Shown here in pieces: positions 1 through 64,000 of a DNA stretch of 64,000 nucleotides. The translations under genes were made by a program, and so were the position numbers. Source of the stretch: Candidatus Woesearchaeota archaeon (GTDB taxonomy: Archaea > Nanobdellota > Nanobdellia > Woesearchaeales > ARS49). The DNA is taken from assembly GCA_016215315.1 (NCBI GenBank), contig JACRKG010000045.1, positions 19,204-83,203 of the forward strand. Direction: 5' to 3'. Positions within the stretch are counted from its first letter, which is position 1; every line of letters begins with the position of its first letter. Under the pieces are notes generated by a model, which did no database searches, had not been told where the DNA came from, and worked only from the letters and a program-made list of their open reading frames with translations.

Positions 1-1223
1 GAGGCAATTGCGTTTTATTTGGAATGACTGGCGATGACAGAAGTGCTGAAAAAATAATCAAACTTGCAAAAAAACAAAAAATCAGTCTTTACTTAATAAA
101 AGACAAAAATGTTCCAACAATAAAAAAAACAAGAGCAATAGCACAAAATCAGCATTTATTAAGATTAGATTTTGAAGAGAAATACGAACCAAACCAAGTA
201 TTTCTGGACGCACTAAAAGAATTATTGGTGCAACAAAACTTTGACGCAATACTGGTTTCTGATTACGCAAAAGGAACAATAACAAAAGAAGTAATGGAAA
301 TACTCAAACAAGCAAACAAACCAATATTTGTAGACCCCAAACCTGCAAATAAAGAATTTTACGAAGGAGTTTTTTTAATTACTCCAAACTTAAAAGAAGC
401 AAAAGAATTAGCCAAAATTAAAGAACAAGAAACTGAAAAGTCTTCTGAAGAATTTTTAGGAAAACACTTATGCGAACTTTACAGCTCTAACATTCTAATA
501 ACAAAAAGTGAAAAAGGAATGACTTTGCACGAAAAAAACAAAGAAGCATTTAACATACCAACTCAAGCGAAAGAAGTTTATGACGTAACAGGAGCAGGAG
601 ACACAGTAATATCAACACTAACACTGGCGTATTCTTGTTGCGCTGATTTGAAAACTTCAGCATTGCTATCAAACATCGCTGCAGGAATATCGGTGGGAAA
701 AATAGGAACATCACCAGTACTAAAAGAAGAATTAATTAATGAATTATTCAGAGATGAAAGCAAAATAAAATCATTAGAAGAACTAAAATTATTAATTAAT
801 GATTTGAAACTAAAAAACAAAAAAATAGTATTTACTAATGGATGTTTTGACATCTTACATACAGGACATACAAGACTTTTAAATTTTGCAAAAAAACAAG
901 GAGACATACTAATATTAGGATTAAACTCAGATGACTCAGTAAAAAGACTAAAAGGAGAAAGCAGACCAATAAATGTTCAAGAAAAAAGAGCAGAAATACT
1001 ATCAAATTTCCCACAAATAAATTACATAACAATATTCGAACAAGACACACCACTAGAATTAGTCGAATCACTAAGACCTGACATAATAGTGAAAGGCGGT
1101 GATTGGAAACCAGAAAACGTAGTAGGAAATCACGTAGCAGAAATAAGAATCTTCAACACAATCGAAGGAGAAAGTACGACAAATATAATAAAGAAAGTGC
1201 AGGAAAAATCTGCTAATAATTGA
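1..1223 (+). CDS. Bifunctional sugar kinase/nucleotidyltransferase (HldE/RfaE-like), probably 5'-truncated by window edge
   Basis: C-terminal cytidylyltransferase-like domain (FTNGCFDILHTGHTRLL...IVKGGDW) after a PfkB-type kinase region; reading frame open to position 1. Confidence 0.65.
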   Translation, partial: GNCVLFGMTGDDRSAEKIIKLAKKQKISLYLIKDKNVPTIKKTRAIAQNQHLLRLDFEEKYEPNQVFLDALKELLVQQNFDAILVSDYAKGTITKEVMEILKQANKPIFVDPKPANKEFYEGVFLITPNLKEAKELAKIKEQETEKSSEEFLGKHLCELYSSNILITKSEKGMTLHEKNKEAFNIPTQAKEVYDVTGAGDTVISTLTLAYSCCADLKTSALLSNIAAGISVGKIGTSPVLKEELINELFRDESKIKSLEELKLLINDLKLKNKKIVFTNGCFDILHTGHTRLLNFAKKQGDILILGLNSDDSVKRLKGESRPINVQEKRAEILSNFPQINYITIFEQDTPLELVESLRPDIIVKGGDWKPENVVGNHVAEIRIFNTIEGESTTNIIKKVQEKSANN

Positions 1224-1621
1224 AAGTTGTCATAACTTTAATTTCTTTTCTGAACCTTTTAGATTTTCCCCTGGTCGCCTGCAAATTAGTTCACGGTTCG
1301 CAGTTTATGGTTTACAGGACGCACTGCAAACTACGAACCATAAACTATGAACCTAAAGGCAGGCGGAACATAGACGCCGCGATAAAATACTGGGTATCTG
1401 AGGTATCATTTGATATCATAGACATTACTGGGTGTCGGGAGAATTGATAACAGAATAGTTTTAAAAGTGCACACTAAAAACTTATCTACTTTTTTATCAA
1501 CTGTTATTGTCGCCAAAACAATTAAAAAACTCAACATGCACATTCAGAAAGGCGACCTGAGCTAAGAAAATTTTCTTGAAATTTAATAAATTCTTTGAGA
1601 ATTTTAATATTATGGAGATTT

Positions 1622-2593
1622 TTAGTAGTGTTGTGTTATTTTTACTGGTGCATCTAATTCTTCTTTTAGTTTGTTTGCAAGAATTGTTGCACTTTCTAGA
1701 TATTGTTCAGACCAAACTCCTAATTCAATATAAGAAACTTTCTTAGAATTTGAAAAATTAATGTAATCGCATTCCACTGTAAGTCCATATGCAAATTTTG
1801 TTTTGAAAAATAGCTTGCACTCACTAACACTCAGAGGAATTCTCATTTCTCCATATTCATAATCGATAAACCAGGGTGAAGTATCTGACCCCCCAACACA
1901 AAAACCTTTTTCCAATTTTTGTTTTATTATTTTTTCCAATTCTTGTTTTACTTCTTCCAGGAGAGTTTCTTGTTTTTCTTCTCTTAATTTTCGCATAGCT
2001 TCATCTGACCTTACAAAAGTAACACGTAAAGTAACACGCGGTTCTTCAACCAACTCATTAATATTTGTTATTTTTTCTTCTCCTTTTTTTGCAGTTCCAA
2101 TTATTCCTTCTAGTTTTATCATTTTTTGGGCGTTTTCTTCAGTGCTAGTGTATTCTTTTGTTATTGTTGCTTCTTGTCCGCTCCATTTCTGGTATGCTTT
2201 TGCAAATGTTTTTGCGGGTTCTAGAAATCTTGAGTCATAAACTCTTATTTTTATTGGAGCAATTTCTGAGTTATCATTAATTATGTCTTGATATTTTTCA
2301 TCAGCTGTTTTTATAGTAACATAACGAGTAATACTATGTGGTATAAACATTCCGCCGTTCATTCTTCCTAAAACAAGTTGAGGTTTGTAATTAGTTTTGT
2401 CAGAGTAACAGTAAAAATAATCACAAGACGTAATACTAATATTTTTTTCAACACCTGAAAAAATATTTTTTAGCAAATAATCAAGTTCTTCCCTAAAACA
2501 ATCTGCTCCTTTATTTACTTCAACTTCTGGAAAGTCTTGTGATTCTAGTATTAATTTATCTAATTCTGTTTTATTTTGAACCATTGAAAACAA
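1622..2593 (-). CDS. Hypothetical protein (323 aa), first gene of minus-strand cluster with TA pair and NurA-like gene
   Basis: Long ORF, compact spacing with downstream genes; no motif recognised. Confidence 0.5.
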   Translation of the reverse strand: MFSMVQNKTELDKLILESQDFPEVEVNKGADCFREELDYLLKNIFSGVEKNISITSCDYFYCYSDKTNYKPQLVLGRMNGGMFIPHSITRYVTIKTADEKYQDIINDNSEIAPIKIRVYDSRFLEPAKTFAKAYQKWSGQEATITKEYTSTEENAQKMIKLEGIIGTAKKGEEKITNINELVEEPRVTLRVTFVRSDEAMRKLREEKQETLLEEVKQELEKIIKQKLEKGFCVGGSDTSPWFIDYEYGEMRIPLSVSECKLFFKTKFAYGLTVECDYINFSNSKKVSYIELGVWSEQYLESATILANKLKEELDAPVKITQHY

Positions 2594-2644
2594 TTAATTT
2601 GTTTTTGTTTAAAAACTTTTAAAACAGTTTAAAAAATGAGAATA

Positions 2645-3010
2645 TTACAATCGTATAAGACCTAAACTTATCTTTATCGCTTCGTCAATTCCGCTTTTTG
2701 TTTCAACGTCTAGTTCCCCTAGTTTTTTAATAAGTCTTCTTTTATCTACTGCTCTTATTTGATTAAGCAACGCTTTAGAATCTTTCTGCAGTCCTTTTCT
2801 TTTCTTTATAAAAACCTCAAAGGGATAGATTTTATCGACTTTTTGAGAAGTTACTGGCGCAATGATAGTTATTGGACTGTAAGTGTTTCCATAATCATTT
2901 TGAATAATTACTGCAGGTCTTGACTTTTTAATTTCATGACCAATAGTGGGATCTAAATTAACAAGCCAAATATCTCCTCGTTTAACTTCAAAAATTCTTA
3001 TTTCTACCAT
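2645..3010 (-). CDS. mazF: MazF/PemK-family type II toxin endoribonuclease
   Basis: GDIWLVNLDPTIGHEIKKSRPAVIIQND...SPITIIAPVTS signature of PemK/MazF. Confidence 0.8.
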   Translation of the reverse strand: MVEIRIFEVKRGDIWLVNLDPTIGHEIKKSRPAVIIQNDYGNTYSPITIIAPVTSQKVDKIYPFEVFIKKRKGLQKDSKALLNQIRAVDKRRLIKKLGELDVETKSGIDEAIKISLGLIRL

Positions 3011-3225
3011 TCTACTTCTTTAGAAGCAGTCTCCCACTCGTTTAAATTTGCCAAATCTTCTTTACCTAAACTAGAATAACCTGCAATTAATTTTTTTTTT
3101 AAATTCTCATGTCTTACTTGAAAAATTAATTTCTGAATTGCAACATCATAACTATCTCTTTTTAATCTTAATTTGTCTAAACTGTGTTTTGTTCTTTTGT
3201 GAAGTTTAATGGTTGTTATGTCCAT
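3004..3225 (-). CDS. Putative antitoxin partner of MazF-like toxin
   Basis: 73-aa ORF immediately upstream, 7-nt overlap with toxin start; typical TA arrangement. Confidence 0.5.
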   Translation of the reverse strand: MDITTIKLHKRTKHSLDKLRLKRDSYDVAIQKLIFQVRHENLKKKLIAGYSSLGKEDLANLNEWETASKEVEW

Positions 3226-3273
3226 AGTATACCAAAAGTATACCTATTATTTAAATTTTTCTATACTTCGGAA

Positions 3274-4221
3274 CTATTTCACCAAATTCAACTTATCATG
3301 CATATCCACGCTGGCCATGTGTTGATCAAAGTCTTTTTCATATTTTGTCAGCAAGTATAATTTCATTCTTTCTAATTCATCTTTATTTACTCTTGCCATT
3401 TTGTCTACGTCTATTAATGCATATGGATAGCCTGGAAAAATTAAATCAACACTGTTTTTTGCCAACAATTCTATTAATTCTTCACTGAACTCGCTAATAT
3501 CTAATCTAAAAACATATCTTGATTTCTTGTGCATTCGAACAAAAAATCTGTTGTCATCACATTTATAATACCATTTACTTAATTTTGCTAACTTACTAAG
3601 AACAACACTTGCGCTTTGGCTGTTATCACATAATATTGTAGATGTTTTACTTAATCCTGCAAGAACTACTTTCTTTTCTTTGCAAGTTTCTAACAATTCC
3701 TCATAATGAACTTTATCAAAATCATCAAATTCCAAATCGCCATCTCTAACAATAAAATCACAGTCCAACAATTTATTACATGCTTTAATTTCAAAGATTT
3801 TTCGAATCTTCTCAGCAATAACACTTGGCTTAATCAAGTGCTTGTTTTCGAACGCTTCGAAAACAAATGCATCTTTTTTATCGAAAAAAGTAACTTCATA
3901 AAAAATTCCTTCAGAATTTTTGAGATTAACCAGTATTAAAAATTCGTCGAGATTTTTTTTAATTCTTTTATTATCTTGGTAAACACTCCAATAAATTTTT
4001 ATTAATTGAACACTAAAATTAACTCCGCCAATTATTTCCCCATTACCCCCATCTACAAAACCAATCTTTTTAGTGGAAACTGTCTCGTTGATAGGAAAAA
4101 AAGAAGTTTTTTCTATAGGCACTTTTTTATTTGGAAGAATGATTTCTGAGGCAGCCACGGTAAAACTCTTTTTAAGGCTTTCAGCCACCTTGTCTAATTT
4201 TTCAAAATGCATAATTTTCAA
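3274..4221 (-). CDS. NurA-like (RNase H-fold) nuclease, tentative
   Basis: IGFVDGGNGEI motif resembling NurA vDGS active-site motif, acidic motifs DGDLEFDD, LIDVDK; size consistent with NurA; no herA neighbour. Confidence 0.35.
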   Translation of the reverse strand: MKIMHFEKLDKVAESLKKSFTVAASEIILPNKKVPIEKTSFFPINETVSTKKIGFVDGGNGEIIGGVNFSVQLIKIYWSVYQDNKRIKKNLDEFLILVNLKNSEGIFYEVTFFDKKDAFVFEAFENKHLIKPSVIAEKIRKIFEIKACNKLLDCDFIVRDGDLEFDDFDKVHYEELLETCKEKKVVLAGLSKTSTILCDNSQSASVVLSKLAKLSKWYYKCDDNRFFVRMHKKSRYVFRLDISEFSEELIELLAKNSVDLIFPGYPYALIDVDKMARVNKDELERMKLYLLTKYEKDFDQHMASVDMHDKLNLVK

Positions 4222-4375
4222 AAAATAAGCAGATTATTAAGTTTTATCTAGCTTTGCGAGTTTAAAAAAGTAAGATTTATAAATAAACACGTTTTCCCAC
4301 TGCAAGATGAGGGCCACGTTAGATTTACTTCTAGACATTAACAATATGTCTTAGGTAGATCTATAAAAAAATAGC

Positions 4376-4477
4376 GCTCTGGTAGTCTAGTGGCCTAGGA
4401 TGGAGCCCTGTCGAGGCTCCGACCCGGGTTCGAAATGGTTTAATGAGCTACAAACCAGGAATGTCCCGGCCAGAGCG
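4376..4477 (+). tRNA. tRNA-Asp(GTC) with about 29-nt intervening sequence in the T-loop (position 59/60-like)
   Basis: Acceptor GCTCTGG/CCAGAGC, anticodon stem GAGCC/GGCTC, loop CTGTCGA, T-stem CCGGG/CCCGG with TTCGAA-[29 nt]-T. Confidence 0.5.
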
Positions 4478-4492
4478 TAAGAAATATGTTGT

Positions 4493-4614
4493 GGGCCGGT
4501 AGCTCAGCCTGGTAGAGCACCTCACTTTTATCCTTCGGGAGGAAATGAGGTGGTCGCGAGTTCAAAACTTCATAACGCAAAAGTGCGTTTTGAGTGAACG
4601 TCTCGTCCGGCCCG
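4493..4614 (+). tRNA. tRNA-Lys(TTT) with two introns (14 nt at 37/38, about 34 nt in T-loop)
   Basis: Acceptor GGGCCGG/CCGGCCC, D-stem GCTC/GAGC, anticodon stem CCTCA/TGAGG enclosing CTTTTA+14 nt+A, T-stem GCGAG/CTCGT with TTCAAA-[34 nt]-T. Confidence 0.45.
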
Positions 4615-4635
4615 TCAACACTTAACAATCATAAA

Positions 4636-4878
4636 ATGACAGAAAAAAAGTTTGAAATCACCCAACATAGGTTAGTACCGAAACACTCAGTACTTTCCGA
4701 AAAAGAAGTAACTACTTTGTTAAAGAATTATTCTCTAAAAGATTTACCTAAAATGCATCTTACAGACCCAATAATAGAAACATTAAAAGCAAAAGAAGGG
4801 GATATAATAAGAATTGAAAGAAACAGTTTAACTGCAGGAAAAAGCGTTTTTTACAGGAGGGTTATTGCAAATGCTTGA
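4636..4878 (+). CDS. rpoH: DNA-directed RNA polymerase subunit H (Rpb5 homologue)
   Basis: HRLVPKHSVLSEKEV..LPKM..DPI....GDIIRIERNS.TAG...YRRVI; start moved to ATG 4636 because the 4594 ORF start overlaps the tRNA. Confidence 0.85.
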   Translation: MTEKKFEITQHRLVPKHSVLSEKEVTTLLKNYSLKDLPKMHLTDPIIETLKAKEGDIIRIERNSLTAGKSVFYRRVIANA

Positions 4879-6352
4879 TTATTCATACTTATTAATAAAA
4901 AAATATTTTGACGAAAACAGTTTAGTACAATCAGATATAGAATCATTCAATGCGTTCATAGATGTTGAAATGCAAAAAATCATCGAAGAAAGCAAAGATG
5001 TAGAACCAACAATCATTCCTCCAGATGTTGAAAGTTTCAAAATAAGACTTGATAAAGTGTGGGTTACAAAACCACAAATTACAGAAGCAGACGGAAGTAA
5101 AAGAGCAATTTTCCCAGTAGAAGCAAGACTTAGAAAAATAACATACTCAGCACCAATATATTTGGAAGTAAGCTCTCACATTAATGATGTTCAAAGAGAA
5201 AGTTTCACAACACAAATCGGAAGCTTACCAATAATGCTTCACAGTAAATACTGCCACCTACACGGCATGAACAAAGATCAATTAATAGAAAAAGGAGAAG
5301 ACCCTGACGAACAAGGAGGATATTTCATAATTAACGGAACAGAAAGAGTTCTAGTAACGATGGAAGACTTAGCATCAAACAATTTCATAGTAGAAAAATC
5401 AAATTCGGGAGTTAGCAAGTACTTAGGAAAATTATTCTCAGAAAGAGGACCATTCAAAATACCACATACAATTGAAAGATTAAAAAACGGAATTTATTAT
5501 GCATCATTTACGAGAGTAAAAAGAGCTCCATTAATAGTTCTATTAAAAGCATTAGGATTGCTAAAAGATGAAGAAATAATGAATTTAATCTCAAGAAAAA
5601 AACAATACGATGAAGTACTAATCAATTTATTTGAATACGTAGCAATAAAAACAGACGAAGATGCAATGGACTACTTAGCAAAACTTATTGGAATAACACA
5701 AACAAGAGAAATAAGATTACAAAGAATGCAAGAAATAGTTGACAAGTACTTACTACCTCACGTTGGAACTAATAAAGAAGACAGACTAGTCAAAGCACAT
5801 AATTTATGCAAACTATTAAGCAAATACATTACAGTATCAAGAGGAGAAGCACCACTAGACAACAAAGACCACTACATGAACAAAAGACTGAAAATGAGCG
5901 GAGACCTACTAGCAGACTTATTCAGAATGAACTTAAAAGTACTAATTGATGACATATTATACAACTTCCAAAGAATAGTTAAAAGAGGAAAATTCCCGTC
6001 AATAAAAGTAATTATTCGTGACAAATTATTAACATCAAGAATTTACAGTTCAATGGCTACAGGAAACTGGGTTGGAGGAAGAAAGGGAGTATCACAAAGA
6101 ATCCAAAGACATAATTACTTAGACACATTAAGCCACTTACAAAGAGTTTCATCACCATTATCAAACACACAAGAAAATTTTGCAGCAAGAGAACTACACC
6201 CAACACACATAGGAAGACTTTGTCCTAGCGAAACACCAGAAGGAGTAAACATCGGACTAAAGAAAAACCTAGCACTATTAACTAGTGTTACATCACAAAC
6301 ACACGATCCAATGAATATTTTGTTAAACGCAGGACTAAAACCAATAAAATAA
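4865..6352 (+). CDS. rpoB2: RNA polymerase subunit B'' (N-terminal part of split RpoB)
   Basis: Rpb2 N-terminal-domain-like sequence, position directly after rpoH. Confidence 0.9.
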   Translation: MQMLDYSYLLIKKYFDENSLVQSDIESFNAFIDVEMQKIIEESKDVEPTIIPPDVESFKIRLDKVWVTKPQITEADGSKRAIFPVEARLRKITYSAPIYLEVSSHINDVQRESFTTQIGSLPIMLHSKYCHLHGMNKDQLIEKGEDPDEQGGYFIINGTERVLVTMEDLASNNFIVEKSNSGVSKYLGKLFSERGPFKIPHTIERLKNGIYYASFTRVKRAPLIVLLKALGLLKDEEIMNLISRKKQYDEVLINLFEYVAIKTDEDAMDYLAKLIGITQTREIRLQRMQEIVDKYLLPHVGTNKEDRLVKAHNLCKLLSKYITVSRGEAPLDNKDHYMNKRLKMSGDLLADLFRMNLKVLIDDILYNFQRIVKRGKFPSIKVIIRDKLLTSRIYSSMATGNWVGGRKGVSQRIQRHNYLDTLSHLQRVSSPLSNTQENFAARELHPTHIGRLCPSETPEGVNIGLKKNLALLTSVTSQTHDPMNILLNAGLKPIK

Positions 6353-6356
6353 AAAA

Positions 6357-8159
6357 ATGACAGAAGTATACTTAGACGGAAGATATGTAGGCGATGTAGA
6401 CAATAAAGAAGACTTTGTTGAACACATAAAAGCAGAAAGAAGAAAAGGCGGAGCAGCAGAAGGAATTAATGTTCAATTAGACAAAATTTTAGACAGAGTA
6501 AACGTTTGCGCATCAAAAGGAAGAGCAAGAAGACCAGTAATTGTAGTAAAAAACGGCATTCCATTACTAACAGAAAAACACATAAAACAATTACACAAAA
6601 ACGAAATTTCCTGGCAAGACTTAGTAAACCAAGGAATAATAGAATACTTGGATGCAGCAGAAGAAGAAAATTCATTACTCGCATTCTATGAACAAGAATT
6701 AACACCAGAACACACACACTTAGAAGTAAGCCCACTAGTAATGTTAGGACTAATCGCATCACTAGTACCTTACGGAAACTTCACACAATCTGCAAGATTA
6801 AGCATTGGATCAAAAAACCAAAAACAAAGCATAGGAGTCTACGCTTCAAACTACTTAGTAAGAATGGACATGGACGTAAACTTACTACACACACCACACA
6901 AACCAATAATTAAAACAATAATTCACGATTTATCAAATTACGAAAGACATCCAGCAGGACAAAACGTAGTTGTAGCAGTAATGAGCTACAAAGGATACAA
7001 CATGGAAGACGCAATCCTAGTAAATAAAGGAAGCATAGAAAGAGGATTCGCAAGATCAAGCTATTACAGACCAGCAATCGCAGAAGAACTACGTTATTCA
7101 GGAGGACTAATGGATCAAGTATGCCCTCCAGACAAAGACGTTAAAGGATACAAAAGCGAAAAAGATTACAGATTCTTAGAAGATGACGGAATAATTTATC
7201 CAGAAGCACAAGTAAAAGAAGACGATGTAGTAATCGGAAAAACAAGCCCTCCAAGATTCTTAAGCTCACTAGACGAATACAGCTTAGCAAGCAACATAAG
7301 AAGAGAAAGCAGCGTAGCACTAAAACACGGAGAAGAAGGAGCAATAGACTTTGTAATGCTAACAGAAAACGAAGAAGGAAACAAACTAGTCCAAGTAAGA
7401 ATAAGAGACCAAAGAATTCCAGAAATAGGAGACAAATTCACATCAAGACACGGACAAAAAGGAGTAATAGGATTAATAGTTCCAGAAAGCGACATGCCAT
7501 TCACATCAAGAGGAATAATCCCAGATATAATGTTCAGCCCTCACGGAATCCCGAGCAGAATGACCGTTTCACAATTAATGGAATTATTAGGAGCAAAAAC
7601 AGGAGCACTAAGCGGACGTTACGTTGACTCAACAACATTCAACGCAGAACCAATGGAAAAAGTAAAACAAGAATTACTAAGCTTAGGATTCCGAGATGAC
7701 GGAGAAGAAATAATGTACAACGGAATCACAGGAGAAAGACTAACAGTAAGAATATTCATAGGAAGCATGTACTACCTAAAACTAAGACACATGGTCGCAA
7801 ACAAAATCCACGCAAGAGCAAGAGGACCAATACAATTACTAACAAGACAACCAACAGAAGGAAGAGCAAAAGAAGGAGGATTAAGATTAGGAGAAATGGA
7901 AAAAGACACCTTCGTAGCTCACGGAACATCATTATTACTAAAAGAAAGATTTGACAGCGACAAAACAATCGTTCCAATCTGCGAAAGCTGCGGAATGGTA
8001 GTAATCCACGACTATGTAAAAGACAAAAGATACTGCCCAGTTTGTGGAGAAAACGTAGACATCAACGACATCGAAATAAGCTACGCATTCAAACTAATGC
8101 TTGACGAATTCAAAACACTAGGATTATATCCAAAACTAACATTAGAAAACAAATATTAA
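6357..8159 (+). CDS. rpoB1: RNA polymerase subunit B' (C-terminal part of split RpoB)
   Basis: GDKF.SRHGQKGV, zinc-ribbon CxxC...CxxC at C-terminus. Confidence 0.9.
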   Translation: MTEVYLDGRYVGDVDNKEDFVEHIKAERRKGGAAEGINVQLDKILDRVNVCASKGRARRPVIVVKNGIPLLTEKHIKQLHKNEISWQDLVNQGIIEYLDAAEEENSLLAFYEQELTPEHTHLEVSPLVMLGLIASLVPYGNFTQSARLSIGSKNQKQSIGVYASNYLVRMDMDVNLLHTPHKPIIKTIIHDLSNYERHPAGQNVVVAVMSYKGYNMEDAILVNKGSIERGFARSSYYRPAIAEELRYSGGLMDQVCPPDKDVKGYKSEKDYRFLEDDGIIYPEAQVKEDDVVIGKTSPPRFLSSLDEYSLASNIRRESSVALKHGEEGAIDFVMLTENEEGNKLVQVRIRDQRIPEIGDKFTSRHGQKGVIGLIVPESDMPFTSRGIIPDIMFSPHGIPSRMTVSQLMELLGAKTGALSGRYVDSTTFNAEPMEKVKQELLSLGFRDDGEEIMYNGITGERLTVRIFIGSMYYLKLRHMVANKIHARARGPIQLLTRQPTEGRAKEGGLRLGEMEKDTFVAHGTSLLLKERFDSDKTIVPICESCGMVVIHDYVKDKRYCPVCGENVDINDIEISYAFKLMLDEFKTLGLYPKLTLENKY

Positions 8160-8192
8160 ACAAAATAATAAATAAAATACTAAAAAAATAAA

Positions 8193-10892
8193 ATGGCAAA
8201 AAAAGAAGAAATCACGGAAGAAGTAAAAGAAAAAACTGAAGAACTAAAAGAAAAAGAAGACGAAGTTCTAACTCCTGAAGAAAAAAACATACTTAAAGAA
8301 GCATTAAGCAGAGAAACAATAGAATCAACACAACAATACATAACTAAAAAAGTAAAAGGAGTAGTATTCGGAGTTCTATCACCAAAAATGATTAAGAAAA
8401 TGTCGACTGCTAAAATAGTAACTCCAGAATTATATGACAAAGAAGGATACCCAGTTGACGGCGGATTAATGGATATACGATTAGGAGTAATCGACCCAGG
8501 ACTAAAATGCAAAACTTGCGGATCAAAACTAAAAGAATGTATAGGACACTTCGGATACATAGAATTAGCAAGACCGGTATTCCACATCAAATTTGTAAGA
8601 CACATTTATGACGGCTTAAGATGCACTTGCAGAGAATGCGGCAGAATCTTAATGGCTGAAGACAAAATAAAAAAAACAATAAAAGAATACAAAAGAATAA
8701 AAGAAAAAGAAGGACTAGAAGCACTAAGACGCTTAACAAGATCAACAATCAGTCCACTAAAATCAGTGAGCAAATGTCCTCACTGTAAAGCAAAACAAGA
8801 AAAAATATTTTTAGTAAAACCATTAATGTTCAAAGAAGACGAGAAAAAACTAACATCAATACAAGTAAGAGCAAGACTTGAAAGAATACCTGACGAAGAC
8901 TCAGAAGTTTTAGGACTAAACCCAAAAGTAGTCAGACCAGAATGGACTGTGTTAACAGTACTACCAATACCACCAGTAACAGTAAGACCATCAATAACAC
9001 TAGAAAGCGGAGAAAGAAGCGAAGACGACCTAACACACAAATTAGGCGACATAGTAAGAATCAACCAAAGACTATTCGAAAACATCAACGCAGGAGCACC
9101 AGAAACAATCATAGAAGACCTATGGGACTTATTACAATACCACGTAACAACATTCTTTGACAACAACATACCACAACTACCTCCAGCAAGACACAGAGGA
9201 GGACAACCACTAAAAACAATCACGGAAAGAATCTCAAGCAAAGAAGGAAGAATAAGACACAACCTAGCAGGAAAAAGAACAAACTTCTGCGCAAGAACAG
9301 TAATCAGCCCAGACCCAATGTTAGGAATCAATTACGTAGGAGTGCCATTCATAGTAGCAATGAAAGTTACAGTTCCAGAAGTAGTAAACGAATGGAACAT
9401 GAATTACTTAAAAAAATTCGTCCAAACAGGACCAAAAGAATACCCTGGAGCAAACTACATAGTAAGACCTGACGGAAAAAAGAAAAAAGTAACAGAAGAA
9501 ACAAAAGAAGCAATGTTAGAAGAATTACAACCCGGATACAAAGTAGAAAGACACTTAATGGACGGAGACATAACAATCTTCAACAGACAACCAAGCTTAC
9601 ACAGAATGAGCATGATGTGCCACAAAGTAAAAGTATTACCATACAAAACACTAAGACTAAACCCGGTTGTTTGTGCTCCTTACAACGCAGACTTTGATGG
9701 AGACGAAATGAACTTACACGTCCCACAAACAGAAGAATCAAGAGCAGAAGCAGAAATATTAATGCAAGTACAAACACAAATAGTAAGCCCAGGATACGGA
9801 CTAAGTGTAATAGGATGCTTACAAGATGCAATATCAGGAAACTTTATACTAACAAGAGACTTAACATTAGAAAGAGAAAAAGCAGTAGAACTATTATGCG
9901 CAGTAGGAATAACAGACTTCAAAAAATTACCAAACAAAAAAACAATCACGGGAAAAGAAATATTCAGCATGCTATTACCAGACGACTTAGATTTCCAAGG
10001 AGCAAGCAAAGCAGGAGAACCAGTATTAATCGAAAAAGGAATACTAAAAGAAGGAGTAATGGACCAAAAAACAATCGGCGGAGAAGGAGAAGGACTCTTA
10101 CTAAGATCACTACACAAACAATACGGTCCAGACGCAACAATCGAAATCTTACAAAGAATACTAAGACTAGGAATAGAAGTATTACTACAAAGAGGATTCA
10201 CAGTAAGCTATTCAGAAACAGAATTACCACCAGAAACAGTTGAAGAAATAAACAAAACACTAAACGTAGCAGAAGAAGATGTACAAAAAGTAATCCAATC
10301 ATTCCACGACGGCTCACTAGAAACATTCCCAGGAAGAACACTAAAAGAAACACTAGAAATGAAAATAGTAGAAGTACTAAACAAAGCAAGAAACTTATGC
10401 GGAAGCATAATAAAGAAAACAATAAACAAAAAAACACACATCTCAATGATGGCAGAAAGCGGAGCAAGAGGAAACATACTAAACGTAGTACAAATGAGTG
10501 CCTGTGTAGGACAACAAGTACTTAGCGGTAGAAGAATAGAAAAAGGATTCAGCAAAAGAACACTAGCATGCTTCAAACAAGGAGACTTATCACCTGAAGC
10601 AAGAGGATTCGTAAGAAGCTCATTCAAAAAAGGACTAAACCCAAGAGAATTCTTCTTCCACTCAATCACTGGTAGAGACGGATTAATGGACACAGCACTA
10701 AGAACACCAAAATCAGGATACTTATACAGACGTCTCGCAAACGCAATGCAAGACCTAAAAGTAGAATACGACGGAAGCGTAAGAGATGCAGCTAACAGAA
10801 TAATACAGTTTTCATACGGAGAAGATGGACTAGACGTTTCAAAAACAGAAAGCGGAAAAATAAATATTAAAAAAATAATACAAATGGCTTAA
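8193..10892 (+). CDS. rpoA1: RNA polymerase subunit A'
   Basis: [10 protein letters not shown] catalytic motif, zinc-binding Cys clusters. Confidence 0.95.
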
Positions 10893-10893
10893 A

Positions 10894-12015
10894 ATGGTAC
10901 ACGCAGACTTAAAAGAATACATTGGAAAATTACCTAGTTCAATAATTCAAGAACTAGAAGAAACTTGCCCAGCATCAAAAATGAAGAAAGTAGCAAAACT
11001 AGTTCATGAAGAATTTGAAAACTCAAGAATATCACCTGGAGAAGCAGTAGGACTAATCAGTGCAGAAAGTATTGGAGAACCAGGAACACAAATGACGTTA
11101 AACACATTCCACTTTGCCGGAGTAGCTGAAATGAGCGTCACAAAAGGATTGCCTAGAATAATAGAAATCCTAGACGCAAGAAAAACCATTTCAACACCAA
11201 CAATGGAAATTTACTTACACGCTCCATACAACAAAGGAAAAGACATAAGAGAAATAGCAATGAGAATAAAAGAAACAAACATGGAATCAGTGGCAAAAGA
11301 TTTTGCCATCAATGTTGTCGACTTAAAAATGGAAACAACACTCGACGCAGAAAAACTAGAAAAACTAGAATTAAACTCCAAAAAAGTACAAAAAATATTA
11401 GAAAAAGCACTAGCAAAAGAAGCAAACGTAGAACTAAACGGAGACAAACTAGAAATTTCATTAAAAGGAAAAGAAAAAGACCTAAACCAATTATACAAAT
11501 TAAAAGAAGCAATCAAAGACGTATACGTTTGCGGAATAAAAGGAATAAAACAAGTACTACCCGTAAGAAGAAAAGAAGACTACATAATCATAACAGCAGG
11601 ATCAAACTTAAAAAAAGTATTCGAACTAGACTTTGTTGACTCATCAAGATCAACATCAAACGATATTCACGAAATAAAAAAAATATTAGGAATAGAAGCA
11701 GCAAGACAAGCAATAATTGACGAATTATTACAAGTTGTAGAAACACAAGGATTAAATGTAGACGTAAGACACTTAATGCTTGTCGCAGACACAATGTGCA
11801 TATCGGGAGACATAAAAGGAATAACAAGATACGGAGTAGTCAGTGAAAAAGCAAGTGTTCTAGCAAGAGCAAGCTTTGAAACACCAATAAAACACTTAAT
11901 AGAAGCATCAGTAATAGGGGAAATAGATTACTTAAACTCAGTAGTAGAAAACGTAATGCTAAACCAACCAGTACCATTAGGAACAGGAATGGTAAAATTA
12001 GTATCAAAAAAATAA
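10894..12015 (+). CDS. rpoA2: RNA polymerase subunit A''
   Basis: Rpb1 C-terminal region homologue, follows rpoA' with 1-nt gap. Confidence 0.9.
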
Positions 12016-12033
12016 ATACTTAAAAAAACAAAA

Positions 12034-12306
12034 ATGGCACAAACAACAGGACCGGAACTAAAAAAATTATCAGAAACAAAAAAACTAGTATTAGGCACAG
12101 AAAGAAACTTAAAACTAATCAAAAAAGGTTCAGAACTAAAAAAAGTAATAATCGCAAAAAACTGCAATCCACAAACAGTAAAATTAATAGAAAAATATTC
12201 TAAAATTCGCGGCCTAGAATTAGAAGTTTCGACGCTAACAAACGAAAAATTAGGAACTTTATGTAAAAAGCCATTCTTAGTCTCAGTTATTGGCATTACC
12301 CAGTGA
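12034..12306 (+). CDS. rpl30e: Ribosomal protein L30e
   Basis: Sequence and operon position typical of L30e. Confidence 0.85.
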   Translation: MAQTTGPELKKLSETKKLVLGTERNLKLIKKGSELKKVIIAKNCNPQTVKLIEKYSKIRGLELEVSTLTNEKLGTLCKKPFLVSVIGITQ

Positions 12307-12749
12307 ATTCTATGGTCAAGTATGATACTGAAGCAATTCAATTTATGAACTTCTTTGAGACATCAACTAAAGCTAAACTAAAAGACTGTTTCGAGTGGAA
12401 CACATTCCAAGTTTTTGTAGTAGAACAAGGAGAAATAGGAAAAGCAATAGGCAAAGGAGGACAAACAGTACTCCAACTACAAAAAAAACTAAAAAAGAAA
12501 ATAAAAATAGTAGAATACAGCCCAGAATTGAAAACATTTATAAATAATCTCGTATCCCCTTTGAAGTTAAAGAGCATAGAAGAGACAGAAAGCATCGTCA
12601 CATTAATACCCCAAGACAATCAAACAAGAGGTGTGTTAATCGGAAGAAACGCAATCTCTCTACGCGCGCTCGAACAAATAATTCAACGATATTTTAAAAT
12701 AAAAGAAGTAAAAATAGGAAAACCATGGGAAATAAATCAAGCGGACTAA
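12303..12749 (+). CDS. nusA: Archaeal NusA-like transcription factor (KH domains)
   Basis: Two KH motifs ([11 protein letters not shown] ; [15 protein letters not shown]), operon position. Confidence 0.8.
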
Positions 12750-13162
12750 ACGCAGGAAAAGCACTAAAAAGAAGAAGACACGTAAGCAAATTACTAAAAA
12801 AAGATTTTGTTAGAAGACTCTTCGAACTAAAAAGAAAAGCAGACCCACTAAGAGGATCATCACAAGCTAAAGGACTAGTTCTAGAAAAAATAGAATTAGA
12901 AGCAAAACAACCAAACAGCGCAAAAAGAAAATGCTGCAGAGTACAATTAATAAAAAACAACAAACAAATCACTGCATTCATGCCAGGCGATGGTGCACAA
13001 AAATTAATTGACGAACACGACGAAGTAATAGTAGAATGCATCGGCGGTCCAATGGGAAAAAGCAAAGGAGACATCCCAGGAGTAAGATGGCAAGTAATCA
13101 AAGTTAACGATCAAAGCTTACGAGACTTAAGAAGCGGAAAATTGGAGAAAGCAAGGAAATGA
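12725..13162 (+). CDS. rps12: Ribosomal protein S12 (uS12)
   Basis: [14 protein letters not shown]...TAFMPGDG motif. Confidence 0.9.
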
Positions 13163-13758
13163 GCGAAGTATTAGTATTCAACAAATGGAGTGCTCAAGGA
13201 GCAAAAGTAGTAGATCCGGGATTAATAGATTACATAAGTGTAAAACCAGTCTACGTACCAAAAACCGCAACAAGATATGCAGGCCACAGATTCAGAAAAT
13301 CAAAACTATTCATAGTAGAAAGATTAATCAACAAAGTAATGGTGCCAGGCCACAGAGCAAAAAAACACAGAAAAAGTTCAGGACACCAAACAGGAAAAGC
13401 AGTAAAGGCATACCAAATAGTAGAAAAAGCACTAATACTAATCGAACAAAGACTAAAAAAAAATCCAATAGAAGTAGTAGTTAAAGCAGTAGAAAACGGA
13501 GCACCAAGAGAAGAAATAGTAACAATAGAATACGGTGGAGCAAGATATCCAAAAGCAGTAGAATGCGCACCACAAAGAAGAATAGATATAGTACTAAAAT
13601 ACTTCATAAACAGTGCTTACGACAAATCATTCAAAAGCAAAAAAAGCATAGAAGAAAGCTTAGCAGAAGAAATAATTGCAGCATACAGGCTTGATCCAAA
13701 AAGTTTGGCAATTTCTAAAAAAAACGAAATGGAAAGACAAGCAGACGCAAGCAGATAA
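13159..13758 (+). CDS. rps7: Ribosomal protein S7 (uS7)
   Basis: S7 family sequence, operon position. Confidence 0.9.
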
Positions 13759-13800
13759 AACTAGTTCACAGTTTGTGGTCTACAGTTTACAGTAAAAAAG

Positions 13801-14007
13801 GTGATAAAAATTAAAAAAATATTCAATTGGATATCATTGGTGCTTTCTGCATATACAACTCTTGCTTTTTTAACATCCTTCTTTGTTCCAAGCATAAAAC
13901 TAACACCAATACCAGCACAATACTCAGCAGTACTACCAATATATCTAGGATTTGTATTAACATTTGCAGTATTGTTTAATGGAATTGCTGCAGTATTAAA
14001 AGAATAA
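13801..14007 (+). CDS. Small hydrophobic protein (2 predicted TM helices)
   Basis: 68-aa hydrophobic ORF; weak support. Confidence 0.3.
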   Translation: MIKIKKIFNWISLVLSAYTTLAFLTSFFVPSIKLTPIPAQYSAVLPIYLGFVLTFAVLFNGIAAVLKE

Positions 14008-14064
14008 TTCTTTCTTGAATTTGTTAAAAACTCTATTTTGTTTCTTATCTTACTTAAATTTTCT

Positions 14065-14183
14065 CAGTTTCAGTCGCCACGAAGAGTGTGCCAGTAGAGT
14101 TTCTTAATTATTCTAGCGACAAAGACAGTTGATAAAAAAGTAGAAAGAATTTTTTGAGTGCACGTGAATTACTTTTCAGTTAT
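14065..14183. repeat. Copy A of a repeated non-coding element (agtagagtttcttaat...gcgaca...ataaaaa...ttttgagtgcac...acttttcagttat)
   Basis: Aligns along about 120 nt with 37347-37470; ends in the 37-bp direct repeat 14147-14183. Confidence 0.6.
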
Positions 14184-14185
14184 AC

Positions 14186-14638
14186 TTAATCCTTGAACAA
14201 ATCTCTATATTTATCATCGAATTGGATGTAAATATTCTTTGCGTAGTTTATTTTAAGGTATGATTCCGCACTTGATTTTAATGCGTTGTCTAGTCTTTTA
14301 AAATAACCTTTCATTGTACTAAAAACGCTTAAAGCTTCAGCATAATTTTGACTTTGATTATTTACTTTAAAATCCAAGTTTAATGCAAGCTCTACGTGAT
14401 CTCTTAAACTATGAACTTTTTTGTTCATCGGAATACCTTCTTTTTTAATGACTTCATCAATCGAGTTCATTATCAAACAAAGTTCGCTTATTTCTTTACT
14501 TCCAGTTCCAACTTCTCTAACAATGCGTTTTGTTTCCGCTTTTTCTTTGACCTTTCTAATAGTGGTTTCAGCTTTACTTTTATTCAAAGCATCCATTTTA
14601 GAATTATCCCTTGGCGGAGTAGGACTAGACCATGGCAT
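14186..14638 (-). CDS. Hypothetical protein (150 aa) carried in a cassette flanked by 37-bp direct repeats
   Basis: ORF preceded by conserved leader with GAGGTG Shine-Dalgarno. Confidence 0.55.
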   Translation of the reverse strand: MPWSSPTPPRDNSKMDALNKSKAETTIRKVKEKAETKRIVREVGTGSKEISELCLIMNSIDEVIKKEGIPMNKKVHSLRDHVELALNLDFKVNNQSQNYAEALSVFSTMKGYFKRLDNALKSSAESYLKINYAKNIYIQFDDKYRDLFKD

Positions 14639-14641
14639 TAA

Positions 14642-14687
14642 ACCACCTCAACTCTCTTTAAGGGATTACAGTTAATAAATATTACTG
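14642..14687 (-). promoter_or_regulatory. Conserved promoter/5' leader (TATA-like ATATTTATTAA plus GAGGTG SD), copy 1
   Basis: About 44-nt near-identical copy at 25052-25094 in front of another minus-strand gene. Confidence 0.5.
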
Positions 14688-14790
14688 AATTTTTTGAGTG
14701 CACGTGAATTATTTTTCAGTTATCAATTTCTGCGCAGCAGAGTTAATGTTCCGGTTGAGAATGCAGAACAAAACTCAATAAGCACACAAA
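14687..14790. repeat. Copy C (3' part) of repeated element: T-run, GAGTGCAC box, TTTCTGCGCAGCAGAGTTAATGTTCCG
   Basis: Second copy of 37-bp direct repeat (14687-14723) followed by 28-nt block identical to 20798-20825. Confidence 0.6.
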
Positions 14791-14899
14791 TCAAGTAACC
14801 GGCTAAGAGAAAATTCAACTAAAATTGGCTTTATTTTTTAGAAATATTTATATACTTATAACTTTTTATTACTAATTAATAACTATTGAGGTGGTTTAA

Positions 14900-15187
14900 A
14901 TGCCTGAATTAATGTTTAGAAAAAAAATGATAAAAGCGCAGCATAGTCCTACTTTGAATACTGTTATGATGGTTGAAGAAGTCATAAGAACTGCTAAAGA
15001 AATTATTAGTGTTGCTGAATTAAAGAGAAAACTTCCTAAAAAAGTAAATCATTACACTTTAAAACTCATTCTTTCCTATTTACAACTTAGTGGAAAGATA
15101 GAATTTACTCCTAATGGCGTTCTCTGGATTTTCATGCCAAGAGAAGATCTTAAATTAATTATGAAAAAAGGCAGAACATGGACTTAA
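14900..15187 (+). CDS. Hypothetical small protein (95 aa)
   Basis: ORF with GAGGTG SD 8 nt upstream. Confidence 0.5.
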   Translation: MPELMFRKKMIKAQHSPTLNTVMMVEEVIRTAKEIISVAELKRKLPKKVNHYTLKLILSYLQLSGKIEFTPNGVLWIFMPREDLKLIMKKGRTWT

Positions 15188-15353
15188 AAGATAAGCAAAA
15201 AATTGTTCAACTAATTGGACATGCTGATGAAGCCCTGCAAAAATTAGAACACAACATAAATTCTTACGAAGCTCAAGTTAAAGTAATTTCTGTTGTTTTT
15301 GAAATATGCGATCATGATGCGTATAATAAAATATTTGGTTATAAAAAGAAATA
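15180..15353 (+). CDS. Possible small ORF (57 aa) overlapping previous stop (ATGGACTTAA)
   Basis: ATG/TAA overlap typical of coupled genes; not in ORF track because under 60 aa. Confidence 0.25.
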
Positions 15354-15377
15354 AAAAACAGTTTATTTCATTTAAGA

Positions 15378-15827
15378 TTAACTTAACAACATCTCTAATT
15401 CAAATTTTTCGCCACCTAGCATAACATGAGGAACACTTTTTCTTGACTTTGCTGGAATGTATAATTGTTGAGTTCCTGCTCCTTCATAGAATGAAAAATC
15501 CAAAATTGTTGTTCCGCCATCTCTCTGTACTTCAACGTTAAGAATGCTTGCTTCTACTAATTTGTTTTGTTGTCCTACATGCAATCTCAAACCTTTATGA
15601 TCTGCACTGCTTCTTTCTCCTGCTTTAGGTTCATGAATGACATAATAAATAGTGCCATATTCTCTTGTGATTCGTGCAATGTGTGTTAGTTCATCTTGTT
15701 CGGGAAGTCCTGTTACAGTTAATTCTCCATATATTAAGTTCAATTGTACACAGGATAAATTTTCTTTACTTTCTACTTTAAATCGGTTGGCCAAATTTAT
15801 TGTCACATTTTTTACCATTTTATTCAC
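15378..15827 (-). CDS. Hypothetical protein (149 aa)
   Basis: ORF; 3' gene of minus-strand trio. Confidence 0.5.
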   Translation of the reverse strand: MNKMVKNVTINLANRFKVESKENLSCVQLNLIYGELTVTGLPEQDELTHIARITREYGTIYYVIHEPKAGERSSADHKGLRLHVGQQNKLVEASILNVEVQRDGGTTILDFSFYEGAGTQQLYIPAKSRKSVPHVMLGGEKFELEMLLS

Positions 15828-15861
15828 CTTTAAAAATATAAATTATAAACTGCAAATTATT

Positions 15862-17349
15862 TCAAAAACCACTACCGCTGGAGAAACTTCCTCCACCGAA
15901 TCCTCCGCCGCTTGAATGAGATCCGCCTCCGAATCCTCCGAAAGAAGAACTGCTACTTGAACTGTGATGACTGCTACTTCCTCCAAATCCACTGCTAAAT
16001 CCTCCAAATGAAGAACTGTCGCTATCATAAGAGTATGAAGGTCTTGGTTTTGGTTTAAATCTTTGATTTGCTTCAATTTGAGACCAAACACTGGTGTTTG
16101 TTATTCTTCCTAACAAGTATCCTGCAATCAATGAATCCATATCAAAACCACTTTCAAAATAAGATCTGCTTCCTTCATAATCCTTACTTCTATAATTATT
16201 TAAAATACTGTTCAGTCCATCTAATTTGTTGCTCACAGCATCTCTGGCTGCAATTGTTTCTTTTGCGTTATCTTTAAAATTTCTAACTTCAGTATCAATC
16301 TGTTCCATTCTATTAACTAAAGCATCATCCCTTGAGTCTGGAGTTTCTTTTGCCATTCTTTTTAAGTCTGCAATTGAATCTCCTTTCAAAAAATCTTTAA
16401 TTCTTTTAACTGCTTTCTCGTAATATTCTCCTTTAGTTGTATCTAATTCTTTTCTGTCTTGAGTGCATCTTTGGTATGCTTCTTCTTTTTGTTTTATTCT
16501 TTGAAGAATTTTTTCCCTTTCGTCACCTAAACTTGCTCCTTCCTTCATTACTTTAGGCAAGCCATAACTTTCTTGAACTTCTTTAACCATTGCTTCAACT
16601 TTAGAAGCAACTTCCTTGTAAGCACTTTGTCTTCTTTCTAATTCTGCGTCCATTAATTCTGGCATCATCATTAAAAAATCATAATTCTTTTTATTTTCTT
16701 CAAAATTAACTAACCTTGCAACTGCTCGGTCCCAATTTCTAACTAATCTTCCATGATTGTATAATGGTGCAGGTTTTCCAAATTGTCTGTTTACTAGATA
16801 CATAAATAATTCGTTACTTTTGTATGCTTCAAGTTTCTTTTTTGCATCAGCTTTGAATTGTTCTAATGTTGTTTTGTTTTCAGCCAATTCTTTTCCTTTT
16901 ACTTCAGCTGTAGCATTTAATTGAGGATATTCATCTCTTCCAGCCAATTCAGCGTTAACTTTTTCAACTATTGCATCCCTCTCTTCTGCTTTTTGGTTTA
17001 ATTGATCTGTTACAACTGCTAATCTTGATTCTAGAAGTCCTTTATCGTTAAGTGCAGACTGCATTTGACCTTCTAAGCTTTCTCTGAGTGCTTGTTTTTG
17101 TCTAAATACATCTTTTACTTGCGCTTGAACTTGTTTTAAAGTTGTTTCAACTGATTTAGCGTCAAGTTCTGGTAAGTAAATGAGTGCTAAATTACTTAAA
17201 CACCTTTCTCTTTCATTCATTAAAGAATCAATTTTGTTCTCATAATTAGTTAGTTGAGTGCTTAAACTATTTTGTTTTGATTGCAACTCATTCACTTTTC
17301 CTCTAATTTTACTCTCTCCGTCGCTTCCGCTTATACTCATTTTTACCAA
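15862..17349 (-). CDS. Coiled-coil protein with C-terminal Gly/Ser/Phe-rich low-complexity tail
   Basis: Heptad-rich helical segments; tail SYSYDSDSSSFGGFSSGFGGSSSHHSSSSSSSFGGFGGGSHSSGGGFGGGSFSSGSGF. Confidence 0.6.
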   Translation of the reverse strand: MVKMSISGSDGESKIRGKVNELQSKQNSLSTQLTNYENKIDSLMNERERCLSNLALIYLPELDAKSVETTLKQVQAQVKDVFRQKQALRESLEGQMQSALNDKGLLESRLAVVTDQLNQKAEERDAIVEKVNAELAGRDEYPQLNATAEVKGKELAENKTTLEQFKADAKKKLEAYKSNELFMYLVNRQFGKPAPLYNHGRLVRNWDRAVARLVNFEENKKNYDFLMMMPELMDAELERRQSAYKEVASKVEAMVKEVQESYGLPKVMKEGASLGDEREKILQRIKQKEEAYQRCTQDRKELDTTKGEYYEKAVKRIKDFLKGDSIADLKRMAKETPDSRDDALVNRMEQIDTEVRNFKDNAKETIAARDAVSNKLDGLNSILNNYRSKDYEGSRSYFESGFDMDSLIAGYLLGRITNTSVWSQIEANQRFKPKPRPSYSYDSDSSSFGGFSSGFGGSSSHHSSSSSSSFGGFGGGSHSSGGGFGGGSFSSGSGF

Positions 17350-18833
17350 CTCGTAATTTGACCCGTTCTTTGTGATACTCCTGGAAATTTAACTACTTCT
17401 TTTAAGTATCCTGCTTTCTTTTCTGAAAATAAAGTTTTATCAACACGACCATTATCCATTTTATCCGCTTTTACTGCTTCGTACACTTCAGAAGGAACTC
17501 TCTCTCCCCACATTCTAACTGAATGAATTTGCCCACTTTGTTCGTCAGTATTTTCTATTTGTCTGGCAATTGTGTTCCCATTTTGATCTACTGCTTCAAC
17601 TATCAAATAAAATCCTGCCAGTCTTTTTCCTGCGTTGTCGGTGTAATATCTATCAATTCCGCTTTTAACGCCAGATTTGTTAACAATTCTTACAGTATAC
17701 TCTTGTTTCAAAACAGCATCCAAACTTTCTAATGATGCAATTGTTGTTTTCAAAGAAGCAATATCAACACTGCTAACGTAATTTCTTCCTTTAGTATGTA
17801 AGTCTTCTGCTTGAGAATTTGCTTCTGGATCTTGTGATACAATTCTTACCGAACTATAAACTTGCTCTAATCTTGCAGGCAATGTTTCAAATTCTTTAAC
17901 GCCTAATTTTATTTCAACTAATTGTTGTTTGTAATTTATTCCTTCTTGTAATTGTCTATTTGTTATGCTTGCAATACCACTGTCATAAGCACTTTGTGCT
18001 TTTGTTCTTAATACTGCTGGTGGATTGCTGCTTTTTATTTCTTGAATTAAAGAATCTAAACTCTGTCTTGTTGCTACTAAATCTTGTTCTGTTCTAATCA
18101 ATCCTTGGCCAGTATTCACTTTGCCTTTAACGGTTGCAAGAACTCCATTGATAGAATCTAATTTTTGTTCTGCTTCTTTATAATTACTTTGATTAATATC
18201 ATCACTTGCTGTGCCATCATCACAATATGTTTCAAAAAAATCATCAGTGCTTCTTAAGTTGTCCCCTGCATTTCTAATTAATTCAGTTAATTCAGTAGAA
18301 TCAGGTAATGAATTTTTTTGAGAATTTAAGTCCTTGATTTGGTTTGCTAAATTTAATCTTGCTTTGTAACTGTCTTCAACAGCACTTTCAACACCGCTTT
18401 CTGCAGCTCTTAATGTTATTGCATTTACAGCAATTGAACCAACATAAACTATTGTTGATAATGCTAAAACAGCCAAAGTAGGAATTCCATATTTTCTTCC
18501 TATTCTTGCTCTGTTAACGTAAGCTCTTGCTAGTTTTGTTGAGAATGTATTTTCAGGTCCTTGAAAAACATAGAACTCATCAAAATATCTTTGAACTGCT
18601 AAATCGGTAGCTTCTTCACTACGATCTGATCCAGTGAATTTGTTTGAAGAGAGAAGTTTTTGTTTATATTTTTCTTTTAATTGATTGACGTTAAATTGTT
18701 CTGCAGCACTATCCATTAATTTTTGGATATCATCAGCATCTGCATTAATCTTCAATGTTTTTACCATTTCAGGATTAACAGGAATGTCTCCAACCATACC
18801 ATCTTTTGCTATTTCTTGATCTTGTTGAGTCAT
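17343..18833 (-). CDS. Membrane-anchored coiled-coil protein (single TM around residue 118-140)
   Basis: Hydrophobic helix IPTLAVLALSTIVYVGSIAVNAITL; 7-nt overlap with downstream gene. Confidence 0.6.
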   Translation of the reverse strand: MTQQDQEIAKDGMVGDIPVNPEMVKTLKINADADDIQKLMDSAAEQFNVNQLKEKYKQKLLSSNKFTGSDRSEEATDLAVQRYFDEFYVFQGPENTFSTKLARAYVNRARIGRKYGIPTLAVLALSTIVYVGSIAVNAITLRAAESGVESAVEDSYKARLNLANQIKDLNSQKNSLPDSTELTELIRNAGDNLRSTDDFFETYCDDGTASDDINQSNYKEAEQKLDSINGVLATVKGKVNTGQGLIRTEQDLVATRQSLDSLIQEIKSSNPPAVLRTKAQSAYDSGIASITNRQLQEGINYKQQLVEIKLGVKEFETLPARLEQVYSSVRIVSQDPEANSQAEDLHTKGRNYVSSVDIASLKTTIASLESLDAVLKQEYTVRIVNKSGVKSGIDRYYTDNAGKRLAGFYLIVEAVDQNGNTIARQIENTDEQSGQIHSVRMWGERVPSEVYEAVKADKMDNGRVDKTLFSEKKAGYLKEVVKFPGVSQRTGQITSW

Positions 18834-19012
18834 GAGACAACCGAGAAGAAGTTCTATTTATAAATCTTTCTGATTTTTGACTACTGCGTAATAGTAATAA
18901 AAGAAAAGTTTTATATCTTGATGTTTTGTTCTATGTTACAAAGGAAAATTTCAAAGAAATTTTCTAAAATCAATTTTTTTCCGAAGGAAAAAAATTTGGG
19001 GGAAAAAATAAA

Positions 19013-20278
19013 ATGGAACAAACATTATCGACTTATTTAAGAAAAGGAAAAGATATTCTAGAAAAGTACGGAGTTAAATCAACAAGAGATTCAAGATTAA
19101 TAACTCTTTTATCAAAAGCTCAAGACGTTGACGAAGGAAGAGTTCTTGCAATTTGTCAAACAATACAATACATGGACGATTTCAACGAATTAGCAAGAAG
19201 TAAAACTGGCGAAATGCATTTTGCAGACAGATACAATGATATTACTAAAACATTCGAGTCAATAAGAACAGATTCAGCAAAATTATTACAACAAGCTGAA
19301 AACGGTATAGGATTCTTTGAAAAATGGGCAAACAAAATAAAATTCTTTTTTAAAGGAACACCAAACGACAGATTCCTTGATGGAATGGAAACAGTATACA
19401 AAGTTTGTGACGATTTAGAAACACAATTAAAGAGAGAAACAGAAATAAAAGAAGCTTACAAAGACTTCAGAACAGCTTTCAAACAAGCAGAAGTACTAAC
19501 GTTTGAAGTTTTAGAACAACAAGCAAAAATACTAACTGCTGCAGAAGTAGCATTTAAAACAGCATCAGATGCAGTAACTAATTACAAAGGCGAAAACAGA
19601 TCAGAAAAATCAAATTTAGAATTAGCAAGAGATGAAGCAGAAAGAGCTTACGAAGCACAAAAAGAAAAAAGAGATATGTTAGAATTTATAGCTAACGATA
19701 TGGTTCAAAGCTATAACACAACAGAAGGAATAGTTGCAAGTGTAAACGAAACACACAAAACAAAAAACGCAGTTTACATGAGATCAGTATCCTTCATAGG
19801 AAACAACGAAACTATGTTCACTATGATGAGCGTAGCTTACACACAAATCTTAGGATTAAATGAAGGAACCAGAACATTGAAATCAATTAAAGAAGCAGCT
19901 ACAAAAGGAATCCAACAAATGGGCGACTTATCAACAAAAGTAAACAAAGAAGGAGTAACTCAAGCATACGGAATCGGAGTAGAAGCTGAAGTAATAAGAG
20001 ATTTCAACAGAAAATTAACTGATCAAATCGTTGAATCAAGAAAACTAGAAGAAGAACAAAGAACAGCAAACCGAGAAAACACAGTTAAAATAGAACAATA
20101 CTGTCAAGAAGAATTTGAAAGAAGAAGAAAAGGAGCTTACAAATTCTTAAGCGACGAAGATAAAGCAGCACTAGAAGTTAAAGTTGAAGAACCAAAACTA
20201 TTAGCAGAAGGAAGTAGAGATAACATTAACGAACTAGTTACTGATGTAGAATACAAAGTCAAAGTAGAAAAACAATAA
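19013..20278 (+). CDS. All-helical 421-aa protein, possibly TelA-like (unverified)
   Basis: Size and K/E-rich helical composition; divergently transcribed from the coiled-coil pair. Confidence 0.5.
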   Translation: MEQTLSTYLRKGKDILEKYGVKSTRDSRLITLLSKAQDVDEGRVLAICQTIQYMDDFNELARSKTGEMHFADRYNDITKTFESIRTDSAKLLQQAENGIGFFEKWANKIKFFFKGTPNDRFLDGMETVYKVCDDLETQLKRETEIKEAYKDFRTAFKQAEVLTFEVLEQQAKILTAAEVAFKTASDAVTNYKGENRSEKSNLELARDEAERAYEAQKEKRDMLEFIANDMVQSYNTTEGIVASVNETHKTKNAVYMRSVSFIGNNETMFTMMSVAYTQILGLNEGTRTLKSIKEAATKGIQQMGDLSTKVNKEGVTQAYGIGVEAEVIRDFNRKLTDQIVESRKLEEEQRTANRENTVKIEQYCQEEFERRRKGAYKFLSDEDKAALEVKVEEPKLLAEGSRDNINELVTDVEYKVKVEKQ

Positions 20279-20339
20279 AAAGAAAAACTTCGTTTTTCTT
20301 CTTTTTTTATTAATTTTTTTTATCGGAGGTAAATAAAAT

Positions 20340-20696
20340 ATGGCAACAAACGCAACAGCACATGTTTTTTATGGAGTACAATTAAGTGAAGAAAGAGCTT
20401 TAGAATTATTTGGAGAATACGCGAAAGAAGATATGCGAACACTAGATGATTTAGAAGGTTCTGAAAAAGTTCAAGCAACAGGATTAGACTTACATGTTTT
20501 CAGTGATGATGAATACAGTGATTTTTTAGGCGCTTACTTGGGAAGAGAACTAGGAAGCACTGGAGAAATTGCTGATGGCTCTGATTTTACTGCGATGGAA
20601 TTTAATGCAGATCTTGCAGCAGAAGTTAAAAATAAATTAGCAAAACTAGAAATAATAGAACCAGCAAAATTATACTTGTTCACGCATGCAGATTAG
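20340..20696 (+). CDS. Small acidic protein (118 aa)
   Basis: ORF with GGAGGT SD; D/E-rich. Confidence 0.45.
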   Translation: MATNATAHVFYGVQLSEERALELFGEYAKEDMRTLDDLEGSEKVQATGLDLHVFSDDEYSDFLGAYLGRELGSTGEIADGSDFTAMEFNADLAAEVKNKLAKLEIIEPAKLYLFTHAD

Positions 20697-20760
20697 GCGG
20701 ATTACCTGTTGAAACAAATTATATTGGCGGAAAATAAAATAATTTGAAAGATTTATTCTT

Positions 20761-20850
20761 TTTTTTAGTGTGCACTAATTAAATTTAATAATTATAAATT
20801 TCTGCGCAGCAGAGTTAATGTTCCGAACGCTTAGAGCAATAAAACTAAAG
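20761..20850. repeat. Copy D of repeated element (T-run, AGTGTGCAC box, TTTCTGCGCAGCAGAGTTAATGTTCCGAACGC)
   Basis: Same module architecture as 14687-14790 and 37440-37525. Confidence 0.6.
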
Positions 20851-20942
20851 CTGCACAATTAGTATGAGTTCTGTAAGGAGAAAATAAAAAAAGATGACAA
20901 GATTTAAATACTAGTAATTACTTATAATTACTGGTTATAACT

Positions 20943-21143
20943 ATGAATATCCAGATAAGCATTCACGCCAAAGAAAAAATGGATAAAGAAGGGATTGACG
21001 AAGAACAGATTAAAACTGCAATAACTAGAGGGTCTGTTTCGAGGCAAACTGATGGTTATCTTGCTTCATACACATATTTTAGTGTAGCTTATCAAAAGAA
21101 AGGAGAAATTTACAGAATAAAAACAGTATATTTGAATAAATAA
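20943..21143 (+). CDS. DUF4258-like toxin-family small protein
   Basis: IHAKEKMDKEGIDEEQIKTAI motif resembles DUF4258 (HAxxRMxERGI). Confidence 0.45.
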   Translation: MNIQISIHAKEKMDKEGIDEEQIKTAITRGSVSRQTDGYLASYTYFSVAYQKKGEIYRIKTVYLNK

Positions 21144-21144
21144 G

Positions 21145-21489
21145 GTGGAAAATATGGAAAATGAAAGTACTTGTTGGGATTGTGGGAAGAAAATGATTAA
21201 GAAAAATGTAGAGTACTCTTTGTATGGTATATTAATTGGCAAATTTCCTGCCTTGGTTTGTGATAATTGCAAAGAAACTTTATTTAGTGAAGAAACATCC
21301 AAGAAAATCACTCAACTAGTTAAAGAAAAAGGCTTGTGGGGTTTGCAGGCTAAAACAAAGGTAGGTCAGGCTGGCAAAACTTTAGATATAAGACTGCCTA
21401 AGAAAATAATAGATTTTGTAAAATTCAAAAAAGGCACAGAAGTGACTATCACTCCTGAAAGCCAAAATAAAATAGTAATAACTGTTTAG
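21145..21489 (+). CDS. Zinc-ribbon (YgiT/MqsA-type) plus SpoVT/AbrB-like antitoxin-type DNA-binding protein
   Basis: CWDCG...CDNC zinc ribbon; C-terminal LDIRLPKKIIDFVKFKKGTEVTI swapped-hairpin-like motif; 1-nt spacing to upstream gene. Confidence 0.5.
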   Translation: MENMENESTCWDCGKKMIKKNVEYSLYGILIGKFPALVCDNCKETLFSEETSKKITQLVKEKGLWGLQAKTKVGQAGKTLDIRLPKKIIDFVKFKKGTEVTITPESQNKIVITV

Positions 21490-21752
21490 TTTCTTTTTTC
21501 TTGTTGGTGTATTTGGTATGCGCCGTGGAAGTTCCATGCTGCAAAAGCAAAATCAATTACTGCCCAGCCTAATCTTCCTTGAGCTAAGTTTCCTAATCCG
21601 AAATAAGCCATTAATCCTCCTAATCCTATTAATACTCCTTTCTTGCTTATTTCTCCTCGATCATCATTCATGAAATCGCTTATATCTTTTCCTGTTTGTG
21701 CAAAATCTTTCTTCCAAGCTTCTTGTGTTAAATAATTTTTTAATGGTTCCAT
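21486..21752 (-). CDS. Small membrane protein
   Basis: Hydrophobic segments. Confidence 0.4.
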   Translation of the reverse strand: MEPLKNYLTQEAWKKDFAQTGKDISDFMNDDRGEISKKGVLIGLGGLMAYFGLGNLAQGRLGWAVIDFAFAAWNFHGAYQIHQQEKRN

Positions 21753-21758
21753 TTTAAT

Positions 21759-22163
21759 TTATTCCTCCAATTTGTTAATATCATTTCTCGTAATTCGCTC
21801 ATCTTTTTTTTCTGGAAAATCTTGACTTTCAATTCTTTGATCTAAACTGCTCTCTTCTTGTTTAGGTTTTGGTTTTGCTTCTAAATCTTTTAACTTGTCA
21901 AATACTTTAATTGTTTTTTCTGTTTCTTCTTTTCTATATAATTGTCCTTTTGCAAGAAGATACCAACCCGCTGCTGATACTCCCCACAATGCTGCTGAAC
22001 CAGTGTTGCCGTTGTAAAGATTAAGACCTGCGTTTAGTGAAGATAAAGCCATGTTAAAATAGCTTAAATTTTTAAGAAAATTTTGTCGACTGCTTAATTT
22101 AACAAGATCGTCTTTCAAAGATAGATATCCCCTTCTTGTGTTTTTGTTATAATCATGTTCCAT
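21759..22163 (-). CDS. Small membrane protein
   Basis: Hydrophobic segments AALWGVSAAGWYLLA. Confidence 0.4.
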   Translation of the reverse strand: MEHDYNKNTRRGYLSLKDDLVKLSSRQNFLKNLSYFNMALSSLNAGLNLYNGNTGSAALWGVSAAGWYLLAKGQLYRKEETEKTIKVFDKLKDLEAKPKPKQEESSLDQRIESQDFPEKKDERITRNDINKLEE

Positions 22164-22164
22164 T

Positions 22165-23040
22165 TTATTTACCTCTAGAATCTTTTTTCATGAGCTTGTT
22201 TAAGTCTTTTGCTATTCTTGATCTCAATATTTTTTTATCTTCCTCTGTTAATGGCGGCCATATTTTCGCACATATTTTTGGATCTTTTCTCACATTATCA
22301 ATCTTCTTTTTAAGTTCAGCATATCCTTCATGACTATTTTCAACGTAATTTTTTCCTAAAGTCATTCCTTGTCTTAATACTGCGCAAATTAATGTATCAA
22401 AAGGAGTTCTTCCTTGTTCAGTATCACCATAAAATACATTAGGCTCACTCAAGGTTTCTATGAAAGGAGGATGACCTGCAACTAAAGATTCATGTGTGTT
22501 CACTCCTTTAAACTCTGCATGTTCGGATAAGTTTCTTTCAAGCGTGCTTTCACTTTTTTTGTATGCTCTGTAACCTTTAGGTTGAGCAGAAATACTAAAA
22601 TATGATTTTAAAAATATTCTTAATGCGTCAGAGTCCTTTTCAAAATATTTTTCAAAACCTTCGCAATTTGGAGCTTTTCTTCCTTGAAGTAGAATTAATT
22701 TTTCTTCAAGCACACCTGCTGCATTTATGTCTTTTGCATTCCCATTGAGATAAATCAACTGGTCTTTCATATCTTCATATCCTAGGACTATTCCTCTATT
22801 AATTCCTTGGACTAAAACTGACTCTATTACAACATCAATTGGATCACGACTTCTTCCGTGTGCAAGTATGACTGTTTCTGGTATTGGTGAGAATATTTCT
22901 GTTAAGTCTTCACACAATGGCGATCCTTCAAACTTTCTTGTTTGAATTTTTGTTTTCTTGCTAACTCTGAAATTCCAATAAGCATCTAAAAATTCTTTTA
23001 TTGCTTGCTTTTCTTGCTTGAATTCCTTATATAAATCCAT
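22165..23040 (-). CDS. Hypothetical protein (291 aa)
   Basis: ORF, 1-nt spacing to downstream gene. Confidence 0.5.
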   Translation of the reverse strand: MDLYKEFKQEKQAIKEFLDAYWNFRVSKKTKIQTRKFEGSPLCEDLTEIFSPIPETVILAHGRSRDPIDVVIESVLVQGINRGIVLGYEDMKDQLIYLNGNAKDINAAGVLEEKLILLQGRKAPNCEGFEKYFEKDSDALRIFLKSYFSISAQPKGYRAYKKSESTLERNLSEHAEFKGVNTHESLVAGHPPFIETLSEPNVFYGDTEQGRTPFDTLICAVLRQGMTLGKNYVENSHEGYAELKKKIDNVRKDPKICAKIWPPLTEEDKKILRSRIAKDLNKLMKKDSRGK

Positions 23041-23146
23041 TTTAGTTAGTTTAAAACAAGTTTTTTTATAAAACTTTCTTATTTTTCACCACTTATGAAG
23101 AGTCATTTTAGAAAGCTTTATAAGCGGTTGCCTCTATCTTTCAACA

Positions 23147-23818
23147 ATGGCGTACACATTGTCTCCTGCCAGCTTGTCTGCGTTTATGGAGTGTCCTAGG
23201 TGTTTTTGGCGTTACCAAAATGAAGGATTTAGAAAACCGCAGTCATCATTTAATCCTTCTTTGCCTTCTGGAATGGATCGAGTAATTAAACTATATTTTG
23301 ATTCTTACCGAGGAAAAAGAAAAGTTCCTCCAGAATTGGCTTCGCTTAAAGGGGTTAAACTTTTTAATGATGTAACTTTGCTAGAAGAATGGAGAAGTAA
23401 TGGTAAAAATAAAGGAATAAGATGGACAAATGAAGATGGCAACACTTTAATGGGAATTGTCGATGATGTTTTAGCAAAAAAAGATAAATTAATAGTTTTA
23501 GATTACAAAACAAAAGGTTTTTCATTAGGAGAAGATTGTCATGAAAGATACCAACACCAATTAGACATTTACACTTTCTTATTGCAACAAAATGGTTATG
23601 GAATTGATGATGCTGCTTACTTGTTATTTTACAGACCTAAAGAAGTTAAAGAAAATGGAGTTGTTTTGTTTTATACTGATTTAGTTGAAGTGAAAGTGTC
23701 AGTTGATAATGCAAAAAGATTATTTGAAGACGCAATTGAAACTTTAGACGCAAAAATCATTCCAGAAGCTTCAAAAAAATGCGGGTTTTGTAAAAAGGCA
23801 GATTCAAAGAAAAAATAA
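23147..23818 (+). CDS. PD-(D/E)xK nuclease with Cas4-like Cys cluster
   Basis: N-terminal CPRC, core GIVDDV...VLDYKTK (D...D/ExK), C-terminal CGFC. Confidence 0.55.
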   Translation: MAYTLSPASLSAFMECPRCFWRYQNEGFRKPQSSFNPSLPSGMDRVIKLYFDSYRGKRKVPPELASLKGVKLFNDVTLLEEWRSNGKNKGIRWTNEDGNTLMGIVDDVLAKKDKLIVLDYKTKGFSLGEDCHERYQHQLDIYTFLLQQNGYGIDDAAYLLFYRPKEVKENGVVLFYTDLVEVKVSVDNAKRLFEDAIETLDAKIIPEASKKCGFCKKADSKKK

Positions 23819-23822
23819 TTTT

Positions 23823-24884
23823 TCACTTATTTTCTTTCACAGGTTCTTGTTTTACTGGTTGTTGAATTGTTTGTTCAGCATGTGCTTCATGCGTCTCAAA
23901 TATCTCATCATATTCATCTATTATCTCTCCTACTATTTCTTCAAGAACATCTTCTAAAGTTATTATTCCTGTGGCCTTTCCAAAGCTATCCAGTACAATA
24001 AATATGTGTGTTTTTTTTTGTCTAAATAAGTTTAAAATTTCATCGAGTTTGTTTGAGTCTTTTACAAAAATTGCATTTTTTCTCATTAATTTCCACACGG
24101 GCATTTTTCTTTCTGGTAAAACTGAGATTAAGTCTTTTGAATATAGTATTCCTACTACTTTGTCATTTATTTTGTCATAAACTGGAATTCTCGAGTGCGC
24201 TTGAGATCTTATTTCTTTGAGTAGATTGCTTTCTAGTACTGCATGTTTTTCTACAAAAAAAGTTTTTTTAATTGGCGTCATTGCTTCTTTAACGATTTTG
24301 TCTGAAAAAAGTAATCCTCTTTTCAGTATTTCGTATTCGTCTTGATCTATTTCTGGTTTTGGTAGTTTGTGATATTGTTCGTGAAATTTGTACTGTTGTT
24401 CAATAAATAGTCTTATTTCTTTTTTAGAATAAACCGAAGGTAATTCTCCGCCCAAAACTTTATCTAACACTAATGCAATGGGATAATTTAAAGGAAACAG
24501 AATCCAAATAAATATTTTGACTAACCAGATTAGTTTTGCACTGACTTTTAATGCATACTTAGCAAAAACTGCTTGAGGACCTATCTCACCAACTACAACT
24601 ATTAACAAAGTTGAGATAGCAACTGCAACAGGGCCTATGATTAACGAGCCTAAAAATATGGCAAGTGTTGAGTTGACAAGAACGTTGCCTAATAATAGCG
24701 TGCTTAACAATTGGTTTCCTTTTTTTCTTATAGGGTAAACTTTTATTGCTGCGGGATCACCCAAATCAACTTTTCTCTTCAAAATGAATGGGTTTAGGCT
24801 CATTATTCCTAGATTTAATCCAGAAAATAACGCAGAAAGAACTAATAAAAACAGAATAATTACATAAGAAAGTATTTGTTGCAT
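23823..24884 (-). CDS. corC: CNNM/CorC/HlyC-family transporter (DUF21 TM domain plus CBS pair)
   Basis: N-terminal 4 TM helices, CBS-like repeats, C-terminal acidic tail. Confidence 0.75.
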   Translation of the reverse strand: MQQILSYVIILFLLVLSALFSGLNLGIMSLNPFILKRKVDLGDPAAIKVYPIRKKGNQLLSTLLLGNVLVNSTLAIFLGSLIIGPVAVAISTLLIVVVGEIGPQAVFAKYALKVSAKLIWLVKIFIWILFPLNYPIALVLDKVLGGELPSVYSKKEIRLFIEQQYKFHEQYHKLPKPEIDQDEYEILKRGLLFSDKIVKEAMTPIKKTFFVEKHAVLESNLLKEIRSQAHSRIPVYDKINDKVVGILYSKDLISVLPERKMPVWKLMRKNAIFVKDSNKLDEILNLFRQKKTHIFIVLDSFGKATGIITLEDVLEEIVGEIIDEYDEIFETHEAHAEQTIQQPVKQEPVKENK

Positions 24885-24961
24885 TTATTGGTCACGTAAT
24901 TACACTAAAGAAACTCTTGCTTAAATACTTTGCTCTATTGATTTAAAAAGAAGGAAAAATC

Positions 24962-25045
24962 TTATTTCTTCTTCTTACATTTGCAATTTGACATTTCTTT
25001 GCCGCACTTTTCGCAAGCATTGCTACCACAACATGATCCGCACAT
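24962..25045 (-). CDS. Cys-rich micropeptide (27 aa: MCGSCCGSNACEKCGKEMSNCKCKKKK)
   Basis: GAGGTG SD 7 nt upstream; shares conserved promoter/leader with gene 14186-14638. Confidence 0.4.
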   Translation of the reverse strand: MCGSCCGSNACEKCGKEMSNCKCKKKK

Positions 25046-25051
25046 AATATT

Positions 25052-25094
25052 TCACCTCAATCTCCTTAAGAAATTCCAGTTAATAAATATTACT
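25052..25094 (-). promoter_or_regulatory. Conserved promoter/5' leader, copy 2
   Basis: Near-identical to 14642-14687. Confidence 0.5.
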
Positions 25095-25191
25095 AAAAAA
25101 GTTTGCAGTTTGTAGTTTACAACCTGCAGTAGGGGAAATTCATTTAGAACCATTGCACTGTAAACTGTGAACTGTAAACTGCCAACCAGTG

Positions 25192-26370
25192 CTAGAACTT
25201 TATATCAACACCTAAAACCGCATTCCAACCATCTTTTTCTCCTTTTACAACATTCTCTAATAGATCTTTTTTATTATGCTCCACTTTAAGTCTTAAGTCA
25301 ACATTTTTTCTCAATGGTTTGTTTATTTGTAGGCCTGCGTTATATCCTGTGTGGTTGAATGAAAGATCTGTATCGACATAATAAAATGGGCTTAGCTTAA
25401 AATTTCCCAATTTTAAATTATTAACTTGCCCTCCTCCACGGTAAGTTTCAACTTTTCCATCACCAATAAAATTAACTGGAGTTGCAAAACTTAACTCAAC
25501 GGGATTTTTTCCCAAAGCATCAACAATTGAGCTCATATTGTAAAAAGTTCCCTCAGGTGTCAAGTAAGCATTAACTATGGGGGGAGTTACTATAATATTT
25601 TTTAAATACATTCTTGTGGGTCTTTTAACTGTACTATGGCCATCAATCAAATAACCAAGAACTACTTCAATACTATCATAAGTTTGCATAGTTAAAGCAT
25701 CAGCAAGGAATGCTTGAGCAAAATAATCTCCCTCAGTTAAATTAATATTTTTTTCATTAAGAAAAAAAATATAGCTATCAGGGTCTCCACCTTCTTCTTC
25801 GCTTGGACCAGTTAAAATGTAAAAATCATCATACCATTTATTCATTAAGAAAGACAACCCATCATGCACGCTTAGTTGATCTAAATTGTTTCTAAAAGTC
25901 AAATAAGAACTATACTCATCTTGATTTAGGCCTGCAGTAGATGCGTCAAGAGATTGCTCTAGGTCTGGTTCATAACGGAATAGTTTTATAAAATTTTTAT
26001 TAAGATCAAAAGGAGAGTTCCAATGGTACGCAACAGTCATATCACCGTATCTTTTTGCCGCTCGAACATGCCCGAATTCATGACTTGCAAATTTTAAAAG
26101 ATGAGTTAATTCATTATCAGCAAGTAATGCTAAAGTTCTAGTGCCAAAATTATTCTTCCAATTTTTATACAAATAATCACTTCCTTTACCAACTACTTGG
26201 TCTGAAGAATACCAATCATTACTGTTTGCTTCGAAATTAGTTATGGGATTGTTAAAGTCTATTTTTAATTCTCTTTGAGGTGAATTGATAGTTTGAGCTT
26301 CAACACTTGAAGGAATAAAAAAAGAGGTAGCTAAAACTAAAGATCCGACTAGATTTTTTAATACCCCCAT
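25192..26370 (-). CDS. Secreted HExxH zinc-metallopeptidase-like protein
   Basis: N-terminal signal peptide; HEFGH motif. Confidence 0.5.
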   Translation of the reverse strand: MGVLKNLVGSLVLATSFFIPSSVEAQTINSPQRELKIDFNNPITNFEANSNDWYSSDQVVGKGSDYLYKNWKNNFGTRTLALLADNELTHLLKFASHEFGHVRAAKRYGDMTVAYHWNSPFDLNKNFIKLFRYEPDLEQSLDASTAGLNQDEYSSYLTFRNNLDQLSVHDGLSFLMNKWYDDFYILTGPSEEEGGDPDSYIFFLNEKNINLTEGDYFAQAFLADALTMQTYDSIEVVLGYLIDGHSTVKRPTRMYLKNIIVTPPIVNAYLTPEGTFYNMSSIVDALGKNPVELSFATPVNFIGDGKVETYRGGGQVNNLKLGNFKLSPFYYVDTDLSFNHTGYNAGLQINKPLRKNVDLRLKVEHNKKDLLENVVKGEKDGWNAVLGVDIKF

Positions 26371-26407
26371 TTTCAGTTATTGATTTGGTAGGGTTTTTAT
26401 AAATTTA

Positions 26408-27778
26408 TTGACCAAAGAAATTATTGAAATATTGAAGATAATTTTCATAAATAATTTAAATGTTCAGTTAATTCTCAGTTTAATGATTCAAATAGCTTCA
26501 GAGCAGCCAAAAACTTGCGGTAGCGAAGGTTCTGGACAATTATCTGCTTCAGCTCAAGAAGAATTAGAAAAACAAGCATACAGAATTGTTGGAAGACATA
26601 GTGCAGTAAAGACTTGCGGCTGGACTAAAAACATGATTCGCGGTGAAGGCGGCTGCTACAAATTAAAGTTCTACGGCATAATGAGTCATCAATGCATGCA
26701 AATGACAACAAGTATTAGTTGTGCTAATAGGTGTACTTTTTGTTGGAGGGGCTACAAAGCACCAGTAGCAAAAGAATGGAAGTGGGGTGTTGATGATCCA
26801 GAATTTATTCTAGAAAATAGCTTAGAAGCACATCACGACTTAATTGTTGGCTTTAAAGGAGGTAAAAAAACAAACGAAAAATTATTTGAAGGTTCTCAAG
26901 AAGTAAAACATGTAGCTCTTTCACTGACTGGAGAACCTATAACTTACCCAAGAATAAATGAATTACTAGATTTATTTAATCAAAAAGGAATTTCTACTTT
27001 TTTAGTAACAAATGCGCAATATCCTGAACAAATAAAAAATCTTAAACCAGTAACTCAGCTTTATGAAAGCCTAGATGCACCAAACAAGGAATTACTTAAA
27101 GAAATTGATAAACCATTATTTATTGATTTCTGGGAAAGAGCAAATCAAAGTCTTGATTATTTGAAAGAAAAAAAACAAAGAACTTGTATTCGATTGACGA
27201 TAATTAAAGGAGTTAATGATGTTGAGCCAGAAAATTATGCAAAACTAATACTGAAAGGAATGCCTGATTTCATTGAAGTAAAAGCATACATGTGGGTCGG
27301 AGCATCAAGAGAAAGACTAAACAAAGCAAACATGCCATTACACGAAGAAGTAATTGACTTCACGAAAAAATTAATTCAATACTTGCCAGATTATGACATA
27401 GTTTCAGAACACATTCCTTCAAGAGTAATAATGTGCGCTAAAAAGAAATTCTTCAAAAATGGAAGATGGCACACGTGGATTGATTTCCCAAAATATCACG
27501 AACTAGTAAATTCCGGAAAAGAATTTGTGACAGCTGATTATTTGAAACCCACACCAAGTACAGGACTTTCAGGCAAAGGAACTATCGATAGAAGAAAAGA
27601 ATGGGAAGAAATAAAGTTAGAAAAAAAAGAAAAACAAAATGAGGAAAAACAAAACAAAGAAAAAGAATCTCAAGAAGTTTACGTTAACGAAACAATGCCC
27701 GAACTAGATTTCTGGCAAAAAAAAGAAGAACAAACAACAGAACAAAATACAGAACAAAAACCGCCAGGTGGATGCTAA
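26408..27778 (+). CDS. taw1: tRNA 4-demethylwyosine synthase (Taw1/TYW1, radical SAM); true start possibly 26483
   Basis: KTCGWTKNMIRGEGGCYKLKFYGI.SHQCMQM....CANRCTFCWR; CxxxCxxC; K/E-rich C-terminal extension. Confidence 0.75.
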   Translation: MTKEIIEILKIIFINNLNVQLILSLMIQIASEQPKTCGSEGSGQLSASAQEELEKQAYRIVGRHSAVKTCGWTKNMIRGEGGCYKLKFYGIMSHQCMQMTTSISCANRCTFCWRGYKAPVAKEWKWGVDDPEFILENSLEAHHDLIVGFKGGKKTNEKLFEGSQEVKHVALSLTGEPITYPRINELLDLFNQKGISTFLVTNAQYPEQIKNLKPVTQLYESLDAPNKELLKEIDKPLFIDFWERANQSLDYLKEKKQRTCIRLTIIKGVNDVEPENYAKLILKGMPDFIEVKAYMWVGASRERLNKANMPLHEEVIDFTKKLIQYLPDYDIVSEHIPSRVIMCAKKKFFKNGRWHTWIDFPKYHELVNSGKEFVTADYLKPTPSTGLSGKGTIDRRKEWEEIKLEKKEKQNEEKQNKEKESQEVYVNETMPELDFWQKKEEQTTEQNTEQKPPGGC

Positions 27779-27813
27779 AAAGTTTGTAGTTTGGTGTTTA
27801 TGGTTTACGGGAA

Positions 27814-28245
27814 TTATTCTCCTTTTTTCTTCACAACGCTAACAAAACAACTAGGTACTTTTCCCATTTTGTCTTCTGAAAAAAGATCACACATTCTTGC
27901 TCCTGAACCATTAGGTATATTTGTGGGAAATTTAACTATGTCACCTACTTCAATTTGGTCTTCTAAAGCTAGTAACGGTTTCGCAATTCGAGTATCTTCT
28001 ATCATTTCTTCATATATGCTGAAAGTATAAATTCCTTGTTCTGTTTCAACTTTTAATGCATAACTCATCTCGCTGATACTTATTGGTTCTTTTCTAAAAA
28101 TTGAGTTAGGATCATGATTCAAAAGAGGCACAGAGCCTAGTTCTTTAACAACTTTTCCTTGCAAATAATTTGTTGGTCTAGAATAACATCCTCCAAATAA
28201 AATGGTTAATGCAGCGATACTTAGCACTTTGTTTAAAGTTCTCAT
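27814..28245 (-). CDS. Lipoprotein, paralog 1
   Basis: Signal peptide plus Cys (LFGGCYS); conserved LQGKVVKELGSVPLL ... VPSCFVSVVKKKGE. Confidence 0.5.
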   Translation of the reverse strand: MRTLNKVLSIAALTILFGGCYSRPTNYLQGKVVKELGSVPLLNHDPNSIFRKEPISISEMSYALKVETEQGIYTFSIYEEMIEDTRIAKPLLALEDQIEVGDIVKFPTNIPNGSGARMCDLFSEDKMGKVPSCFVSVVKKKGE

Positions 28246-28248
28246 TTT

Positions 28249-28692
28249 TTATTCTCCTTTCTTCTTCACAACGCTGACATAACTGCTAGGAACGTTGCCT
28301 GTTTTATCGTCTTGAAAATATATGGTTGTATCCCCATTCATCACAGATACATCTCCCAGAGCAAATCTAACAGTATCTCCTTCTTCAATTTGTTCTTCCA
28401 AAACAAGTAGAGATTTAGGAGTTATTATATTTCCTGCAATATCACGAAATTTTTTATCTTCATAAACCGCAAAAGAATAAACGCCTTGATCTGTTTCAAC
28501 TTTCAGACCATAACTTAATTCTCCTATGTTTGTTCCTCCATCTTTAAAAATTGATCTTACTTTTAACAGAGGGGCAGAACCTAATTCTTTAACAACGCGT
28601 CCTTCTAAATATTCTGTAGGTCCTAGTTTTTGGGGGCAACCACTCAATGAAATTGCCAAACTAACAATGCCTAACAATTTTTTAACATTCAT
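28249..28692 (-). CDS. Lipoprotein, paralog 2
   Basis: LSGCPQK lipobox-like; LEGRVVKELGSAPLL ... VPSSYVSVVKKKGE. Confidence 0.5.
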   Translation of the reverse strand: MNVKKLLGIVSLAISLSGCPQKLGPTEYLEGRVVKELGSAPLLKVRSIFKDGGTNIGELSYGLKVETDQGVYSFAVYEDKKFRDIAGNIITPKSLLVLEEQIEEGDTVRFALGDVSVMNGDTTIYFQDDKTGNVPSSYVSVVKKKGE

Positions 28693-28793
28693 AGAATGAA
28701 TAAATGAAACAAGTTTTATAAGTCTTTAATCTTATTATTGTTCTTAAACCCGTAAGGGCAGTGACGACAACCACTTTTGCAACAAAAACCTTT

Positions 28794-29675
28794 CTAAAAT
28801 CTTTTGCGTTTTGGAGCACATCTTGATTCTAAAATTCTGCGAACTTCAGCATGTTTTTGATCATTCCAATCATGACTTTTCAAACAATCTTGTATGAATT
28901 TGTCTTCTCGTTCATATTTCTCTTTCGCCTCTCTGATTTTTTCTGCTAAATAGTTATCATTTTTGATTTGTTCTGCTGTAAAATCAAAATATAAATGCGC
29001 TGTTCCTTGTCCTTCCTCTTTAGTATATTCTAAATCTAGTGCAAATTGTTCGTAAATTCTTAATACTTTTATTTCATGCCAAGTTGAGTCAGGAGCTAAA
29101 CTTTTAAGTTTGTCTTCTAATTCTTCTTCAGGCAAGTGTAATTCAACAACAGGTTCATCACTTCTTTGTATTGTTGCAAAGATTGTTGGTTCTCCACTCT
29201 GTGCATGGATTTCACAGAACGGATAAAAGTCTTCTTGATTAAATGAACAAAAATGACTTAAAACATATCTTCCAGGCATAACATCAACAACTGATATCCC
29301 TCTTCCAACATTTCCTCCTCTTGCTAAAAACAAATCTTGATCTGCAGCACAATAAGTGTATGCATCAGTTACTACTCCTCCCACTATTTGTCCTTGTATT
29401 GTTGGTATTCTGTTATAATCTTTATCACGAGGATCGTTTCCTATTATGAGTGAATCTCCTTGTCGGTAAATGCCAGGACATGAATTTCCTACGAATCCTC
29501 TTAATAATCCTTGTTTTGCGTATTCTTTTATTAGTTCTTTTTCTTCTGCACTTGTATCGCACCATTTTCTTTTTGGAGTTGGCTCATCAAAAAGATCTGT
29601 GAATGAATTGCCAAAAACAAGTTTTCCCGAAGGAACTTCAATTGCAACTTGTACTGCATGCTGATTTGGTTTCAT
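28794..29675 (-). CDS. Hypothetical protein (293 aa), translationally coupled to DAHP synthase gene
   Basis: 4-nt overlap (ATGA) with upstream gene. Confidence 0.5.
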   Translation of the reverse strand: MKPNQHAVQVAIEVPSGKLVFGNSFTDLFDEPTPKRKWCDTSAEEKELIKEYAKQGLLRGFVGNSCPGIYRQGDSLIIGNDPRDKDYNRIPTIQGQIVGGVVTDAYTYCAADQDLFLARGGNVGRGISVVDVMPGRYVLSHFCSFNQEDFYPFCEIHAQSGEPTIFATIQRSDEPVVELHLPEEELEDKLKSLAPDSTWHEIKVLRIYEQFALDLEYTKEEGQGTAHLYFDFTAEQIKNDNYLAEKIREAKEKYEREDKFIQDCLKSHDWNDQKHAEVRRILESRCAPKRKRF

Positions 29676-30694
29676 TTTATTCTCCTAACTTCTTTCTCGA
29701 TATTTCTAGCAAACTGTACTAGCTCTCCTAAATCTTTTGGCAGGATCATTTGTGCTCCATCGCATAGTGCTTCTGAAGGACAGTAATGTGTTTCTATAAT
29801 TAATCCGTCAACTCCTCCAGCTATTGCCATTCTTGCAAGGCTTGGAACGTAATCTCTTCTTCCTGCTGCATGGCTTGGATCAAAAATTATTGGTAAATGA
29901 CTTTTTCTTTTCAAATCAGGAATTGCGTACAAATCTGCAGTGTATCTTTGCGATCTATCAAAAGTTGTTATTCCTCTCAAACAAAGCAATACATTTTTGT
30001 TTCCTCCGTCAATTATTCTGTCTGCTGCGCCTAAAAAAACATCTATATCGGCATCAGTTCCTCTCTTTAACAAAACTGGCTTGCTTGCTTTTCCTAATTC
30101 ATCAAGTAAATCATAATTTTGCATATTTCTAGCACCAACTTGGAAAATATCTGTGTATCTGCCTATTAATTCTACTTCGCGAGAACTCATGACTTCTGTT
30201 ATTATTGGCAATCCCGTTTCTCTTTTTGCTTTTGCCAAGTATACTAATCCTTCTTCTTTTAATCCTTCAAAGTGTCCCGGATAAGTTCTTGGCTTCCAAG
30301 CTCCTCCTCTTAAAATAACTGCTCCTTGATCTTTAACTTCTTTAGCAATTCTCATTATTTGTTCTTCGCTTTCAACAGCGCAAGGACCTGCCATGAAAAC
30401 GGTTGGATGGCCTTCTCCAATTTTAACTCCGCCAACTTCTACTACTGTGCTTACTTGGTGATATTGTCTGCCGGATAATTTGAATTTTGAACTAACTCTT
30501 TGAACGTCTTCAACTCCGGGCAACTTAGAAAATTCTTGAGTGCTTAATTTAGTGCAATCTCCTCTAACTCCTAGCCAAATGCTGATTCCTTCAAGTCTGC
30601 TTAATTTATCTACCTTTAAGCCATGCTTTTCTACTTCTTGAATCAATCTGGCATAGTTTTCATCGTTTATTCCTTCTTCACATTTAATTAACAT
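29672..30694 (-). CDS. aroA: 3-deoxy-7-phosphoheptulonate (DAHP) synthase, class I-beta with N-terminal regulatory domain
   Basis: ILRGGAWKPRTYPGHFEGL, IIFDPSHAAGRRD motifs. Confidence 0.75.
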   Translation of the reverse strand: MLIKCEEGINDENYARLIQEVEKHGLKVDKLSRLEGISIWLGVRGDCTKLSTQEFSKLPGVEDVQRVSSKFKLSGRQYHQVSTVVEVGGVKIGEGHPTVFMAGPCAVESEEQIMRIAKEVKDQGAVILRGGAWKPRTYPGHFEGLKEEGLVYLAKAKRETGLPIITEVMSSREVELIGRYTDIFQVGARNMQNYDLLDELGKASKPVLLKRGTDADIDVFLGAADRIIDGGNKNVLLCLRGITTFDRSQRYTADLYAIPDLKRKSHLPIIFDPSHAAGRRDYVPSLARMAIAGGVDGLIIETHYCPSEALCDGAQMILPKDLGELVQFARNIEKEVRRIK

Positions 30695-30697
30695 TAT

Positions 30698-31000
30698 TTA
30701 CCACCTAAATTTTGTTTGAAATGTTTTTTTGCTAACAACTCCTAACGAATATAGGCCATCGCTTGCTAGTTCATAATTTGCTTTTTCAAAATTTGCAAAA
30801 AAAGGGGCGTTTTCTTTGACTGTTTCTTTGCCTGAAGCAAATAAATTTTGTTCATTCCATTTTACTGCTGGTGAGTTAACTAAGTTCTTTACCGCTCCCC
30901 AATCTCTTGCTGCAAAATAATGTGTTGCATCATTTGTTTCGACTTTGAAATATAGCACTGTTGTTTGTGGGTCCATTTCCATTTTCATCATCATTCTCAT
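30698..31000 (-). CDS. Hypothetical small protein
   Basis: ORF. Confidence 0.4.
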   Translation of the reverse strand: MRMMMKMEMDPQTTVLYFKVETNDATHYFAARDWGAVKNLVNSPAVKWNEQNLFASGKETVKENAPFFANFEKANYELASDGLYSLGVVSKKTFQTKFRW

Positions 31001-31001
31001 T

Positions 31002-31337
31002 TTAAACCTCTTGTGAAAGTTCTGTTACTCTTTGATCTATTTTTTTTATTAATTCTTCTGGGCTGATTTTTGCTCCGTAATGTATGCAAAAAAGTTCTCT
31101 GTCTTCCCAATCAACATCTTCAATTCCGCCGATTTCATTTAAGCAATCGCCGAGTTCTTCTGCAACTTCTTCTGAAGCAAAATCTGCTAAATATCCATCT
31201 CGGAAAGTGATATACATCATTCTATGTTCTAAATCGTCTTGGTCGGCCCAAGCAGAGTTTACAAAATCAAAACCGTCTGCTGCAGCCACCCCTTCTGGAC
31301 TTACAAAATAATGTTTTCCATCTTCATCGAATTTCAT
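31002..31337 (-). CDS. Hypothetical small acidic protein
   Basis: ORF. Confidence 0.4.
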   Translation of the reverse strand: MKFDEDGKHYFVSPEGVAAADGFDFVNSAWADQDDLEHRMMYITFRDGYLADFASEEVAEELGDCLNEIGGIEDVDWEDRELFCIHYGAKISPEELIKKIDQRVTELSQEV

Positions 31338-31437
31338 GATATACCTCCCAAAATACCTGAGAATAAGCTAGCCTCTTTATAAACTTTTCCATTGTAACCA
31401 CTGTTGAGAGGTGAAATTTAGAAAGGTTTAAAAACCA

Positions 31438-33021
31438 GTGAAATTTCTAGGTCTGATGGAAAAAGAATTTTTCGTTAAAACAATAAGTTCATTAGAACAA
31501 GCATTGCAAGATAATCCCAATACTTTATTCTTAAGACCTAGAAAATCTCTACAAAAAACCGGAGGAATGACTTTACAACTACAAGAAGCAGAGTGGAAAC
31601 CAGATAATTTAAGAAAAACAGTTAGAGATATGATTGCTGATTACGTGAATTATTCTGATGATCCTCAACACAGAACTGCGCACTTAAAAAATACAAATCA
31701 ACCCGGAACAATGTTGCTTGATGGCCTAAAAAGTCGTCTTGAAGATTTTTTCTTCTTAGAATGCATGCTTGTAGATAAAAACAATTTGATTTATCATTTT
31801 AAAGATCCTTTAGATGTTCAAGCAATAGAAACTTTAGCAAACAATTCTTTACTTGGCAGAGTAAACGTAGAGCACAAAAAAACCAGGAGTGGAAGGGATG
31901 TTTCAGAATTATTCATTGATGGTGTTTTAGTTCTGTCAATAGATCTTTACAATGTAAAAATGAATTACGCAAACTTAGTTAATCAAGATAAATTTTCATT
32001 AGGCTTTCAAGCATCAACAGAATTAGTAACAAGAATACACCAAGACAGATTGCTTGATGGAAACAGAAGAAAGATTTATTTATCAAATTACCAACCAGTA
32101 TTCAAATTAGTTTCTCCGGAAGCATTTGAAGACAAAATAAGCCAAGCATTAAAAGAAATAAGACAATTATCTTTGAGTGGAGATCTTCCTAAACATCCCG
32201 ATTTTGTAGAAACTCGGATGTCAAAAAGAGTAAGCTCAAATAAAGTGTACAGACCCAATGCGGGGAAGATAGTTGATCATTTAGAATATTTGGCAATCTG
32301 TCCTGACAAAAAAGAAATGTATGTAAAATTCGGATGCAATTTTGATTATGATGCAATAAAAGACATGCTTAAAAGAGAAGGATTCAGATTAGACGATGCA
32401 AAAGAAATAAGTGCATTCAAATCAATAACAATAAAAAAAGGCGGCGGCTCACGAAAAAGAACTTGGAGCAGCACAAAAACAAAAAGAGATATATTGGATG
32501 AAGAAGGAAATTTATTGCTTTCATTATCTGATAAAGATTCCTTAAAAATCTCATTCGATGGATCGGAAGAATCATTCAACAAAGCAGCAAAAATTTTCGG
32601 CAACATTTACTATGAAAGATTATTCTATACTGGCTGGGTCAATACTTCAGAACTAAAGTCAGATCTTACTAAAGAAGAAAGAATAGTTATTAGCTCGTTA
32701 GAACCATTAGTACAATTTTACACTCTATTTTTAGAAGTGGAAGAAGCGCAAACAGCTATGGCTCAAGGGAAAAAATTCTTATTCGGTCCTCAAGGATGGG
32801 TGAATCACAGATTAATAGAAGCAGGAAACGTAAGTTTTGAAGAAAGAGTGTTACACGTACTAAACTATATGGATAGCAAAGTTGATCCTGACACATTTTA
32901 CAAACACGGAAAAGAACAAAGCACTCAAGAAAGATTAAGAACTTATTACTCTGCATTGCAAAACTTAAAAGGAAGATTTGAAGCTTTGACAATCGCAAGA
33001 AAAGCAGGTCAATTAAAATGA
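31438..33021 (+). CDS. Hypothetical protein (527 aa)
   Basis: ORF; 4-nt overlap with exonuclease gene. Confidence 0.5.
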   Translation: MKFLGLMEKEFFVKTISSLEQALQDNPNTLFLRPRKSLQKTGGMTLQLQEAEWKPDNLRKTVRDMIADYVNYSDDPQHRTAHLKNTNQPGTMLLDGLKSRLEDFFFLECMLVDKNNLIYHFKDPLDVQAIETLANNSLLGRVNVEHKKTRSGRDVSELFIDGVLVLSIDLYNVKMNYANLVNQDKFSLGFQASTELVTRIHQDRLLDGNRRKIYLSNYQPVFKLVSPEAFEDKISQALKEIRQLSLSGDLPKHPDFVETRMSKRVSSNKVYRPNAGKIVDHLEYLAICPDKKEMYVKFGCNFDYDAIKDMLKREGFRLDDAKEISAFKSITIKKGGGSRKRTWSSTKTKRDILDEEGNLLLSLSDKDSLKISFDGSEESFNKAAKIFGNIYYERLFYTGWVNTSELKSDLTKEERIVISSLEPLVQFYTLFLEVEEAQTAMAQGKKFLFGPQGWVNHRLIEAGNVSFEERVLHVLNYMDSKVDPDTFYKHGKEQSTQERLRTYYSALQNLKGRFEALTIARKAGQLK

Positions 33022-33632
33022 AAAAATACATCTCTGTTGATGTAGAAGCTTCAGGAACAATTCCCGGAAAATATTCTATGTTATCTGTGGGTGCATGCTT
33101 AGTTGACGATCCTAGCAAACAATTCTATGCCGAACTTAAACCAATCAGTTTTGAATTTGATCCAGAAGCAATGAAAATAGGAAGCTTAGGATTGAAATGC
33201 TTAGAAGAGTACAGACGAGCAATTCCTGCACAAAAAGACAAATTAGATCCTAAGCATGAAAAATTTGATCCCAGATTAGTTCTTAATGTTTTAGAAAAAG
33301 AAGGACTGTTTCCAATTCACGCAATGCAAAACTTTGAAGAATGGATTAAAGAAAACACTACAAAAAAAAGCAAACCTATAATTGCTGCAGCACCAATACT
33401 ATTTGACGGAATGTATATTTCTTGGTATTTCAACACATTCTTAGGACATAATCCTTTCGGTTTCAGCGGAGAAGACATAAATTCAGTGTACAGAGGATTC
33501 AGAAAAAACGTGCACGCAAGCATTAAAGACTTAAAAATGAGACAAGGTGAACTACCTCATAATGCTTTAGAGGATGCAATACAGCAAGCCAAAGAATTTA
33601 AATACTTCTTAGATCAAATAAGACAAAAATAG
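33018..33632 (+). CDS. DEDDh-type 3'-5' exonuclease (DnaQ/oligoribonuclease-like)
   Basis: SVDVEASG (D-x-E), HNALEDA (H...D). Confidence 0.6.
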   Translation: MKKYISVDVEASGTIPGKYSMLSVGACLVDDPSKQFYAELKPISFEFDPEAMKIGSLGLKCLEEYRRAIPAQKDKLDPKHEKFDPRLVLNVLEKEGLFPIHAMQNFEEWIKENTTKKSKPIIAAAPILFDGMYISWYFNTFLGHNPFGFSGEDINSVYRGFRKNVHASIKDLKMRQGELPHNALEDAIQQAKEFKYFLDQIRQK

Positions 33633-33710
33633 ATCAAAACGAGGTGAAGATAAATAGTAGATTATTTAGGAATTGTATTAGCAACATTAGCAAGTTATGC
33701 GTTAGGAGCA

Positions 33711-34049
33711 TTGTGGCATTCTCCATTAATGTTTGGTAATGCTTGGGCAAGATTATCTGGAATGGATAAAAAAATAAAAAAAGTAAGCAAGAGTAGTATG
33801 AATTTAGCTTACGGCGGAACTTTGGTAACAACCTTATTGACTGCTTTTGTGCTCTCTTTGTTTTTAGAAAAAATAACCTTGTTCGGTGAAGGTCTTTTCC
33901 TTGCATTCGCAATTTGGTTTGGTTTTTATGCAACTTCTCAATTAGGAATGGTTTTATGGGAACAAAAATCCTTCAAACTGTTTTTAATAAACAGCGGGCA
34001 TAGCTTAGTTGCGTTATTAGTTATGGCTGCAGTAATAATTGCAGTATAA
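33711..34049 (+). CDS. Small membrane protein
   Basis: 3 hydrophobic helices. Confidence 0.4.
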   Translation: MWHSPLMFGNAWARLSGMDKKIKKVSKSSMNLAYGGTLVTTLLTAFVLSLFLEKITLFGEGLFLAFAIWFGFYATSQLGMVLWEQKSFKLFLINSGHSLVALLVMAAVIIAV

Positions 34050-34118
34050 ACTATAAACTCCAAACTATAAACCAAGAACATAAATTTATTTAAACTCTTA
34101 TTTTAGAAGTAATTCTAA

Positions 34119-34862
34119 ATGAATGTGAAAGGGGGAGTTTACAGCACTGGAAGATTGTTAACTAACACAATAGATCCGGGCTTACTAGTTGGTTCAGGCA
34201 TGTTTTTCTCTGACACTTTAAAAATTCTTTCCCATGCTAATACTTCAAGTGATTTTATCGCTGCAGGTGTAACTGGATTTGCAGCATACTATCTTGCAAG
34301 TAGAGGTTTATTGTATTTTAAAGGAAGATTGGGTGTTTATTGCACAAAAAAAACAACAGAAGATGAAAAAGAATTTCCTTTTGAACATTCAGAAAAAATA
34401 GTTTTTGATGATGTTGAGGGATTAGAAATGCTTTTAGAAAATACGAGAAGTGATCACAAAATTGAATGGGGAACATTTTTTAATGCTCATGATGACAAAA
34501 CAAATGCAGTAATTAGTAACATTCTATCTCAGGAAGAAGTAAATCAAAGCGGGCTAATACTAGGTCAAGGTTTTGGGTACATAATGTATGATATTGCCGA
34601 AGCCAGAAAAAAATATCAAGGATTCCAACATTTTCATCCAACAGTTTTCACGAAAAAACTAGGATACCTCAATTATGCAATATCAAATGTTGACAGATTC
34701 GCACCACAAAACTGGCTAAACTTTATAACATTTAACCTACCAAACGGCCCAGAAATAATTGGATTTAATTCGAGATACAATTACATTCCTAAAGATAAAA
34801 CAAAAAGAGAATTAGTGAAGGCTACGCCAAGAGATGTTAAGAAATATCTTAAAGCATTCTAA
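34119..34862 (+). CDS. Hypothetical protein (247 aa)
   Basis: ORF. Confidence 0.45.
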   Translation: MNVKGGVYSTGRLLTNTIDPGLLVGSGMFFSDTLKILSHANTSSDFIAAGVTGFAAYYLASRGLLYFKGRLGVYCTKKTTEDEKEFPFEHSEKIVFDDVEGLEMLLENTRSDHKIEWGTFFNAHDDKTNAVISNILSQEEVNQSGLILGQGFGYIMYDIAEARKKYQGFQHFHPTVFTKKLGYLNYAISNVDRFAPQNWLNFITFNLPNGPEIIGFNSRYNYIPKDKTKRELVKATPRDVKKYLKAF

Positions 34863-34971
34863 AAACAAAAAGACTTAAATATCTCATTTCTAATAAAAAT
34901 CAAAAAAAAGCAGCGAAAATTCGTTTTTGAATTTTCTGGTCTTTTTTTGAGAATCAAAAAAAGGTGATAAC

Positions 34972-35532
34972 TTGAACGGCAATAATGGCGATAAAAAAAA
35001 TTTAAAAGATGTAATTCTGGGAGGCCAAGATGGTTTGGTTAATGTTTTAGGAATAATTCTGGGAGTTGCTGTTGCAACAAATAATTATATCATTGTTCTA
35101 ATTGCAGGCTTAAGCGCTACTTTTGCAGAATCAATAAGCATGGGCGCAGTAGCGTATACTTCTTCAAAAGCAGAAATAGACTATTTTCATAGTATCAATA
35201 AACAAAAATTCTTGAAAGAACACAGAACTCCTTTGAATAGTGGATTTATTGTTTTCGTTAGCGCAATGATTGGAAGTATTATTCCTTTAATCCCTTTTGC
35301 ACTGATTCATACTGGCATTAAAATGAGTGTAAACTATGCTTCAATCGTTGCAGTAATAATTTCTCTAATAACTTTGTTCATTACTGGAGCGCTAAAAGCA
35401 AGATGGAGTATTGGCAGTTGGAAAAGAGAAGGTTTAGAAATGGCACTAATAGGCCTAGGAGCAGTAATCGCAGGATACGCAGTGGGAATAATTCTAGAAT
35501 ACTATTTTGGAGTGCAAGTGCCTAAAGCGTAG
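34972..35532 (+). CDS. VIT1/CCC1-family (DUF125) iron/manganese transporter homologue
   Basis: ILGGQDGLVNVLGIILGVA motif. Confidence 0.7.
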   Translation: MNGNNGDKKNLKDVILGGQDGLVNVLGIILGVAVATNNYIIVLIAGLSATFAESISMGAVAYTSSKAEIDYFHSINKQKFLKEHRTPLNSGFIVFVSAMIGSIIPLIPFALIHTGIKMSVNYASIVAVIISLITLFITGALKARWSIGSWKREGLEMALIGLGAVIAGYAVGIILEYYFGVQVPKA

Positions 35533-35576
35533 TTGTGCATACAAGGAATTCTAAAAATCAAAAACCAAGTTTACTT

Positions 35577-35939
35577 TCAAACTTTCTCGTAATTCTTCGT
35601 TCTAGAAGTATCATTATGTAATGAATGATGTATTTGATTTTCTAATGCTTCAAAACCTGCGCGTATTGCTTGTGCTAAATCCCAGCCGTGAGATTTTTTA
35701 TCACTTTCATAAATTTTCCCAGGAGCAGTACACTTAATATGTACGGTGTATTTTTTTCTCTTTTCTGGATTGTCTTTTTCTCCAGACTTATAACACTTAA
35801 CGTGAACTACTAAAGAAAGCATTTTATCTAAACATCGTTTTATTTTCTCAAAGTACTCTGTTGACAATTTACTAACTAATTCTTGTTCTTCTTCAGTTAA
35901 ATCCTTAACGCCAACGAACTGTATTACCTCTTCTTTCAT
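35577..35939 (-). CDS. Ribosome hibernation factor-like protein (RaiA/HPF/YfiA fold), tentative
   Basis: beta-alpha-beta-beta-beta-alpha pattern with VHVK...TVHIKCTAPGKIYESD...DLAQAIRAGFEALENQ resembling HPF. Confidence 0.4.
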   Translation of the reverse strand: MKEEVIQFVGVKDLTEEEQELVSKLSTEYFEKIKRCLDKMLSLVVHVKCYKSGEKDNPEKRKKYTVHIKCTAPGKIYESDKKSHGWDLAQAIRAGFEALENQIHHSLHNDTSRTKNYEKV

Positions 35940-36012
35940 GTTATTCCAAGTATAAAATTCAGGTTTTATAAACTTTACTAAAAACCTTTATAAATTATCA
36001 GAAAACCTTTTT

Positions 36013-36321
36013 TTGAGCATGGATAAAACAAGTTCTCAATCACAAAAACACCCAATTCCAGGAAGAAAGTATAGGGTTGTTTATGATAAAGCAGGCTGCA
36101 TAGGTGTAGGAGCATGCGAAGCGGCAGCACCATTATTCTGGAAATTACAAGAAGACGGCAAAGCAACTTTTGTCCCTAAAGAAGCAAAAAAGAGTGAAAC
36201 AGCAGAAGAACTAATCATTGACGGCAAAGATTTCAAGGTAAACTTAGAAGCAGCAGAAGTCTGTCCGGTACAAGTAATAAAGATTTTTGACGAAGAAACT
36301 GGAGAACAAATCTTCCCATAA
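36013..36321 (+). CDS. Single-cluster ferredoxin
   Basis: CIGVGAC...CP motif. Confidence 0.55.
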   Translation: MSMDKTSSQSQKHPIPGRKYRVVYDKAGCIGVGACEAAAPLFWKLQEDGKATFVPKEAKKSETAEELIIDGKDFKVNLEAAEVCPVQVIKIFDEETGEQIFP

Positions 36322-36386
36322 AAATTGCTGCGCAATTTTTGTCAATACTTTTTTAAATGCCTAATTCTGTGTTTTAATAAAAAAGA

Positions 36387-36884
36387 GTGATTATTATGAA
36401 ATACTTTATTCATCAGCCAGACCATTATTGGATTCTTTTTGTAGGAACAGAAAAAGAACAAATAATTAATACTGTGAAATACTATAGAGACCAAAGAGGA
36501 GTGTCCAACTTAAGCATTCCTGATGATTCTAAAATAAAAGAAATTTCTAAACTAGAAATAATGTGCACTTTTCCAATGCTAAAAGTTGATCAATTCATTG
36601 AAGCAGAAGTTAGAGAAAAAGTAAAACTTAATGTGAATGCTAACGCTTTTGATCATGTGAGATATATCGCTCAATTTTATGAAGATTTAAAACGAGGAGA
36701 TTTGTACAAATTCAATCCAGGAATGCCTAATATTGATGGAATGTATCTATTGCCTGAATACATAATGAAAGGAATAAATGAATACAATTGGGATCAACAT
36801 TCTAAACAAATCGATGCATGGCTTTCAGAAAGAGAAAGAATAATTAGAGTGATGGAAAAAGATAAAAGATTTTATAGACCTTAA
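36387..36884 (+). CDS. Hypothetical protein (165 aa)
   Basis: ORF. Confidence 0.45.
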   Translation: MIIMKYFIHQPDHYWILFVGTEKEQIINTVKYYRDQRGVSNLSIPDDSKIKEISKLEIMCTFPMLKVDQFIEAEVREKVKLNVNANAFDHVRYIAQFYEDLKRGDLYKFNPGMPNIDGMYLLPEYIMKGINEYNWDQHSKQIDAWLSERERIIRVMEKDKRFYRP

Positions 36885-36886
36885 AT

Positions 36887-37249
36887 TTAATTCTTAATCC
36901 CTTCAATCGGATTTGTATGCTTACCTTTTATTTTATCAACAGAATAACGCTTTTCATTCTTAACTAGCTTTTCTTCAATTATTTTTGAAAGATCGACATT
37001 CATTTTGTAACCTAGAATGATTAAGTAAATAAAAATATCAGCCAACTCTTCTTCGATCTTTTTCCTCTTTTCAGGATCAGCATGAACTTTCTCAACTTCA
37101 GCATTGCTTAACCATCTATAACACTCGCTTAATTCACCAACTTCGCTAACTAGAGCTAACAAAACATCTTTAGGATTATGATATTTATCCCAATCACGCT
37201 CTAGATTGAAATTCTTGATGCGCGTTTTTAATCTTTCAAAGTCAGTCAT
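36887..37249 (-). CDS. MazG-like nucleoside triphosphate pyrophosphohydrolase
   Basis: RDWDKYHNPKDVLLALVSEVGELSE...EEELADIFIYLIIL. Confidence 0.7.
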   Translation of the reverse strand: MTDFERLKTRIKNFNLERDWDKYHNPKDVLLALVSEVGELSECYRWLSNAEVEKVHADPEKRKKIEEELADIFIYLIILGYKMNVDLSKIIEEKLVKNEKRYSVDKIKGKHTNPIEGIKN

Positions 37250-37346
37250 GAAAAATACAAATAATTGATGGTTTATAAGTTTTGTTCAAGAAAAGATTTG
37301 TAGAAGAGAATGTGTTAATTCTCTTGATTCTAGTTTACAAAAAGTT

Positions 37347-37525
37347 CAGTTTACGATTTGAAGTTTGTGTGTGAGTAGAGTTTCTTAATGGGCATGGCGA
37401 CAGCATCATGAGTCTATAAAAAGGTTGAAGAGTTTTGAGAGTGCACTCAAATAACTTTTCGTTTATTATTTTTCAACGCGCTAGCGTTGACAAAGTGTTC
37501 CGACCGCCTAAAAGTATAATTAAAC
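37347..37525. repeat. Copy B (apparently intact) of repeated non-coding element
   Basis: Contains agtagagtttcttaat, gcgaca, ataaaaa, ttttgagagtgcac, hairpin caacgcgctagcgttg, tgttccgaccgcctaaaagtataattaaac. Confidence 0.6.
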
Positions 37526-37619
37526 TTTACAAGCACAAGAAGCGAGCGTGTCGGCTAGGGGAAAATTAAAATCCAGATTAAAATTGAGCAAAGTTATTAA
37601 CAAAATAAAAATAGTAATT

Positions 37620-37913
37620 TTACTCCTCATATTTCTTAACTAGCTTTTCCAATTGATCTAAACTTAAATCTTCTTTTGGAAATTTTTCTAAGCCTATTTT
37701 TTTCAAAGCGTAAGCTCTTTCTATAATATCTACTTTTTTGTCAAAATTAATATCTGCATAACCACCAGGACCAAAAACTTTTTCAGTTAATTCTAGATAT
37801 TTTTCTTCTTTTTGTTTTTTTTCTATTTCTTTCTGTTTGTAAAAACTATGCTGACTGAAAGGATTAAGAGTTTTAGTCTCGGGATAAGAAATTAATGTGT
37901 TGGTTATTATCAT
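37620..37913 (-). CDS. Hypothetical small protein
   Basis: ORF. Confidence 0.4.
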   Translation of the reverse strand: MIITNTLISYPETKTLNPFSQHSFYKQKEIEKKQKEEKYLELTEKVFGPGGYADINFDKKVDIIERAYALKKIGLEKFPKEDLSLDQLEKLVKKYEE

Positions 37914-38155
37914 TAGTGTGTAAGCTGATCCACCTATGGCATAAATGATGTGTGACTAACCATGAACAAATTCTCTTGTTGATGAAAAATGATAACTCGA
38001 AAAATTTTCTGAAAAGTACTTAAAACTTCCAACTGGCAAAAAACTCCACAAAGGACGACCAAATACAGGCATAAAATTTAGTAAGTTCTCTTGTTTAAAT
38101 ATTTTTATCCTAATCGACAATTATTTTTATAAAGCTTATTGTATTAACACTGCTA

Positions 38156-38740
38156 ATGGTATACATAATTCAAGGAAAAATAGCTTTTGAAAAACCTGCA
38201 TTTGATATGACTCTTGCTGACGGAAAAAGCACAATTGATCAAAAAGCAAAAGACTTAAGTGAACAAAATCAATTAGCTCAAAAAGTAATTTCTGAATCTT
38301 TAGAGAACCAATTCAAAAAATCAGGTCTTAGCACAGTTAATGCAACATTTAATCTCTCAGAGCAAAGAGGCTTAGAAATTGCTGAACAGAAATTATTTTT
38401 GCCTAAAGAAGGTTGGGAAGAATACTTAACACAAATGTACTGTTTACACAAAGAATATTCCGATCAAGGCTGGAAAGCAGCTCACGGAGAAATATTGCTT
38501 TACCAAGAAACAAGAATTCCTTCACCATGGATCTATTTGTATGCTAGCGGCAACTTAATAGAACAATTATATGTAGAAGACGGAAGAGTACATAGAAAAC
38601 AGAACAGAAATAAAAAAGAAAATGCCAAAATTGCTGGATTATTCTTTGATTTTGGTTCACATGACTTCAGAAATCCTAAAGGACTGAAAGTTTACGAACA
38701 AAGAAGCACTAAAACAGCAAGAGGATTCTCATTCAAATAA
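38156..38740 (+). CDS. Hypothetical protein, tandem paralog 1
   Basis: Shares LFLPKEGWEEYLTQMY / RIPSPWIYLYASG blocks with next gene. Confidence 0.5.
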   Translation: MVYIIQGKIAFEKPAFDMTLADGKSTIDQKAKDLSEQNQLAQKVISESLENQFKKSGLSTVNATFNLSEQRGLEIAEQKLFLPKEGWEEYLTQMYCLHKEYSDQGWKAAHGEILLYQETRIPSPWIYLYASGNLIEQLYVEDGRVHRKQNRNKKENAKIAGLFFDFGSHDFRNPKGLKVYEQRSTKTARGFSFK

Positions 38741-38741
38741 A

Positions 38742-39212
38742 ATGACTTACTTAATAAAAGGCGAACTTTCTCTTGAAAGCACTTTAGATTCTTGTGATAC
38801 TGAAGAATTAATAATTGAAGAGAAAAAATTATTCATGCCTAAGGAAGGTTGGGAATCATATTTAACAAGAAAATACAGCAACTGGAATAATGAATATACT
38901 GCTATTGGTGGTGAAATAATTATTTGGAAACAAAAAAGAATTCCTCTGCCTTGGCTTTACTGTTACGCGCAGGGAGAAGCAGTAGGATATTTTGTTGCAA
39001 GCGATGGAGTTATTTATCAACCAAGAACAGTTAAATTTGATGGAAAAATAACTACTTTAGGTTTAGCTATTGAGTTAGGTTTTGTTAATTTTCGAAAAAT
39101 CCATTCTGAAAAGAACACCAGAAAACAAACATTTAAAATTGGTTCACAAGAAGTAAATGTGGTGGAATCTAAAGAAGATACAAAAGACAGAAATTTTACA
39201 TTTAAAATTTAA
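38742..39212 (+). CDS. Hypothetical protein, tandem paralog 2
   Basis: LFMPKEGWESYLTRKY / RIPLPWLYCYAQG. Confidence 0.5.
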   Translation: MTYLIKGELSLESTLDSCDTEELIIEEKKLFMPKEGWESYLTRKYSNWNNEYTAIGGEIIIWKQKRIPLPWLYCYAQGEAVGYFVASDGVIYQPRTVKFDGKITTLGLAIELGFVNFRKIHSEKNTRKQTFKIGSQEVNVVESKEDTKDRNFTFKI

Positions 39213-39640
39213 CTAAAAGTAAGCACTCCTTTAGCTTTCTGAGTAAACTTGAGCATGTTTTGTTCAGAACTGAAAGTTCCATGAACATCAAGGTAAGGAA
39301 CAACTTCTTTGAGCACTTTATTGAATACTTTCTGGCCTTTCTTACTTAAAACTAAAGACTTGTTAATATAAGAAACATATTTTTGTTTTTCCAAAGCTTC
39401 AAAATTCTTGTACAAAGCTCGCTCTTTAATCTTAGCAATGTTAGAATTCATTGCCATCTCAACAAAAGCACTCTTAGAAATAACTGCACTATAAGGCTTA
39501 TCTTTAAACCTGCCATAAATACTGGAATGTAATAATCCTAAAGAATAAACCAATAATTTTTGTTGACGGTTTAGAGAGCTTATACCGTTATGATATAACG
39601 CAGATCTAAGTTTAAAAACCTTGCGAAAGTTTTTCCTCAC
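39209..39640 (-). CDS. Hypothetical protein
   Basis: ORF. Confidence 0.4.
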   Translation of the reverse strand: MRKNFRKVFKLRSALYHNGISSLNRQQKLLVYSLGLLHSSIYGRFKDKPYSAVISKSAFVEMAMNSNIAKIKERALYKNFEALEKQKYVSYINKSLVLSKKGQKVFNKVLKEVVPYLDVHGTFSSEQNMLKFTQKAKGVLTFS

Positions 39641-39710
39641 GGAAAAACTTAGCGGAGGAAATAAATAACTTGATTGAACGTCAAAAACCGCAAATCAATC
39701 CGCGAATGGT

Positions 39711-39941
39711 TCATTTCTTATCATGCCACTTTTTAATTGATAGATAAACATATCCAACCAAAGAAGAAACCAAAAAGAATATCACAAAACTTGCAATAAA
39801 TCTTCCACCTAAGTAACCTAGTAATTCACTAAAAATCATATTGTTTTCTGGAGGATGTGTTGCTAAACTTAATACTGCCCAAATTAAAGAAACTATTGAA
39901 ATCTTTTTCCAGTACTTTTCATAAAAGTTTTTTATTTTCAT
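39711..39941 (-). CDS. Small membrane protein
   Basis: Two hydrophobic helices; 4-nt overlap with upstream gene. Confidence 0.4.
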   Translation of the reverse strand: MKIKNFYEKYWKKISIVSLIWAVLSLATHPPENNMIFSELLGYLGGRFIASFVIFFLVSSLVGYVYLSIKKWHDKK

Positions 39942-40777
39942 TTCTTTCTTTTTGATGTATTTGCTATCATTTGTTCACCTTTCTTGACTTCAATTTCCAA
40001 CTTTTTAATGTCTTCTTCGGGCGGAAGTTCTTCAGGTTTTATTCCTCTTTTATTTAATAATTTTCTAACATCTGCATTATTTCTCATGTGCTCTTTTGAT
40101 ATGCTTTTTTCTCCTTTCAGATCGTCTTTTTTAATACTAAAATTGGTAATTTCAGTAGCAAGATTTTTAGCAGTGATAGTTATTGTAGGAAGAAAATCTG
40201 CAAGCGGTCTGCTTTGAGGCACGCCAAACTTGTTCTTCATTTGTGCTGTAGTTTTACCTCCAAAAAGAACTTGATCGCCTTTACTTCTTATTCTCGCAAA
40301 ACCATCATCATCAACTCCCCGCTCATAAATTAATTTTGATAATTCAGTTTCTGAGGCGACAAGCTTCTGTCTAGCATTAAGTCTTTCAACAAGTGCGATT
40401 CTTTGTTCTATTAATTCTTGCTTTCTTGTTTGAACTGCAAAATAGCTTTGAGCAAATGCAATTTCTTCTTTTCTCGGATCCCCATTTTGAGCTATAAGAT
40501 AACAAGCGTATCTGGTGAGCATAATATCTTCAATTTCTCTTTTAGCTCCAGATCCGATATCTACCATTTTCTTAACGTCAGGAAAATGGTCATTTGTGCT
40601 GTGTCCTGACTTCTTGCAAGCTATTTTTGCTTTTTCAATAACATGAACAAAGTTCTCCCATTTATCATAACCTAATAGAACCTGTAAATCTCTGGCAAAC
40701 CAAAATTCAACTCCTTCTGCTTCTTGAGCATAGTCTTCAAATGTTTTTTTCAGTTTTTTTATTATCTCTTTTTCCAT
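39938..40777 (-). CDS. DNA-damage-inducible protein D (DinD)-family protein
   Basis: EFWFARDLQVLLGYDKWENF...KKMVDIGSGAKREIEDIMLTRYACYLIAQNGDP matches DinD N-terminal signature. Confidence 0.65.
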   Translation of the reverse strand: MEKEIIKKLKKTFEDYAQEAEGVEFWFARDLQVLLGYDKWENFVHVIEKAKIACKKSGHSTNDHFPDVKKMVDIGSGAKREIEDIMLTRYACYLIAQNGDPRKEEIAFAQSYFAVQTRKQELIEQRIALVERLNARQKLVASETELSKLIYERGVDDDGFARIRSKGDQVLFGGKTTAQMKNKFGVPQSRPLADFLPTITITAKNLATEITNFSIKKDDLKGEKSISKEHMRNNADVRKLLNKRGIKPEELPPEEDIKKLEIEVKKGEQMIANTSKRKK

Positions 40778-40786
40778 TTTTGACTC

Positions 40787-41356
40787 TTATTTTCTTGAAA
40801 CAAATTCTGAACCTTTAATATAAAATCTTAATAATTTCTCTTTTGCTTGGCTTATTCCTATTCTTTGTGTTGATACTATTTTAAAGTTTTCCTTTTTCCC
40901 TTGCATCAATTTTAAATCAGAATTCTTGCTTAACAAATCTGCTCCATCTTCATTTCTAGTTATTTCTAAAGCAATAGTTAATTTTGCAGGACCGCTACAT
41001 AAATTTTTCAGGTCATTTGTTTTGCGATTTTTCTTCATGACTTCAACACCTTCAACAGGTTCTAAAGCTCTAATTAGTATTGCTTCGCCAAAACCTTTGT
41101 TCGTAACAACATTAAAACAATAATGCATACCATAAGTAAAGTAAACATAAGAGATTCCGGGCTTGCCAAAAACAGACTTATTTCTTTCAGTTTTCCCTTT
41201 GAAAGCATGTGATGCGGGATCATTTTTCAAGTACGCTTCGGTTTCAACTATTTTACCAACTAAATTTTTGTGAACCAAATACTTACCTAACAGATTTCTG
41301 GCTATTTCAATGGTCGATTTGTTAAAAAAGGATTTTGGCAAAGTTTTAAGATGCAT
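40787..41356 (-). CDS. mpg: DNA-3-methyladenine glycosylase (Mpg/AAG family)
   Basis: GKIVETEAY...DPASHAF..KTERN..VFG.PG..YVYFTYGMHYCFNVV. Confidence 0.8.
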   Translation of the reverse strand: MHLKTLPKSFFNKSTIEIARNLLGKYLVHKNLVGKIVETEAYLKNDPASHAFKGKTERNKSVFGKPGISYVYFTYGMHYCFNVVTNKGFGEAILIRALEPVEGVEVMKKNRKTNDLKNLCSGPAKLTIALEITRNEDGADLLSKNSDLKLMQGKKENFKIVSTQRIGISQAKEKLLRFYIKGSEFVSRK

Positions 41357-41830
41357 GAATTCTATCTTTCTTAATCAGTATAAAAATCTAATTGTGCAAA
41401 AAACTTTGTTAGTTACAGGCTTTACTATGAACTCCAAACCACAAACTCCAAACCTTTTCACTGGACACCCTTTTTTTGGGAAATCTTGCAAAAAAATTGA
41501 AAATTTTCCCAAACTTTTGCTAAGAAATTCACTAAGAAAAACTGAATTCATCGTCTAATTTATCAAAAAACCAATACACTGCAAACTACAAGCTGCAAAC
41601 TATAAACTAGAGTTCACTGGACACTGGACATTTACCCGTAGGCTATTTAAACAAACCCTAGAATTAATATTTACTGGCAAGGCAAGAGAGAGTGAATATT
41701 TAAGTGCCCACGCATTTGAATATTCATTCCTTGAAACCTTGTCAGCTACCTTATATAAAAAGGTTTTGGTGAATAATTCAAAAAAGCAAATTTTACTAGC
41801 GTTAGCTCTAAAACACTTGGAGGTGAGAAA

Positions 41831-42187
41831 ATGAGCGAAAGTCAAAGTAGGTATAGTATCGTGGAAAGGTTAACTAAAACGAGACTTGAAATAATGGACT
41901 CAAAGGCAAGTCTTGAAGAAGACTTGAAGAAGAAAAAATATGAGATAGATGACTTGAAAAAACAGTTAACTGACTGGAATGAAGATATTAAAGAAATAGT
42001 GAGCAGAGAAAAAAGAAGTAAAGAAAGAGAAGTGGATGATGCTGAAAGAAGTTATGAGAATTCAAAACAGCATTTGGAAACTAAAAGAAAGGCATTTGAT
42101 GAGAAACTAAAAGCAATAGACTCGGCTCTTGAAAGCATAGAAGAAATTTCAAGAAGTGCTGCAGTTCAAGAAACGTCTCAGTCCTGA
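41831..42187 (+). CDS. Coiled-coil small protein
   Basis: GGAGGTGAG SD; K/E-rich heptads. Confidence 0.45.
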   Translation: MSESQSRYSIVERLTKTRLEIMDSKASLEEDLKKKKYEIDDLKKQLTDWNEDIKEIVSREKRSKEREVDDAERSYENSKQHLETKRKAFDEKLKAIDSALESIEEISRSAAVQETSQS

Positions 42188-42285
42188 AAAATAAAGCACT
42201 GCCATGCGCTGAGGACTCAATACGGTAGAAAATGTGCAATGCCATGTGCTGCAACCTCCGCAGTCCGCCGACTATGGAACTGCAG

Positions 42286-42324
42286 GCGAGAATTCTTAAC
42301 AGAGTTCTCGCTATGAGGTTTTTT
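42286..42324 (+). terminator. Terminator-like hairpin (10-bp stem GCGAGAATTC/AGTTCTCGC) followed by T6, within a GC-rich structured region 42196-42324
   Basis: Hairpin plus oligo-T immediately downstream of gene 41831-42187. Confidence 0.35.
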
Positions 42325-42444
42325 AATTTTTGAAAGGAAAAAATAAGGTGGCACTAAAATAGTATTTTGTTATACATAACATAAAGTATGTTATTCATAA
42401 CAGAAAAATTTCAGAGTGCCTTGCAAAATTCGTAAAATATCTGC

Positions 42445-42879
42445 TTAACTTTTCAGGATGGATTTAATATTCTCAACACAAATCCAAGCACTCATCAAAC
42501 CGTAACCTGTTTTGTCTATGCTGAAAGGTTTGATTTTTTGAACATTTTTCAAAAAGATCAAAATGCAGTAATTTTTATCATCAAAATATTTCCAAAATTC
42601 TTTATCTTTATTTTCGGACAAACAAATAGCTTTGCTATATTTTTCTACTAATTCTTTTATTTTCTCAAGATTTAAGTTTTCAAACTGCAATACTTGTTCA
42701 ACTTCTGCTTTGAATGTTACAGGATCCCCAGAATCTTTAAAATAAATTATTTCTCCTTTTTTTATTTTATTCCAAGGGTATCTTTTGAATTTGTACCATC
42801 TGGATTCTATTGTTTTCTCTCCTGACAAAATTTTCTTAGCTAGTTTTCTGCTTTTTTTAAGAATTGCCAAATGATCCAT
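42445..42879 (-). CDS. ASCH-domain protein
   Basis: ILSGEKTIESRW motif. Confidence 0.6.
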   Translation of the reverse strand: MDHLAILKKSRKLAKKILSGEKTIESRWYKFKRYPWNKIKKGEIIYFKDSGDPVTFKAEVEQVLQFENLNLEKIKELVEKYSKAICLSENKDKEFWKYFDDKNYCILIFLKNVQKIKPFSIDKTGYGLMSAWICVENIKSILKS

Positions 42880-43586
42880 TAAATCGCACCAGTCAAGTAT
42901 TTTTTTCTTTTTTCTTCACCAAATTTTTCAATTGCATATCTCAACATAGTTCTAGGCATTTGTTTGTAATGTTTTTTTAAGAAATCTTTCAGCACGTCTT
43001 GATTTTTCTTCCCAACTTCTCTAAGCATCCAGCCAACTGCTTTATGAATTAAGTCATGTTCATCTTTGATAAGAATTTCTGAAATTTTTAGTGTGTCTTC
43101 AAATTTATTGTTCTTAATAAATTGAAATGTTGCAATTATTGCAATTCTTTTGTCCCATAATTTTTTGGATTTAGCAAGGGAGTAAAGAAGCCATTTATCT
43201 TTCAATCCATCAAGTATTGCTTGACCTAAAATTTTATCTGCACTAGAATCAACTAAATCCCAATTATTAACTCTGTTTCTGTGGGATAAATAAAAATTAA
43301 CTAATTTTTTATCTTTATTTTTCTGAAACTGCTTTATTAATATAAATAAAGCAACAAGTCTTTCTTCATGAATTTTGCTTCTAATTAACGCTTCAATATA
43401 TTTTATTGGAAGATCTTTGTGTGTTTCAGCAATTTTTCTCTGTTCTGGAACTGTCGACCCTAAAAAAACATCCCCTTCGCCGTATTCTCCTTTTTTTGTT
43501 TTAAAAAATTTTTGGCCGATTTCTGCCCGGGATTTATTAGAATGTTGTTTGAATTCTTTCCTGATTTCTTTGAGTTCATTAAACAT
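42879..43586 (-). CDS. DNA alkylation repair enzyme (AlkD/AlkC-like HEAT-repeat glycosylase family)
   Basis: Helical repeat protein with WDLVDSSADKILGQ block typical of DNA_alkylation family. Confidence 0.6.
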   Translation of the reverse strand: MFNELKEIRKEFKQHSNKSRAEIGQKFFKTKKGEYGEGDVFLGSTVPEQRKIAETHKDLPIKYIEALIRSKIHEERLVALFILIKQFQKNKDKKLVNFYLSHRNRVNNWDLVDSSADKILGQAILDGLKDKWLLYSLAKSKKLWDKRIAIIATFQFIKNNKFEDTLKISEILIKDEHDLIHKAVGWMLREVGKKNQDVLKDFLKKHYKQMPRTMLRYAIEKFGEEKRKKYLTGAI

Positions 43587-43618
43587 AGTTTGCTAATTCT
43601 TGAGAAGTATTTAAATTT

Positions 43619-44323
43619 TTATTTTAAATAAGCTCTTACTTCCTTATAGACTTCTTCTGGATGAAAATTTGGCCAAGAATGATTTTTGGGAAGGATTTTA
43701 TGAGTTATGTTTTTGTGCTCAAATAATTTCTTTGATTTCTCATTTGGAGGAAAAAATTCATCATATTTTGCTTCAATAACTAAACTAGGATGTTCTGGAG
43801 TGAAAGCATAAGTGCAACTATTCAAGTTGTTAACAAAAGCAATTATGTTAGAAAGATTTCTTGTTATTTTCCATGTAATATTTTTTGCCAAACGTGAACC
43901 TTTTGAAGGGCAAAAAATGCTTCCTTTAACTCCTTGATAAACTGCTCTAGCCAAGAAAGTTTGAATACCATAATCAACAGGAACAATAGGACTAATGGCA
44001 ATATTTTTTTCTGCGGAAACAGGTTCTTTAAGAGTTAAATGTCCTCCTAAACTATGGCCGAAAACATAGCGAGGCTCTATTTTGTGTGTTAAACATAATT
44101 CTTGTAATCTTTCAATGTATTCATCAATACTTCTAGGCTGTGGATGGTGTTTTTTCATTTTAGAAGTGGTAGGAACAACAACTTCATAATTTTGAGATAA
44201 TAATTCTAAAAGATCTTGATAATCTTCAGTAACAGTTCCTAAACCTCTAAGAAACAACAAAACATTACTTTTACCTCTACCAAAATAAGTGATAGCGCCG
44301 TTATCAATAACACAACCCGCCAT
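43619..44323 (-). CDS. Alpha/beta-fold hydrolase
   Basis: GHSLGG nucleophile elbow. Confidence 0.6.
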   Translation of the reverse strand: MAGCVIDNGAITYFGRGKSNVLLFLRGLGTVTEDYQDLLELLSQNYEVVVPTTSKMKKHHPQPRSIDEYIERLQELCLTHKIEPRYVFGHSLGGHLTLKEPVSAEKNIAISPIVPVDYGIQTFLARAVYQGVKGSIFCPSKGSRLAKNITWKITRNLSNIIAFVNNLNSCTYAFTPEHPSLVIEAKYDEFFPPNEKSKKLFEHKNITHKILPKNHSWPNFHPEEVYKEVRAYLK

Positions 44324-44372
44324 AAATGTTCATAACATAATAGAATTTAAAACACTTTCTGCCGATTATTAT

Positions 44373-44984
44373 CTATTTTTTAAGGATTCTTTTTATTTCT
44401 TTCAAATAATTCTTTCTATTACCCACGCTTACTACTGGCAATTTATGCTTTTTTGCTTCCTTTTTAATAAAATCATTAAATGCAGCAACCCACTCAACTT
44501 CTTTCTCCTTAACACTATCAGGGTATTTGCTTGCTTCGTCCCATAAGCCTCTAGTAAAAATAGTTTTTCTAACTCTATCTAAATCTTCATCCACTAAGAA
44601 GACTGCTTTAACATTTTTATTCTTCTTAACTAACTTAGCAACCAAATGAGGCAAAATTGCTACGCCTTCAACAATAAATGATTTCCAAACATAATCTGTT
44701 TCTATTAATGCCTTTACTCCTTTCCAAACTTCTTTATTTTCTTTATTGTGCAGGTTAACAATTTCTTCGGCAGTATTGCTTGTTAGAAATTTTACTGCAA
44801 GCTTAGGCGTAGATTCAGAATGCAAAAACAATGCAGGATAATCTGTTTTTCTAACTAATTCTCTCATTTGTTCTCTTATAGTATCTGTAGAAATCCAAGG
44901 CAATTTAAGTTCTTCAGCTATTTTTCTTGCAGTATAACTTTTGCCTGCGGTAGGAGAACCTCCAATTAAGATGATTTTGTTCAT
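44373..44984 (-). CDS. P-loop kinase-like ATP-binding protein
   Basis: ILIGGSPTAGKSY Walker A. Confidence 0.55.
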   Translation of the reverse strand: MNKIILIGGSPTAGKSYTARKIAEELKLPWISTDTIREQMRELVRKTDYPALFLHSESTPKLAVKFLTSNTAEEIVNLHNKENKEVWKGVKALIETDYVWKSFIVEGVAILPHLVAKLVKKNKNVKAVFLVDEDLDRVRKTIFTRGLWDEASKYPDSVKEKEVEWVAAFNDFIKKEAKKHKLPVVSVGNRKNYLKEIKRILKK

Positions 44985-45095
44985 AAAAAATACTGCGTAT
45001 TTTTTAGTTTATAAAACTTTTTAGGAAAACAAGCAACTCAAGCGTGATGCGCACTACTGTGCTTACCCGCAAATACTTTTTTTCAGGTTCATGAT

Positions 45096-45168
45096 TAGCT
45101 CCGCTCGGATTTGAACCGAGGTCTAGAGGGCCAGAACCTCTTATGCTTGACCACTACACCACGGAGCT
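45096..45168 (-). tRNA. tRNA-Gln(CTG)
   Basis: Reverse complement folds: acceptor AGCTCCG/CGGAGCT, anticodon stem AGAGG/CCTCT loop TTCTGGC, T-arm CTCGG-TTCAAAT-CCGAG. Confidence 0.7.
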
Positions 45169-45204
45169 ATTTGATAACAGAAACTAGATTAGTATTATAA
45201 ATTT

Positions 45205-46113
45205 TTATTGCTGTGCTGGCGGTTTGTTTTCTGTTGGTGGAGGAGGATTGTTTTTATTTAGTTCGTCTTTAATTCTGTGAAAAACATCGCTTTTTCTTGC
45301 GTTTAAATCGTTGATTTTTTCTTTTCTTAATTTTATAGAAGAACTAAGAACATCAAATAAGTTTTGTGTTGAGGATAGACAAGTTTCGATCATATTTGTT
45401 ATTGTTTCGCTTTTCCAGGTTAATTTCGCTTCGTTCATTGAACTTAATAATTCATAGATTTTCTCAAAAGAACTTATTATGCTGTTAAATATTAGTTCTG
45501 TATTAACTGAGTCTATGTTTTTCACAAAAATGGAGTCATCTGATTTATTTATCAAAGCAAAAGTTTCTCTGAGAGAATCTTCTAATGGAGAAATAAAATT
45601 GTACATACTGATTATTTCTCTTCTTCTTATACTGCCATCTTCAACTTTAGTTATCATTCTATCTAAGTTTTGTCTGAACAATAAAAGAGAAGATCTTAAT
45701 TTGTTTATTCTCTCAGTAAACGAAAGGTCGTACAATTCATTGAGTATTGCGTCTTGTTTTATCGAAACTAATTTTGAAGTTACTAACGCTAAAAGCAATA
45801 GTCCTGAAATAACTTCCAATATGGCAATCAGTTTAAACGAACCTGTAGGGATGATATCTCCAAAACCAGTAGTTGTTGCAGAAACAAAACTAAAATAGAG
45901 TGAATCAGTAACACTATTTACGGGTGTTTCTTTTGCAACATAAAGAAGAAAAGAATTACTTCCGCTGAAAAAATAGTAAATAAATCCAAAAAGAATAATT
46001 GCGAAAATCCAGAAAATAAGAATATTGGCAAAACTGACTTTATCAAGGAAGCTAGTTAGTTTTTTCTGTTTTAAGCTTCTAAAAAATGCATCAATATCCA
46101 GAAAATCTTTCAC
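45205..46113 (-). CDS. Two-TM potassium channel with cytoplasmic C-terminal domain
   Basis: Selectivity-filter-like ATTTGFGDI between two TM helices. Confidence 0.6.
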   Translation of the reverse strand: MKDFLDIDAFFRSLKQKKLTSFLDKVSFANILIFWIFAIILFGFIYYFFSGSNSFLLYVAKETPVNSVTDSLYFSFVSATTTGFGDIIPTGSFKLIAILEVISGLLLLALVTSKLVSIKQDAILNELYDLSFTERINKLRSSLLLFRQNLDRMITKVEDGSIRRREIISMYNFISPLEDSLRETFALINKSDDSIFVKNIDSVNTELIFNSIISSFEKIYELLSSMNEAKLTWKSETITNMIETCLSSTQNLFDVLSSSIKLRKEKINDLNARKSDVFHRIKDELNKNNPPPPTENKPPAQQ

Positions 46114-46213
46114 GAGCCCACCTCAATAAATTGGAAATTGTGGTTGTTTATAAAGTTTGTTTTTATTACCCTTAAAATACTAAAAAATTATATACTTTTC
46201 TCTGTTTCTATTC

Positions 46214-47164
46214 TTGATGGGGATAAATCCTGAACTAAAATCGCACTTGGCACACTTGGGTAATTTAGGAATCTTTACTGCGTATAGATCAATGCCTTTT
46301 TTTCATTTACTAAAATACACCGGTTTTACTAATTTTACAGAACAGAGAGGTTGTATGTCAGTTAAGAATAAATCTTCAAAAACAGATGATTTAATTGACT
46401 GGCTAGAAATAGTCTTGAATGATAATGTTTTGAGATTTGATGAATGGGGGCAAATTCTTGAGTGTAAATTAACAGATGAAGATCAGAAAGAATTGATTGT
46501 TGTACTAAAAGGTTTTGAAGAATACTTAGTGCATTCTTTATTCAGAACGTATTTTTTTAAGAGTACTGTTGGAGTTGATGCTCCTTTAGAGGATTACTTG
46601 AACATGAACGTTTGTCCTATTGTAGTTGAGTTTTACAATTTTATCGAGTCTGATTTTAAAAAAATAGAACCATTGCTCAAAGAAGCAAAAATAACTGTTG
46701 AAAAACTTAAATTTTTCAAAAGCGAATATAATATTGAGGTTGAACTTGGAAAGGATTTTTTGAAACTGAGCGCAAAAAATTCTTTCATAAAGATTCCTTT
46801 AGTTAAATTTGAAAGGCATTACTTCACTCAGACTTACAAAGCAAGAGGGGATATCTTATATTCTTATGTAAAATTCAGAGACCAATGGATGAATGTTCCC
46901 GAACCATCAAAATTCACTTTAGATCCTCTCAATACTGGTATTTCAGCAATATATTTCTCGGAGTATTATGATAAAAAAGTGAGAGAAACAGAATCGGGAA
47001 AAGAATCAATGGAAGAAATAGACAAATCTTTTCCGCTAAAACAAAAAATCTCTTTGGTAGAATATCAAGGAGACCAGAAAATATGTGCTCGTCTCGCAGG
47101 AAGATTACTTTGTTCTTTGGGAAGTTATATGGCTAAAAATGGAAAAAACTTATTAGTGTTATGA
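46214..47164 (+). CDS. Hypothetical protein (316 aa)
   Basis: ORF. Confidence 0.45.
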   Translation: MMGINPELKSHLAHLGNLGIFTAYRSMPFFHLLKYTGFTNFTEQRGCMSVKNKSSKTDDLIDWLEIVLNDNVLRFDEWGQILECKLTDEDQKELIVVLKGFEEYLVHSLFRTYFFKSTVGVDAPLEDYLNMNVCPIVVEFYNFIESDFKKIEPLLKEAKITVEKLKFFKSEYNIEVELGKDFLKLSAKNSFIKIPLVKFERHYFTQTYKARGDILYSYVKFRDQWMNVPEPSKFTLDPLNTGISAIYFSEYYDKKVRETESGKESMEEIDKSFPLKQKISLVEYQGDQKICARLAGRLLCSLGSYMAKNGKNLLVL

Positions 47165-47706
47165 TTATAATTAGCCCATGTTTGAGCTTGACCTTTGAAT
47201 TTTTCACTCGCTTCTATTCTGTGTATTACACTTTCATTACAAGGCTTATATTTTTTCTTTACTTCTTAATAAGCGGTGAAAACATGGTCAAACAAACTAA
47301 TGTATTTGAAAAGATTGAACAATTTAAAAATGTTTTGAAGCCTTTAACGGTTGGAAAAACAGATCAAGACATAAAATTAATGCTTTGTCATTGTAAGCAT
47401 TACAATCTCAGTCTAAGAAAAAGCTTAACTACAGAAGAATATGCTTTAAATGATTTTCTTATGAAAAAAGGTTTGAATGCTAAAACTATTTATGAAAATT
47501 TTGTATTCATAGATTATCCTCAAAGCATAAAGAACTTGTTAGCAGAGAGGAAGATTTCCATAAAAGAAGCGCAATCGCGTTTTATGGCAATTAAAAAATT
47601 GGTAAACGTGAGGGATGGTAAAGATTTAATGACTGAAATAAAATCAGTCATAAGGAGGTTAGAATGGTCTGGGCTCAACAAAACTATCACAACACAGGAA
47701 ATTTAA
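47161..47706 (+). CDS. Hypothetical protein (181 aa)
   Basis: ORF overlapping by 4 nt. Confidence 0.45.
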   Translation: MIIISPCLSLTFEFFTRFYSVYYTFITRLIFFLYFLISGENMVKQTNVFEKIEQFKNVLKPLTVGKTDQDIKLMLCHCKHYNLSLRKSLTTEEYALNDFLMKKGLNAKTIYENFVFIDYPQSIKNLLAERKISIKEAQSRFMAIKKLVNVRDGKDLMTEIKSVIRRLEWSGLNKTITTQEI

Positions 47707-48497
47707 GCAAAACTCAAGAAAAAAAGAGAAAAAGAAAAAGATTTCCTAATGTATTTTTCAAGAACGAAATAACTGAATTATTTGACAATATTGAAGATCT
47801 TAAAACGATGATGGCTAGTTTTTTGGCTTTCTTTTGCGCATTAAGAAATAGTGAAGTATGCAAACTAAAATGGCAAGATATAGACTTAGAAAACAAAAGA
47901 TTAAAGGTTGTGGACGGTAAAAACCACAAAGACGGATTTATACCAATAAGTTCTGTATGCATACCAATACTCAGAAAATGGCGGCAAATAAACTCTGAGT
48001 CAGAATATTTTTTGTCGGGGGAAGCAAAAGGGCTGCCGTTCTTAAGCTCGCATGCATTACTGGAGCGCTTTAAAGTTGCATTATCCAGAGCAAATCTTGA
48101 CATTCCAACAGAGAAAAATGCGGGAGGAAATCAACAGCATCAATACAAATTTCATACTTTGAGGCACTCTAGATGCACCCACTTATTGAACAATGGTGTG
48201 CCAATACAAAAAGTTCAGCACTTCATGAGGCACGACAAAATAGAAACAACAATGCATTACACGTGGATCTTAGACACAGAATTAAACAAAATGGTAGAAA
48301 AAGTTGATACTTCGCCAATGAAAATGTATCAAGAAATAATGCCGGAAAACAATCAATTTACTCAAACACAAACAATAGTGCAGCAAGAACACAGCAATCC
48401 AATAGAAATCGCCAAAAGACGCTTAGCATTTGGAGAAATCAGCCCCAGAGAATTTAAAAGAATAGTTGGAGTGCTTCAAACACCGCTAAGTGTCTGA
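47664..48497 (+). CDS. Tyrosine recombinase/integrase (XerC/XerD/phage integrase family)
   Basis: ALRNSE (R), HTLRHS (HxxR), RHDKIETTMHY (R/H...Y) catalytic signature. Confidence 0.75.
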   Translation: MVWAQQNYHNTGNLSKTQEKKRKRKRFPNVFFKNEITELFDNIEDLKTMMASFLAFFCALRNSEVCKLKWQDIDLENKRLKVVDGKNHKDGFIPISSVCIPILRKWRQINSESEYFLSGEAKGLPFLSSHALLERFKVALSRANLDIPTEKNAGGNQQHQYKFHTLRHSRCTHLLNNGVPIQKVQHFMRHDKIETTMHYTWILDTELNKMVEKVDTSPMKMYQEIMPENNQFTQTQTIVQQEHSNPIEIAKRRLAFGEISPREFKRIVGVLQTPLSV

Positions 48498-48524
48498 AAA
48501 GTTACTTCTTTTTTTCAGTCCATT

Positions 48525-48800
48525 TTGGACTGCTTTTTTTCTTCAACCCAATATTTATTCTCACTTATCTTTCATAAGAATATGAAAAATAAAAAAATAA
48601 AAAAGCAAAAAAACAGATATAGGTTCAACTTTATTGAAGAAGAACCGGCAGTTTCTTTTTGTGAAATTTGCGGCGTCCCTTCAAAAGACGCTAAAGTAAT
48701 GTTTTCTAGAAAATTCAAGTGCGAAATTTGTACAACCTGCTACGAGGAAAGACTAAATGAAAACACAGGGGATGTTATAGATCCAAAATGGTGGAAATAA
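48525..48800 (+). CDS. Zinc-ribbon small protein
   Basis: CEICG...CEICTTC. Confidence 0.4.
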   Translation: MDCFFSSTQYLFSLIFHKNMKNKKIKKQKNRYRFNFIEEEPAVSFCEICGVPSKDAKVMFSRKFKCEICTTCYEERLNENTGDVIDPKWWK

Positions 48801-48831
48801 AAGTTCAAAAATATCAAGGAGGAAAAACAAA

Positions 48832-49251
48832 ATGACAAATGAAATACAAAAATATGATCCGCAGGCTTTTGCGGCGCAGAGAGTTTATGACAGGCTCACA
48901 GAGCCTTTAGAAGATTTAACGTCAGTTCAACAGATTAACACTATTGCTGTAGGTGTTGGAAACTTGAAAAGAACTCTTGAAGAAGTAGTTGAAAAGTTAA
49001 AAGACAAAGCTGTTGACGAACAAAAGAAAGTCGTTGGAGAAAAAGACGATAAAGTGCAAAATGTTTATTCTGGACTTGATAAAGCCAGAAGAACTAACGA
49101 CTTTGAAATGTACGACAAAGTGAGCATGGATGTAATCAGAGCAATCATGCAGGCTAAAGGCTCAGTTTCTGATTTGAGATTGTTACAAGCTGGAGATTTT
49201 GATGGTTACGTGAAAAGTCAAAAACTTCTTACAGAAGGTGATGCGAAATGA
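48832..49251 (+). CDS. Hypothetical protein
   Basis: AGGAGG SD. Confidence 0.45.
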   Translation: MTNEIQKYDPQAFAAQRVYDRLTEPLEDLTSVQQINTIAVGVGNLKRTLEEVVEKLKDKAVDEQKKVVGEKDDKVQNVYSGLDKARRTNDFEMYDKVSMDVIRAIMQAKGSVSDLRLLQAGDFDGYVKSQKLLTEGDAK

Positions 49252-49778
49252 ATGATTTAGACCAAAAACTCAAACAGTATGAGACTACTGCTGTTGATGT
49301 TACTAACAAAATGTATGATCCTAATCTCAGAACTGAGAGCAGCAAAGAGGTTTTAGAGAATTTTCCGAATGTCAGGCTGGCTTCGGAAAAACAAGAAAAC
49401 AAAGCAGTTATTGGGCGGAAAGGAATTAATTTCCTTTCTGCCTTATTTTTATCAGCAGGAATAGGCATCGGAGGATACTTTGTTGGCAACTATCAAGGAA
49501 AACATCATGGATTCGAGAAAGGACAAGAAATATTACTGAGAGAAATTACAAGAAATTATTTCGACAGCAAAACAAGAAGTTATCTAGGGCATGAAAGGTT
49601 TTACACAAAAATAATGAGTCCTGCAATTCTTGGAAGGGAACCGACAAGCAAAGAGTTTGATATAATTCTTGATGAAGTACTAAACACTATTGTTCCAGAA
49701 AGCGGCTTGCCTCTAAGAGAACACATAACTGAAAGTTCAAAACATGGCTACTTTTATTTTGGAGGTGTAAAAAAATGA
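49248..49778 (+). CDS. Hypothetical membrane-associated protein
   Basis: One TM (INFLSALFLSAGIGIGGYFVG). Confidence 0.45.
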   Translation: MNDLDQKLKQYETTAVDVTNKMYDPNLRTESSKEVLENFPNVRLASEKQENKAVIGRKGINFLSALFLSAGIGIGGYFVGNYQGKHHGFEKGQEILLREITRNYFDSKTRSYLGHERFYTKIMSPAILGREPTSKEFDIILDEVLNTIVPESGLPLREHITESSKHGYFYFGGVKK

Positions 49779-50170
49779 AAGCAATACAAATTTTCTTTTT
49801 TTCTTTACTTTATTTTTTAGTTTATTTAACAATAAGTTTGGCTATTGATTTGTATTTCGGCTTAGAAACGAGTATTCCTGAACTTGTAACTATTGGTTTG
49901 ATGTTTAACCTTTTACTGATTGTTTTGCTTGTTTTTGAAGTTCCAGACAAGATTGCTGAAAAGTTTGCCAGAAAAAAGGAAAGTGTTTTGTTCTACATAA
50001 CTGAAGACGTAAAAGATGATAAAAATACTTCTGAATTGTTGGAAACTCTTGAAGGAAACGCAACAAAAATAGAATCCCCTAAGAAGTCTGAAGAAAAATC
50101 CAATGAGAAAATCATAGAAGCTGAATTTGTGAAACAAGTTCAAGATCAAAAAGAAGAAAACATATACTGA
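49775..50170 (+). CDS. Membrane protein
   Basis: Two N-terminal TM helices. Confidence 0.45.
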   Translation: MKAIQIFFFSLLYFLVYLTISLAIDLYFGLETSIPELVTIGLMFNLLLIVLLVFEVPDKIAEKFARKKESVLFYITEDVKDDKNTSELLETLEGNATKIESPKKSEEKSNEKIIEAEFVKQVQDQKEENIY

Positions 50171-50182
50171 GGAGGTAAAAAA

Positions 50183-50533
50183 ATGGAAACAATTAACATT
50201 TTGCTTAAAATTTTGATGTACATTTTAATAATTACAACCCCATTAATACTTGGGTCAAAATTAGTTAACGCTTACCCTTACAATACTATCAGCAGTCAGG
50301 ATCAGCAAAAGATTGACGAAATCATGGCTCCATTCAACAAAGTATTCAATTTCGTTAGAATCGCAGCTGGTTCTGTAGCAGTTTTTGTTCTTATTTTAGC
50401 TGGAGTGGTTTACATGACTGCTGGAAGTGATGTTGGAAAGAAAGAGAAAGCCAAAAACATGGCCACCGGAGTTATTGTTGGACTAATGATTTTTGTTGTA
50501 GCACCAACAGCAGTACAATACCTAATAACTTGA
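50183..50533 (+). CDS. TrbC/VirB2-like pilin candidate
   Basis: 116 aa, long signal/TM, second hydrophobic helix near C-terminus, GGAGG SD. Confidence 0.4.
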   Translation: METINILLKILMYILIITTPLILGSKLVNAYPYNTISSQDQQKIDEIMAPFNKVFNFVRIAAGSVAVFVLILAGVVYMTAGSDVGKKEKAKNMATGVIVGLMIFVVAPTAVQYLIT

Positions 50534-50543
50534 GGAAAAAATA

Positions 50544-51491
50544 ATGAAAAAACAATCTAGATACTTACAAGTATCAATAATTTTAATTGCATTATTGCTC
50601 ACTTTTAATTCAGTTAGTGCGAGCCACAATGATGATGAAGAACCTCCAGATAAAGGCTTTTTTGGCAACATCTTTGATGACTTAACTGATGCAATAACTG
50701 CAATACCTGAGATGTTATTAGATTTGTTTCTCGACATAATTAACGCTCCAATTAGACCTTTATTGAGTTTTATTAAAACTCTTCTAGGTGAGCCACCGAG
50801 CACAAGTATTTTTAAAAGTATTTGGAGTATAGTTGTCTACATTTTCAGTTTTTGTTTTAGTTTGATTCTTGTTTTTTGCGGTTTCAGTTTTATTCTTTCA
50901 GGGCATGATGTTGAGAAAAGAGAAAAAGCTAAAGATTGGCTAAAAAACACATTAATATTGATTATTTTGTTGCCTGCAAGTTACTTTATTTATGAATTAA
51001 TTCTTCAATTTAGTGCAGGACTTACAAATTTTGTCTTAAACATAATACGTCCAGAATTTTTTTTAATAACTTCAAATAATCTTGGAGATATTTTCTTAAG
51101 CCTCGCGTTATCAATACCTTACTTAATTGTCTTGTTATTAACTGGCATTGTTTTAGTTATTCGTTATGCACTCATTAGTGCAGGAGTGATATTTTTTCCT
51201 ATAGGAATCTTTTTTTATTTCATCAGTCCACTTAAAAGTTATGGTAGTTTTATAATTAATTTTTTGATGATAAATATATTTATAGGTTTCATTAACGCAT
51301 TGTTTTTGCTTGCATTTTCTAAGCTTGTTGAACTACCTGTATTTAGTACTTTGAAAATTCTAGTCATGATCTCAGCTTTTTTGATTATTGATTTAATAAC
51401 AATTTTTGCGATGGTTTTCGCACTCATCAAAGCAGCAGTAAACTTCGGAAAGACCGTTGTTAATCCAGTAGTTAAAATTGTAAAACCATAA
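50544..51491 (+). CDS. Polytopic membrane protein (VirB6/TrbL-like candidate)
   Basis: Signal peptide plus at least 6 TM helices. Confidence 0.4.
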   Translation: MKKQSRYLQVSIILIALLLTFNSVSASHNDDEEPPDKGFFGNIFDDLTDAITAIPEMLLDLFLDIINAPIRPLLSFIKTLLGEPPSTSIFKSIWSIVVYIFSFCFSLILVFCGFSFILSGHDVEKREKAKDWLKNTLILIILLPASYFIYELILQFSAGLTNFVLNIIRPEFFLITSNNLGDIFLSLALSIPYLIVLLLTGIVLVIRYALISAGVIFFPIGIFFYFISPLKSYGSFIINFLMINIFIGFINALFLLAFSKLVELPVFSTLKILVMISAFLIIDLITIFAMVFALIKAAVNFGKTVVNPVVKIVKP

Positions 51492-51495
51492 AAAA

Positions 51496-52449
51496 ATGAA
51501 TGATACTCAAACTTTTCGGAAATTGAATGTTGTTGACTTCTTTTGCGGAGCTGGAGGATTCAGCAAAGGTTTCGAGCAAGCAGGCTTCAACATATTGGCA
51601 GGAATAGATTTTAATGAGAATGCAATAGCCACGTTCAAACAAAATCATTCTGGTAAAGGGGTTGTCAGGGACATAAAAAAGTTGTCTCTAAAAGAGTTTA
51701 ATGAGCTCACAGGATGTTCTGGCGTCGATGTTTTGATCGGTGGCTTTCCGTGTCAAGGATTTAGTCTTCTTGGGAAGCGTAACAAAAAAGATCCTAGAAA
51801 TCTTTTATACAGAGAATTATTACGTTTCATTGAAGGATTAAAGCCTGAGTTTGTTATTCTTGAAAATGTGAGGGGTTTGGCTTCAATGAAGGATTCTAAA
51901 AATAATTCTGTTTTATCCTCTATACTGCAAGAAATTATTTCACTAGGTTACTGTGTTAGTTACAAAGTTTTGCTGGCAAGCGATTATGGAGTTCCACAAA
52001 ACCGTGAGCGATTAATCATTTTTGCACAGAAAATAAACTTTTTTGACATTCCAAAAATTGAAAATAAAACAACAGTGATTGAAGCTTTGCAAAACATTCC
52101 TGAAGGATTAAATGCTCACATTGTTGTAAATCATAAGCCAGAATATTCTGAGCGTTTAGCACAAGTTGCACAGGGTAAAAGTCTTGGAAAATTCAGATCT
52201 TGCATGAGACTTCAGGCAGATAAGCCAAGCAACACAATAACGAGCGGAGACTTAATACATCCAACACTCAATCGTTTCTTAACTCCTAGAGAAAGCGCGC
52301 GATTACAAGGTTTTAGCGACGATTTTGTTTTTTGCGGTGGAAGAGAAAGTATCAAGTTGCAAATTGGTAATGCAGTTCCTCCACTACTTGCTAAAGTTCT
52401 TGCAAATCAGCTATTAGCTGAGATTAATCGAGGTGTTTCAAATGTATGA
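51496..52449 (+). CDS. dcm: DNA (cytosine-5)-methyltransferase, no adjacent restriction enzyme recognised
   Basis: Motifs I FFCGAGGFS, IV GFPCQGFS, VI ENVRGL, VIII QNRERL, X GNAVPP. Confidence 0.9.
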   Translation: MNDTQTFRKLNVVDFFCGAGGFSKGFEQAGFNILAGIDFNENAIATFKQNHSGKGVVRDIKKLSLKEFNELTGCSGVDVLIGGFPCQGFSLLGKRNKKDPRNLLYRELLRFIEGLKPEFVILENVRGLASMKDSKNNSVLSSILQEIISLGYCVSYKVLLASDYGVPQNRERLIIFAQKINFFDIPKIENKTTVIEALQNIPEGLNAHIVVNHKPEYSERLAQVAQGKSLGKFRSCMRLQADKPSNTITSGDLIHPTLNRFLTPRESARLQGFSDDFVFCGGRESIKLQIGNAVPPLLAKVLANQLLAEINRGVSNV

Positions 52450-55195
52450 AATACCTCAAGAATTGCAATATTCTGAAAAGATTGTTTTTGGTTTAACATT
52501 GAAACAAACTTTTGTTGTATTAAGTACAGGAGTACTGGTCTATTTTACAATTTTCAAATGGCTCATCAGTCCTTGGATAAAATATTCTTTAGCTTTGTTG
52601 ATTGTTGTTCTTGGTGTTTTGTTTACTTTTTTCAAACTAGACCAGTTAATCTCGAACTTTTTGTTGTGGATTTGGAGCAAAAGAATTAAGTTTTTTCAAA
52701 GCCAATCATTGTTCGGAGTTCAAAAATTTGAGAATGATTTCATGTTTGTTAAGGGCGTTAGGACTGTTGTTCTTGAAGTTTTTCCAATGAATTATGGAAT
52801 AAAAAACAATACAGAACAAGAAAGTATTGTTAAAATTTTTAGAAAATTGTTGCAAAGCATTGATTATCCTACACAGTATTTTATGAGGACAGAACCTTTA
52901 GAAATAAAGAAATACCTTGAAGTTTTAGGAAATAAAGTTTCTGAAGTCTCTGCAAAAACTCAAAACAAAATTTATGAGGAACAATTTGCAGGTCTTGAAA
53001 AGCACTTAAATCAAACAATAAGTGAAAATAATCTTTGTAATAGAAAATTCTACATAATAATCCCAGAACTCGCTGGATTAGAAATTCAAGTCAAAATAGT
53101 AGAAGACAAAATCAAAAATCTCGGATTAAAAAGCAAAAGACTTATTGGTAAAGAACTTGAAAAACTCATCAAAGAATTTATTAATCAAGAAAACAAAGAG
53201 TTAAAGAATTGCAAGAATCATTTAGAAATTGGCAAGACTTTTCACAGAGTAATAACTGCTGTAGGCTATCCGAGAATAGTTGAAGCAGGATTTCTCGACA
53301 AAATAATCACTTTACAAGGAAATTTCGACTTAAGCATACATATACAACCAAAACAGATTAGCAAAACTATTGTTGATTTGAACAGAGACTTGCAAAAACA
53401 AAGAAGCGACTTGTACTCAGAACAACTAAAAAATATAATCAATCCAAGTTTAGAGATAAAATATGAAGATACTCGAAGAATTCTTGAAGAATTGCAAAAA
53501 GGAAAAGATAAACTCTTTGACGTCAGTTTATACATTAATTGCCGAGCTAATAAGTTAGATGAATTAAATCTCTTAACCCGTAAAGTCGAAGCAGAACTTA
53601 ACAGCACATTAATCATTCCAGAAGTTCAAAATTTCAAGCAATTACAAGGCTTGAAGAGTGTTGCTCCAACAAGCAAAAATATTTTGAAAGTTAATAGAAA
53701 CATTACAACAACGGCATTATCAGCATTTTTTCCTTTTACAAGCAAATTCTTAGAAATAGATAATTCTGGAGTGTGGTTTGGCTTGAACAAAAACAACATT
53801 CCAATAATCATTGATCCGTTCAAGTTGAGCAATCCTAATGGAGTTATATTGGCAACTTCTGGAGCAGGAAAAAGCTATTTAGCTAAATTGTTGATTTCTA
53901 GACAATTATTGACTGGAAGTCAAGTTATTATTATTGATCCTCAAGGAGAATACACTGATTTAGTGCAAAAATTTAATGGTCAAATTATTGATTTACACAC
54001 GAAAAGCAAAACAATAATTAATCCTTTGGATTTAATGAATAAAACTTACGAGGATAAACGTTTGTTCTTAATGGATTTAATAAAAGTAATTTTTGGAGAA
54101 ATAAGCCCCCATCAGAAAAGCATTATTGACAAAGCAATAAGCTTAGCTTACACAAAAAAAGGAATTACTGATGATCCGAATACTTGGAATAAGGAGCCTC
54201 CGAAACTAGAAGATGTTCTTCAAGAAATAGTAAAAATGAAGGCAAAGGCCAGTGAAGTTACTGAGTACGGCATTGCAGCTCTAGAAAACAAATTAGAACT
54301 TTACGTCAATGGTGTTTTCAAATTCTTAAATCAGCACACTCAATTAAAACTTAATAATCAATTGATTTGCTTTAATATCCAGAAATTACCTAATCAAGTT
54401 CAGCCGGTAATGATGTTCTTAATTTTGGATTTTGTTTATACAACAATGCAAAAAGAACTCAATAGAAAGATTTTACTTATTGATGAGTCATGGAAGTTAT
54501 TGTCAAGAACGGAAGATGCAGGCTACGTTTTTGCTATTGTAAAAACTTGTCGTAAGTTCAATATGGGACTTTTGCTTATCAATCAAGAAGTTGAAGGATT
54601 GCTAGAAAGCAGTGCAGGAAAAAGTGTTTTGGCAAACAGTTCATACACAATATTGCTTAAGCAGAAACCTTCAGTAATCAAGCAATTAAAAACAACTTTT
54701 GACCTTTCAGATTATGAAAGAGATTACTTGTTAACTGCTAATGTTGGTGAAGGAATACTTATTACGGATCAAGAGCATAATGAGCTAAAAATTATTGCTT
54801 CTAAAGCTGAGCACGATTTGATTACTACTAATGCTGACGAGAAATTACAACAAAAGAATAATAAGGTTGAAAAAAATGAAGACAACAAGCCAAAAGAAGA
54901 AAAACCTGTTAAGAAAACAGAACTTGATTTTACAAAAATAGCTTACGACAAAGAAATTCTTAGTAAAGAACAAATTGAGCTGTTGAAAAATAAAGGTTAT
55001 CAAGAATTTTCAGAAAAAATCTTCAGTACAACAAAAGCATACTTTGTAAAAAGCCAAAATAGTGAAGAAATTACTTGTTTATTCAATCTTTGCACAATAA
55101 CTGACTATTTGAGAAGTAAAAGTTTTAGCGCAAAAATAGTCAAGAAAAACAAGAAATTCTTTTTAGAGGTAGAAAAATGCCAGAAAACTCATTAA
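52433..55195 (+). CDS. VirB4/TrbE/CagE-family conjugative ATPase with N-terminal VirB3-like TM segment
   Basis: N-terminal 2 TM helices; Walker A ATSGAGKSY; Walker B LLIDESWKLL. Confidence 0.7.
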   Translation: MFQMYEIPQELQYSEKIVFGLTLKQTFVVLSTGVLVYFTIFKWLISPWIKYSLALLIVVLGVLFTFFKLDQLISNFLLWIWSKRIKFFQSQSLFGVQKFENDFMFVKGVRTVVLEVFPMNYGIKNNTEQESIVKIFRKLLQSIDYPTQYFMRTEPLEIKKYLEVLGNKVSEVSAKTQNKIYEEQFAGLEKHLNQTISENNLCNRKFYIIIPELAGLEIQVKIVEDKIKNLGLKSKRLIGKELEKLIKEFINQENKELKNCKNHLEIGKTFHRVITAVGYPRIVEAGFLDKIITLQGNFDLSIHIQPKQISKTIVDLNRDLQKQRSDLYSEQLKNIINPSLEIKYEDTRRILEELQKGKDKLFDVSLYINCRANKLDELNLLTRKVEAELNSTLIIPEVQNFKQLQGLKSVAPTSKNILKVNRNITTTALSAFFPFTSKFLEIDNSGVWFGLNKNNIPIIIDPFKLSNPNGVILATSGAGKSYLAKLLISRQLLTGSQVIIIDPQGEYTDLVQKFNGQIIDLHTKSKTIINPLDLMNKTYEDKRLFLMDLIKVIFGEISPHQKSIIDKAISLAYTKKGITDDPNTWNKEPPKLEDVLQEIVKMKAKASEVTEYGIAALENKLELYVNGVFKFLNQHTQLKLNNQLICFNIQKLPNQVQPVMMFLILDFVYTTMQKELNRKILLIDESWKLLSRTEDAGYVFAIVKTCRKFNMGLLLINQEVEGLLESSAGKSVLANSSYTILLKQKPSVIKQLKTTFDLSDYERDYLLTANVGEGILITDQEHNELKIIASKAEHDLITTNADEKLQQKNNKVEKNEDNKPKEEKPVKKTELDFTKIAYDKEILSKEQIELLKNKGYQEFSEKIFSTTKAYFVKSQNSEEITCLFNLCTITDYLRSKSFSAKIVKKNKKFFLEVEKCQKTH

Positions 55196-56232
55196 TAGAT
55201 AACGAATTATTTATTATTTCACTGTTTCTTATAGGAACTCCTTTAATTATTATAGGTTTCGTAAACACTAATTATTACATCATTCCAAATTTTTCAATGT
55301 ACAATTTATTTCTTGCCTTGCCGGGATTTGTTGGCATAATTGTATTCATTTGCGTTTTAACATACCTAATTCTAAAGATTTTTCACTTAGTACAGTATTT
55401 GTTTGTCCGGCGTAAAATAATTAGTTTAAAACAAAAAGAACAAACAATAAAAACACATCAAGAAAATCACATTGCTAAATTAAGCGAAGAGTTAGATAAA
55501 ATATTTCTTGAAGCAAAACCATTACTAAAAGCAGAAAACACCTTTGAAAACAAGCAAAAACTTGAAGAAATACAAAAAGAATTATTACAATCAAAATTCA
55601 AAGACTTAGAATTACACAAGAAAAGAATTCAATACGTTCAACAAATCGGAGAAAAAGTAAGAGAAATAGAAATCTACTTGAAAAGTAAAGAAAAAGAAAT
55701 ATTAGGTAAAGAAGAACAAAGATTAAAAGAATTAAAAGCAGAATGTGGGTACGTCAAAGGCGCAAAATTATCTGATTGGGATAAAGAATTGTTATTAAAA
55801 AGAGGTTTTGCCAAATTACAATGTAATGAGTTTTGTGGACGTGGAAATCCAGTATATTTCTTAAAACCGAGAGATAAAGAAACTCCAGAGCACTTCTTTT
55901 TAGTTAGGCATACTCAAGAATATCTTGAAAATAAAGGGATAACTGCAACAACACCTGAAAAAAGAGATGCAGATGTTATCTTTGAAATAAATGGAGTAAC
56001 TTATGCAATAGAAGTTGAAACTGGAACTTATCCTGAGAAGAAACCTGAAGAATTTGAAAATAAAATAAAACAATGCAATGACAAATACGGCAACAATTGG
56101 ATGTTTTTAGTGGTTCATAGAGATCTTATTTCATTCTATAAAAAGTACAATGCAAAAACATATCATCGTGAACAGATGGTGGAGGTGCTGGATGTAATAA
56201 CATCAACAAATCACATCAACAAAAATAATTGA
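55177..56232 (+). CDS. Membrane-anchored coiled-coil protein with C-terminal possible nuclease-like domain
   Basis: 2 N-terminal TM, K/E coiled coil, C-terminal DADVIFEINGVTYAIEVETG block. Confidence 0.45.
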   Translation: MPENSLIDNELFIISLFLIGTPLIIIGFVNTNYYIIPNFSMYNLFLALPGFVGIIVFICVLTYLILKIFHLVQYLFVRRKIISLKQKEQTIKTHQENHIAKLSEELDKIFLEAKPLLKAENTFENKQKLEEIQKELLQSKFKDLELHKKRIQYVQQIGEKVREIEIYLKSKEKEILGKEEQRLKELKAECGYVKGAKLSDWDKELLLKRGFAKLQCNEFCGRGNPVYFLKPRDKETPEHFFLVRHTQEYLENKGITATTPEKRDADVIFEINGVTYAIEVETGTYPEKKPEEFENKIKQCNDKYGNNWMFLVVHRDLISFYKKYNAKTYHREQMVEVLDVITSTNHINKNN

Positions 56233-56330
56233 AAAATTGATGTGGGATTTATAAAAAAATCACATCAATAAATTTGACAAAAACACAGAAAACTCTGAAA
56301 GAAAATCAGAAAACACATCAACAAAATTTC
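56200..56330. repeat. Iteron-like repeats CACATCAA(C/T)AAA (4 direct and 1 inverted copy)
   Basis: Copies at about 56201, 56212, 56261, 56314 and inverted TTGATGTG at 56237. Confidence 0.55.
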
Positions 56331-56375
56331 CACTTATATACATATAATTTTACTTAATATGGGGAGGGCAATAAA

Positions 56376-56651
56376 ATGGAAAATGAAACACAACAAAACA
56401 CAACACAAAGTGTGACACCAAGTGTGCCGCAAAGTACAACGCCAGTTTTCAAACCTAATGTAAATCAGGACGATAGCGTTGGTTCTTTTATCAGAAAACA
56501 AAACATCAAAACCAAAATTAATCAACTAGGCTGTCAAGTCGGAGTAGATTTTTATCCTCGCTTTAACGAATTTCTAGAAAGCACGATAGTAAAAGCAATC
56601 TTTAGAACTAAATGCAACAGAAGAAAAACTGTTCGTGGGATGGATATCTAA
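56376..56651 (+). CDS. Hypothetical protein
   Basis: GGGGAGGG SD. Confidence 0.4.
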   Translation: MENETQQNTTQSVTPSVPQSTTPVFKPNVNQDDSVGSFIRKQNIKTKINQLGCQVGVDFYPRFNEFLESTIVKAIFRTKCNRRKTVRGMDI

Positions 56652-56652
56652 A

Positions 56653-57186
56653 ATGACTTACGCAGTATATGTGAGAGTCAGCACGGAAGAGCAGAATTTG
56701 GATATGCAAAAACTTGAGATAAGCAATTATTGTCAGAGAATGGGCTGGAATTATGTGATTTACGAGGAGAAAGAAAGTACTAGAAAAACACGTCCAGTAA
56801 AACAATGGTTATTGCAGCAATTGCGTCTGAAAAAATTTGGTGGTGTGATCGTTTGGCGTTTGGACAGATGGGCTAGAAGTTTGCAAGAGTTAGTCATGGA
56901 TCTCGAGGAAATGACAAACAAAAACATAAAATTCATTTCACTTCGTGATAATGTTGACTACACTAGTGCAAGTGGTCGAGCGTTTACACAAATTTTGTGT
57001 GTCTTTGCAGAGTTCGAAAGACAATTAATAAGAGAAAGAACTCTAGCAGGATTAGCCAGGGCAAAAGCCGCAGGCATTAAACTCGGTCGTCCAAAAGGCA
57101 GCAAAGATGGAAAAGTCCGTCGGAAAAGCGGATACTACATGCGCTACATTCTGGAAAACAATAAGCACAAAGAATTCGCTCTTTGA
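56653..57186 (+). CDS. Serine recombinase (resolvase/invertase family)
   Basis: YVRVSTEEQ catalytic Ser motif; start taken at MTYAVY. Confidence 0.8.
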   Translation: MTYAVYVRVSTEEQNLDMQKLEISNYCQRMGWNYVIYEEKESTRKTRPVKQWLLQQLRLKKFGGVIVWRLDRWARSLQELVMDLEEMTNKNIKFISLRDNVDYTSASGRAFTQILCVFAEFERQLIRERTLAGLARAKAAGIKLGRPKGSKDGKVRRKSGYYMRYILENNKHKEFAL

Positions 57187-57326
57187 AAATATTTTTTTAT
57201 TTTTTTCTATTTTTAATACGAGCGAATAAGCGCCGTCCGTCGGTTTTGGTCATTTAGAGGCTGATTTTGCTTAACAGTCTGAATTTGTTTGGTTTGTATA
57301 TTTGAGGGGTTTTATCTTCTCACAAA

Positions 57327-57707
57327 TCACCAACTTCCTTCATTAATATCATTCCTTCTTCTTTCTTCATATCTTTCAAGTTCCCTTCTAGCATCGACAT
57401 CAGAACTCCAACCTCCGCCGTAATTAATTCTATTTATCAATCTTTCTTTGTAATTATCTGAAGAAACACTATTAAGAGCAATTCTTGTTAGTTCTCCAGA
57501 CATGTATGTTGCTTGTGCTTCTTCTGCATCAGCTTCATTAAAAATTCCGTTCTTTAATCCATATAAATATGCTTCTCTTATTTCCAGATTGCATATTCTA
57601 TTAGCAGGATCAACAATAGCAATACCTGCACTTCTAATTCTATCTAAAACCTTTTTCACTCTTACTTCTAAATCTTGATTGTTTGTTTTACATTCCATTT
57701 TAATCAC
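57327..57707 (-). CDS. Hypothetical protein
   Basis: ORF. Confidence 0.4.
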   Translation of the reverse strand: MIKMECKTNNQDLEVRVKKVLDRIRSAGIAIVDPANRICNLEIREAYLYGLKNGIFNEADAEEAQATYMSGELTRIALNSVSSDNYKERLINRINYGGGWSSDVDARRELERYEERRRNDINEGSW

Positions 57708-57802
57708 CTTGCAATAGTATCTCTGCGGATAAATATAAAACTATTTCTCTATATCTTTGACAAATAACAATATTTATATACTTAAATAGATAATAATCCT
57801 AT

Positions 57803-58780
57803 ATGGATAAAACAGACCAGAAATTGTTATATGAACTAGAATTAAAATCGAATGAAAAAGATTCGATTCTAGCGAAAAAACTCAAAACTAGCAAACAAGT
57901 TATAGGGTACAGAATAAAACGTCTAACTTCTGAAAATATAATCAAACAATTTCAAACCGTTCTCAACATATCTAATTTAGGCGTACCTATTTGGGCACAC
58001 ATATATTTCAAATTATTGGAAGTTACAAAAGAAAAAGAAGAAGAAATAACAAAATATCTTGCCGAGAATAAGAAAATAGGATACCTTGCCATTTTAGGAG
58101 GCAGATTTGATTTATCTATTGTATTGGTTGCAAAAAATATACAAGAATTAGAGTTTGATTTAGAAGAAATTACGAGTAAATTCCCAGAACAATTAAAGAG
58201 TTATGATATTATATTGAGAACTTTTGGATGGAAATTCCCAAAAAAATATCTTCTTCAAGAAAAGAATATCGCTCATCATAAAGTTATACTCTCAAAAGAA
58301 ACAGACCTTGTGCAAATTGATTCAATTGATATTTCTATACTAAAGGAAATAACTAAAAATTCAAGAATATCTATAATGGATTTAAGAAAAAAATTAGATA
58401 TCCCATTCTCCACAGTTAGATCAAGGATTAAATCTCTAGAAAAGAAAAAAGTAATTGCAGGATATTCAATATTATTAGATTTACAGAAAATAGGATATAA
58501 TAATTATAAAGTATTTATGAAAACAAAAGACAATTCAAAAGATGCTTTTAATACACTCCGTGAATTTGCTTCTTCTCATCCTAATGTAACTTACTTTATG
58601 AAGACTTTCGGAGAACACAATTATGAACTAAGATTTGAGGTAGAAAGCCAAGAGAAATTCCAAGATGTAATCAAAGAAATAAGATCAAAATTCTCTGAAA
58701 TTATAGACGGATTAGAAACTGTTATTATTTTTAAAGAATTGAAAGAAGACTTTTCAGCAGTGCTGGAACACCTAGATTGA
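57803..58780 (+). CDS. Lrp/AsnC-family regulator with two tandem HTH plus ligand-binding modules
   Basis: Two repeats of DxxDxkLLxEL..n.R.S...lakkl..S...v..RIkrL....VI.gY. Confidence 0.55.
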   Translation: MDKTDQKLLYELELKSNEKDSILAKKLKTSKQVIGYRIKRLTSENIIKQFQTVLNISNLGVPIWAHIYFKLLEVTKEKEEEITKYLAENKKIGYLAILGGRFDLSIVLVAKNIQELEFDLEEITSKFPEQLKSYDIILRTFGWKFPKKYLLQEKNIAHHKVILSKETDLVQIDSIDISILKEITKNSRISIMDLRKKLDIPFSTVRSRIKSLEKKKVIAGYSILLDLQKIGYNNYKVFMKTKDNSKDAFNTLREFASSHPNVTYFMKTFGEHNYELRFEVESQEKFQDVIKEIRSKFSEIIDGLETVIIFKELKEDFSAVLEHLD

Positions 58781-58924
58781 TATTCTAAACAAAGGTCTTC
58801 AAATAATGATTTCTCATCCGAATCTACAACAATTCATCATTCAAGCAGGTAAATCTAAGAACCTAAACTATCGGTCAATTTACAAATTTTATTTCTGAGT
58901 AAGATTTAAATAAAATGCAGTTAT

Positions 58925-59293
58925 TTGACTGTTTTAATGAAAGATATTGCACCCAACATAACTAGACAAAGATTAGTAGTTGAAGGATTCTTTGAAGTTG
59001 ATGTTGATGAGACTAAAATCTTAGAGTTTTATGACAAAATACTCAAAGAACTCGAATTAAGAGCTTATGGAAAACCAGTCATTCATTCAACCGGTTCCCA
59101 AGGTAAAAAGATAAATCAAGGATTTGATTGCTTTATTCCTTTGATTGATTCTGGAATTGCTTTGTATGTTTGGGGCAATGCTAAATTCTTCTCAACAGTA
59201 ATTTACACTTGCAAAGAATTCGATGTCAAAAAAGCAGTCAAATTCTGCAAAGGCTTCTTTAAATCCAAAAAAATGACACATCAATCTTTCTGA
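58925..59293 (+). CDS. AdoMetDC (SpeH)-like small protein, possibly non-catalytic
   Basis: Pattern resembling ...ESHISIHTWPE...FTCG but no processing Ser. Confidence 0.3.
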   Translation: MTVLMKDIAPNITRQRLVVEGFFEVDVDETKILEFYDKILKELELRAYGKPVIHSTGSQGKKINQGFDCFIPLIDSGIALYVWGNAKFFSTVIYTCKEFDVKKAVKFCKGFFKSKKMTHQSF

Positions 59294-59360
59294 AGGAAGC
59301 TAAAACTCACGAGATTTTTTCTAAGAAAAGTTTAAAAGTAAGTGATTTATTATTTAATGT

Positions 59361-60164
59361 ATGATGTTACCTGAAAAAGTTGTTGATTTATTTGGGATAA
59401 AAGGCAGAGTAAGACGATTTAACGGAGGGAGAGGTACAACGTATCTTGTTGGTAAAACTGTATTAAAACCGGTTGATAACGAAGAAGAATCTAGATGGAT
59501 TGCAGAAACTTTTAGAGAAATAAAAATCAGTCGAATTCGCTTGCCGGAATATAAAAAATCAGAGAATAATAAATGGATTGAACAGGGATGGATTGCTTAT
59601 CAATTTATTAGTGGTAAACATTACAAAAAGAGGTGGAATGATAAAATAGCTGTTTGCGAAAAATTTCATAATAGTTTAGAGGAAGTTCCTTGCCCGAGAT
59701 TTATGAAAACTCGAAAAGATCCTTGGTCAAGAGCAGATAGAATTGTGTGGGGTGAAGAACTTCTTAAATGTCATAAAAAGATTGAACCATATGCTATAAA
59801 AATAATACAACATATAAAACCAATTTCTCTAAAGAATCAGATAATTCACGGAGATATAGGAGGTAATATACTTTTTTCTAAAGGTCAATCTCCTGCAATT
59901 ATTGATTTCTCCCCATATTATAGACCAAGAGATTTTGCATTGGCAATCCTCGCTGTTGACGCATTAGTTTGGGGCGGAGCATCAGCTAAAATACTCCATC
60001 TTTTCAAGGACAAAAAGGAATTTAACCAACTTCTTCTAAGAGCAGAATTGCGAAGAATATTAGAAATAGGCTTTTGTATTGAACACTTTGAAAAAGGAAA
60101 CATTGCTGACATAAATCAACACAAAAACACAATAGAGTTACTATGCAATCTTTCTAATATTTGA
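59361..60164 (+). CDS. Aminoglycoside phosphotransferase/kinase-like protein
   Basis: IIHGDIGGNILF....AIIDFS (HGD catalytic loop plus DFS). Confidence 0.55.
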   Translation: MMLPEKVVDLFGIKGRVRRFNGGRGTTYLVGKTVLKPVDNEEESRWIAETFREIKISRIRLPEYKKSENNKWIEQGWIAYQFISGKHYKKRWNDKIAVCEKFHNSLEEVPCPRFMKTRKDPWSRADRIVWGEELLKCHKKIEPYAIKIIQHIKPISLKNQIIHGDIGGNILFSKGQSPAIIDFSPYYRPRDFALAILAVDALVWGGASAKILHLFKDKKEFNQLLLRAELRRILEIGFCIEHFEKGNIADINQHKNTIELLCNLSNI

Positions 60165-60289
60165 CCGATATTCTGCAAATAAATTTGGATCTTTAAAACT
60201 CACTTTTTCTTAAGTAAAGTGTGTGTTTTATTAACAATCGTTGACTTATTTTAGAAAGTTTTATCAATCAGATATTATTAAATTCTAAT

Positions 60290-61477
60290 ATGTCTGATTA
60301 CAAAAAGAGGTTAGAAAGTAATATTTGGAAGTTTTATCTTTTTGATATATTTGCCGCCATGCTCTTTTCTATTCCAATCATGGTTTTGTTTTGGCAAGAA
60401 AATGGTTTAAGTTTAACTCAAGTAATGTTCTTGCAGTCTTTATTCTCAATAGCGATGGTCATTTTAGAGATTCCTACAGGTTATCTTGCTGATTTATTTG
60501 GGAGGAAAAAGATTCTCTTTTTATCAGGAATGAACTTTTTGATTGGGGTATCGGTTTACAGTATAGGGTTTAATTTCATTTCTTTTTTAATGGCCGAGTT
60601 ATTTTTTGCTTTGGCAGTATCTTTTTACTCAGGTACTGGTTCAGCATTTATCTACGAGACGCTAATAGATTTAAAGCAAAAGAATAATTACAGCAAGATA
60701 TGGGGAAATGCTAAATTCTATGGTTTACTCGCAATTGCATTTGCGAATGTTGTTGGAGGTCTTGTAGGAGAATTAAACCTTAGATGGACTCTTTACTTAT
60801 CTATTCCATTTATGGCGTTACTAATACCAATCACACTATCATTACACGAACCCAAAAAAAATAAATTTATTGCGGAGCGAGGGCATCTTCATAACTTATC
60901 AAAAATACTTAAATTTTCATTAATTAAAAATATAAAACTAAGATGGATAATTATTTTTTCAGCAGTCATCTACTCATTGAATTCTGCAGGTTTGTGGCTA
61001 TATCAACCATATTTCAAATTAACGGGAATTGATATTGCTTACTTTGGTGTAATATTCGCATCATTTCAAATAGTTGCAGCAATATCATCAAAATATGCAC
61101 ACAGAATAGAAAACAAATTAGGCTCAAAACTTTCACTAATTCTCTTAATACCCATAATTTTTGTGGGTTATCTTCTTATGAGTAAAATACTCTTTTTGTT
61201 TAGCTTTATTTTTATCTTTCTATTTCAATTTGTTAGAGGTTTTTCAGAACCAATATTCTCAGATTACGTGAATAAACTAGCAAAACCAGATTTGAGAGCC
61301 ACTGTCTTATCAGTAAGTAGCTTAGTCCAAAAACTTTTATATTCAATATTAATGCCTTTTGTTGGCTGGATAGCAGATGTTTACAGTTTGTTACAAGCAT
61401 TAACAATATCAGGAATAGTCACTTTAATCAGCGGCATAATAATTTTGTTAATTTTGCGAAAGAATAAACTTATTTAA
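60290..61477 (+). CDS. MFS transporter
   Basis: 12 TM; motif A GYLADLFGRKK. Confidence 0.75.
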   Translation: MSDYKKRLESNIWKFYLFDIFAAMLFSIPIMVLFWQENGLSLTQVMFLQSLFSIAMVILEIPTGYLADLFGRKKILFLSGMNFLIGVSVYSIGFNFISFLMAELFFALAVSFYSGTGSAFIYETLIDLKQKNNYSKIWGNAKFYGLLAIAFANVVGGLVGELNLRWTLYLSIPFMALLIPITLSLHEPKKNKFIAERGHLHNLSKILKFSLIKNIKLRWIIIFSAVIYSLNSAGLWLYQPYFKLTGIDIAYFGVIFASFQIVAAISSKYAHRIENKLGSKLSLILLIPIIFVGYLLMSKILFLFSFIFIFLFQFVRGFSEPIFSDYVNKLAKPDLRATVLSVSSLVQKLLYSILMPFVGWIADVYSLLQALTISGIVTLISGIIILLILRKNKLI

Positions 61478-61564
61478 ACAATATTCCCTCAAATATAGGA
61501 TATTTCAAAAGTTTGCGTAAATTGCTAATTTGCTTAAAGAATTTGAAAATCTCATAGGCAGTGT

Positions 61565-61837
61565 TTATTTCGTTTGTGTGATACTCTCAAGCAGTTTTCG
61601 TATCTCCTCTTTTGTTGTCTTTCTATAATTCTCTAATATCTCTTCTATTTCTTTTGCTTTTCTCATAATTACTTCTTCAGTAAAGTACCGTCCTAACTTC
61701 TTTCTGAATGTTTTTTGTGCACCTTTTTCTTTAAAGATATGAATCAAATAATATCTTCCATCTGGTTTCTTCTCTATGTACATAGGTTTATCAGGAAGTT
61801 TGTATCGCTTTATCATTTTTCTTTCTTTTTCAACCAT
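61565..61837 (-). CDS. Hypothetical small basic protein
   Basis: ORF. Confidence 0.4.
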   Translation of the reverse strand: MVEKERKMIKRYKLPDKPMYIEKKPDGRYYLIHIFKEKGAQKTFRKKLGRYFTEEVIMRKAKEIEEILENYRKTTKEEIRKLLESITQTK

Positions 61838-61859
61838 TTCCTTGAGAGTTTCTAAAAGT

Positions 61860-62498
61860 TTATTTGCCGACTAATTTATTCCTGAACTCTCTTAAATCTC
61901 TAAAATCTGCAGGTTTGTCTCCTTTTCTGCATAAGAGAAATGCTTGAATTCCTATACTTTTTGGTACTTTTACGTCGTATTCTTCATCATCTCCTATATG
62001 TATCATTTCTTCTGGTTTTATTTTAAAGTCTGAAAGAACTTTGTTAAAAACTTCTGCATCTTTTTTTTTCTTATTGAAGTCTGAAGCTGCGGAGTATATT
62101 TTCTTGAATAATTTGCCTAAATTGCCGCATTTTATTTTTGCTTCAATAAATTTTTTTTCTGCGTTTGAAACTATTACTAAAGTGAATCTTTTAGATAATT
62201 CTGTGAGAACAGCATCAACGTCTTCGAAATGCTTAATTTCTTTGTGTACTGCATTTACTAGGTCTTCCCAAGTGGTTTTAAGTCCAAAATGAGTTAGCCA
62301 AAAGCTTGCATCCCTCCAATTTCCCTGTGCTTTCCCCCATAAATTTTTGTATTCTGTGGTTACTGCTTTGTATGCTTCTTCAAAGCTTAAATTCTTTTCT
62401 TTAGCGAATGCTTTTGGTATTTCTGTTCTCCATATTAATTCGTCAAATTGTGAATCACTTAACGTGTCGTCTAAATCAAAGCTTATTACTTTTATCAT
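61860..62498 (-). CDS. HAD-superfamily hydrolase
   Basis: ISFDLDDTL motif I. Confidence 0.65.
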   Translation of the reverse strand: MIKVISFDLDDTLSDSQFDELIWRTEIPKAFAKEKNLSFEEAYKAVTTEYKNLWGKAQGNWRDASFWLTHFGLKTTWEDLVNAVHKEIKHFEDVDAVLTELSKRFTLVIVSNAEKKFIEAKIKCGNLGKLFKKIYSAASDFNKKKKDAEVFNKVLSDFKIKPEEMIHIGDDEEYDVKVPKSIGIQAFLLCRKGDKPADFRDLREFRNKLVGK

Positions 62499-63562
62499 AT
62501 GAATTCCTTCTCCATTTCTTTTAGTTTTTCTTCAAATCTGTATAAGTCTCTTACTACAAAATGTTCTTTGCTGTGGCCTATTCGGTCTATTAGGAATGCA
62601 TTGATTCCTATGCTTGTTGGTATTTTGTAATCTATTGTAAGATCGTTTCCTACGTGAACCATTTCTTCTGGCTGAATTTTTAGCATTTCGCAGATTTCAC
62701 GATAAATATCTGCGTCTTTGGTCATTTTGTTAAAGTTGCTCCCTGTTGAAAATATTCTTGTAAAGTATTTGTCAAAACCAGCTAGCTTTATTTTTGTTTT
62801 CATTATGTTTTCCTCAGCGTGACTGATTATGACTAAATGATATTCTTTTGAAAGTTTCTTCAATATTGGTTCTACATCTAAGTAGGCGAATATTTCGCCT
62901 TTTATTCCTTTAATTATGTTTTTGAAGTTTTTATTCAGGCTGAAGTGTTTTAGCCAAAATTCTGGATTTCTCCATCCCGTAACTTTGCCCCATAAGCGCG
63001 AATATTCTGAAGTAACTTCTTCAAATGCTTTTTCTCGAGAAAGTCCATATTGTTCTGCATAAGCTTTAGGAATCTCTCTCCTCCATAACAATTCATCAAA
63101 CTGATTATTGAATAAAGCACCTCCTAAGTCAAAAGAAATAACTTTGATGAGCTTTTGATTCGCACTAAAATTCTTTTTATTGAGTTGAGTTACTAGCAAT
63201 CGGTTTCTTTTTCTTAATCTTTCTCTGACAGAAGTGCTGAATTCCTCAATTTTATCAAGCCACACTTGATTTATGGAATATTCCAATCCGTTTTTCTTCA
63301 AAATTTGTTCTCTTAGCATCAATAGCAATTTTTTATGAATCGCTTGATAAGTTATTGATATACCATCTCTTCCTAGTTTAAAATATATTTGCTTAGCAGT
63401 TAATGGCTGGCAAGCGAGAAGAATATCTACAATTATTTTTGTAAGATTTCTGATTTCTCCAAAAGATTCTGTAAGTTGTAAACCCCCCATAAAACTACAA
63501 TATCTAGTTTGCAGTATATAAACCTGCTGGTGAAAATCAACTAAAAAGTTGATTTTTATCAA
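62495..63562 (-). CDS. HAD-like paralog with N-terminal winged-helix-like domain and degenerate motif I (DLGGAL)
   Basis: C-terminal half alignable with previous gene; nucleophile Asp replaced. Confidence 0.55.
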   Translation of the reverse strand: MIKINFLVDFHQQVYILQTRYCSFMGGLQLTESFGEIRNLTKIIVDILLACQPLTAKQIYFKLGRDGISITYQAIHKKLLLMLREQILKKNGLEYSINQVWLDKIEEFSTSVRERLRKRNRLLVTQLNKKNFSANQKLIKVISFDLGGALFNNQFDELLWRREIPKAYAEQYGLSREKAFEEVTSEYSRLWGKVTGWRNPEFWLKHFSLNKNFKNIIKGIKGEIFAYLDVEPILKKLSKEYHLVIISHAEENIMKTKIKLAGFDKYFTRIFSTGSNFNKMTKDADIYREICEMLKIQPEEMVHVGNDLTIDYKIPTSIGINAFLIDRIGHSKEHFVVRDLYRFEEKLKEMEKEFI

Positions 63563-63626
63563 CCAAACATTAATAACAACTTAAAGAAACAAAAATAAAC
63601 AATATCGAGGTGATGGAGCAAAATAA

Positions 63627-63878
63627 GTGTCAGAACTTTCATTTCAAGGCATATCATGGAATGCTAGAATTAGAAAAAGCAAAGGATCTTGCTACATCTG
63701 TATTCCTAAACCTTTAGTAAAAGGCAATTTCTTAGATAAAGGAGATTCTTTACAACAATTCGTTGCAAAACTAAACGATAAAGTAGCTTTAATCACGATA
63801 CTCGATAAAGAGGAATTGGAAGAAATAAAAACAGTAAAAGTCGAAAGAAACACATCTATAATACAATCTATGGCTTAA
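63627..63878 (+). CDS. Hypothetical small protein
   Basis: GAGGTG SD. Confidence 0.4.
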   Translation: MSELSFQGISWNARIRKSKGSCYICIPKPLVKGNFLDKGDSLQQFVAKLNDKVALITILDKEELEEIKTVKVERNTSIIQSMA

Positions 63879-64000
63879 TTCTAATAACTTAATTAAACTG
63901 CTTCTTCTCAAGCTCAGTATTCTTCCGTACGGAACAGCGTACTGCATAGCGTACGGGTTAGCTTTAACTGTTTCTCTAATTCTACAGGTACTCTATGATT

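Follow-up and report, generated by a model that had tools for sequence, protein, structure and literature searches.

Dispersed intergenic arrays of the degenerate heptanucleotide GTTYRYR in a Candidatus Woesearchaeota archaeon

Heptanucleotide repeat families in prokaryotes

Long simple sequence repeats (SSRs) were reportedly surveyed by Mrazek et al. in 2007. Among the long SSRs of prokaryotes, heptanucleotide tandem repeats are the most abundant class, with an intergenic location and a sporadic distribution (Huang and Mrazek 2014, PMC4060949). Rehm et al. 2015 (PMC4692102) described the G-rich heptamers GGGAATC in Xanthomonas and GGGGA(C/T)T in Nostoc PCC 7120, for which a function was not found. 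MacGregor 2015 (PMC4679880) described TAACTGA repeats of marine Beggiatoaceae, Cyanobacteria and Bacteroidetes, with insertions and deletions in 7-nt increments between Cyanothece strains.

In a 64-kb stretch of DNA from a Candidatus Woesearchaeota archaeon (the window), we found 11 arrays at 9 loci, in which a degenerate 7-nt unit, GTTYRYR, is repeated head to tail and in register with three to five units per array. These arrays have much in common with the G-rich families (PMC4692102): a unit of 7 nt in which a core is conserved and the other positions are degenerate, arrays mostly of four units, a location that is about 90% intergenic in those families, genome-wide dispersal (the density in the archaeon being the figure for the 64-kb window) beside genes of no one functional class, frequent convergent inverted pairs and rare use of the spacers between divergent genes. 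They differ from GGGAATC and GGGGA(C/T)T in having no G tracts, in their DPANN host and in being shorter (three to five units) and more heterogeneous.

The TAACTGA repeats (PMC4679880) are likewise intergenic direct repeats of a heptamer, with two to six copies and a sporadic phylogenetic distribution, and their unit is related, reading AACTGAT in the AAC register against AACYRYR in the archaeon. Polarity is alike too: arrays that closely precede start codons have the AAC-type strand as sense, and those that follow stop codons are reversed. However, the Beggiatoaceae copies are mostly upstream of start codons, whereas the window arrays are mostly just past stops, and the TAACTGA units are nearly invariant, with one indirect repeat only reported, whereas four positions vary in GTTYRYR. 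The cyanobacterial STRR heptamers and the repeats of the long-SSR surveys share the heptanucleotide period, the tandem arrangement, the intergenic location and the sporadic distribution, but such surveys count near-perfect repeats (PMC4060949) and the GTTYRYR arrays are too heterogeneous for most SSR finders.

The GTTYRYR arrays of the window

An earlier note on this DNA had described runs of GTTTACAG-type octamers at eight places. Seven of them were recovered as arrays (1262-1355, 13759-13797, 25099-25190, 27779-27812, 34050-34085, 41411-41460 and 41579-41612), while the eighth, 37322-37346, held a single unit and adjoined a weak array at 37349-37369. The octamer unit itself was ruled out, as both TRF, which at its lowest score setting reported four of the nine loci, and a motif-free scan gave a period of 7, the scan showing no signal at 8; the supposed eighth base is the G with which the following unit begins.

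Matches to (GTTYRYR)x3 with up to two mismatches numbered 22 in the window against 0.06 expected from dinucleotide shuffles, and 22 was reached in no shuffle. A scoring scan found 11 array clusters against 0.14, and 9 against 0.02, in second-order Markov simulations. When GTT periodicity alone was scanned for, there were 10 occurrences against 0.79 expected and the free positions of the unit came out as Y/R/Y/R; in the motif-free scan of purine/pyrimidine periodicity, period 7 alone stood out (8 against 0.4). The permuted control GTTRYRY gave no match in the window. The sole other copies of this DNA, two Logan contigs, come from an independent assembly and are identical. Look-ups with proteins from the window ends yielded at most a Logan contig of 4.9 kb, again identical.

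The core GTT is invariant and the other positions are constrained only to Y-R-Y-R. The arrays are heterogeneous, with one adjacent pair of identical units only, and differences between adjacent units comprise 28 transitions and 11 transversions where 1:2 is expected at random. About two thirds of the units are of the GTTT type, giving three to four U3 tracts per array.

All nine loci are intergenic and fall within the non-coding part of the window, which makes up 11% of it. At six of them the array begins at most 5 nt from a stop codon (5, 4, 5, 3 and 4 nt, and one overlapping the stop), and in five of these six the GTT-type strand is the sense strand, array F being reversed. The earlier placement of almost all copies immediately 3' of stop codons therefore holds for these six loci, but not for the one at 1289 or for those at 37349, 41426 and 41573 (arrays G, H and I), which precede gene starts or sit in long spacers. 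These observations support a dispersed, extragenic repeat family that is concentrated at gene ends.

Two of the loci are inverted pairs, both of which are convergent, with the GTT arm followed by the AAC arm (2:0). Pair A lies 65 nt past the stop of a PfkB/cytidylyltransferase gene (24..1223) in a convergent spacer of 398 nt. Its left arm, A1 (1289..1316, + strand), reads GTTCACG, GTTCGCA, GTTTATG, GTTTACA and its right arm, A2 (1325..1352, - strand), reads GTTCATA, GTTTATG, GTTCGTA, GTTTGCA; an extended hairpin (1276..1364, given without a strand) adds an outer G+C-rich stem in which CGCCTGC at 1276-1282 pairs with GCAGGCG at 1358-1364. Pair D consists of a left arm, D1 (25101..25121, + strand; GTTTGCA, GTTTGTA, GTTTACA), and a right arm, D2 (25159..25186, - strand; GTTGGCA, GTTTACA, GTTCACA, GTTTACA), the latter located 5 nt past the stop of the gene at 25192..26370.

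Array B (13764..13791, + strand; GTTCACA, GTTTGTG, GTCTACA, GTTTACA) begins 5 nt past the stop codon of S7 and closes the rpoB-rpoA-L30e-NusA-S12-S7 cluster, the earlier note having likewise placed a copy after the rpo-S7 operon. Array C (15837..15857, - strand; ATTTGCA, GTTTATA, ATTTATA), absent from that note's list, fills a 34-nt spacer, 4 nt past the stop of the gene at 15862..17349 and 9 nt before the start of that at 15378..15827. The entire 35-nt convergent spacer from a Tyw1-like gene (26408..27778) to the gene at 27814..28245 is occupied by array E (27782..27809, + strand; GTTTGTA, GTTTGGT, GTTTATG, GTTTACG). In array F (34045..34079, - strand; GTTCTTG, GTTTATA, GTTTGGA, GTTTATA, GTTTATA) the sense strand is of the AAC type; the array overlaps the TAA stop codon of the gene at 33711..34049, and 39 nt separate its end from the start of the gene at 34119..34862.

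Array G (37349..37369, + strand; GTTTACG, ATTTGAA, GTTTGTG), weak and degenerate (two mismatches), is found within a long spacer; the MazG-like gene downstream of it starts 100 nt away (37249, - strand). Array H (41426..41453, - strand; GTTTGGA, GTTTGTG, GTTTGGA, GTTCATA), 70 nt upstream of the start of a methylpurine-DNA glycosylase gene (40787..41356, - strand), shares a single 474-nt divergent spacer with array I (41580..41607, - strand; GTTTATA, GTTTGCA, GCTTGTA, GTTTGCA). The GTT strand is preceded by GTCCAGTGAA in array H and by GTCCAGTG TCCAGTGAA in array I, the latter corresponding to CACTGGA x2.3 on the + strand. Reading the GTCCAGTGAA motif beside these two arrays as an origin recognition box was rejected, its 10/12 match to the ORB core being not above chance.

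Occurrence in other genomes and the preferred reading

GTTYRYR x4 arrays were found at at least 120 loci across many bacterial phyla and one other Woesearchaeote, and in at least 120 viral contigs, so that the earlier suggestion of a genome-specific element is not supported. Scans for eight units in the viral contigs gave 25 loci for GTTYRYR and 18 for the permuted control, with no clear difference; since long permuted-control arrays are about as common there, the hits across phyla may reflect a general abundance of heptamer repeats and not one homologous family. The S7 protein of the window matches that of a Candidatus Woesearchaeota MAG at 100% identity. No array was detected in 52 kb from three related Woesearchaeota lineages (S7 69-76% identical), where about nine were expected at the density of the window, so there are no orthologous array loci to align. 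A search of the literature for exact array strings returned no relevant paper.

For solitary arrays among the bacterial loci listed, where ORFs were called by a simple longest-ORF heuristic, the nearer of the two neighbours lay on the 5' side of the GTT strand in 60 cases and on the other side in 26 (p = 3e-4), the median distances being 24 nt on the 5' side and 90 nt on the other. The contexts of the bacterial loci listed were 37% same-strand, 41% opposite-strand, 16% convergent and 6% divergent. The mode of the unit number was four in those bacterial arrays, among the matches listed, that were not selected by the search pattern. Inverted pairs were always convergent, 19:0 in total, comprising 16:0 in the bacterial loci listed, 2:0 in the window and 1:0 in the viral loci listed. 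When the flanks were compared for signs of older units at one end of the arrays, the 3' flank was more unit-like than the 5' flank (4.66 versus 4.05 matches), a comparison that is biased by the trailing GT of the search pattern.

We consider it fairly probable that the arrays form a lineage-specific, dispersed intergenic (GTTYRYR)3-5 family, an archaeal counterpart, in Candidatus Woesearchaeota (DPANN), of the bacterial heptamer-repeat families. The window shows exact 7-nt tandem units, dispersed copies above chance and an intergenic bias, and the window together with the bacterial loci listed shows the polarity of the GTT strand to ORFs, with the start of that strand usually only a few nucleotides from an ORF boundary, convergent pairs and about four units, all as in the STRR, GGGAATC and TAACTGA types. 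The better label for the arrays is an intergenic heptanucleotide repeat family of this kind. The archaeal member is new, while the class is already known. Because GTTYRYR has no G tracts, the formation of G-quadruplexes cannot explain the preference for four units here, and the features that this family shows without G tracts, namely four units, ORF-abutting polarity and convergent pairing, which were earlier discussed via G-quadruplexes, need another cause.

By analogy with what has been proposed for bacterial heptanucleotide repeats, the arrays may arise and turn over as DNA in 7-nt steps, through slipped-strand mispairing or unequal exchange, and would persist only where ORFs and promoters stay unbroken. 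Slippage with neutral decay is not the whole story, because nearly every unit differs from its neighbour, yet GTT is intact and transversions are rare. Conservation at the purine/pyrimidine level suggests that the arrays are still read by something, most likely a protein with one unit per protomer or a wobble-tolerant pairing. We note that plain slippage predicts runs of identical neighbouring units, and that a single family in each genome is easier to reconcile with copying, or with selection for a binding partner, than with the random birth of microsatellites.

Folding, alternative explanations and implications

Strong hairpins were predicted at two loci only, the inverted pairs at 1289-1352 and 25101-25186, with RNA folding energies of -24.3 to -32.9 kcal/mol, in agreement with the potential hairpins of the earlier note. 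Pair A folded at -24.3 kcal/mol (z -4.1) on the + strand and -30.7 kcal/mol (z -5.8) on the - strand, and at -36.4 and -43.1 kcal/mol, respectively, when the region 1255-1385 with the outer stem was taken. For pair D, the + strand gave -32.9 kcal/mol (z -4.1), whereas the - strand, sense at this locus, gave -24.8 kcal/mol with a z of only -1.7. The description of the arrays as inverted-repeat hairpins is therefore right for these pairs, three of whose four strand folds have z between -4.1 and -5.8, but covers only two of the nine loci. The single arrays at the other seven were unstructured and no better than shuffles, with energies between -11.7 and 0 kcal/mol and z between -0.5 and +1.0, for example -5.4 kcal/mol (z +0.3) for array B, -1.3 and 0 for array E and 0 kcal/mol for array F.

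The arms of the real pairs were no more complementary than random combinations of arrays (ranks 64, 28, 3 and 57 of 90). Selection for a hairpin was rejected both through the fit of partner arms and through wobble pairs on the transcribed strand, the better strand at pair D being the antisense one. Rfam 15 at the gathering score found only a tRNA in the whole window, and E-value scans of three array regions gave sub-threshold noise only. The arrays would not be primarily hairpins or terminators, the hairpins being probably a by-product where two arrays converge.

Archaeal intrinsic termination, as studied in vitro and in vivo, generally requires T5 or longer. Inside the arrays no T run exceeds 3, and neither S7 nor the gene at 25192..26370 has one longer than 3 in the 60 nt past its stop. 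A comparison with other genes was uninformative, since only 36% of them carry T5 or longer within 60 nt. That the arrays are dedicated terminators or insulators, in which GUUU-rich repeats, with hairpins where paired, stop archaeal RNA polymerase just past the stop codon, would fit the six loci starting within 5 nt of a stop, the GUU-type sense strand at five of these, the three to four U3 tracts per array and the lack of any T run longer than 3 beyond the array within 60 nt downstream of S7; convergent spacers also hold arrays more often than divergent ones among the bacterial loci listed. Nonetheless, array F is reversed, the positions of G, H and I are upstream of genes, single arrays are unstructured, and the related Woesearchaeota have no arrays altogether. 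Bacterial arrays of GTTC units show the same polarity and placement without a U tract, and half of them, among the matches listed, precede start codons and are on the non-coding strand (PMC4692102).

The bacterial-type layout of a stable hairpin followed directly by a T run was seen only on the - strand of pair D, which is sense for the upstream gene and carries a hairpin and then U6, though its fold is not significantly better than shuffles (z -1.7); pair A has no T run after its hairpin and seven loci have no hairpin. The earlier terminator proposal has some substance at pair D, where the 25.1-kb hairpin with U6 probably helps to end or stabilise the upstream transcript, but a general terminator role is unlikely. 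In this A+T-rich archaeon, GUUU units just past stop codons may also act as weak oligo-U signals for pausing.

Proteins that read heptads are known. The ribbon-helix-helix omega repressor binds WATCACW heptads of pSM19035 on double-stranded DNA, and HutP binds NAG-N4 repeats in single-stranded RNA, cold-shock domains being another type of such binder. The omega arrays, (WATCACW)n, also consist of tandem 7-bp units in direct and inverted orientation, with one unit per protein dimer, and offer a possible model for how the arrays might be read, but they are found in a few plasmid promoters, whereas the window arrays are dispersed at gene ends with a different sequence. The GTTYRYR arrays could similarly be operator-like sites that mark gene boundaries for a sequence-specific protein, binding double-stranded DNA or single-stranded RNA with one heptad per protomer. 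Conservation of GTT plus Y-R-Y-R with saturated transitions and few transversions, a tight unit number (three to five, mode four), one family per genome with the permuted pattern absent from the window, a fixed orientation to ORF boundaries and the exclusively convergent pairs all argue for such a reader. The commonest base at position 7 is A, and the RNA of such arrays reads YAG-N4-YAG, which we take to be a formal resemblance to HutP sites. Against this, no candidate binder was found among the 40 window proteins scanned against Pfam, nor was an omega-like partner seen among them, and the same architecture has been reported for the unrelated GGGAATC and TAACTGA in unrelated phyla, which would require many binders or a sequence-independent property. 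We regard operator-like arrays of this kind as unlikely.

A broader proposal is that heptamer arrays of any unit sequence (GTTYRYR, GGGAATC or TAACTGA) serve generally, and in more than one domain, as gene-boundary elements that work by a common mechanism. Its premise would be that about four units are present, that the 5' end of the repeat strand butts against an ORF in any orientation and that pairs always converge. Array growth might be directional, extending the repeat strand at its 5' end as far as the next ORF, or a conserved machine might read about 28 nt of single-stranded nucleic acid with 7-nt periodicity. We hold this to be quite improbable.

REP elements occur outside genes as convergent REPIN doublets and as singlets. 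The REP or REPIN elements of proteobacteria are also lineage-specific, form long-hairpin doublets and often lie at gene 3' ends, so the REP-like label of the earlier note is apt only for the architecture of extragenic, dispersed convergent doublets and singlets in the window. The REP unit, however, is an imperfect palindrome with a conserved head and an accompanying RAYT gene, whereas the window arrays are non-palindromic tandem heptamers that do not fold singly and have an internal 7-nt periodicity foreign to REP. Spread as REP/REPIN-like or MITE-like mobile elements by a hairpin-recognising transposase, such as a RAYT-type Y1 enzyme, is very unlikely, as the copies share heptamers only in an all-against-all BLAST of arrays with 150-nt flanks, the spacers of the pairs are unrelated (8 versus 37 nt), no target-site duplications were present, and neither a RAYT gene nor a Y1 or other transposase was found among the 40 scanned proteins of the 64-kb window. 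The MITE form was rejected in the same BLAST, a conserved internal sequence, terminal inverted repeats and a target-site duplication not being common to the copies. The only recombinase among these 40 proteins is a Xer-like tyrosine recombinase (47664-48497). Integron attC sites have the consensus RYYYAAC ... GTTRRRY, in which the AAC-type site precedes the GTT-type core site; attC was rejected, as all 19 of the 19 pairs show the reverse order, the GTT arm preceding the AAC arm, and as the unit GTTYRYR differs from GTTRRRY.

Chance clustering or low-complexity sequence, to which a genome of 32% G+C with A+T-rich spacers might be prone, is already refuted by the shuffling controls (22 matches against 0.06; 9-11 clusters against 0.02-0.14 in simulations); the identical sequence in an independent assembly also speaks against it.

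In sum, a dedicated terminator, a REP element and a MITE are not supported for the arrays in general, and the reading as an intergenic heptanucleotide repeat family is preferred. In annotation, terminator, REP or small RNA should not be the default label for arrays of this kind, and a family defined at the purine/pyrimidine level is missed by ordinary repeat finders. The DPANN host widens the archaeal range of these repeats beyond the methanogens and the haloarchaeon given in one survey. If heptamer arrays were indeed a general gene-boundary element, their sharing between bacteria and DPANN archaea would point to a universal property of replication or repair, or to the horizontal spread of a factor.

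Period, unit and placement of the arrays

The runs of GTTTACAG-like words described in an earlier note on this DNA are present where they had been listed, but they had been read as octamers and their real period is 7. Tandem Repeats Finder reported period 7 at 25100, 25157, 34045 and 41430, a purine/pyrimidine lag scan showed nothing at period 8, and the supposed eighth base is the G that opens the next unit. The units align in register as the degenerate heptamer GTTYRYR. Three tandem units with up to two mismatches gave 22 overlapping matches in the window against 0.06 expected from dinucleotide-preserving shuffles, and the permuted control GTTRYRY gave none. A scoring scan found 11 clusters versus 0.14 and 9 versus 0.02 in second-order Markov simulations. 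When only GTT every 7 nt was required, 10 clusters were found versus 0.79, with the free positions emerging as Y, R, Y, R, and period 7 also stood out in a motif-free scan of purine/pyrimidine self-similarity by lag (8 clusters versus 0.4).

The matches resolve into 11 arrays at nine loci: the inverted pairs A (1289–1316 with 1325–1352) and D (25101–25121 with 25159–25186), and the single arrays B (13764–13791), C (15837–15857, previously overlooked), E (27782–27809), F (34045–34079), G (37349–37369, weak), H (41426–41453) and I (41580–41607). The run listed at 37322–37346 holds only one unit, the weak array G lying just beyond it. Arrays comprise 3–5 units, and neighbouring units nearly always differ. 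The GTT is near-invariant (G in 43, T in 43 and T in 39 of 44 units), and each of the four positions after it is divided between both pyrimidines or both purines. Differences between adjacent units amounted to 28 transitions versus 11 transversions, for a random expectation of 1:2, and the ratios of C:T at unit position 4 (13:29) and of G:A at position 7 (9:25) were near the genomic ratio; transitions within the units look saturated.

The window (∼32% G+C) carries an archaeal gene cluster with split rpoB, rpoA' and rpoA'', L30e, NusA, S12 and S7, and all nine loci fall within its non-coding 11%. A placement immediately 3' of stop codons had been proposed; this holds for six loci, which begin no more than 5 nt from a stop or overlap one, but not for the other three, which are found in long spacers or ahead of gene starts. 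Two of the six post-stop loci occupy the entire spacer (34 and 35 nt), and in five of them GTT is on the strand that is sense for the upstream gene, the exception being array F (34045–34079).

Several neighbouring features were recorded alongside. Beyond S12–S7 (13159–14186) come a 427-nt spacer and then a convergently oriented gene without known function. Genes for the elongation factors EF-2 and EF-1alpha and for S10 are expected after S7 in archaea; none follows S7 in the window, and related Woesearchaeota loci likewise lack them there. Two spacers, 41357–41830 (474 nt) and 37250–38155 (∼900 nt), are unusually long given the genome's 89% coding fraction; each contains heptamer arrays and A/T-rich tracts, and a Bro-N domain gene (39938–40777) lies close to them. 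As yet unannotated small genes, ncRNAs or regulatory regions might reside in these spacers; Rfam gave no match in 41350–41835. The sequence GTCCAGTGAA occurs there in two exact copies, 41457–41466 and 41613–41622 (minus strand), with no other exact copy in the window. On the GTT strand the copies directly precede arrays H and I, respectively, and the second belongs to a short run of heptamers that reads CACTGGA x2.3 on the plus strand (41615–41630). We rejected GTCCAGTGAA as an archaeal ORB, its loose likeness (10/12) to the ORB core TCCAGTGGAAAC being not above chance. On the minus strand at 15862–18833 are two adjacent paralogue-sized genes (495 and 496 aa), the first with in-frame tandem repeats of 33 nt (15875–15940) and 21 nt (15970–16009) at its 3' end and the second matching DUF6384. 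The sole Rfam match at gathering score in the window is a tRNA gene (45096–45168, minus strand), and 2.5 kb from it lies a 277-aa tyrosine recombinase of the phage-integrase/Xer family (47664–48497, plus strand), which is probably a housekeeping XerA, the alternative being an integrated element.

Folding potential and rival readings

Of the hairpins that had been proposed, those of both inverted pairs do fold in RNA, but the energies of single arrays (−11.7 to 0 kcal/mol) were no better than for shuffled sequence (z of −0.5 to +1.0), and arrays E and F gave no fold at all on the AAC-type strand. The RNA folds reached −24.3 (plus strand) and −30.7 kcal/mol (minus strand) for pair A (1280–1362) and −32.9 and −24.8 kcal/mol for pair D (25095–25192), with z of −4.1 to −5.8 in three of the four and −1.7 for the minus strand at 25.1 kb; with DNA parameters the hairpins were weak (−11 to −14 kcal/mol). 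Pair A, within a 398-nt convergent spacer, has an outer G+C-rich stem (CGCCTGC 1276–1282 / GCAGGCG 1358–1364) that lengthens its hairpin to ∼90 nt and −36 to −43 kcal/mol. Any GUU-type array with the complement of any other yields ∼−22 kcal/mol per 28 nt, and arrays of the window combined at random match one another as well as the arms of the real pairs do (ranks 64, 28, 3 and 57 of 90). The capacity for hairpins therefore comes as a side effect of belonging to the family and does not stem from co-evolution of the arms.

A primary role as terminators, as the earlier note had suggested, is one we do not favor. Pair D alone has the look of a terminator, its hairpin being followed by U6 on the minus strand, which is sense for the upstream gene, and it could well have a secondary use as a 3'-end structure. 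However, T runs in the arrays are only 3 long, one post-stop array (F) is inverted, three loci lie upstream of genes, bacterial GTTC-type arrays among the matches listed keep the placement rules without a U tract, and relatives (52 kb, three lineages) are devoid of arrays. Readings as REP/REPIN or MITE elements fail because single arrays are not palindromic and the copies have no common flanks; no RAYT gene was found among the 40 window proteins searched, and the arrays matched no Rfam family.

Occurrence in related lineages and other genomes

The best match of S7, on an 88.9-kb contig of a Candidatus Woesearchaeota MAG, is 100% identical, and the next-best (69–76%) are labelled Woesearchaeota or Nanoarchaeia. 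A contig from an independent Logan assembly is base-for-base identical across 14 kb, two arrays included. No array was found in the S7 loci of three related lineages (52 kb, 31–43% G+C), where ∼9 were expected at window density; the family is thus lineage-specific within Woesearchaeota.

A search for (GTTYRYR)x4 plus a trailing GT, with each prokaryotic species represented by a single genome, gave at least 120 loci; the matches listed included Bacteroidota, Cyanobacteria, Acidobacteriota, Planctomycetota, Verrucomicrobiota, Saccharibacteria, Chloroflexota, Desulfobacterota and one other Woesearchaeote. Among them, many bacterial arrays are heterogeneous in the same transition-only manner, and many lie directly after a stop codon or directly before an opposite-strand start codon. 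Many also lie next to arrays of other heptamers (CAATCAA, CTAACTG, GTATCGA, GTCCGAA, GTTGGTG and GTTGCCG at loci L002, L013, L017, L023, L026 and L119), indicating that several unit families coexist in some genomes. With ORFs called by a simple heuristic, 60 of the solitary bacterial arrays listed were nearer to the ORF 5' of the GTT strand and 26 to the ORF at the other end (p = 3e-4), at median distances of 24 versus 90 nt. Among the listed matches, same-strand co-directional contexts made up 37% and opposite-strand ones 41%, with 16% convergent and 6% divergent, and the modal unit number, for arrays outside the selection by the search pattern, was 4. Inverted pairs always had the GTT arm first and the AAC arm second (bacterial 16:0 and viral 1:0 among the matches listed, window 2:0).

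In a viral collection, (GTTYRYR)x4 matched at least 120 contigs. Eight-unit arrays were found there at 25 loci versus 18 for the permuted control, and given this near-equal frequency the cross-phylum matches may reflect how common heptamer repeats are in general and not a single homologous family. Many of the long heptamer arrays listed from this collection were in giant-virus MAGs (e.g. L131, L138, L143, L153, L171, L173, L180, L184 and L185), so that such arrays extend beyond prokaryotic chromosomes.

A probable archaeal member of the heptanucleotide repeat class

The repeats described by Rehm et al. (2015; PMC4692102), GGGAATC in Xanthomonas and GGGGA(C/T)T in Nostoc, have heterogeneous units, four of them in most arrays; the arrays are 89–93% intergenic and lie at a mean distance of 28 nt from the 5' neighbouring ORF versus 160 nt from the downstream ORF. 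Contexts were 30–35% same strand, 35% opposite strand, 16% convergent and 7–8% divergent, with 70–75 convergent pairs per genome, and that study found no function. GTTYRYR arrays share this architecture. The sporadically distributed TAACTGA repeats of MacGregor (2015; PMC4679880), which show indels in 7-nt increments between Cyanothece strains, have a unit near the AAC-strand reading of GTTYRYR and the same polarity. As summarised in these two papers, Mrazek et al. (2007) ranked heptanucleotides first in abundance among long simple repeats and put forward slippage by the polymerase; at survey level, there is an archaeal precedent. With their period, degenerate unit, exclusion from ORFs, gene-boundary polarity, convergent-only pairing and lineage specificity, the GTTYRYR arrays match the published bacterial families feature by feature, and their best-supported reading is as an archaeal member of this intergenic class.

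Such arrays would arise and turn over via 7-nt slippage or unequal exchange, as suggested by the literature and by long near-perfect bacterial arrays rather than by data from the host. Neutral decay of a slipped repeat is insufficient to explain saturated transitions alongside preserved GTT and purine/pyrimidine identity, and something presumably reads the purine/pyrimidine pattern; a 2022 Nostoc preprint (10.1101/2022.06.06.494920) raised a binding partner as speculation only. More speculatively, arrays might lengthen in the 5' direction on the repeat strand and halt only at an ORF, which would explain ORF adjacency whatever the ORF orientation, the convergent-only pairs and the rarity in divergent, promoter-bearing spacers; a comparison of unit decay at the two array ends is confounded by the search pattern. 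Unlike the GGGAATC-type families, which Rehm et al. discussed in light of G-quadruplexes, GTTYRYR has no G tracts, yet the four-unit preference, 5'-ORF adjacency and convergent-only pairs are all present, and these therefore seem to be general properties of heptamer arrays.

Follow-up and report, generated by a model that had tools for sequence, protein, structure and literature searches.

A NurA-domain nuclease gene, a MazEF pair and a fast-evolving protein gene as a probable juxtaposition of independent units in a woesearchaeal genome

The closest described counterparts of the genes studied here are the archaeal nurA-herA-mre11-rad50 operon, TdpAB (PDB 8wet), the type II toxin–antitoxin (TA) systems of the MazF/EndoA kind (YdcE/EndoA-YdcD), and the TA-rich variable hot spots termed defence islets. 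TdpAB is a defence pair made of a HerA-like ATPase and a NurA-like nuclease and, to our knowledge, the known NurA-like defence nucleases all act with an adjacent HerA-like ATPase. A preliminary description of DNA from a Candidatus Woesearchaeota archaeon (the whole stretch, 64 kb long, is called the window below) had proposed that four of its genes may be either a small defence system or a TA module joined by an accessory nuclease.

Relative to these systems, the locus shows both likenesses and differences. Its NurA matches the whole NurA domain above the Pfam cut-off, is 28–31% identical to homologues within complete nurA-herA-mre11-rad50 operons, and has the invariant D/E/D/H, SKT and GYPY motifs in common with them. 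It is, however, approximately 50–70 residues shorter than the operon type (310–333 versus 360–385 aa), has no detectable sequence match to solved NurA structures, and belongs to a clade that, unlike the operon type, never adjoins herA, mre11 or rad50 and instead neighbours the RNA polymerase operon. As in TdpAB, a NurA-like nuclease lies outside the classical repair operon, but its match to TdpB is non-significant (E = 0.19) and no HerA-like partner adjoins it. The RP..IQND and T(S/A)Q blocks of MazF align with those of YdcE/EndoA and, as in MazF/EndoA systems, a small antitoxin gene with overlapping stop and start lies directly upstream, with a repeat-bearing promoter region that would be consistent with autoregulation. 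The pair differs from YdcE/EndoA-YdcD in its host, a DPANN archaeon, and in an antitoxin that matches no curated antitoxin family above threshold. Finally, the interval between NurA and hldE resembles a defence islet in that its cargo differs among related genomes and comprises two TA types across relatives (MazEF here, UPF0175/DUF3368 in L006), whereas the cargo here amounts to three genes only and includes no recognised defence gene. We noticed no recombinase or integrase gene in this slot.

Layout and genomic setting

ORF calling lists four minus-strand reading frames, at 1622–2593, 2645–3010, 3004–3225 and 3274–4221, which upholds the gene positions given at the outset. The two outer frames open with TTG (323 and 315 aa). 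NCBI gene models and homologue alignments place the starts of their products, U323 and NurA, at internal ATG codons (2584 and 4212), which gives proteins of 320 and 312 aa (Table 1). The gaps are therefore 60 nt between MazF and U323 and 48 nt between NurA and the antitoxin, with a 7-nt overlap between antitoxin and MazF. The tight packing noted in the preliminary description holds. This tightness is no more than the background spacing, as same-strand neighbours in the window have a median gap of 10 nt and 69% of such pairs lie at most 60 nt apart. Proximity is consequently weak information in this compact DPANN genome. The 48-nt and 60-nt spacers exceed the median, and only the antitoxin/MazF pair overlaps.

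Table 1. Positions of the features within the window.
Feature	Positions	Strand	Basis
NurA-domain nuclease gene, 312 aa	3274..4212	-	PF09376, synteny, invariant residues
Putative MazEF promoter/operator	3227..3255	-	read from sequence; identical block in sister MAG
Antitoxin (MazE role), 73 aa	3004..3225	-	position, size, overlap with MazF
MazF/PemK endoribonuclease toxin, 121 aa	2645..3010	-	PF02452, EndoA/YdcE structure match
TATA-like box TTTTTAAA before U323	2608..2615	-	read from sequence
U323, 320 aa	1622..2584	-	member of DPANN-restricted multi-copy family

The flanks also agree with the sugar-nucleotide gene and tRNA/rpo locus named earlier: an hldE-like gene (PfkB plus cytidylyltransferase) lies on the left, and two intron-bearing tRNAs followed by rpoH and a split rpoB lie on the right. 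Both tRNAs were spotted by eye, and ARAGORN recovers them only once their introns are removed in silico.

The nuclease gene beside the RNA polymerase operon

The suspected NurA similarity holds: the protein matches PF09376 at 30.7 bits (gathering cut-off 21) over profile positions 2–254 of 254, and the motif GFVDGGNGEI is found at residues 54–63. The NCBIfam model NurA_Sulf gives a weak C-terminal match (E = 1.8e-5, far under its cut-off of 400). Across 17 homologues, including members of canonical nurA-herA-mre11-rad50 operons, D57, E144, D160, K192, H308 and G264-Y-P-Y267 are invariant. Going by published NurA structures, we take D57, E144, D160 and H308 to be candidate catalytic or metal-binding residues. 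PDB searches with the single sequence and with a profile reached no solved NurA, and the top profile match, to TdpB, covers the E..DG..SKT core.

The synteny of rpoH and NurA is retained in four related MAGs (L003, L004, L006, L012), and NurA is a conserved anchor gene adjoining the tRNA/rpoH operon. The window contains no HerA gene, in line with the orphan status first ascribed to this nuclease. Three candidates in the window were rejected: two ORFs of approximately 495 aa (15862–18833), one with no Pfam match and the other a DUF6384 protein, and a 920-aa ORF (52433–55195), the only one in the window with a DUF87 domain, which is a VirB4/TraG-like ATPase. Among 80 further NurA loci, HerA adjoins NurA in 9 (8 of them Nitrososphaeria/Bathyarchaeia-type), a HerA-type ATPase lies 2–3.7 kb from NurA in 3, and none was found in the fetched flanks of the other 68. 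Some Woesearchaeota are among those with an ATPase (DUF87 plus HerA_C) at 2–3.7 kb. When at least 2.5 kb is available on both sides, HerA is absent from 44 of 49 loci. NurA without an adjacent HerA is therefore the norm for this clade, and its stand-alone position beside the RNA polymerase operon is a consistent trait of the closest woesearchaeal relatives. A literature search on NurA, HerA and DPANN returned nothing on a stand-alone NurA.

This protein would thus be the lineage's ordinary NurA-type nuclease, retaining the invariant Asp/Glu/Asp/His set, whose gene appears to have parted from herA-mre11-rad50 in this clade and normally stands alone. Its role is most likely DNA-end processing, presumably together with a HerA-type ATPase whose gene lies at another place in the genome. 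It is a speculative and improbable suggestion that the shortened woesearchaeal NurA, being unlinked to HerA, functions without such a partner. Across Woesearchaeota/Nanoarchaeia, herA is commonly dispersed, which bears on DNA-end processing in reduced genomes.

The MazEF pair and the U323 family

The identification of a MazF-like toxin with an upstream antitoxin was sound. MazF matches PF02452 at 117 bits (cut-off 23) and 28 MazF/Kid/EndoA sequences of the PDB (best E = 9e-25). Its alignment with the Bacillus subtilis EndoA/YdcE structures (E = 1e-24) spans 111 residues and includes T54 as well as R31, which belongs to the conserved RP..IQND block. The NCBI annotation already calls the gene a PemK/MazF toxin. 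The antitoxin ORF, whose stop overlaps the MazF start, is kept with MazF in the sister MAG; compared with the copies there, the antitoxin is 86% identical (dN/dS 0.13) and MazF has a dN/dS of 0.05. The antitoxin has a weak N-terminal match to the Pfam family DUF7557 (18 bits, under the cut-off of 25), no match in NCBIfam, PHROGs or the PDB, and none in a plasmid collection searched by tblastn. The two genes probably form a canonical type II TA operon, translationally coupled through the overlap, in which MazF is a predicted sequence-specific endoribonuclease that would be neutralised by a labile antitoxin.

Both spacers contain promoter-like blocks. Read directly from the sequence, a TATA-like TTTAAATA lies at 3255–3248 (minus strand), upstream of the antitoxin ATG at 3225, and two GGTATAC half-palindromes (3244–3238 and 3233–3227; GGTATAC-N4-GGTATAC) follow just before this ATG. 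The sister MAG has exactly this block, while the sequence adjoining it upstream, around where the NurA gene ends, is divergent. We interpret the block as a putative MazEF promoter and operator, where the antitoxin probably exerts autorepression by way of the two repeats. In the other spacer, a T-run after the MazF stop precedes the TATA-like box TTTTTAAA, 24–31 nt upstream of the U323 ATG, and the block ATTTTTTAAACTGTTTTAAAA with the ensuing TTTTAAA is conserved in the sister MAG. This box is a candidate promoter, from which U323 would probably be transcribed on its own. AT-rich promoter-like motifs, on which both promoter assignments are based, are common in this genome of approximately 30% GC.

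Pfam, NCBIfam, PHROGs and PADLOC offer nothing meaningful for U323, nor does any PDB profile match it, so that the initial view of a protein with no recognisable domain stands. Its profile matches to Saf4/Yju2 (17.8 bits) and DpdC (E = 0.2) were judged to be noise. The protein consists of two duplicated alpha/beta domains separated by a charged, low-confidence linker, and the N-terminal domain has a confident AF2 fold. A first AF2 model, from a three-sequence alignment, was unusable (pLDDT 48). Twenty family members, about 14–66% identical to U323, share the motifs and the two-domain architecture, and three genomes retain the U323 reading frame at full length. Only F130 and Y134 are invariant family-wide, with A127 and G139 nearly so. 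The family lacks conserved polar or catalytic residues, and a binding or adaptor role is therefore likelier than an enzymatic one. U323 is also the least conserved gene of the neighbourhood: it is 65.5% identical in amino acids to the sister-MAG copy, with a dN/dS of 0.42 over 313 aligned codons, against 0.02–0.18 for its neighbours.

The family is very rare. A word-indexed search with a 20-sequence profile returned four proteins only, scans of metagenome and viral contigs gave no match, and neither did a tblastn search of the plasmid collection. The same MAG encodes the paralogues HZA97_07525 and HZA97_00590, and one same-MAG paralogue is seemingly split into pieces of 37 and 308 aa. Other genomes carry tandem arrays of three and five copies, and further copies neighbour a gene for PPDK or for an RNA-binding protein and lack an accompanying TA. 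Distant members have a portable KKRHNPE peptide, membrane anchors or a Ser/Thr kinase; the KKRHNP motif was not found in the window or in 0.97 Mb of NurA loci. U323 is one copy of an undescribed, DPANN-restricted, multi-copy and fast-evolving family, whose two-domain proteins diversify rapidly and amplify in tandem. Families that evolve fast and amplify in tandem often take part in symbiont–host or mobile-element conflicts. That this one, which has no known relative in fold, represents a novel class of DPANN component acting in conflict or host interaction is a speculative and rather doubtful suggestion. As the founder of an unannotated family, U323 makes a systematic census worthwhile, given the conflict links of such families.

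TA-like pairs neighbour members of the family in three separate contexts. Besides MazEF at the present locus, these are a pair of PIN and MazE type in L094 and, in L095, a gene for a Polbeta-type nucleotidyltransferase and its small, unannotated partner. This recurrence could hint at a link.

Conservation across genomes and the nature of the locus

Bounded on one side by the conserved tRNA/rpoH-rpoB-rpoA block and on the other by the hldE sugar-nucleotide genes, the slot varies among related genomes. A sister MAG (L003 and L001), 97–98% identical in RpoB, has the identical order NurA, 73-aa gene, MazF, U323 and hldE, and is the sole relative with MazEF and U323 in the slot. In L004, whose NurA is 67% identical, the slot is occupied by four unrelated opposite-strand ORFs. 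L006/L007 (NurA 63% identical) has UPF0175 paired with DUF3368 there, and L012 (68%) has an Lrp/AsnC-type regulator among other genes. Three of the L004 ORFs (260, 331 and 335 aa) were considered as U323 relatives and rejected because BLASTP showed no relation. The neighbourhood is wholly different in L008 (NurA 44% identical). MazF, the antitoxin and U323 are missing from all 80 further NurA loci, which together span 0.97 Mb, and neither MazF nor NurA occurs at the other U323-family loci examined, tandem arrays included. The co-occurrence across distinct genomes expected of a multi-gene module is thus seen in one sister MAG only. In PADLOC-DB 2.0 none of the four proteins was matched significantly; DpdC came closest, at E = 0.2.

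We conclude, with a probability of roughly three in four, that the locus is a juxtaposition of three independent units (NurA, MazEF and U323) and not one system. The main value of this result is to keep a false candidate defence system out of the catalogues. Since all four genes have the same order and strand in the sister MAG, co-transcription or functional coupling is possible within this sub-lineage. That the four genes make up a single defence or TA system, with NurA as the DNA-degrading effector and MazEF and U323 as regulators, would fit their co-directional, compact arrangement, its preservation in the sister MAG, and the existence of NurA-like nucleases in defence systems, of which TdpB is the best, non-significant, PDB match. 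But NurA is anchored to the rpo operon and followed by different genes in related genomes, its three companions are missing from all 80 further loci, no HerA-like ATPase adjoins it, PADLOC finds nothing meaningful, and the spacing is ordinary for this genome. The lack of co-conservation, a test set in the preliminary description itself, largely refutes this proposal, which follows the reading given there, and we give it hardly any credence.

A three-gene unit of MazEF with U323 as accessory third component, to which NurA would be unrelated, is somewhat likelier, though we still consider it unlikely. Possible roles for U323 would then include target mimicry, chaperone-like stabilisation, and sensing coupled to MazF release. 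The order and spacer of MazF and U323 are conserved in the sister MAG, relatives of U323 adjoin other TA-like pairs (L094, L095), and its dN/dS fits a conflict-related protein. Yet the paralogues in tandem arrays adjoin another copy and no toxin, those beside PPDK or the RNA-binding protein gene lack a TA, U323 has its own conserved TATA-like box beyond the T-run that follows the MazF stop, and PADLOC offers no meaningful match. Variable regions commonly harbour TA genes, whose adjacency to U323 may thus be due to chance. The low conservation of U323, the rarity of its family and the seemingly split paralogue would suit a decaying, non-functional ORF left by a mobile element, which would leave only NurA and MazEF functional. 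This is very unlikely, as the dN/dS is well under 1 over the aligned codons, the frame is intact in three genomes, motifs and architecture persist across the 20 members, and the N-terminal domain folds confidently in AF2.

Layout of the four genes

The four-gene cluster is ordinary, consisting of a MazEF pair, a lineage-typical NurA, and one member of an uncharacterised family (U323). It lies in an 88.9-kb contig of a Candidatus Woesearchaeota MAG (locus tags HZA97_). The ORF listing has the four minus-strand genes exactly where the preliminary description put them, and the flanks also agree, so that the observation is confirmed. On the evidence of homologue alignments and of public gene models, two of the genes begin at internal ATG codons, giving 320 aa for U323 and 312 aa for NurA. 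On the left, an hldE-like gene (PfkB plus cytidylyltransferase) is convergent with U323. On the right, two tRNA genes precede rpoH, a split rpoB, and rpoA. The compactness of the cluster is uninformative because short same-strand gaps are usual across the window: 69% of same-strand neighbours are at most 60 nt apart (median gap of 10 nt), and the other operon-like runs have gaps of at most 12 nt or overlapping genes.

Coordinates of the cluster and of further features in the window and comparison loci
Feature	Position	Strand	Remark
U323	2584-1622	-	start from homologues and gene models
Spacer MazF/U323			60 nt
MazF	3010-2645	-	from ORF listing
Antitoxin	3225-3004	-	7-nt overlap with MazF
Spacer NurA/antitoxin			48 nt
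NurA	4212-3274	-	start from homologues and gene models
hldE/U323 spacer	1224-1621		398 nt, between stop codons
Repeated element, window	1447-1573		
Repeated element, window	14056-14183	-	
Repeated element, L001 (sister MAG)	3995-4123		
Repeated element, L093 (comparison locus)	5596-5714		
First tRNA gene	4374-4479	+	between NurA and rpoH
Second tRNA gene	4493-4614	+	between NurA and rpoH
rpoA''	10894-12015		373 aa, no intein
Two overlapping ORFs	15862-18833	-	~495 aa each
Packed gene run	~48800-56230	+	
T4SS-pilin-like protein	50544-51491	+	in packed run
Dcm-type C5 cytosine methyltransferase	51496-52449	+	in packed run
PrgI plus VirB4/TraG-like ATPase	52433-55195	+	920 aa, in packed run

NurA, its neighbourhoods, and HerA

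The identification of a NurA-like nuclease holds: the protein scores above the PF09376 gathering threshold, and the match spans the whole profile. Across 17 aligned homologues the invariant positions are D57 (within the VDGGN motif spotted from the sequence), E144, D160, K192, H308, and GYPY 264-267. Its homology to bona fide NurA is secure, because the distant members of the alignment (28-31% identical) are located in complete nurA-herA-mre11-rad50 operons. The comparison covered another 80 NurA loci, together 0.97 Mb, taken from contigs with one genome per species; the queries run against their six-frame ORFs were the window proteins plus HerA, Mre11, and Rad50 of the comparison locus L010. 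HerA lies within 300 nt of NurA in nine loci, eight of them from Nitrososphaeria or Bathyarchaeia, and a DUF87 plus HerA_C ATPase lies 2-3.7 kb away in three others, all Woesearchaeota-type. Neither was found in the fetched flanks of the remaining 68, and both are absent in 44 of the 49 loci having at least 2.5 kb on each of the two sides. Since HerA is missing around most of the 80 loci, a NurA without adjacent HerA is the norm for the Woesearchaeota/Nanoarchaeia clade and not peculiar to this cluster. Given that the lineage does possess HerA-type genes, dispersal of the operon explains this most simply; NurA would then process DNA ends together with a HerA encoded at another site in the genome.

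The same loci bear on the proposal of a toxin–antitoxin module with an accessory nuclease, which fails the co-occurrence test. The four-gene order is kept, split across two contigs, in the sister MAG (GCA_053530895.1, RpoB 97-98% identical). In more distant relatives NurA remains beside rpoH, and the interval between NurA and hldE varies: it holds four unrelated ORFs on the opposite strand in L004, a UPF0175/DUF3368 pair in L006 and L007, and an Lrp/AsnC-type regulator plus other genes in L012. A NurA at 44% identity has a wholly different neighbourhood, and MazF, the antitoxin, and U323 were found in none of the 80 loci (six-frame ORFs). NurA is anchored, and the cargo changes.

The synonymous sites of NurA are nearly saturated between the copy in the window (3274-4212) and that in L003 of the sister MAG (10001-10939; pS 0.70, dS ~2), the flanking genes giving pS of 0.18-0.48. 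An allele that is older or was acquired by exchange may explain this, as may unusual codon usage.

MazEF, U323, and the reading of the cluster

MazF matches PF02452 (117 bits) and aligns over 111 residues with Bacillus subtilis EndoA/YdcE (E 1e-24), an alignment in which the RP..IQND and T-S/A-Q blocks coincide; NCBI already annotates it as a PemK/MazF toxin. The only profile match of the 73-aa antitoxin, DUF7557, is sub-threshold, and a PDB search returned no relative. It has the position, size, 7-nt overlap, and acidic, Trp-containing C-terminus expected of a MazE-role antitoxin. In the upstream spacer, TTTAAATA lies at -30 to -23, and the ATG is directly preceded by two GGTATAC repeats with TTTT between them; the sister MAG has an identical copy of this TTTAAATA/GGTATAC block within diverged sequence. 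We infer a putative promoter with an autoregulatory operator. Following the standard type II mechanism, MazF would cleave RNA, and the 73-aa protein would neutralise it and autoregulate the pair.

U323 is the sole truly unknown element of the cluster. As initially noted, it has no recognisable domain: none of 20 members of the family alignment match Pfam, and the family profile has no match in the PDB. A word-indexed search of 5.8 billion proteins returned U323 itself and two relatives only, and a full profile search covering 1.84 billion representatives gave 22 proteins at E ≤1e-3. Its halves share a terminal strand-helix-strand unit (xIxVYxxxxLExAxxFAxxYxxxxGxxVxI), an internal duplication recovered by profile-profile alignment (95% probability, E 2e-8). 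The family-wide invariant residues (F130 and Y134, with A127 and G139 nearly so) are hydrophobic or glycine, so that an enzyme is unlikely; U323 would be a non-enzymatic binding protein of a diversifying family. The same MAG has two more paralogues, one of which lies ~13 genes to the left of the window and seems to be split, and the sister MAG also has a 473-aa copy. Three tandem copies occur on one 1.9-kb contig and five in another Woesearchaeota MAG (L094 7136-11943), beside a PIN/MazE-type pair and a Fic gene. A mobile and almost unchanging KKRHNPE(I/M)T peptide, absent from the window, occurs in many distant members (P0033-P0051), at the N-terminus in some and in the inter-domain linker in others. 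In some, C-terminal hydrophobic helices replace the second domain, and another member is a fusion with a Ser/Thr kinase.

The best reading, to which we give a probability of about three in four, is that three independent transcription units stand side by side in a variable slot. In each of the two spacers a TATA-like box lies at ~-30 to -24 relative to the start codon and is retained in the sister MAG, and a T-run follows the MazF stop. That MazEF and U323 form a tripartite unit is improbable. Three U323-family loci adjoin TA-like pairs, namely MazEF in the window, the PIN plus MazE-type pair of L094, and in L095 a Polbeta-type nucleotidyltransferase gene whose small partner is unannotated; others have none alongside, and the adjacency may be due to chance. 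It is less probable still that U323 is a decaying ORF. It is the fastest-evolving gene of the neighbourhood in the comparison with the sister MAG (65.5% amino acid identity, dN/dS of 0.42, against 0.02-0.18 for its neighbours), and at this ratio it is clearly still under purifying selection. A defence module of all four genes, the other initial suggestion, is the most remote of these alternatives, none of the four proteins meaningfully matching a PADLOC model. Under the reading as three units, the proposed module is of low interest, and a modest residual interest attaches to the U323 family and the HerA-unlinked NurA clade.

Further features of the window

Both tRNA genes have non-canonical introns and are undetected by ARAGORN and Rfam on the intact sequence. 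The first is called as tRNA-Asp(GTC) only once a ~27-nt stretch of the T-arm region (~4431-4458) is deleted. In the second, ~33 nt (~4563-4596) and a 14-nt anticodon-loop intron must be removed; its identity is Lys(UUU) by eye and Ser by ARAGORN. Because a GTG-started 94-aa rpoH ORF would overlap this second gene, rpoH most likely starts at ATG 4636 (80 aa).

The sister MAG lacks the hldE/U323 spacer, its two genes overlapping instead. In the window the spacer includes a long, strongly stable hairpin (~1275-1365; MFE of -62.5 kcal/mol over 1255-1450, z -4.4). An intergenic element of ~110-130 nt is repeated, with copies 70-75% identical. Its GTGCAC and CTTTTTTATCAAC boxes are conserved and precede a GTCGCC...GGCGAC stem, in which one change is compensatory. 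Rfam returned nothing for this element, which may represent either a small RNA gene under a promoter of its own or a miniature repeat.

The window's rpoA'' is free of inteins, like that of L006. Those of two related MAGs, in L003 (637-3291) and L004 (781-3447), encode 884-888 aa and include an intein bearing a LAGLIDADG homing endonuclease. One of the two overlapping ORFs carries DUF6384 (162 bits); Pfam gave no match for the other. The packed run could represent an integrated element of conjugative or secretion type; if true, this would be unusual for a DPANN archaeon.

Follow-up and report, generated by a model that had tools for sequence, protein, structure and literature searches.

The tRNA-Asp(GUC) and tRNA-Lys(UUU) genes that lie side by side immediately before the RNA polymerase operon of a DPANN archaeon are, on the evidence of their sequences, very probably functional genes carrying protein-spliced bulge-helix-bulge (BHB) introns, one at position 59/60 in each gene and, in tRNA-Lys, a second at position 37/38. 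Both genes were found in the window, the whole stretch of 64,000 nucleotides that was analysed, which has a GC content of ~32%. An archaeal RNA polymerase operon, comprising rpoH, split rpoB''/rpoB' and rpoA'/rpoA'' as identified with Pfam, follows directly 3' of the two tRNAs, whilst a NurA-domain gene and a MazF toxin gene (Pfam) lie upstream on the other strand. A search of species-representative genomes with the RpoB'' sequence returned 19 archaeal loci at 62–91% identity, all of them from uncultured Woesearchaeota or GTDB-'Nanoarchaeota' MAGs, some mislabelled as Methanosarcinales. The nearest relative, at 91% identity, is a groundwater MAG, JACRAI01 (locus L001). Since the polymerase operon is archaeal and the nearest RpoB'' loci belong to Woesearchaeota or Nanoarchaeota MAGs, the host is assigned to the DPANN as a Woesearchaeota-like archaeon. 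The two genes are proposed to be organised as follows.

4376-4477, + strand: tRNA-Asp(GTC), whole gene, 73 nt once spliced in silico
4376..4434, + strand: tRNA-Asp(GTC) exon 1, positions 1-59 (ARAGORN after splicing)
4435..4463, + strand: tRNA-Asp 29-nt BHB intron at 59/60 (BHB fit, splicing test)
4464..4477, + strand: tRNA-Asp exon 2, positions 60-73, discriminator G (ARAGORN after splicing)
4493-4614, + strand: tRNA-Lys(TTT), whole gene, 74 nt once spliced in silico
4493..4530, + strand: tRNA-Lys(TTT) exon 1, positions 1-37 (ARAGORN after splicing)
4531..4544, + strand: tRNA-Lys 14-nt canonical BHB intron at 37/38 (BHB fit)
4545..4566, + strand: tRNA-Lys exon 2, positions 38-59 (ARAGORN after splicing)
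4567..4600, + strand: tRNA-Lys 34-nt BHB intron at 59/60 (strict hBHBh')
4601..4614, + strand: tRNA-Lys exon 3, positions 60-73, discriminator G (ARAGORN after splicing)

Detection of the genes and the fit of their splice junctions

In the raw window ARAGORN calls a single tRNA, tRNA-Gln (45095-45169, minus strand), and Rfam at its gathering threshold agrees. ARAGORN makes no call on the unspliced tRNA-Asp or tRNA-Lys, and neither gene is called by Rfam at gathering threshold in the window. A permissive Rfam scan of 4300-4700 yields two sub-threshold tRNA matches, at 18 bits versus the gathering score of 29, which span only the 5' two-thirds of each gene. Such silence could be taken to mean that both genes are decaying tRNA pseudogenes with random insertions in the T-loop. 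The misses are explained, however, by the introns which interrupt the genes and are not evidence for pseudogenes, and the stems and conserved nucleotides are all intact once the insertions are removed. The earlier note had named covariance models that place these genes among pseudogenes as a refuting result; the Rfam model gives no call and 18-bit sub-threshold matches only. No second tRNA-Asp or tRNA-Lys was seen within the window, which is a further point against decay of these copies.

The earlier note had proposed that the two genes fold correctly only without T-loop insertions of 29 and 34 nt. The coordinates and lengths proved exact, ARAGORN calling the genes only after splicing. With the 29-nt insertion removed, it reports a tRNA-Asp(gtc) of 73 nt with a regular cloverleaf and the T-loop TTCGAAT. 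With both insertions removed from the second gene, it reports a tRNA-Lys(ttt) of 74 nt, likewise a regular cloverleaf, with the T-loop TTCAAAT. The T-loop insertions interrupt TTCGAA and the following T in tRNA-Asp, and TTCAAA and the following T in tRNA-Lys, placing both between Sprinzl positions 59 and 60. When only the T-loop intron of the tRNA-Lys gene is spliced out, ARAGORN labels the product tRNA-Ser(tga) with an intron at 35/36. This label was rejected: the product lacks a long variable arm, its anticodon in the BHB register is UUU, and the intronless orthologue at locus L015 is a tRNA-Lys(TTT).

The junctions which restore the cloverleaf were scored, at exactly those positions, against a BHB template in which a central helix of 4 bp is flanked by an outer and an inner helix, with two 3-nt bulges each cut after the second nucleotide. 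All three fit the template exactly at the cloverleaf-restoring site. The BHB motif, which the earlier note proposed to check at the exon–intron junctions, is present at all three, and the note's assignment of BHB-type introns to 59/60 in both tRNAs is borne out by template fits at both junctions. In the notation used here an arrow marks the cut within each bulge. The tRNA-Asp junction reads CCGGG TTCG (AA↓A) TGGTTT ... AAACCA GGAA (TG↓T) CCCGG, with an outer helix CCGGG/CCCGG of 5 bp, an inner helix TGGTTT/AAACCA of 6 bp and the bulges AA↓A and TG↓T. Its central helix, TTCG/GGAA, has three of four pairs, the exception being a G57.G mismatch which effectively enlarges the 5' bulge. The tRNA-Asp motif is therefore near-strict and not a textbook strict hBHBh'.

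Both tRNA-Lys introns, by contrast, are strict 3-4-3 hBHBh' motifs. At 59/60 the junction reads GCGAG TTCA (AA↓A) CTT ... GAG TGAA (CG↓T) CTCGT; the central helix TTCA/TGAA is fully Watson–Crick (4/4), the outer helix GCGAG/CTCGT has 5 bp, and the inner helix CTT/GAG of 3 bp continues into an AACGCA/TGCGTT pairing. At 37/38 the junction reads CACCTCA CTTT (TA↓T) CC ... GG GAGG (AA↓A) TGAGGTG, with a central helix CTTT/GAGG (4/4, two of the pairs being G.U), an outer helix CACCTCA/TGAGGTG of 7 bp and an inner helix CC/GG of 2 bp. These values (central 4/4, outer 7, inner 2) uphold the canonical 14-nt intron at 37/38 described earlier. It is an ordinary member of the canonical archaeal 37/38 class, near the minimal length, in that the anticodon stem of tRNA-Lys serves as the outer helix, the intron pairs with nucleotides 32-35 and both bulges are 3 nt long.

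At random junctions in the window, the motif occurs with a background frequency of 3.6e-3 when at least three of the four central pairs are demanded, 5.8e-4 with a central helix of 4/4, and 3e-5 when a 4/4 central helix is combined with at least 4 outer and at least 3 inner pairs. Three pre-specified junctions all fitting is therefore far above chance; as a rough product which assumes independence, we infer a joint probability of ~1e-10. A scan of the whole window gave 56,473 BHB candidates on both strands, and removal of each followed by ARAGORN produced new tRNAs only at the tRNA-Asp and tRNA-Lys loci. The four remaining matches were edge artefacts around the intact tRNA-Gln. Unbiased enumeration of BHB motifs within tRNA-Asp left a single ARAGORN-valid solution, also the only match to this gene in the window-wide scan, and in tRNA-Lys the expected solution ranked top among the combinations accepted by ARAGORN. 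BHB registers shifted by 1 nt were rejected, giving 5-nt T-loops and products of 71-72 nt. Elsewhere in the window, Rfam scans of two GC-rich islands (1268-1333 and 42201-42323) returned nothing credible, and no att-like repeats were found between tRNA-Gln and a putative mobile element.

For annotation, this means that two essential tRNA genes in the window are missed by ARAGORN and the Rfam tRNA model. The tRNA complements of DPANN MAGs, together with the inferences on completeness and auxotrophy which are drawn from them, will be underestimated unless BHB-aware tools are used.

Introns across the orthologous loci

The order tRNA-Asp, tRNA-Lys, rpoH is kept in most of the related loci (17). 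In L002 and L003 no tRNA-Asp was found, and inspection shows that the gene is absent from the locus and not hyper-disrupted. Interruptions were mapped by gap-tolerant alignment, followed by deletions around the gaps with ARAGORN and T-arm checks, and finally by BHB scoring, with the following outcome.

tRNA-Asp, intron at 59/60: window (29 nt), L001 (25), L005 (42), L008 (83), L013 (13), L014 (32), L017 (114)
tRNA-Asp, intron at 37/38: L004, L005, L008, L010, L013, L014, L017
tRNA-Asp, intronless: L006, L007, L009, L011, L012, L015
tRNA-Lys, intron at 59/60: window (34 nt), L001 (31), L003 (49), L004 (17), L006 (51), L010 (39), L013 (27), L017 (122), L018 (32)
tRNA-Lys, D-loop intron near 20/21: L002, L003, L005, L013
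tRNA-Lys, intron at 37/38: most loci
tRNA-Lys, intronless: L015

Intron content thus varies from 0 to 3 per gene, at sites in the D-loop, at 37/38 and at 59/60, with three introns in the tRNA-Lys of L003, and the 59/60 introns of the two tRNAs range from 13 to 122 nt in length. The mature sequences are the same in the intronless orthologues (both genes in L015, tRNA-Asp alone in L006, L007, L009, L011 and L012). What looks like an intron at 67/68 or 72/73 in the tRNA-Asp of L006 and L010 is an alignment artefact: the gene ends there, and the supposed exon overlaps tRNA-Lys.

The orthologues at L001 retain the same three introns with altered sequence and length. Between the window and L001 the exon changes are compensatory: in tRNA-Asp, pair 3:70 changes from T-A to C-G and pair 12:23 of the D-stem from C-G to G-C, with a further change at the base of the anticodon stem. 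Compensation of this kind, affecting the acceptor, D and anticodon stems, excludes the drift expected of pseudogenes.

Sixteen T-loop BHB cores, drawn from the two tRNAs in 11 sources (the window and 10 loci), were aligned in a fixed register. The junctions of the relatives were chosen as the best BHB among the ARAGORN-valid solutions, so that the pair counts lean towards the model, but the requirement for a 7-nt T-loop leaves those junctions at most about +/-1 nt of freedom. In this alignment 90.1% of cells are paired, compared with 72.4 +/- 2.1% in shuffles, none of 500 of which reaches the observed value, and sliding the 3' strand drops pairing to 31-54%. None of 500 shuffles gives as high a covariation score, and in 8 of the 12 pairs both partners have changed. 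Pairing is 100% in the outer helix and reaches 96.9% in the central helix, formed between exon and intron. For the inner helix, read in strict register over the whole clade, it is only 64.6%, several introns having 0-1 pairs adjoining the bulge. T-loop position 57 covaries with the opposite intron base (pair 57:y-5), which is A-U in eight cores, G-C in five and G-U in one. The only unpaired cells at this pair are those of the window tRNA-Asp (G.G) and its L001 orthologue (G.A), indicating a conserved mismatch. At L005 an unusual T-loop, TCCAAAT, is matched by TGGA in the intron.

Pseudogenes would hardly show, in 16 genes from a deep clade, insertions that share one nucleotide position and carry covarying BHB helices, nor a conserved synteny immediately before the essential rpoH operon. 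The pseudogene explanation is accordingly considered very improbable. Still more improbable is that the insertions are retained as extra arms on the T-loop of the mature tRNAs. There is indeed a stable hairpin within each T-loop insertion. The conserved T-loop/D-loop elbow would nevertheless be destroyed by an insertion at 59/60, and the lengths of the orthologous insertions, from 13 to 122 nt and zero in some genes, fit a sequence which is spliced out. The conserved part, moreover, is the BHB pairing of T-loop nucleotides 54-57 with the intron, and a T-loop engaged in this pairing could not be folded. In another DPANN archaeon, EndA cleaves a 59/60 BHB intron in vitro (PMC3239211).

With the insertions read as spliced introns, their distribution can be considered over the clade as a whole. 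On a rough neighbour-joining tree of RpoB'' the 59/60 introns are patchy throughout, a pattern compatible with an ancient origin followed by repeated losses as well as with recurrent gain. The tRNA-Asp/tRNA-Lys/rpoH synteny provides a clean orthologous series in which the gain and loss of introns could be followed, as could their co-evolution with the splicing endonuclease of the DPANN.

Proposed splicing and the relation to known archaeal introns

For archaeal EndA, neither the place of the BHB within the tRNA nor the mature domain matters for recognition, the motif being recognised for example in rRNA processing stems. In the precursors described here, a YGAA-like segment close to the intron's 3' end is able to base-pair with T-loop nucleotides 54-57 (UUCR), and this pairing would constitute the 4-bp central helix. 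The outer helix would be provided by the T-stem and the inner helix by the intron-internal hairpin, putting both splice sites two nucleotides into 3-nt bulges. From what is established for these enzymes, EndA would cleave both bulges to leave 2',3'-cyclic phosphate and 5'-OH ends, an RtcB-type ligase would join the exons, and the intron, once excised, may become circular. Ligation would restore the anticodon loop and the 7-nt T-loops UUCGAAU and UUCAAAU, the T-loop/D-loop elbow being able to form only after splicing. In tRNA-Lys two independent BHBs would be processed. No gene for EndA or for the ligase lies within the 64-kb window, and tblastn with M. jannaschii EndA, a query confirmed against PDB 1A79 (E = 8e-111), found no EndA homologue in the window or the fetched loci.

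The earlier note had taken two 59/60 introns in succession to imply an endonuclease of relaxed specificity. The window alone does not support this, as both tRNA-Lys motifs are strict, the tRNA-Asp motif departs by one G.G mismatch only, and position in itself calls for no relaxed recognition; neither tRNA-Lys intron lacks a bulge or helix or deviates from 3-4-3, the features by which a relaxed BHB is recognised. An ordinary EndA of strict specificity might therefore suffice for these genuine BHB introns, with no implication as to enzyme type. Consistent with this are the 3-4-3 hBHBh' form and 4/4 central pairs of both tRNA-Lys introns, the retention of both 3-nt bulges and both flanking helices in tRNA-Asp, and the independence of BHB recognition from the mature tRNA domain. 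Against it stand the conserved purine–purine mismatch beside the 5' bulge in the tRNA-Asp of the window and L001, and an inner helix which is 65% paired over the clade, several introns being hBH-like with 0-1 inner pairs at the bulge. Furthermore, typical alpha4 enzymes have been reported to act on strict motifs at 37/38 only (PMC3239211), and a survey of DPANN genomes including one of Woesearchaeota describes an alpha4 EndA with an extra L3 loop which is correlated with a larger number of disrupted tRNA genes (Kaneta et al. 2018, PMC5829648). On balance the sufficiency of a strict enzyme is judged rather unlikely. A relaxed-specificity endonuclease is not required by the window; it remains plausible in view of the conserved tRNA-Asp mismatch, the poor pairing of the inner helix and the report of the L3-loop EndA.

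Position 59/60, like 20/21, is among the standard non-canonical sites of insertion in archaeal tRNAs (Yoshihisa 2014, PMC4090602), and BHB introns of the T-loop, D-loop and acceptor stem have been reviewed (PMC6379350). The earlier note's view that 59/60 introns are known mainly from the Thermoproteales and a few other archaeal lineages needs correction: the DPANN archaeon ARMAN-2 has them, one being cleaved in vitro (PMC3239211), and a DPANN genome is also the source of the window. In 'Candidatus Micrarchaeum' ARMAN-2, pre-tRNA-Cys(GCA) has an intron at 59/60 and pre-tRNA-Pro(GGG) has introns at 53/54 and 59/60; the tRNA-Cys intron is the one cleaved by the organism's own EndA (Fujishima et al. 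2011, PMC3239211). The resemblance to the present genes is close: the superphylum and the 59/60 site are the same, the introns are short with a BHB at the junction, the genes are missed by standard finders, and the tRNA-Pro introns are strict hBHBh' motifs like those of tRNA-Lys here. The isoacceptors differ, however, being Cys and Pro in ARMAN-2 and Asp and Lys here. So too do other features, the ARMAN-2 tRNA-Cys intron being a relaxed hBH processed by a three-unit epsilon2 EndA, whereas alpha4 with an L3 loop is what the 2018 survey reports for Woesearchaeota (PMC5829648).

In the Crenarchaeota, and the Thermoproteales in particular, a gene may hold up to three BHB introns, at 37/38 together with non-canonical sites such as 20/21, 56/57 and 59/60, and intron content turns over between related species (Sugahara et al. 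2007, 2008; summarised in PMC4090602), both of which have a parallel in the loci studied here. The Thermoproteales are nonetheless hyperthermophilic members of the TACK group with an (alpha-beta)2 EndA bearing the crenarchaeal loop, in contrast to the 32% GC DPANN host, and it is for the Thermoproteales that intron transposition has been described. The survey of Kaneta et al. 2018 included one Woesearchaeota and one Pacearchaeota genome and reports non-canonical and multiple introns and predicted DPANN tRNA sets that are incomplete (PMC5829648). Such gaps suggest that disrupted genes like those confirmed here have escaped prediction. The survey is a genome-level tally, its main text giving neither intron positions, nor the tRNA-Asp/tRNA-Lys/rpoH synteny, nor the recurrence of 59/60 introns across a clade (PMC5829648), and within the library searched no paper describing intron positions specifically in Woesearchaeota was found. 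The 59/60 BHB introns thus belong to a class already described, here in a lineage where hidden disrupted tRNAs had been predicted, and they do not alter the accepted picture of how tRNA introns function in archaea.

The rpoH start and the probable transcription unit

Three further features of the locus concern its expression.

4276..4285, + strand: TATA-like box (TTTATAAATA), putative promoter of the tRNA-Asp/tRNA-Lys(/rpoH) unit (conserved spacing)
4307..4375, + strand: probable transcribed 5' leader, one long hairpin before tRNA-Asp (MFE -17.1 kcal/mol)
4636..4878, + strand: rpoH, RNA polymerase subunit H, 80 aa (Pfam RNA_pol_Rpb5_C, E = 1e-25, residues 6-76)

Taken mechanically, the rpoH open reading frame begins with a GTG at 4594. 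The true start is ATG 4636, since the Rpb5_C domain then begins at residue 6, the RpoH proteins of all relatives start 5-12 residues ahead of the HxLVPxH motif, and L001 has no start codon upstream of the rpoH ATG. The internal start put forward in the earlier note is therefore supported by the position of the Pfam domain and by the N-termini of the relatives. Its statement that 14 codons of the open reading frame overlap tRNA-Lys is correct for the first seven (4594-4614); the other seven lie in the 21-nt spacer.

That spacer, from the 3' end of tRNA-Lys to the rpoH ATG, measures 14-28 nt in 10 further loci. A separate BRE/TATA promoter for rpoH is unlikely, because the spacer is too short and the required distance is occupied by GC-rich tRNA exon. 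A conserved TATA box lies ~100 nt 5' of tRNA-Asp. Both in the window and in L007, L009, L011, L012 and L017, the sequence TTTATAAA precedes a conserved ATG(G) by 30-31 nt, and a TTTATAAA-type box is similarly placed in L001, L005, L013, L014 and L015. This box is the probable promoter of the tRNA-Asp/tRNA-Lys(/rpoH) unit, and the leader, both tRNAs and the rpoH operon may form one primary transcript. It is conceivable, albeit improbable, that the 5' end of the polymerase mRNA (rpoH-rpoB-rpoA) is made by 3' processing of the tRNA, its release or translation being tied to the machinery that splices tRNAs. The T-loop introns, retained since ancient times, would then keep the elbow from folding until both EndA and the ligase had done their work. 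Of the leads to come from the locus, only this possible coupling between tRNA processing and the RNA polymerase operon has higher potential.

The putative leader is 60-90 nt long, and in the relatives its hairpin has an MFE of -14 to -30 kcal/mol. A consensus fold, covering the four-sequence subclade of L007, L009, L011 and L012 out of 11 leader sequences, contains 17 pairs, 3 of them with compensatory changes.

Leader and spacer flanking the tRNA pair

The 3' end of tRNA-Lys(TTT) and the start codon of rpoH, the RNA polymerase subunit H gene which heads the RNA polymerase operon, are separated by 21 nt in the window (4615-4635) and by 14-28 nt in 10 other loci. No TATA-like sequence was found at promoter distance before rpoH, either in this spacer or in the equivalent spacers of the related loci L001-L014. 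Such a short spacer, devoid of a TATA-like sequence, suggests that one transcript carries both intron-containing tRNAs together with the RNA polymerase operon, and that the 5' end of the operon mRNA is produced through tRNA 3' processing.

Upstream of tRNA-Asp(GTC) the following element is present:

4276-4285, TATA-like box TTTATAAATA, 31 nt ahead of a conserved ATG(G) at 4307

The leader of about 69 nt following the box is predicted to form a single long hairpin (-17 kcal/mol), the 3' end of which lies directly before tRNA-Asp. Most related loci share this layout, with TTTATAAA followed by 30-31 nt, an ATG and a 60-90-nt hairpin. The leader ATG also opens a poorly conserved micro-ORF of 9-17 codons. 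Possible roles for the element are those of a processing signal, a small RNA or a leader peptide.

Introns and T-loops in the related loci

The tRNA-Lys orthologues of four relatives carry an extra D-loop intron near position 20/21, with approximate junctions:

L002, 3631-3654
L003, about 3586-3603
L005, 3619-3640
L013, 3641-3658

The L003 gene contains three introns, in the D-loop and at 37/38 and 59/60. In L005 tRNA-Asp (3421-3567) and L002 tRNA-Lys (3610-3731) the predicted mature T-loops, TCCAAAT and TCCGAAT respectively, have the almost universal U55 replaced by C; a compensating G (TGGA) is present in the 59/60 intron of L005 tRNA-Asp. Unusually long 59/60 introns of 83-122 nt occur in L017 (3338-3451 and 3557-3678) and L008 (509-591), with a relatively high GC content, up to 0.56, for a low-GC lineage. 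These long introns might encode a small RNA, as is the case for certain archaeal tRNA introns that contain C/D-box guides.

With its T-loop intron removed, the window tRNA-Lys (4493-4614) is called tRNA-Ser(tga) by ARAGORN, a mis-assignment in which the anticodon-loop intron is set at 35/36 rather than 37/38. The error stems from the ambiguous placement of short introns and is a concrete example of how this ambiguity leads to wrong isotype annotation.

Other features of the window

Judged by Pfam content, the genes at about 47664-57186 form a cluster of the kind usual in integrated conjugative or mobile elements:

47664-48497, tyrosine integrase
50544-51491, T4SS-pilin-like protein
51496-52449, C5 cytosine methylase
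52433-55195, PrgI and VirB4/TraG-like ATPase
56635-57186, serine resolvase

The distance to tRNA-Gln (45095-45169, minus strand) is some 2.5 kb, and a search between the two revealed no att-like repeat.

Two GC-rich regions have no credible match in Rfam:

42188-42330, intergenic island, about 50% GC versus 32% background
1260-1440, stretch with inverted repeats GGTTCGCAGTTTATGGTT / GAACCATAAACTATGAACC

The island contains a repeated motif, TGCCATG[CT]GCTG, and a T-run preceded by a 10-bp hairpin, GCGAGAATTCT...AGAGTTCTCGC. It may represent either a small RNA that has escaped annotation or a 3' UTR with its terminator. The second stretch, a possible structured RNA, sits within a doubtful TTG-initiated ORF of 75 codons (1220-1447).

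Two further loci were noted:

26408-27778, plus strand, TYW1/Taw1 radical-SAM wyosine-formation enzyme
2645-3225, minus strand, MazF/PemK toxin gene with small upstream partner ORF

The toxin gene and its partner, probably the antitoxin, adjoin the NurA gene.

Follow-up and report, generated by a model that had tools for sequence, protein, structure and literature searches.

In the 64,000-nt stretch of DNA analysed here (the window), one copy of a structured repeat, copy A, is split, precisely at the central hairpin, by a 503-bp module made up of a gene and its promoter, and the core of that hairpin is present on both sides of the module. The repeats belong to an undescribed family of structured elements that is specific to one small clade, and the S7 locus, where copy A lies, is a hot spot at which pieces of the element turn over between strains while the genes stay. 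The arrangement is a real recombination footprint, but it resembles the outcome of local reshuffling around a resident gene and is not proof of a free-moving cassette; no more than one case speaks for a mobile cassette. Both the gene shuffling mediated by repeats and the palindromic or structured repeats between genes that underlie the finding are of known kinds.

The two cores constitute a 37-nt direct repeat (GAATTTTTTGAGTGCACGTGAATTACTTTTCAGTTAT; coordinates of all features are given in Table 1) with a spacing of 540 nt and a single mismatch, C14172 versus T14712. The C at 14172 corresponds to the family consensus, and its partner is a G in the 5' strand of the central hairpin, H3. Matches of this kind were absent from 100 dinucleotide-preserving shuffles, and the region 14000–14900 contains no long direct repeat besides the 37-mer. 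The 503 bp between the 37-mers (14184–14686) consist of the minus-strand open reading frame and 48 nt of leader and promoter, apart from a 2-base spacer. A first-pass annotation of this DNA had described both the repeat with its one mismatch and the 503-bp segment bracketed by it, and both were confirmed. Within the genome of the window, cores of different copies are at most ∼76% identical (76% being the value for copy B), compared to 97% for the two cores around the gene, an identity that calls for a recent copying event and does not reflect family-wide conservation.

To the left of core copy 2, nucleotides 14670–14686 show low-identity homology to 14130–14146 over ∼17 nt, with 11 of 12 positions matching between ACAGTTAATAAA and ACAGTTGATAAA (shuffle p ∼0.02). 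An HMM built from copies B and C only aligns 14670–14686 to the 5' strand of H3. Judging from these alignments, the duplicated stretch probably extends ∼17 nt leftward at low identity, for a total of possibly ∼54 nt including the diverged part; if so, the whole central hairpin would be represented twice.

Copy A was left out of the HMM built from B and C, and when 14184–14723 was removed from the sequence, this model gave one contiguous match (70.2 bits, E 1e-22). On the native sequence, the same model gave two matches, which reuse HMM positions 106–170. At its two extremities, the split copy has a 19-nt inverted repeat (14047–14065 and 14807–14825), with 16 of the 19 positions matching. The contiguous match after joining and the 19-nt inverted ends together indicate that both halves are parts of one element, in line with the earlier proposal that the flanks of the repeats reconstitute an element. 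That proposal drew on a match to one other copy; the flanks do belong to the family, but the window holds four copies rather than two. The first-pass annotation also noted that an internal duplication of the core in other copies, with no gene inserted, would make the repeat an intrinsic feature of the element. Such a duplication is absent: every other copy (B, C, D and those in L002, L007, L091 and L128) has a single core, and hence core duplication is not intrinsic to the family. No second interrupted copy was found among the known family members (n = 8).

Table 1. Features of the interrupted element (copy A), of the gene module within it and of the other family copies in the window
Feature	Position	Strand	Description
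Left arm, copy A	14047–14146	+	Terminal inverted repeat at 14047–14065; 75% identical to copy C, 72% to copy B
H2, copy A	GTCGC 14073–14077 / GCGAC 14116–14120	+	Stem around a 38-nt loop; conserved box GTGTGCCAGTAGAGTTTCTTAAT at 14086–14108
H3 5' strand, copy A	starts ∼14129	+	Central hairpin
Core copy 1	14147–14183	+	Apical part and 3' strand of central hairpin H3; palindrome GTGCAC at 14158–14163
2-base spacer AC	14184–14185	.	Core copy 1 to stop codon of the gene
150-aa orphan protein gene	14186–14638	-	Open reading frame
Gene leader and promoter	14639–14686	-	SD GAGGTGG at 14643–14649; TATA-like ATTTATTAA at 14672–14680
Core copy 2	14687–14723	+	36/37 identical to core copy 1
Right arm, copy A	14724–14825	+	82% identical to copy D over 66 nt
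H4, copy A	14730–14740	+	Hairpin, CTGCGCAGCAG
H5, copy A	CCGGTT 14751–14756 / AACCGG 14797–14802	+	Stem around a loop with AACAAAACTCAATAAGCACAC
Right end, copy A	14803–14815; 14807–14825	+	Purine tail CTAAGAGAAAATT; terminal inverted repeat
Copy B	37302–37572	+	Uninterrupted, single core; 153.3 bits with R1
Copy C	1258–1590	-	Core uninterrupted; expanded H4; heptamer-repeat hairpins inside the H5 loop
Copy D	20730–20890	+	Core and right arm, degenerate left side; 105.5 bits with R1

An error of assembly at a repeated element, or a chance repeat, is extremely improbable as the source of this arrangement. It is true that the element is multi-copy and that the short-read contigs of the sister strains (L007, L092) both end inside it. 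However, the arrangement is 100% identical in an 88.9-kb NCBI MAG contig and in an independent Logan assembly of run SRR12113407 (L001). Moreover, 37 nt is less than the length of a typical sequencing read, the shuffles contained no such repeat, and the reading frame between the cores is intact and under purifying selection.

BLAST, nhmmer and a covariance model (R1) identified four copies of the family in the window: A, which is split, B, C and D. Further copies were found in a few related Woesearchaeota contigs only (L002, L007, L091 and L128). R1 was built without C, L091 and L128 and recovers them at 59, 48 and 76 bits, respectively (59.1 bits, E 2e-9, for copy C). The elements measure ∼230–330 nt; copies are 25–35% diverged, intergenic and dispersed among housekeeping genes, mostly at gene 3' ends. 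Copy D adjoins a DUF4258/antitoxin pair. With R1, no element was seen in S7 neighbourhoods at ∼70% identity (L093–L096), and 20 kb of the L005 genome (L130) contains none. Scanning the whole window against Rfam 15 at the gathering threshold returned tRNA-Gln only, and permissive Rfam scans of copy B, of copy A with its flanks and of L007 gave chance-level matches (E ≥ 0.5). Looser searches were likewise unproductive. The core pattern ATAAAAARGTWGAN{10,15}GTGCAC had 81 single matches in genome contigs, all but one in unrelated bacteria (the exception being a Promethearchaeota MAG), and we took these as chance, the pattern being too loose. The left-arm box GTWGAGTTTYTTAATNNNNNNRGCGACA gave nothing in viral contigs and one match in metagenome contigs, which lies inside a bacterial gene (L090) and was also taken as chance. 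A loose right-arm pattern had 31 matches in viral contigs, none of which was confirmed as an element by R1.

The 150-aa product of the gene between the cores is identical to hypothetical protein HZA97_07670 of a Candidatus Woesearchaeota MAG. Only four homologues were found among 5.8 billion proteins, and a search of 1.84 billion representatives added no full-length relatives and two weak partial matches. The protein has no match in Pfam, PHROGs, NCBIfam or PDB sequences and no relatives in viral contigs. Values of dN/dS against the four homologues lie between 0.13 and 0.25, indicating that the gene is real and under purifying selection. AlphaFold (AF2) predicts an all-helical protein of five helices (pLDDT 72.7), a generic helical bundle, and a fold search with this model returned no match at E ≤ 0.001. 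The leader and promoter are conserved along with the gene in L002, L007 and L005, and have a twin at 25053–25097. Over its outermost 17 nt, this leader and promoter region has a weak resemblance to the 5' strand of H3.

The DNA comes from a small groundwater archaeon. The site lies just downstream of the cluster of RNA polymerase, L30e, NusA, S12 and S7 genes and a gene for a small membrane protein. The neighbours on the opposite side are a 95-aa winged-helix gene, a 58-aa ORF, which matches both ends of a 124-aa gene that is intact in L129, and a 149-aa gene. Two sister strains, L002 (GCA_053530895.1) and L007/L092 (SRR22388050), keep the order S7, 68-aa gene, element, 150-aa gene, variable genes, 495-aa gene. 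The gene and its promoter show 92% nucleotide identity to those of the sister strains, compared to 90.7% for the upstream housekeeping block. In these strains, the gene lies ∼100 nt beyond an intact element rather than inside it, and the element subtype differs from strain to strain. Homology to the window ends at the stop codon on one side and 8–9 nt into core copy 2 on the other (14186–14694 for L007, and up to 14695 for L002). Among the three strains, the elements at the S7 locus differ completely, and the surrounding genes are 79–92% identical.

Other junctions in the family bear on how these changes come about. Across copies and strains, the hairpin 3' foot, GTTAT, is joined to four different sequences: a type I right arm, a type II right arm, the 3' end of the gene and, in L007, unrelated DNA. 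The promoter in L007 is followed by GAATTTTTCTGTTATT, a 16-mer identical to the 3' end of L007's own core; an exact repeat of this length was equalled in only 3 of 200 shuffles. No core remnant was seen at the promoter junction of L002. The 16-nt repeat, being particular to L007, suggests that cores recombined or underwent conversion, and does not look like the footprint of one transposition. An uninterrupted element lies downstream of S7 in L091 (S7 identity 76%), where the 150-aa gene is missing. As for the cassette in other contexts, which the first-pass annotation suggested looking for, L005 (81% identity) does carry the gene in another place, between ArgRS and a radical-SAM gene, but that locus has no element, core or duplication. 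The ArgRS region of L002 holds other small genes and another copy of the element.

These comparisons weigh on the idea of a target-site duplication, which was one of the options put forward in the first-pass annotation. Staggered cuts 37 nt apart around the hairpin, of a transposition-like or Cas1/casposase-like kind, would be followed by insertion of the 503 bp and gap repair. Such a process would account for a repeat that is exact at 36 of 37 positions, ends sharply and brackets the insert precisely. Several families of mobile elements preferentially target hairpins and palindromic repeats, and the repeats that are duplicated by integrases of the Cas1 type are about as long as the 37-mer. 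However, the target-site duplications of transposons typically span 2–15 bp, far less than the 37 bp seen here, and the insert has no conserved ends. An inverted-repeat search of 14000–14900 found none that pairs the ends of the insert (14184... and ...14686). The sole ORF in the insert encodes no recognizable recombinase, transposase or integrase, nor is there a recombinase beside the module. Neither a transposase nor Cas1 was detected among the ∼64 window proteins scanned. The only tyrosine recombinase in the window is encoded at 47664–48497, 33 kb away; its best match is of XerA type (103.5 bits, cutoff 220), and the integron-integrase model gave 83.6 bits (cutoff 265). This gene and one for a small serine recombinase at 56635–57186, 33–42 kb from the site, sit in what looks like an integrated conjugative-type element, and nothing links either to the site. 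In addition, the gene occupies the place that it has in the sister strains, the truly different context in L005 is devoid of duplication and core, and the weak homology left of the repeat is unexpected on this account. We therefore consider a target-site duplication quite unlikely.

Alternatively, no insertion may have occurred. A resident gene would lie between two separate units of the family, and the 37-nt identity would be due to gene conversion, that is, concerted evolution, of nearby hairpins. The left unit would be inverted and left-type, with its own hairpin, and a later deletion would have brought core copy 1 to the stop codon; the right unit would comprise a core and right arm, like D or L128, with the outer strand of its hairpin doubling as the gene promoter. 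Several observations are in keeping with this scenario. Solo units of core and right arm exist (D; L128, 4359–4506). R1 scores 14671–14819 as a full-length match (112.9 bits), with promoter-proximal bases serving as the hairpin 5' strand, and the HMM lacking copy A also aligns 14670–14686 there. The gene is vertically inherited at the S7 locus, and the repetition of L007's own, different core at the same promoter junction (16 nt) is what concerted evolution predicts. On the other hand, at least two events are needed, a sharp-ended conversion and a deletion ending exactly at the hairpin foot. The repeats are direct, whereas head-to-head units should carry mutually inverted hairpins. Furthermore, the terminal inverted repeat formed by the two halves together is what a single element should have, and the halves join seamlessly on the model from which copy A was excluded. 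On balance, we regard this scenario as a possible but somewhat unlikely origin of the arrangement.

The single-step explanation that we tentatively favour is reciprocal recombination between two directly oriented cores, either through integration of a circle carrying gene, promoter and core or through an equivalent unequal exchange. The core hairpin would serve as a recombination hot spot. A DNA circle or a neighbouring segment with gene, promoter and core may have crossed over with a chromosomal core, or the same exchange between cores may have taken place between sister chromosomes. The element would thereby be split into left arm plus hairpin and hairpin plus right arm, and the gene would retain its own promoter, abutting core copy 2. 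If the 37-mers recombined with each other, the gene would be excised precisely as a 540-bp circle, leaving an intact element behind. Since the divergence of the gene matches that of the flanking core genes and its chromosomal slot is unchanged, the donor, if there was any integration, would have been a close relative or the same locus. In favour of this explanation are the sharp bounds of the repeat, the near-identity of the two cores, the four joinings of the hairpin foot and the turnover of elements at the S7 locus. On the negative side, neither a circle nor a read of the empty site nor another interrupted copy was seen, and the module has no recombinase in it or beside it. In addition, the extra homology left of core copy 2 and the 16-nt repeat of L007 fit gene conversion between two pre-existing units equally well. 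The earlier picture of a tiny cassette that landed in the element is thus partly borne out, in that the repeat is real, its removal together with the insert restores the element and the element is uninterrupted in L091. The slot occupied in the sister strains, and a divergence like that of the flanking genes, argue against it.

Full copies of the element have a common order of parts: terminal inverted repeat, left arm with H2, H3, H4, right arm with H5, and a purine tail (CTAGGGGAAAAT). The terminal inverted repeat of copy A reads AATTTTCTC ... GAGAAAATT, and the element of L002 ends in an inverted repeat of ∼20 nt (TTTTTCCTAGCCGCCCGC and its partner). H2, in the left arm, has a loop of ∼37 nt that carries GTGTGC..GTAGAGTTTCTTAAT. 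The central hairpin, H3, is AT-rich with the invariant palindrome GTGCAC at its tip, and H4 is a short GC hairpin. H5, in the right arm, has a loop of ∼38 nt that carries AATAAAACT..AAGCAC. ORFs that span the core lie in different frames in copies A and B.

The stems vary in sequence yet keep their complementarity. For H5, they are CCGGTT/AACCGG in copy A, CCGACCGC/GCGGTCGG in L002, CAGACCAC/GTGGTCTG in L007 and CCGCTTGCA/TGCAAGCGG in L091. For H2, they are GTCGC/GCGAC in copy A, GTCGCC/GGCGAC in copy C and CCTCCGTC/GACGGAGG in L091. In a model-fitted alignment of eight sequences, 84% of cells were paired, compared to 34–45% when the partners were slid, and none of 500 shuffles reached the score. 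For H5 in the same eight-sequence, model-fitted alignment, pairing was 95%, and five of the eight pairs were changed on both sides. As the alignment holds eight sequences and was fitted to the model, this covariation is suggestive of structural constraint on the stems rather than proof of it. The same pattern would also arise for a folded DNA strand. On the plus strand, 16 cells are G-U or U-G, which become A-C mismatches on the other strand. This is a weak hint that the folded strand is the plus strand, and slightly favours RNA, or a single strand of plus polarity.

The element also shows signs of inverted symmetry. R1 matches the reverse complement of the left arms of copies A and C (31.8 and 33.5 bits, E ∼3e-4), and in cross-copy comparison the left loop resembles the reverse-complemented right loop (p ∼0.003–0.006); direct alignments of the left arm to the reversed right arm were marginal. 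The reverse-complement matches and the loop resemblance mark the element as pseudo-palindromic, with two inverted units sharing one common hairpin. The left and right loops may also pair with each other (GUGUGC with GCACAC). L002, in which a reverse-complemented right arm, GTGCAC and a right arm follow one another, was considered as an inversion junction at the palindrome. We rejected this interpretation because the covariance model also matches the reverse-complemented left arms of A and C, and the element of L002 is best described as pseudo-palindromic like the rest of its family, with more symmetry than the others.

Several further candidates were set aside. SRP RNA, RNase P RNA, C/D or H/ACA sRNAs, omega, bridge and retron RNAs were dismissed on the grounds of no Rfam match, no partner genes or the multi-copy nature of the element. 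The palindrome GTGCAC occurs nine times, compared to ∼5 expected, and so is not an avoided restriction site. A 15-nt repeat (D2) between the 3' end of the gene and the right-arm loop was judged to be chance, because the stretch is conserved coding sequence in loci that have no element. A 12-nt match to the core foot upstream of tRNA-Gln is at chance expectation.

Little is known of the mechanisms behind gene flux in DPANN archaea, whose genomes are tiny. The locus described here is a place, defined by sequence, where gene content and a structured repeat are reshuffled between close strains, and the clean 37-nt footprint makes excision and integration directly testable in the reads of the source metagenome. 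Whatever the answer on the cassette, the repeat is an undescribed structured element, with stems that appear to covary around conserved loops and with no counterpart in Rfam; it could represent a non-coding RNA or a kind of archaeal palindromic repeat that is new.

Among known systems, classical transposons differ from the arrangement in the length of the duplication, 37 nt (possibly ∼54 nt) here versus 2–15 bp, and in their inverted ends and transposase, which the insert lacks. A partial parallel is offered by archaeal viruses and plasmids with SSV- and pNOB8-type integrases, which integrate into tRNA genes. There, too, the target is structured and RNA-like, part of it (tens of nucleotides) is present as a direct repeat, and recombination would restore it. 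However, the insert in copy A is a 503-bp segment with one orphan gene and no integrase, and the target is a multi-copy element rather than a tRNA.

Integron cassettes and their attC sites provide another point of comparison. As in integrons, one small gene is flanked by a site that folds into a hairpin and is more conserved in structure than in sequence; each junction has a complete hairpin, and small genes of toxin-antitoxin type lie near several copies. We compared core motifs, which in attC sites are RYYYAAC and GTTRRRY at the ends of an imperfect hairpin of ∼55–140 nt. These R''/R' motifs are absent here: the hairpin foot reads ...CAGTTGATAA / TTATCAATTT, and both GTTATCA and GTTGATA fail GTTRRRY. 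In contrast to integron cassettes, the gene has its own promoter, and there is neither a cassette array nor an adjacent integrase. The element, at 230–330 nt, has two extra arms. Near-identity over 37 nt, as seen between its two junction sites, is neither needed for attC recombination nor a product of it. Integrons have been reported in archaea (Ghaly et al. 2022, PMC9668308). We find it highly doubtful that the central hairpin is a structure-recognised recombination site, attC-like in function but unrelated in sequence, belonging to an undescribed cassette-shuffling system in DPANN archaea. Such a system would move promoter-bearing single-gene modules (orphans, toxin-antitoxin pairs) into and out of dispersed structured repeats instead of one array; the 37-nt repeat would then be an integration product, and the turnover between strains at the S7 locus would reflect activity of the system.

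The element itself resembles the palindromic intergenic repeats and MITEs of bacteria and archaea. Members of these classes (ERIC, Correia, REP/REPIN-type, archaeal MITEs) are multi-copy, non-coding and intergenic, mostly at gene 3' ends, with inverted ends, the ability to fold back and mosaic arms, and they vary between strains at a given locus in presence and subtype. Likewise, the family described here is multi-copy, non-coding and intergenic, has terminal inverted repeats and mosaic arms, can fold back, and differs between strains in presence, absence and subtype at one locus. Its terminal inverted repeats, length of 230–330 nt, lack of coding capacity and four copies in 64 kb are all features of MITEs. 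In contrast to MITEs, however, no target-site duplication of the element was found in the flanks of copies A, B and C, nor a cognate transposase among the ∼64 window proteins. Its copies are 25–35% diverged, with compensatory changes in the stems around conserved loops. This pattern is suggestive of a selected RNA or a folded single strand, of which it is more typical than of recent transposition.

A perfect 14-nt inverted repeat (window 14638-14651 / 14886-14899; TTAAACCACCTCAA / TTGAGGTGGTTTAA) gives identical Shine-Dalgarno leaders to two divergent genes, the 150-aa orphan gene of the cassette in element copy A (14186-14638, minus) and the gene at 14900-15187 (plus). The TATA regions of these genes are also similar (14670-14689 versus 14837-14856). 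Enclosed between the matching leaders and TATA regions lie core 2 and the right arm of copy A.

The cassette promoter and leader have a near-identical twin at 25053-25097 (about 87-90% identity). Following this twin, at 25098-25140, is a short stem plus TAGGGGAAATT, an arrangement like the stem and tail that the right arm of the element has. The segment 24962-25140 may be a strongly reduced member of the element family.

For the 95-aa winged-helix protein there are 305 homologues, from Woesearchaeota and Nanoarchaeota, and some of these carry the JGI name 'transcriptional regulator of viral defense system'. A 58-aa ORF (15178-15354) corresponds to the two ends of a 124-aa gene, which locus L129 carries intact, and together the winged-helix gene and this ORF form a probable decayed toxin-antitoxin-like module. 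Several element copies are adjoined by toxin-antitoxin-type modules (window 2645-3010 and 20943-21489; 3853-4945 in the sister-strain contig L002). A MazF-type toxin gene lies close to copy C, and copy D is followed immediately by a DUF4258 gene and its zinc-ribbon/AbrB-like partner. In the sister strains, the cassette adjoins what is probably an MNT-HEPN pair, made up of a nucleotidyltransferase gene and its 177-aa partner.

Intergenic DNA of the window contains tandem heptamers of the form AGTTYRY (e.g. agttcac agtttgt ggtctac agtttac), often with a stop codon immediately 5' of the array. In some cases the repeats pair in inverted orientation to form a hairpin, and one set lies in the loop of the right-arm stem (H5) of copy C. 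These heptamers may be terminators or protein-binding sites.

Farther along, the region of about 46200-57200 looks like an integrated conjugative-type element, for which no att-type repeat of the tRNA-Gln gene was found.

Coordinates of features in the window and in L129
Feature	Position	Strand	Remark
27-codon cysteine-rich ORF	24962-25045	minus	driven by promoter twin
95-aa winged-helix gene + partner	14900-15354; L129 79-740		pair
AGTTYRY tandem heptamers	1280-1352, 13755-13794, 25100-25186, 27773-27812, 34049-34079, 41577-41607		
tRNA-Gln	45095-45169	minus	no att-type repeat of it found
Tyrosine recombinase	47664-48497		within conjugative-type block
T4SS-pilin-like protein	50544-51491		within conjugative-type block
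C5 DNA methylase	51496-52449		within conjugative-type block
VirB4/TraG-like ATPase	52433-55195		within conjugative-type block
Small serine recombinase	56635-57186		within conjugative-type block

The sister-strain gene for RNA polymerase A'' (L002 7826-10453) contains an intein with Intein_splicing and LAGLIDADG domains. Its orthologue in the window (10894-12015, 373 aa) is free of the intein, and in the BLAST alignment a gap of ~1.5 kb falls at about 11090 of the window.
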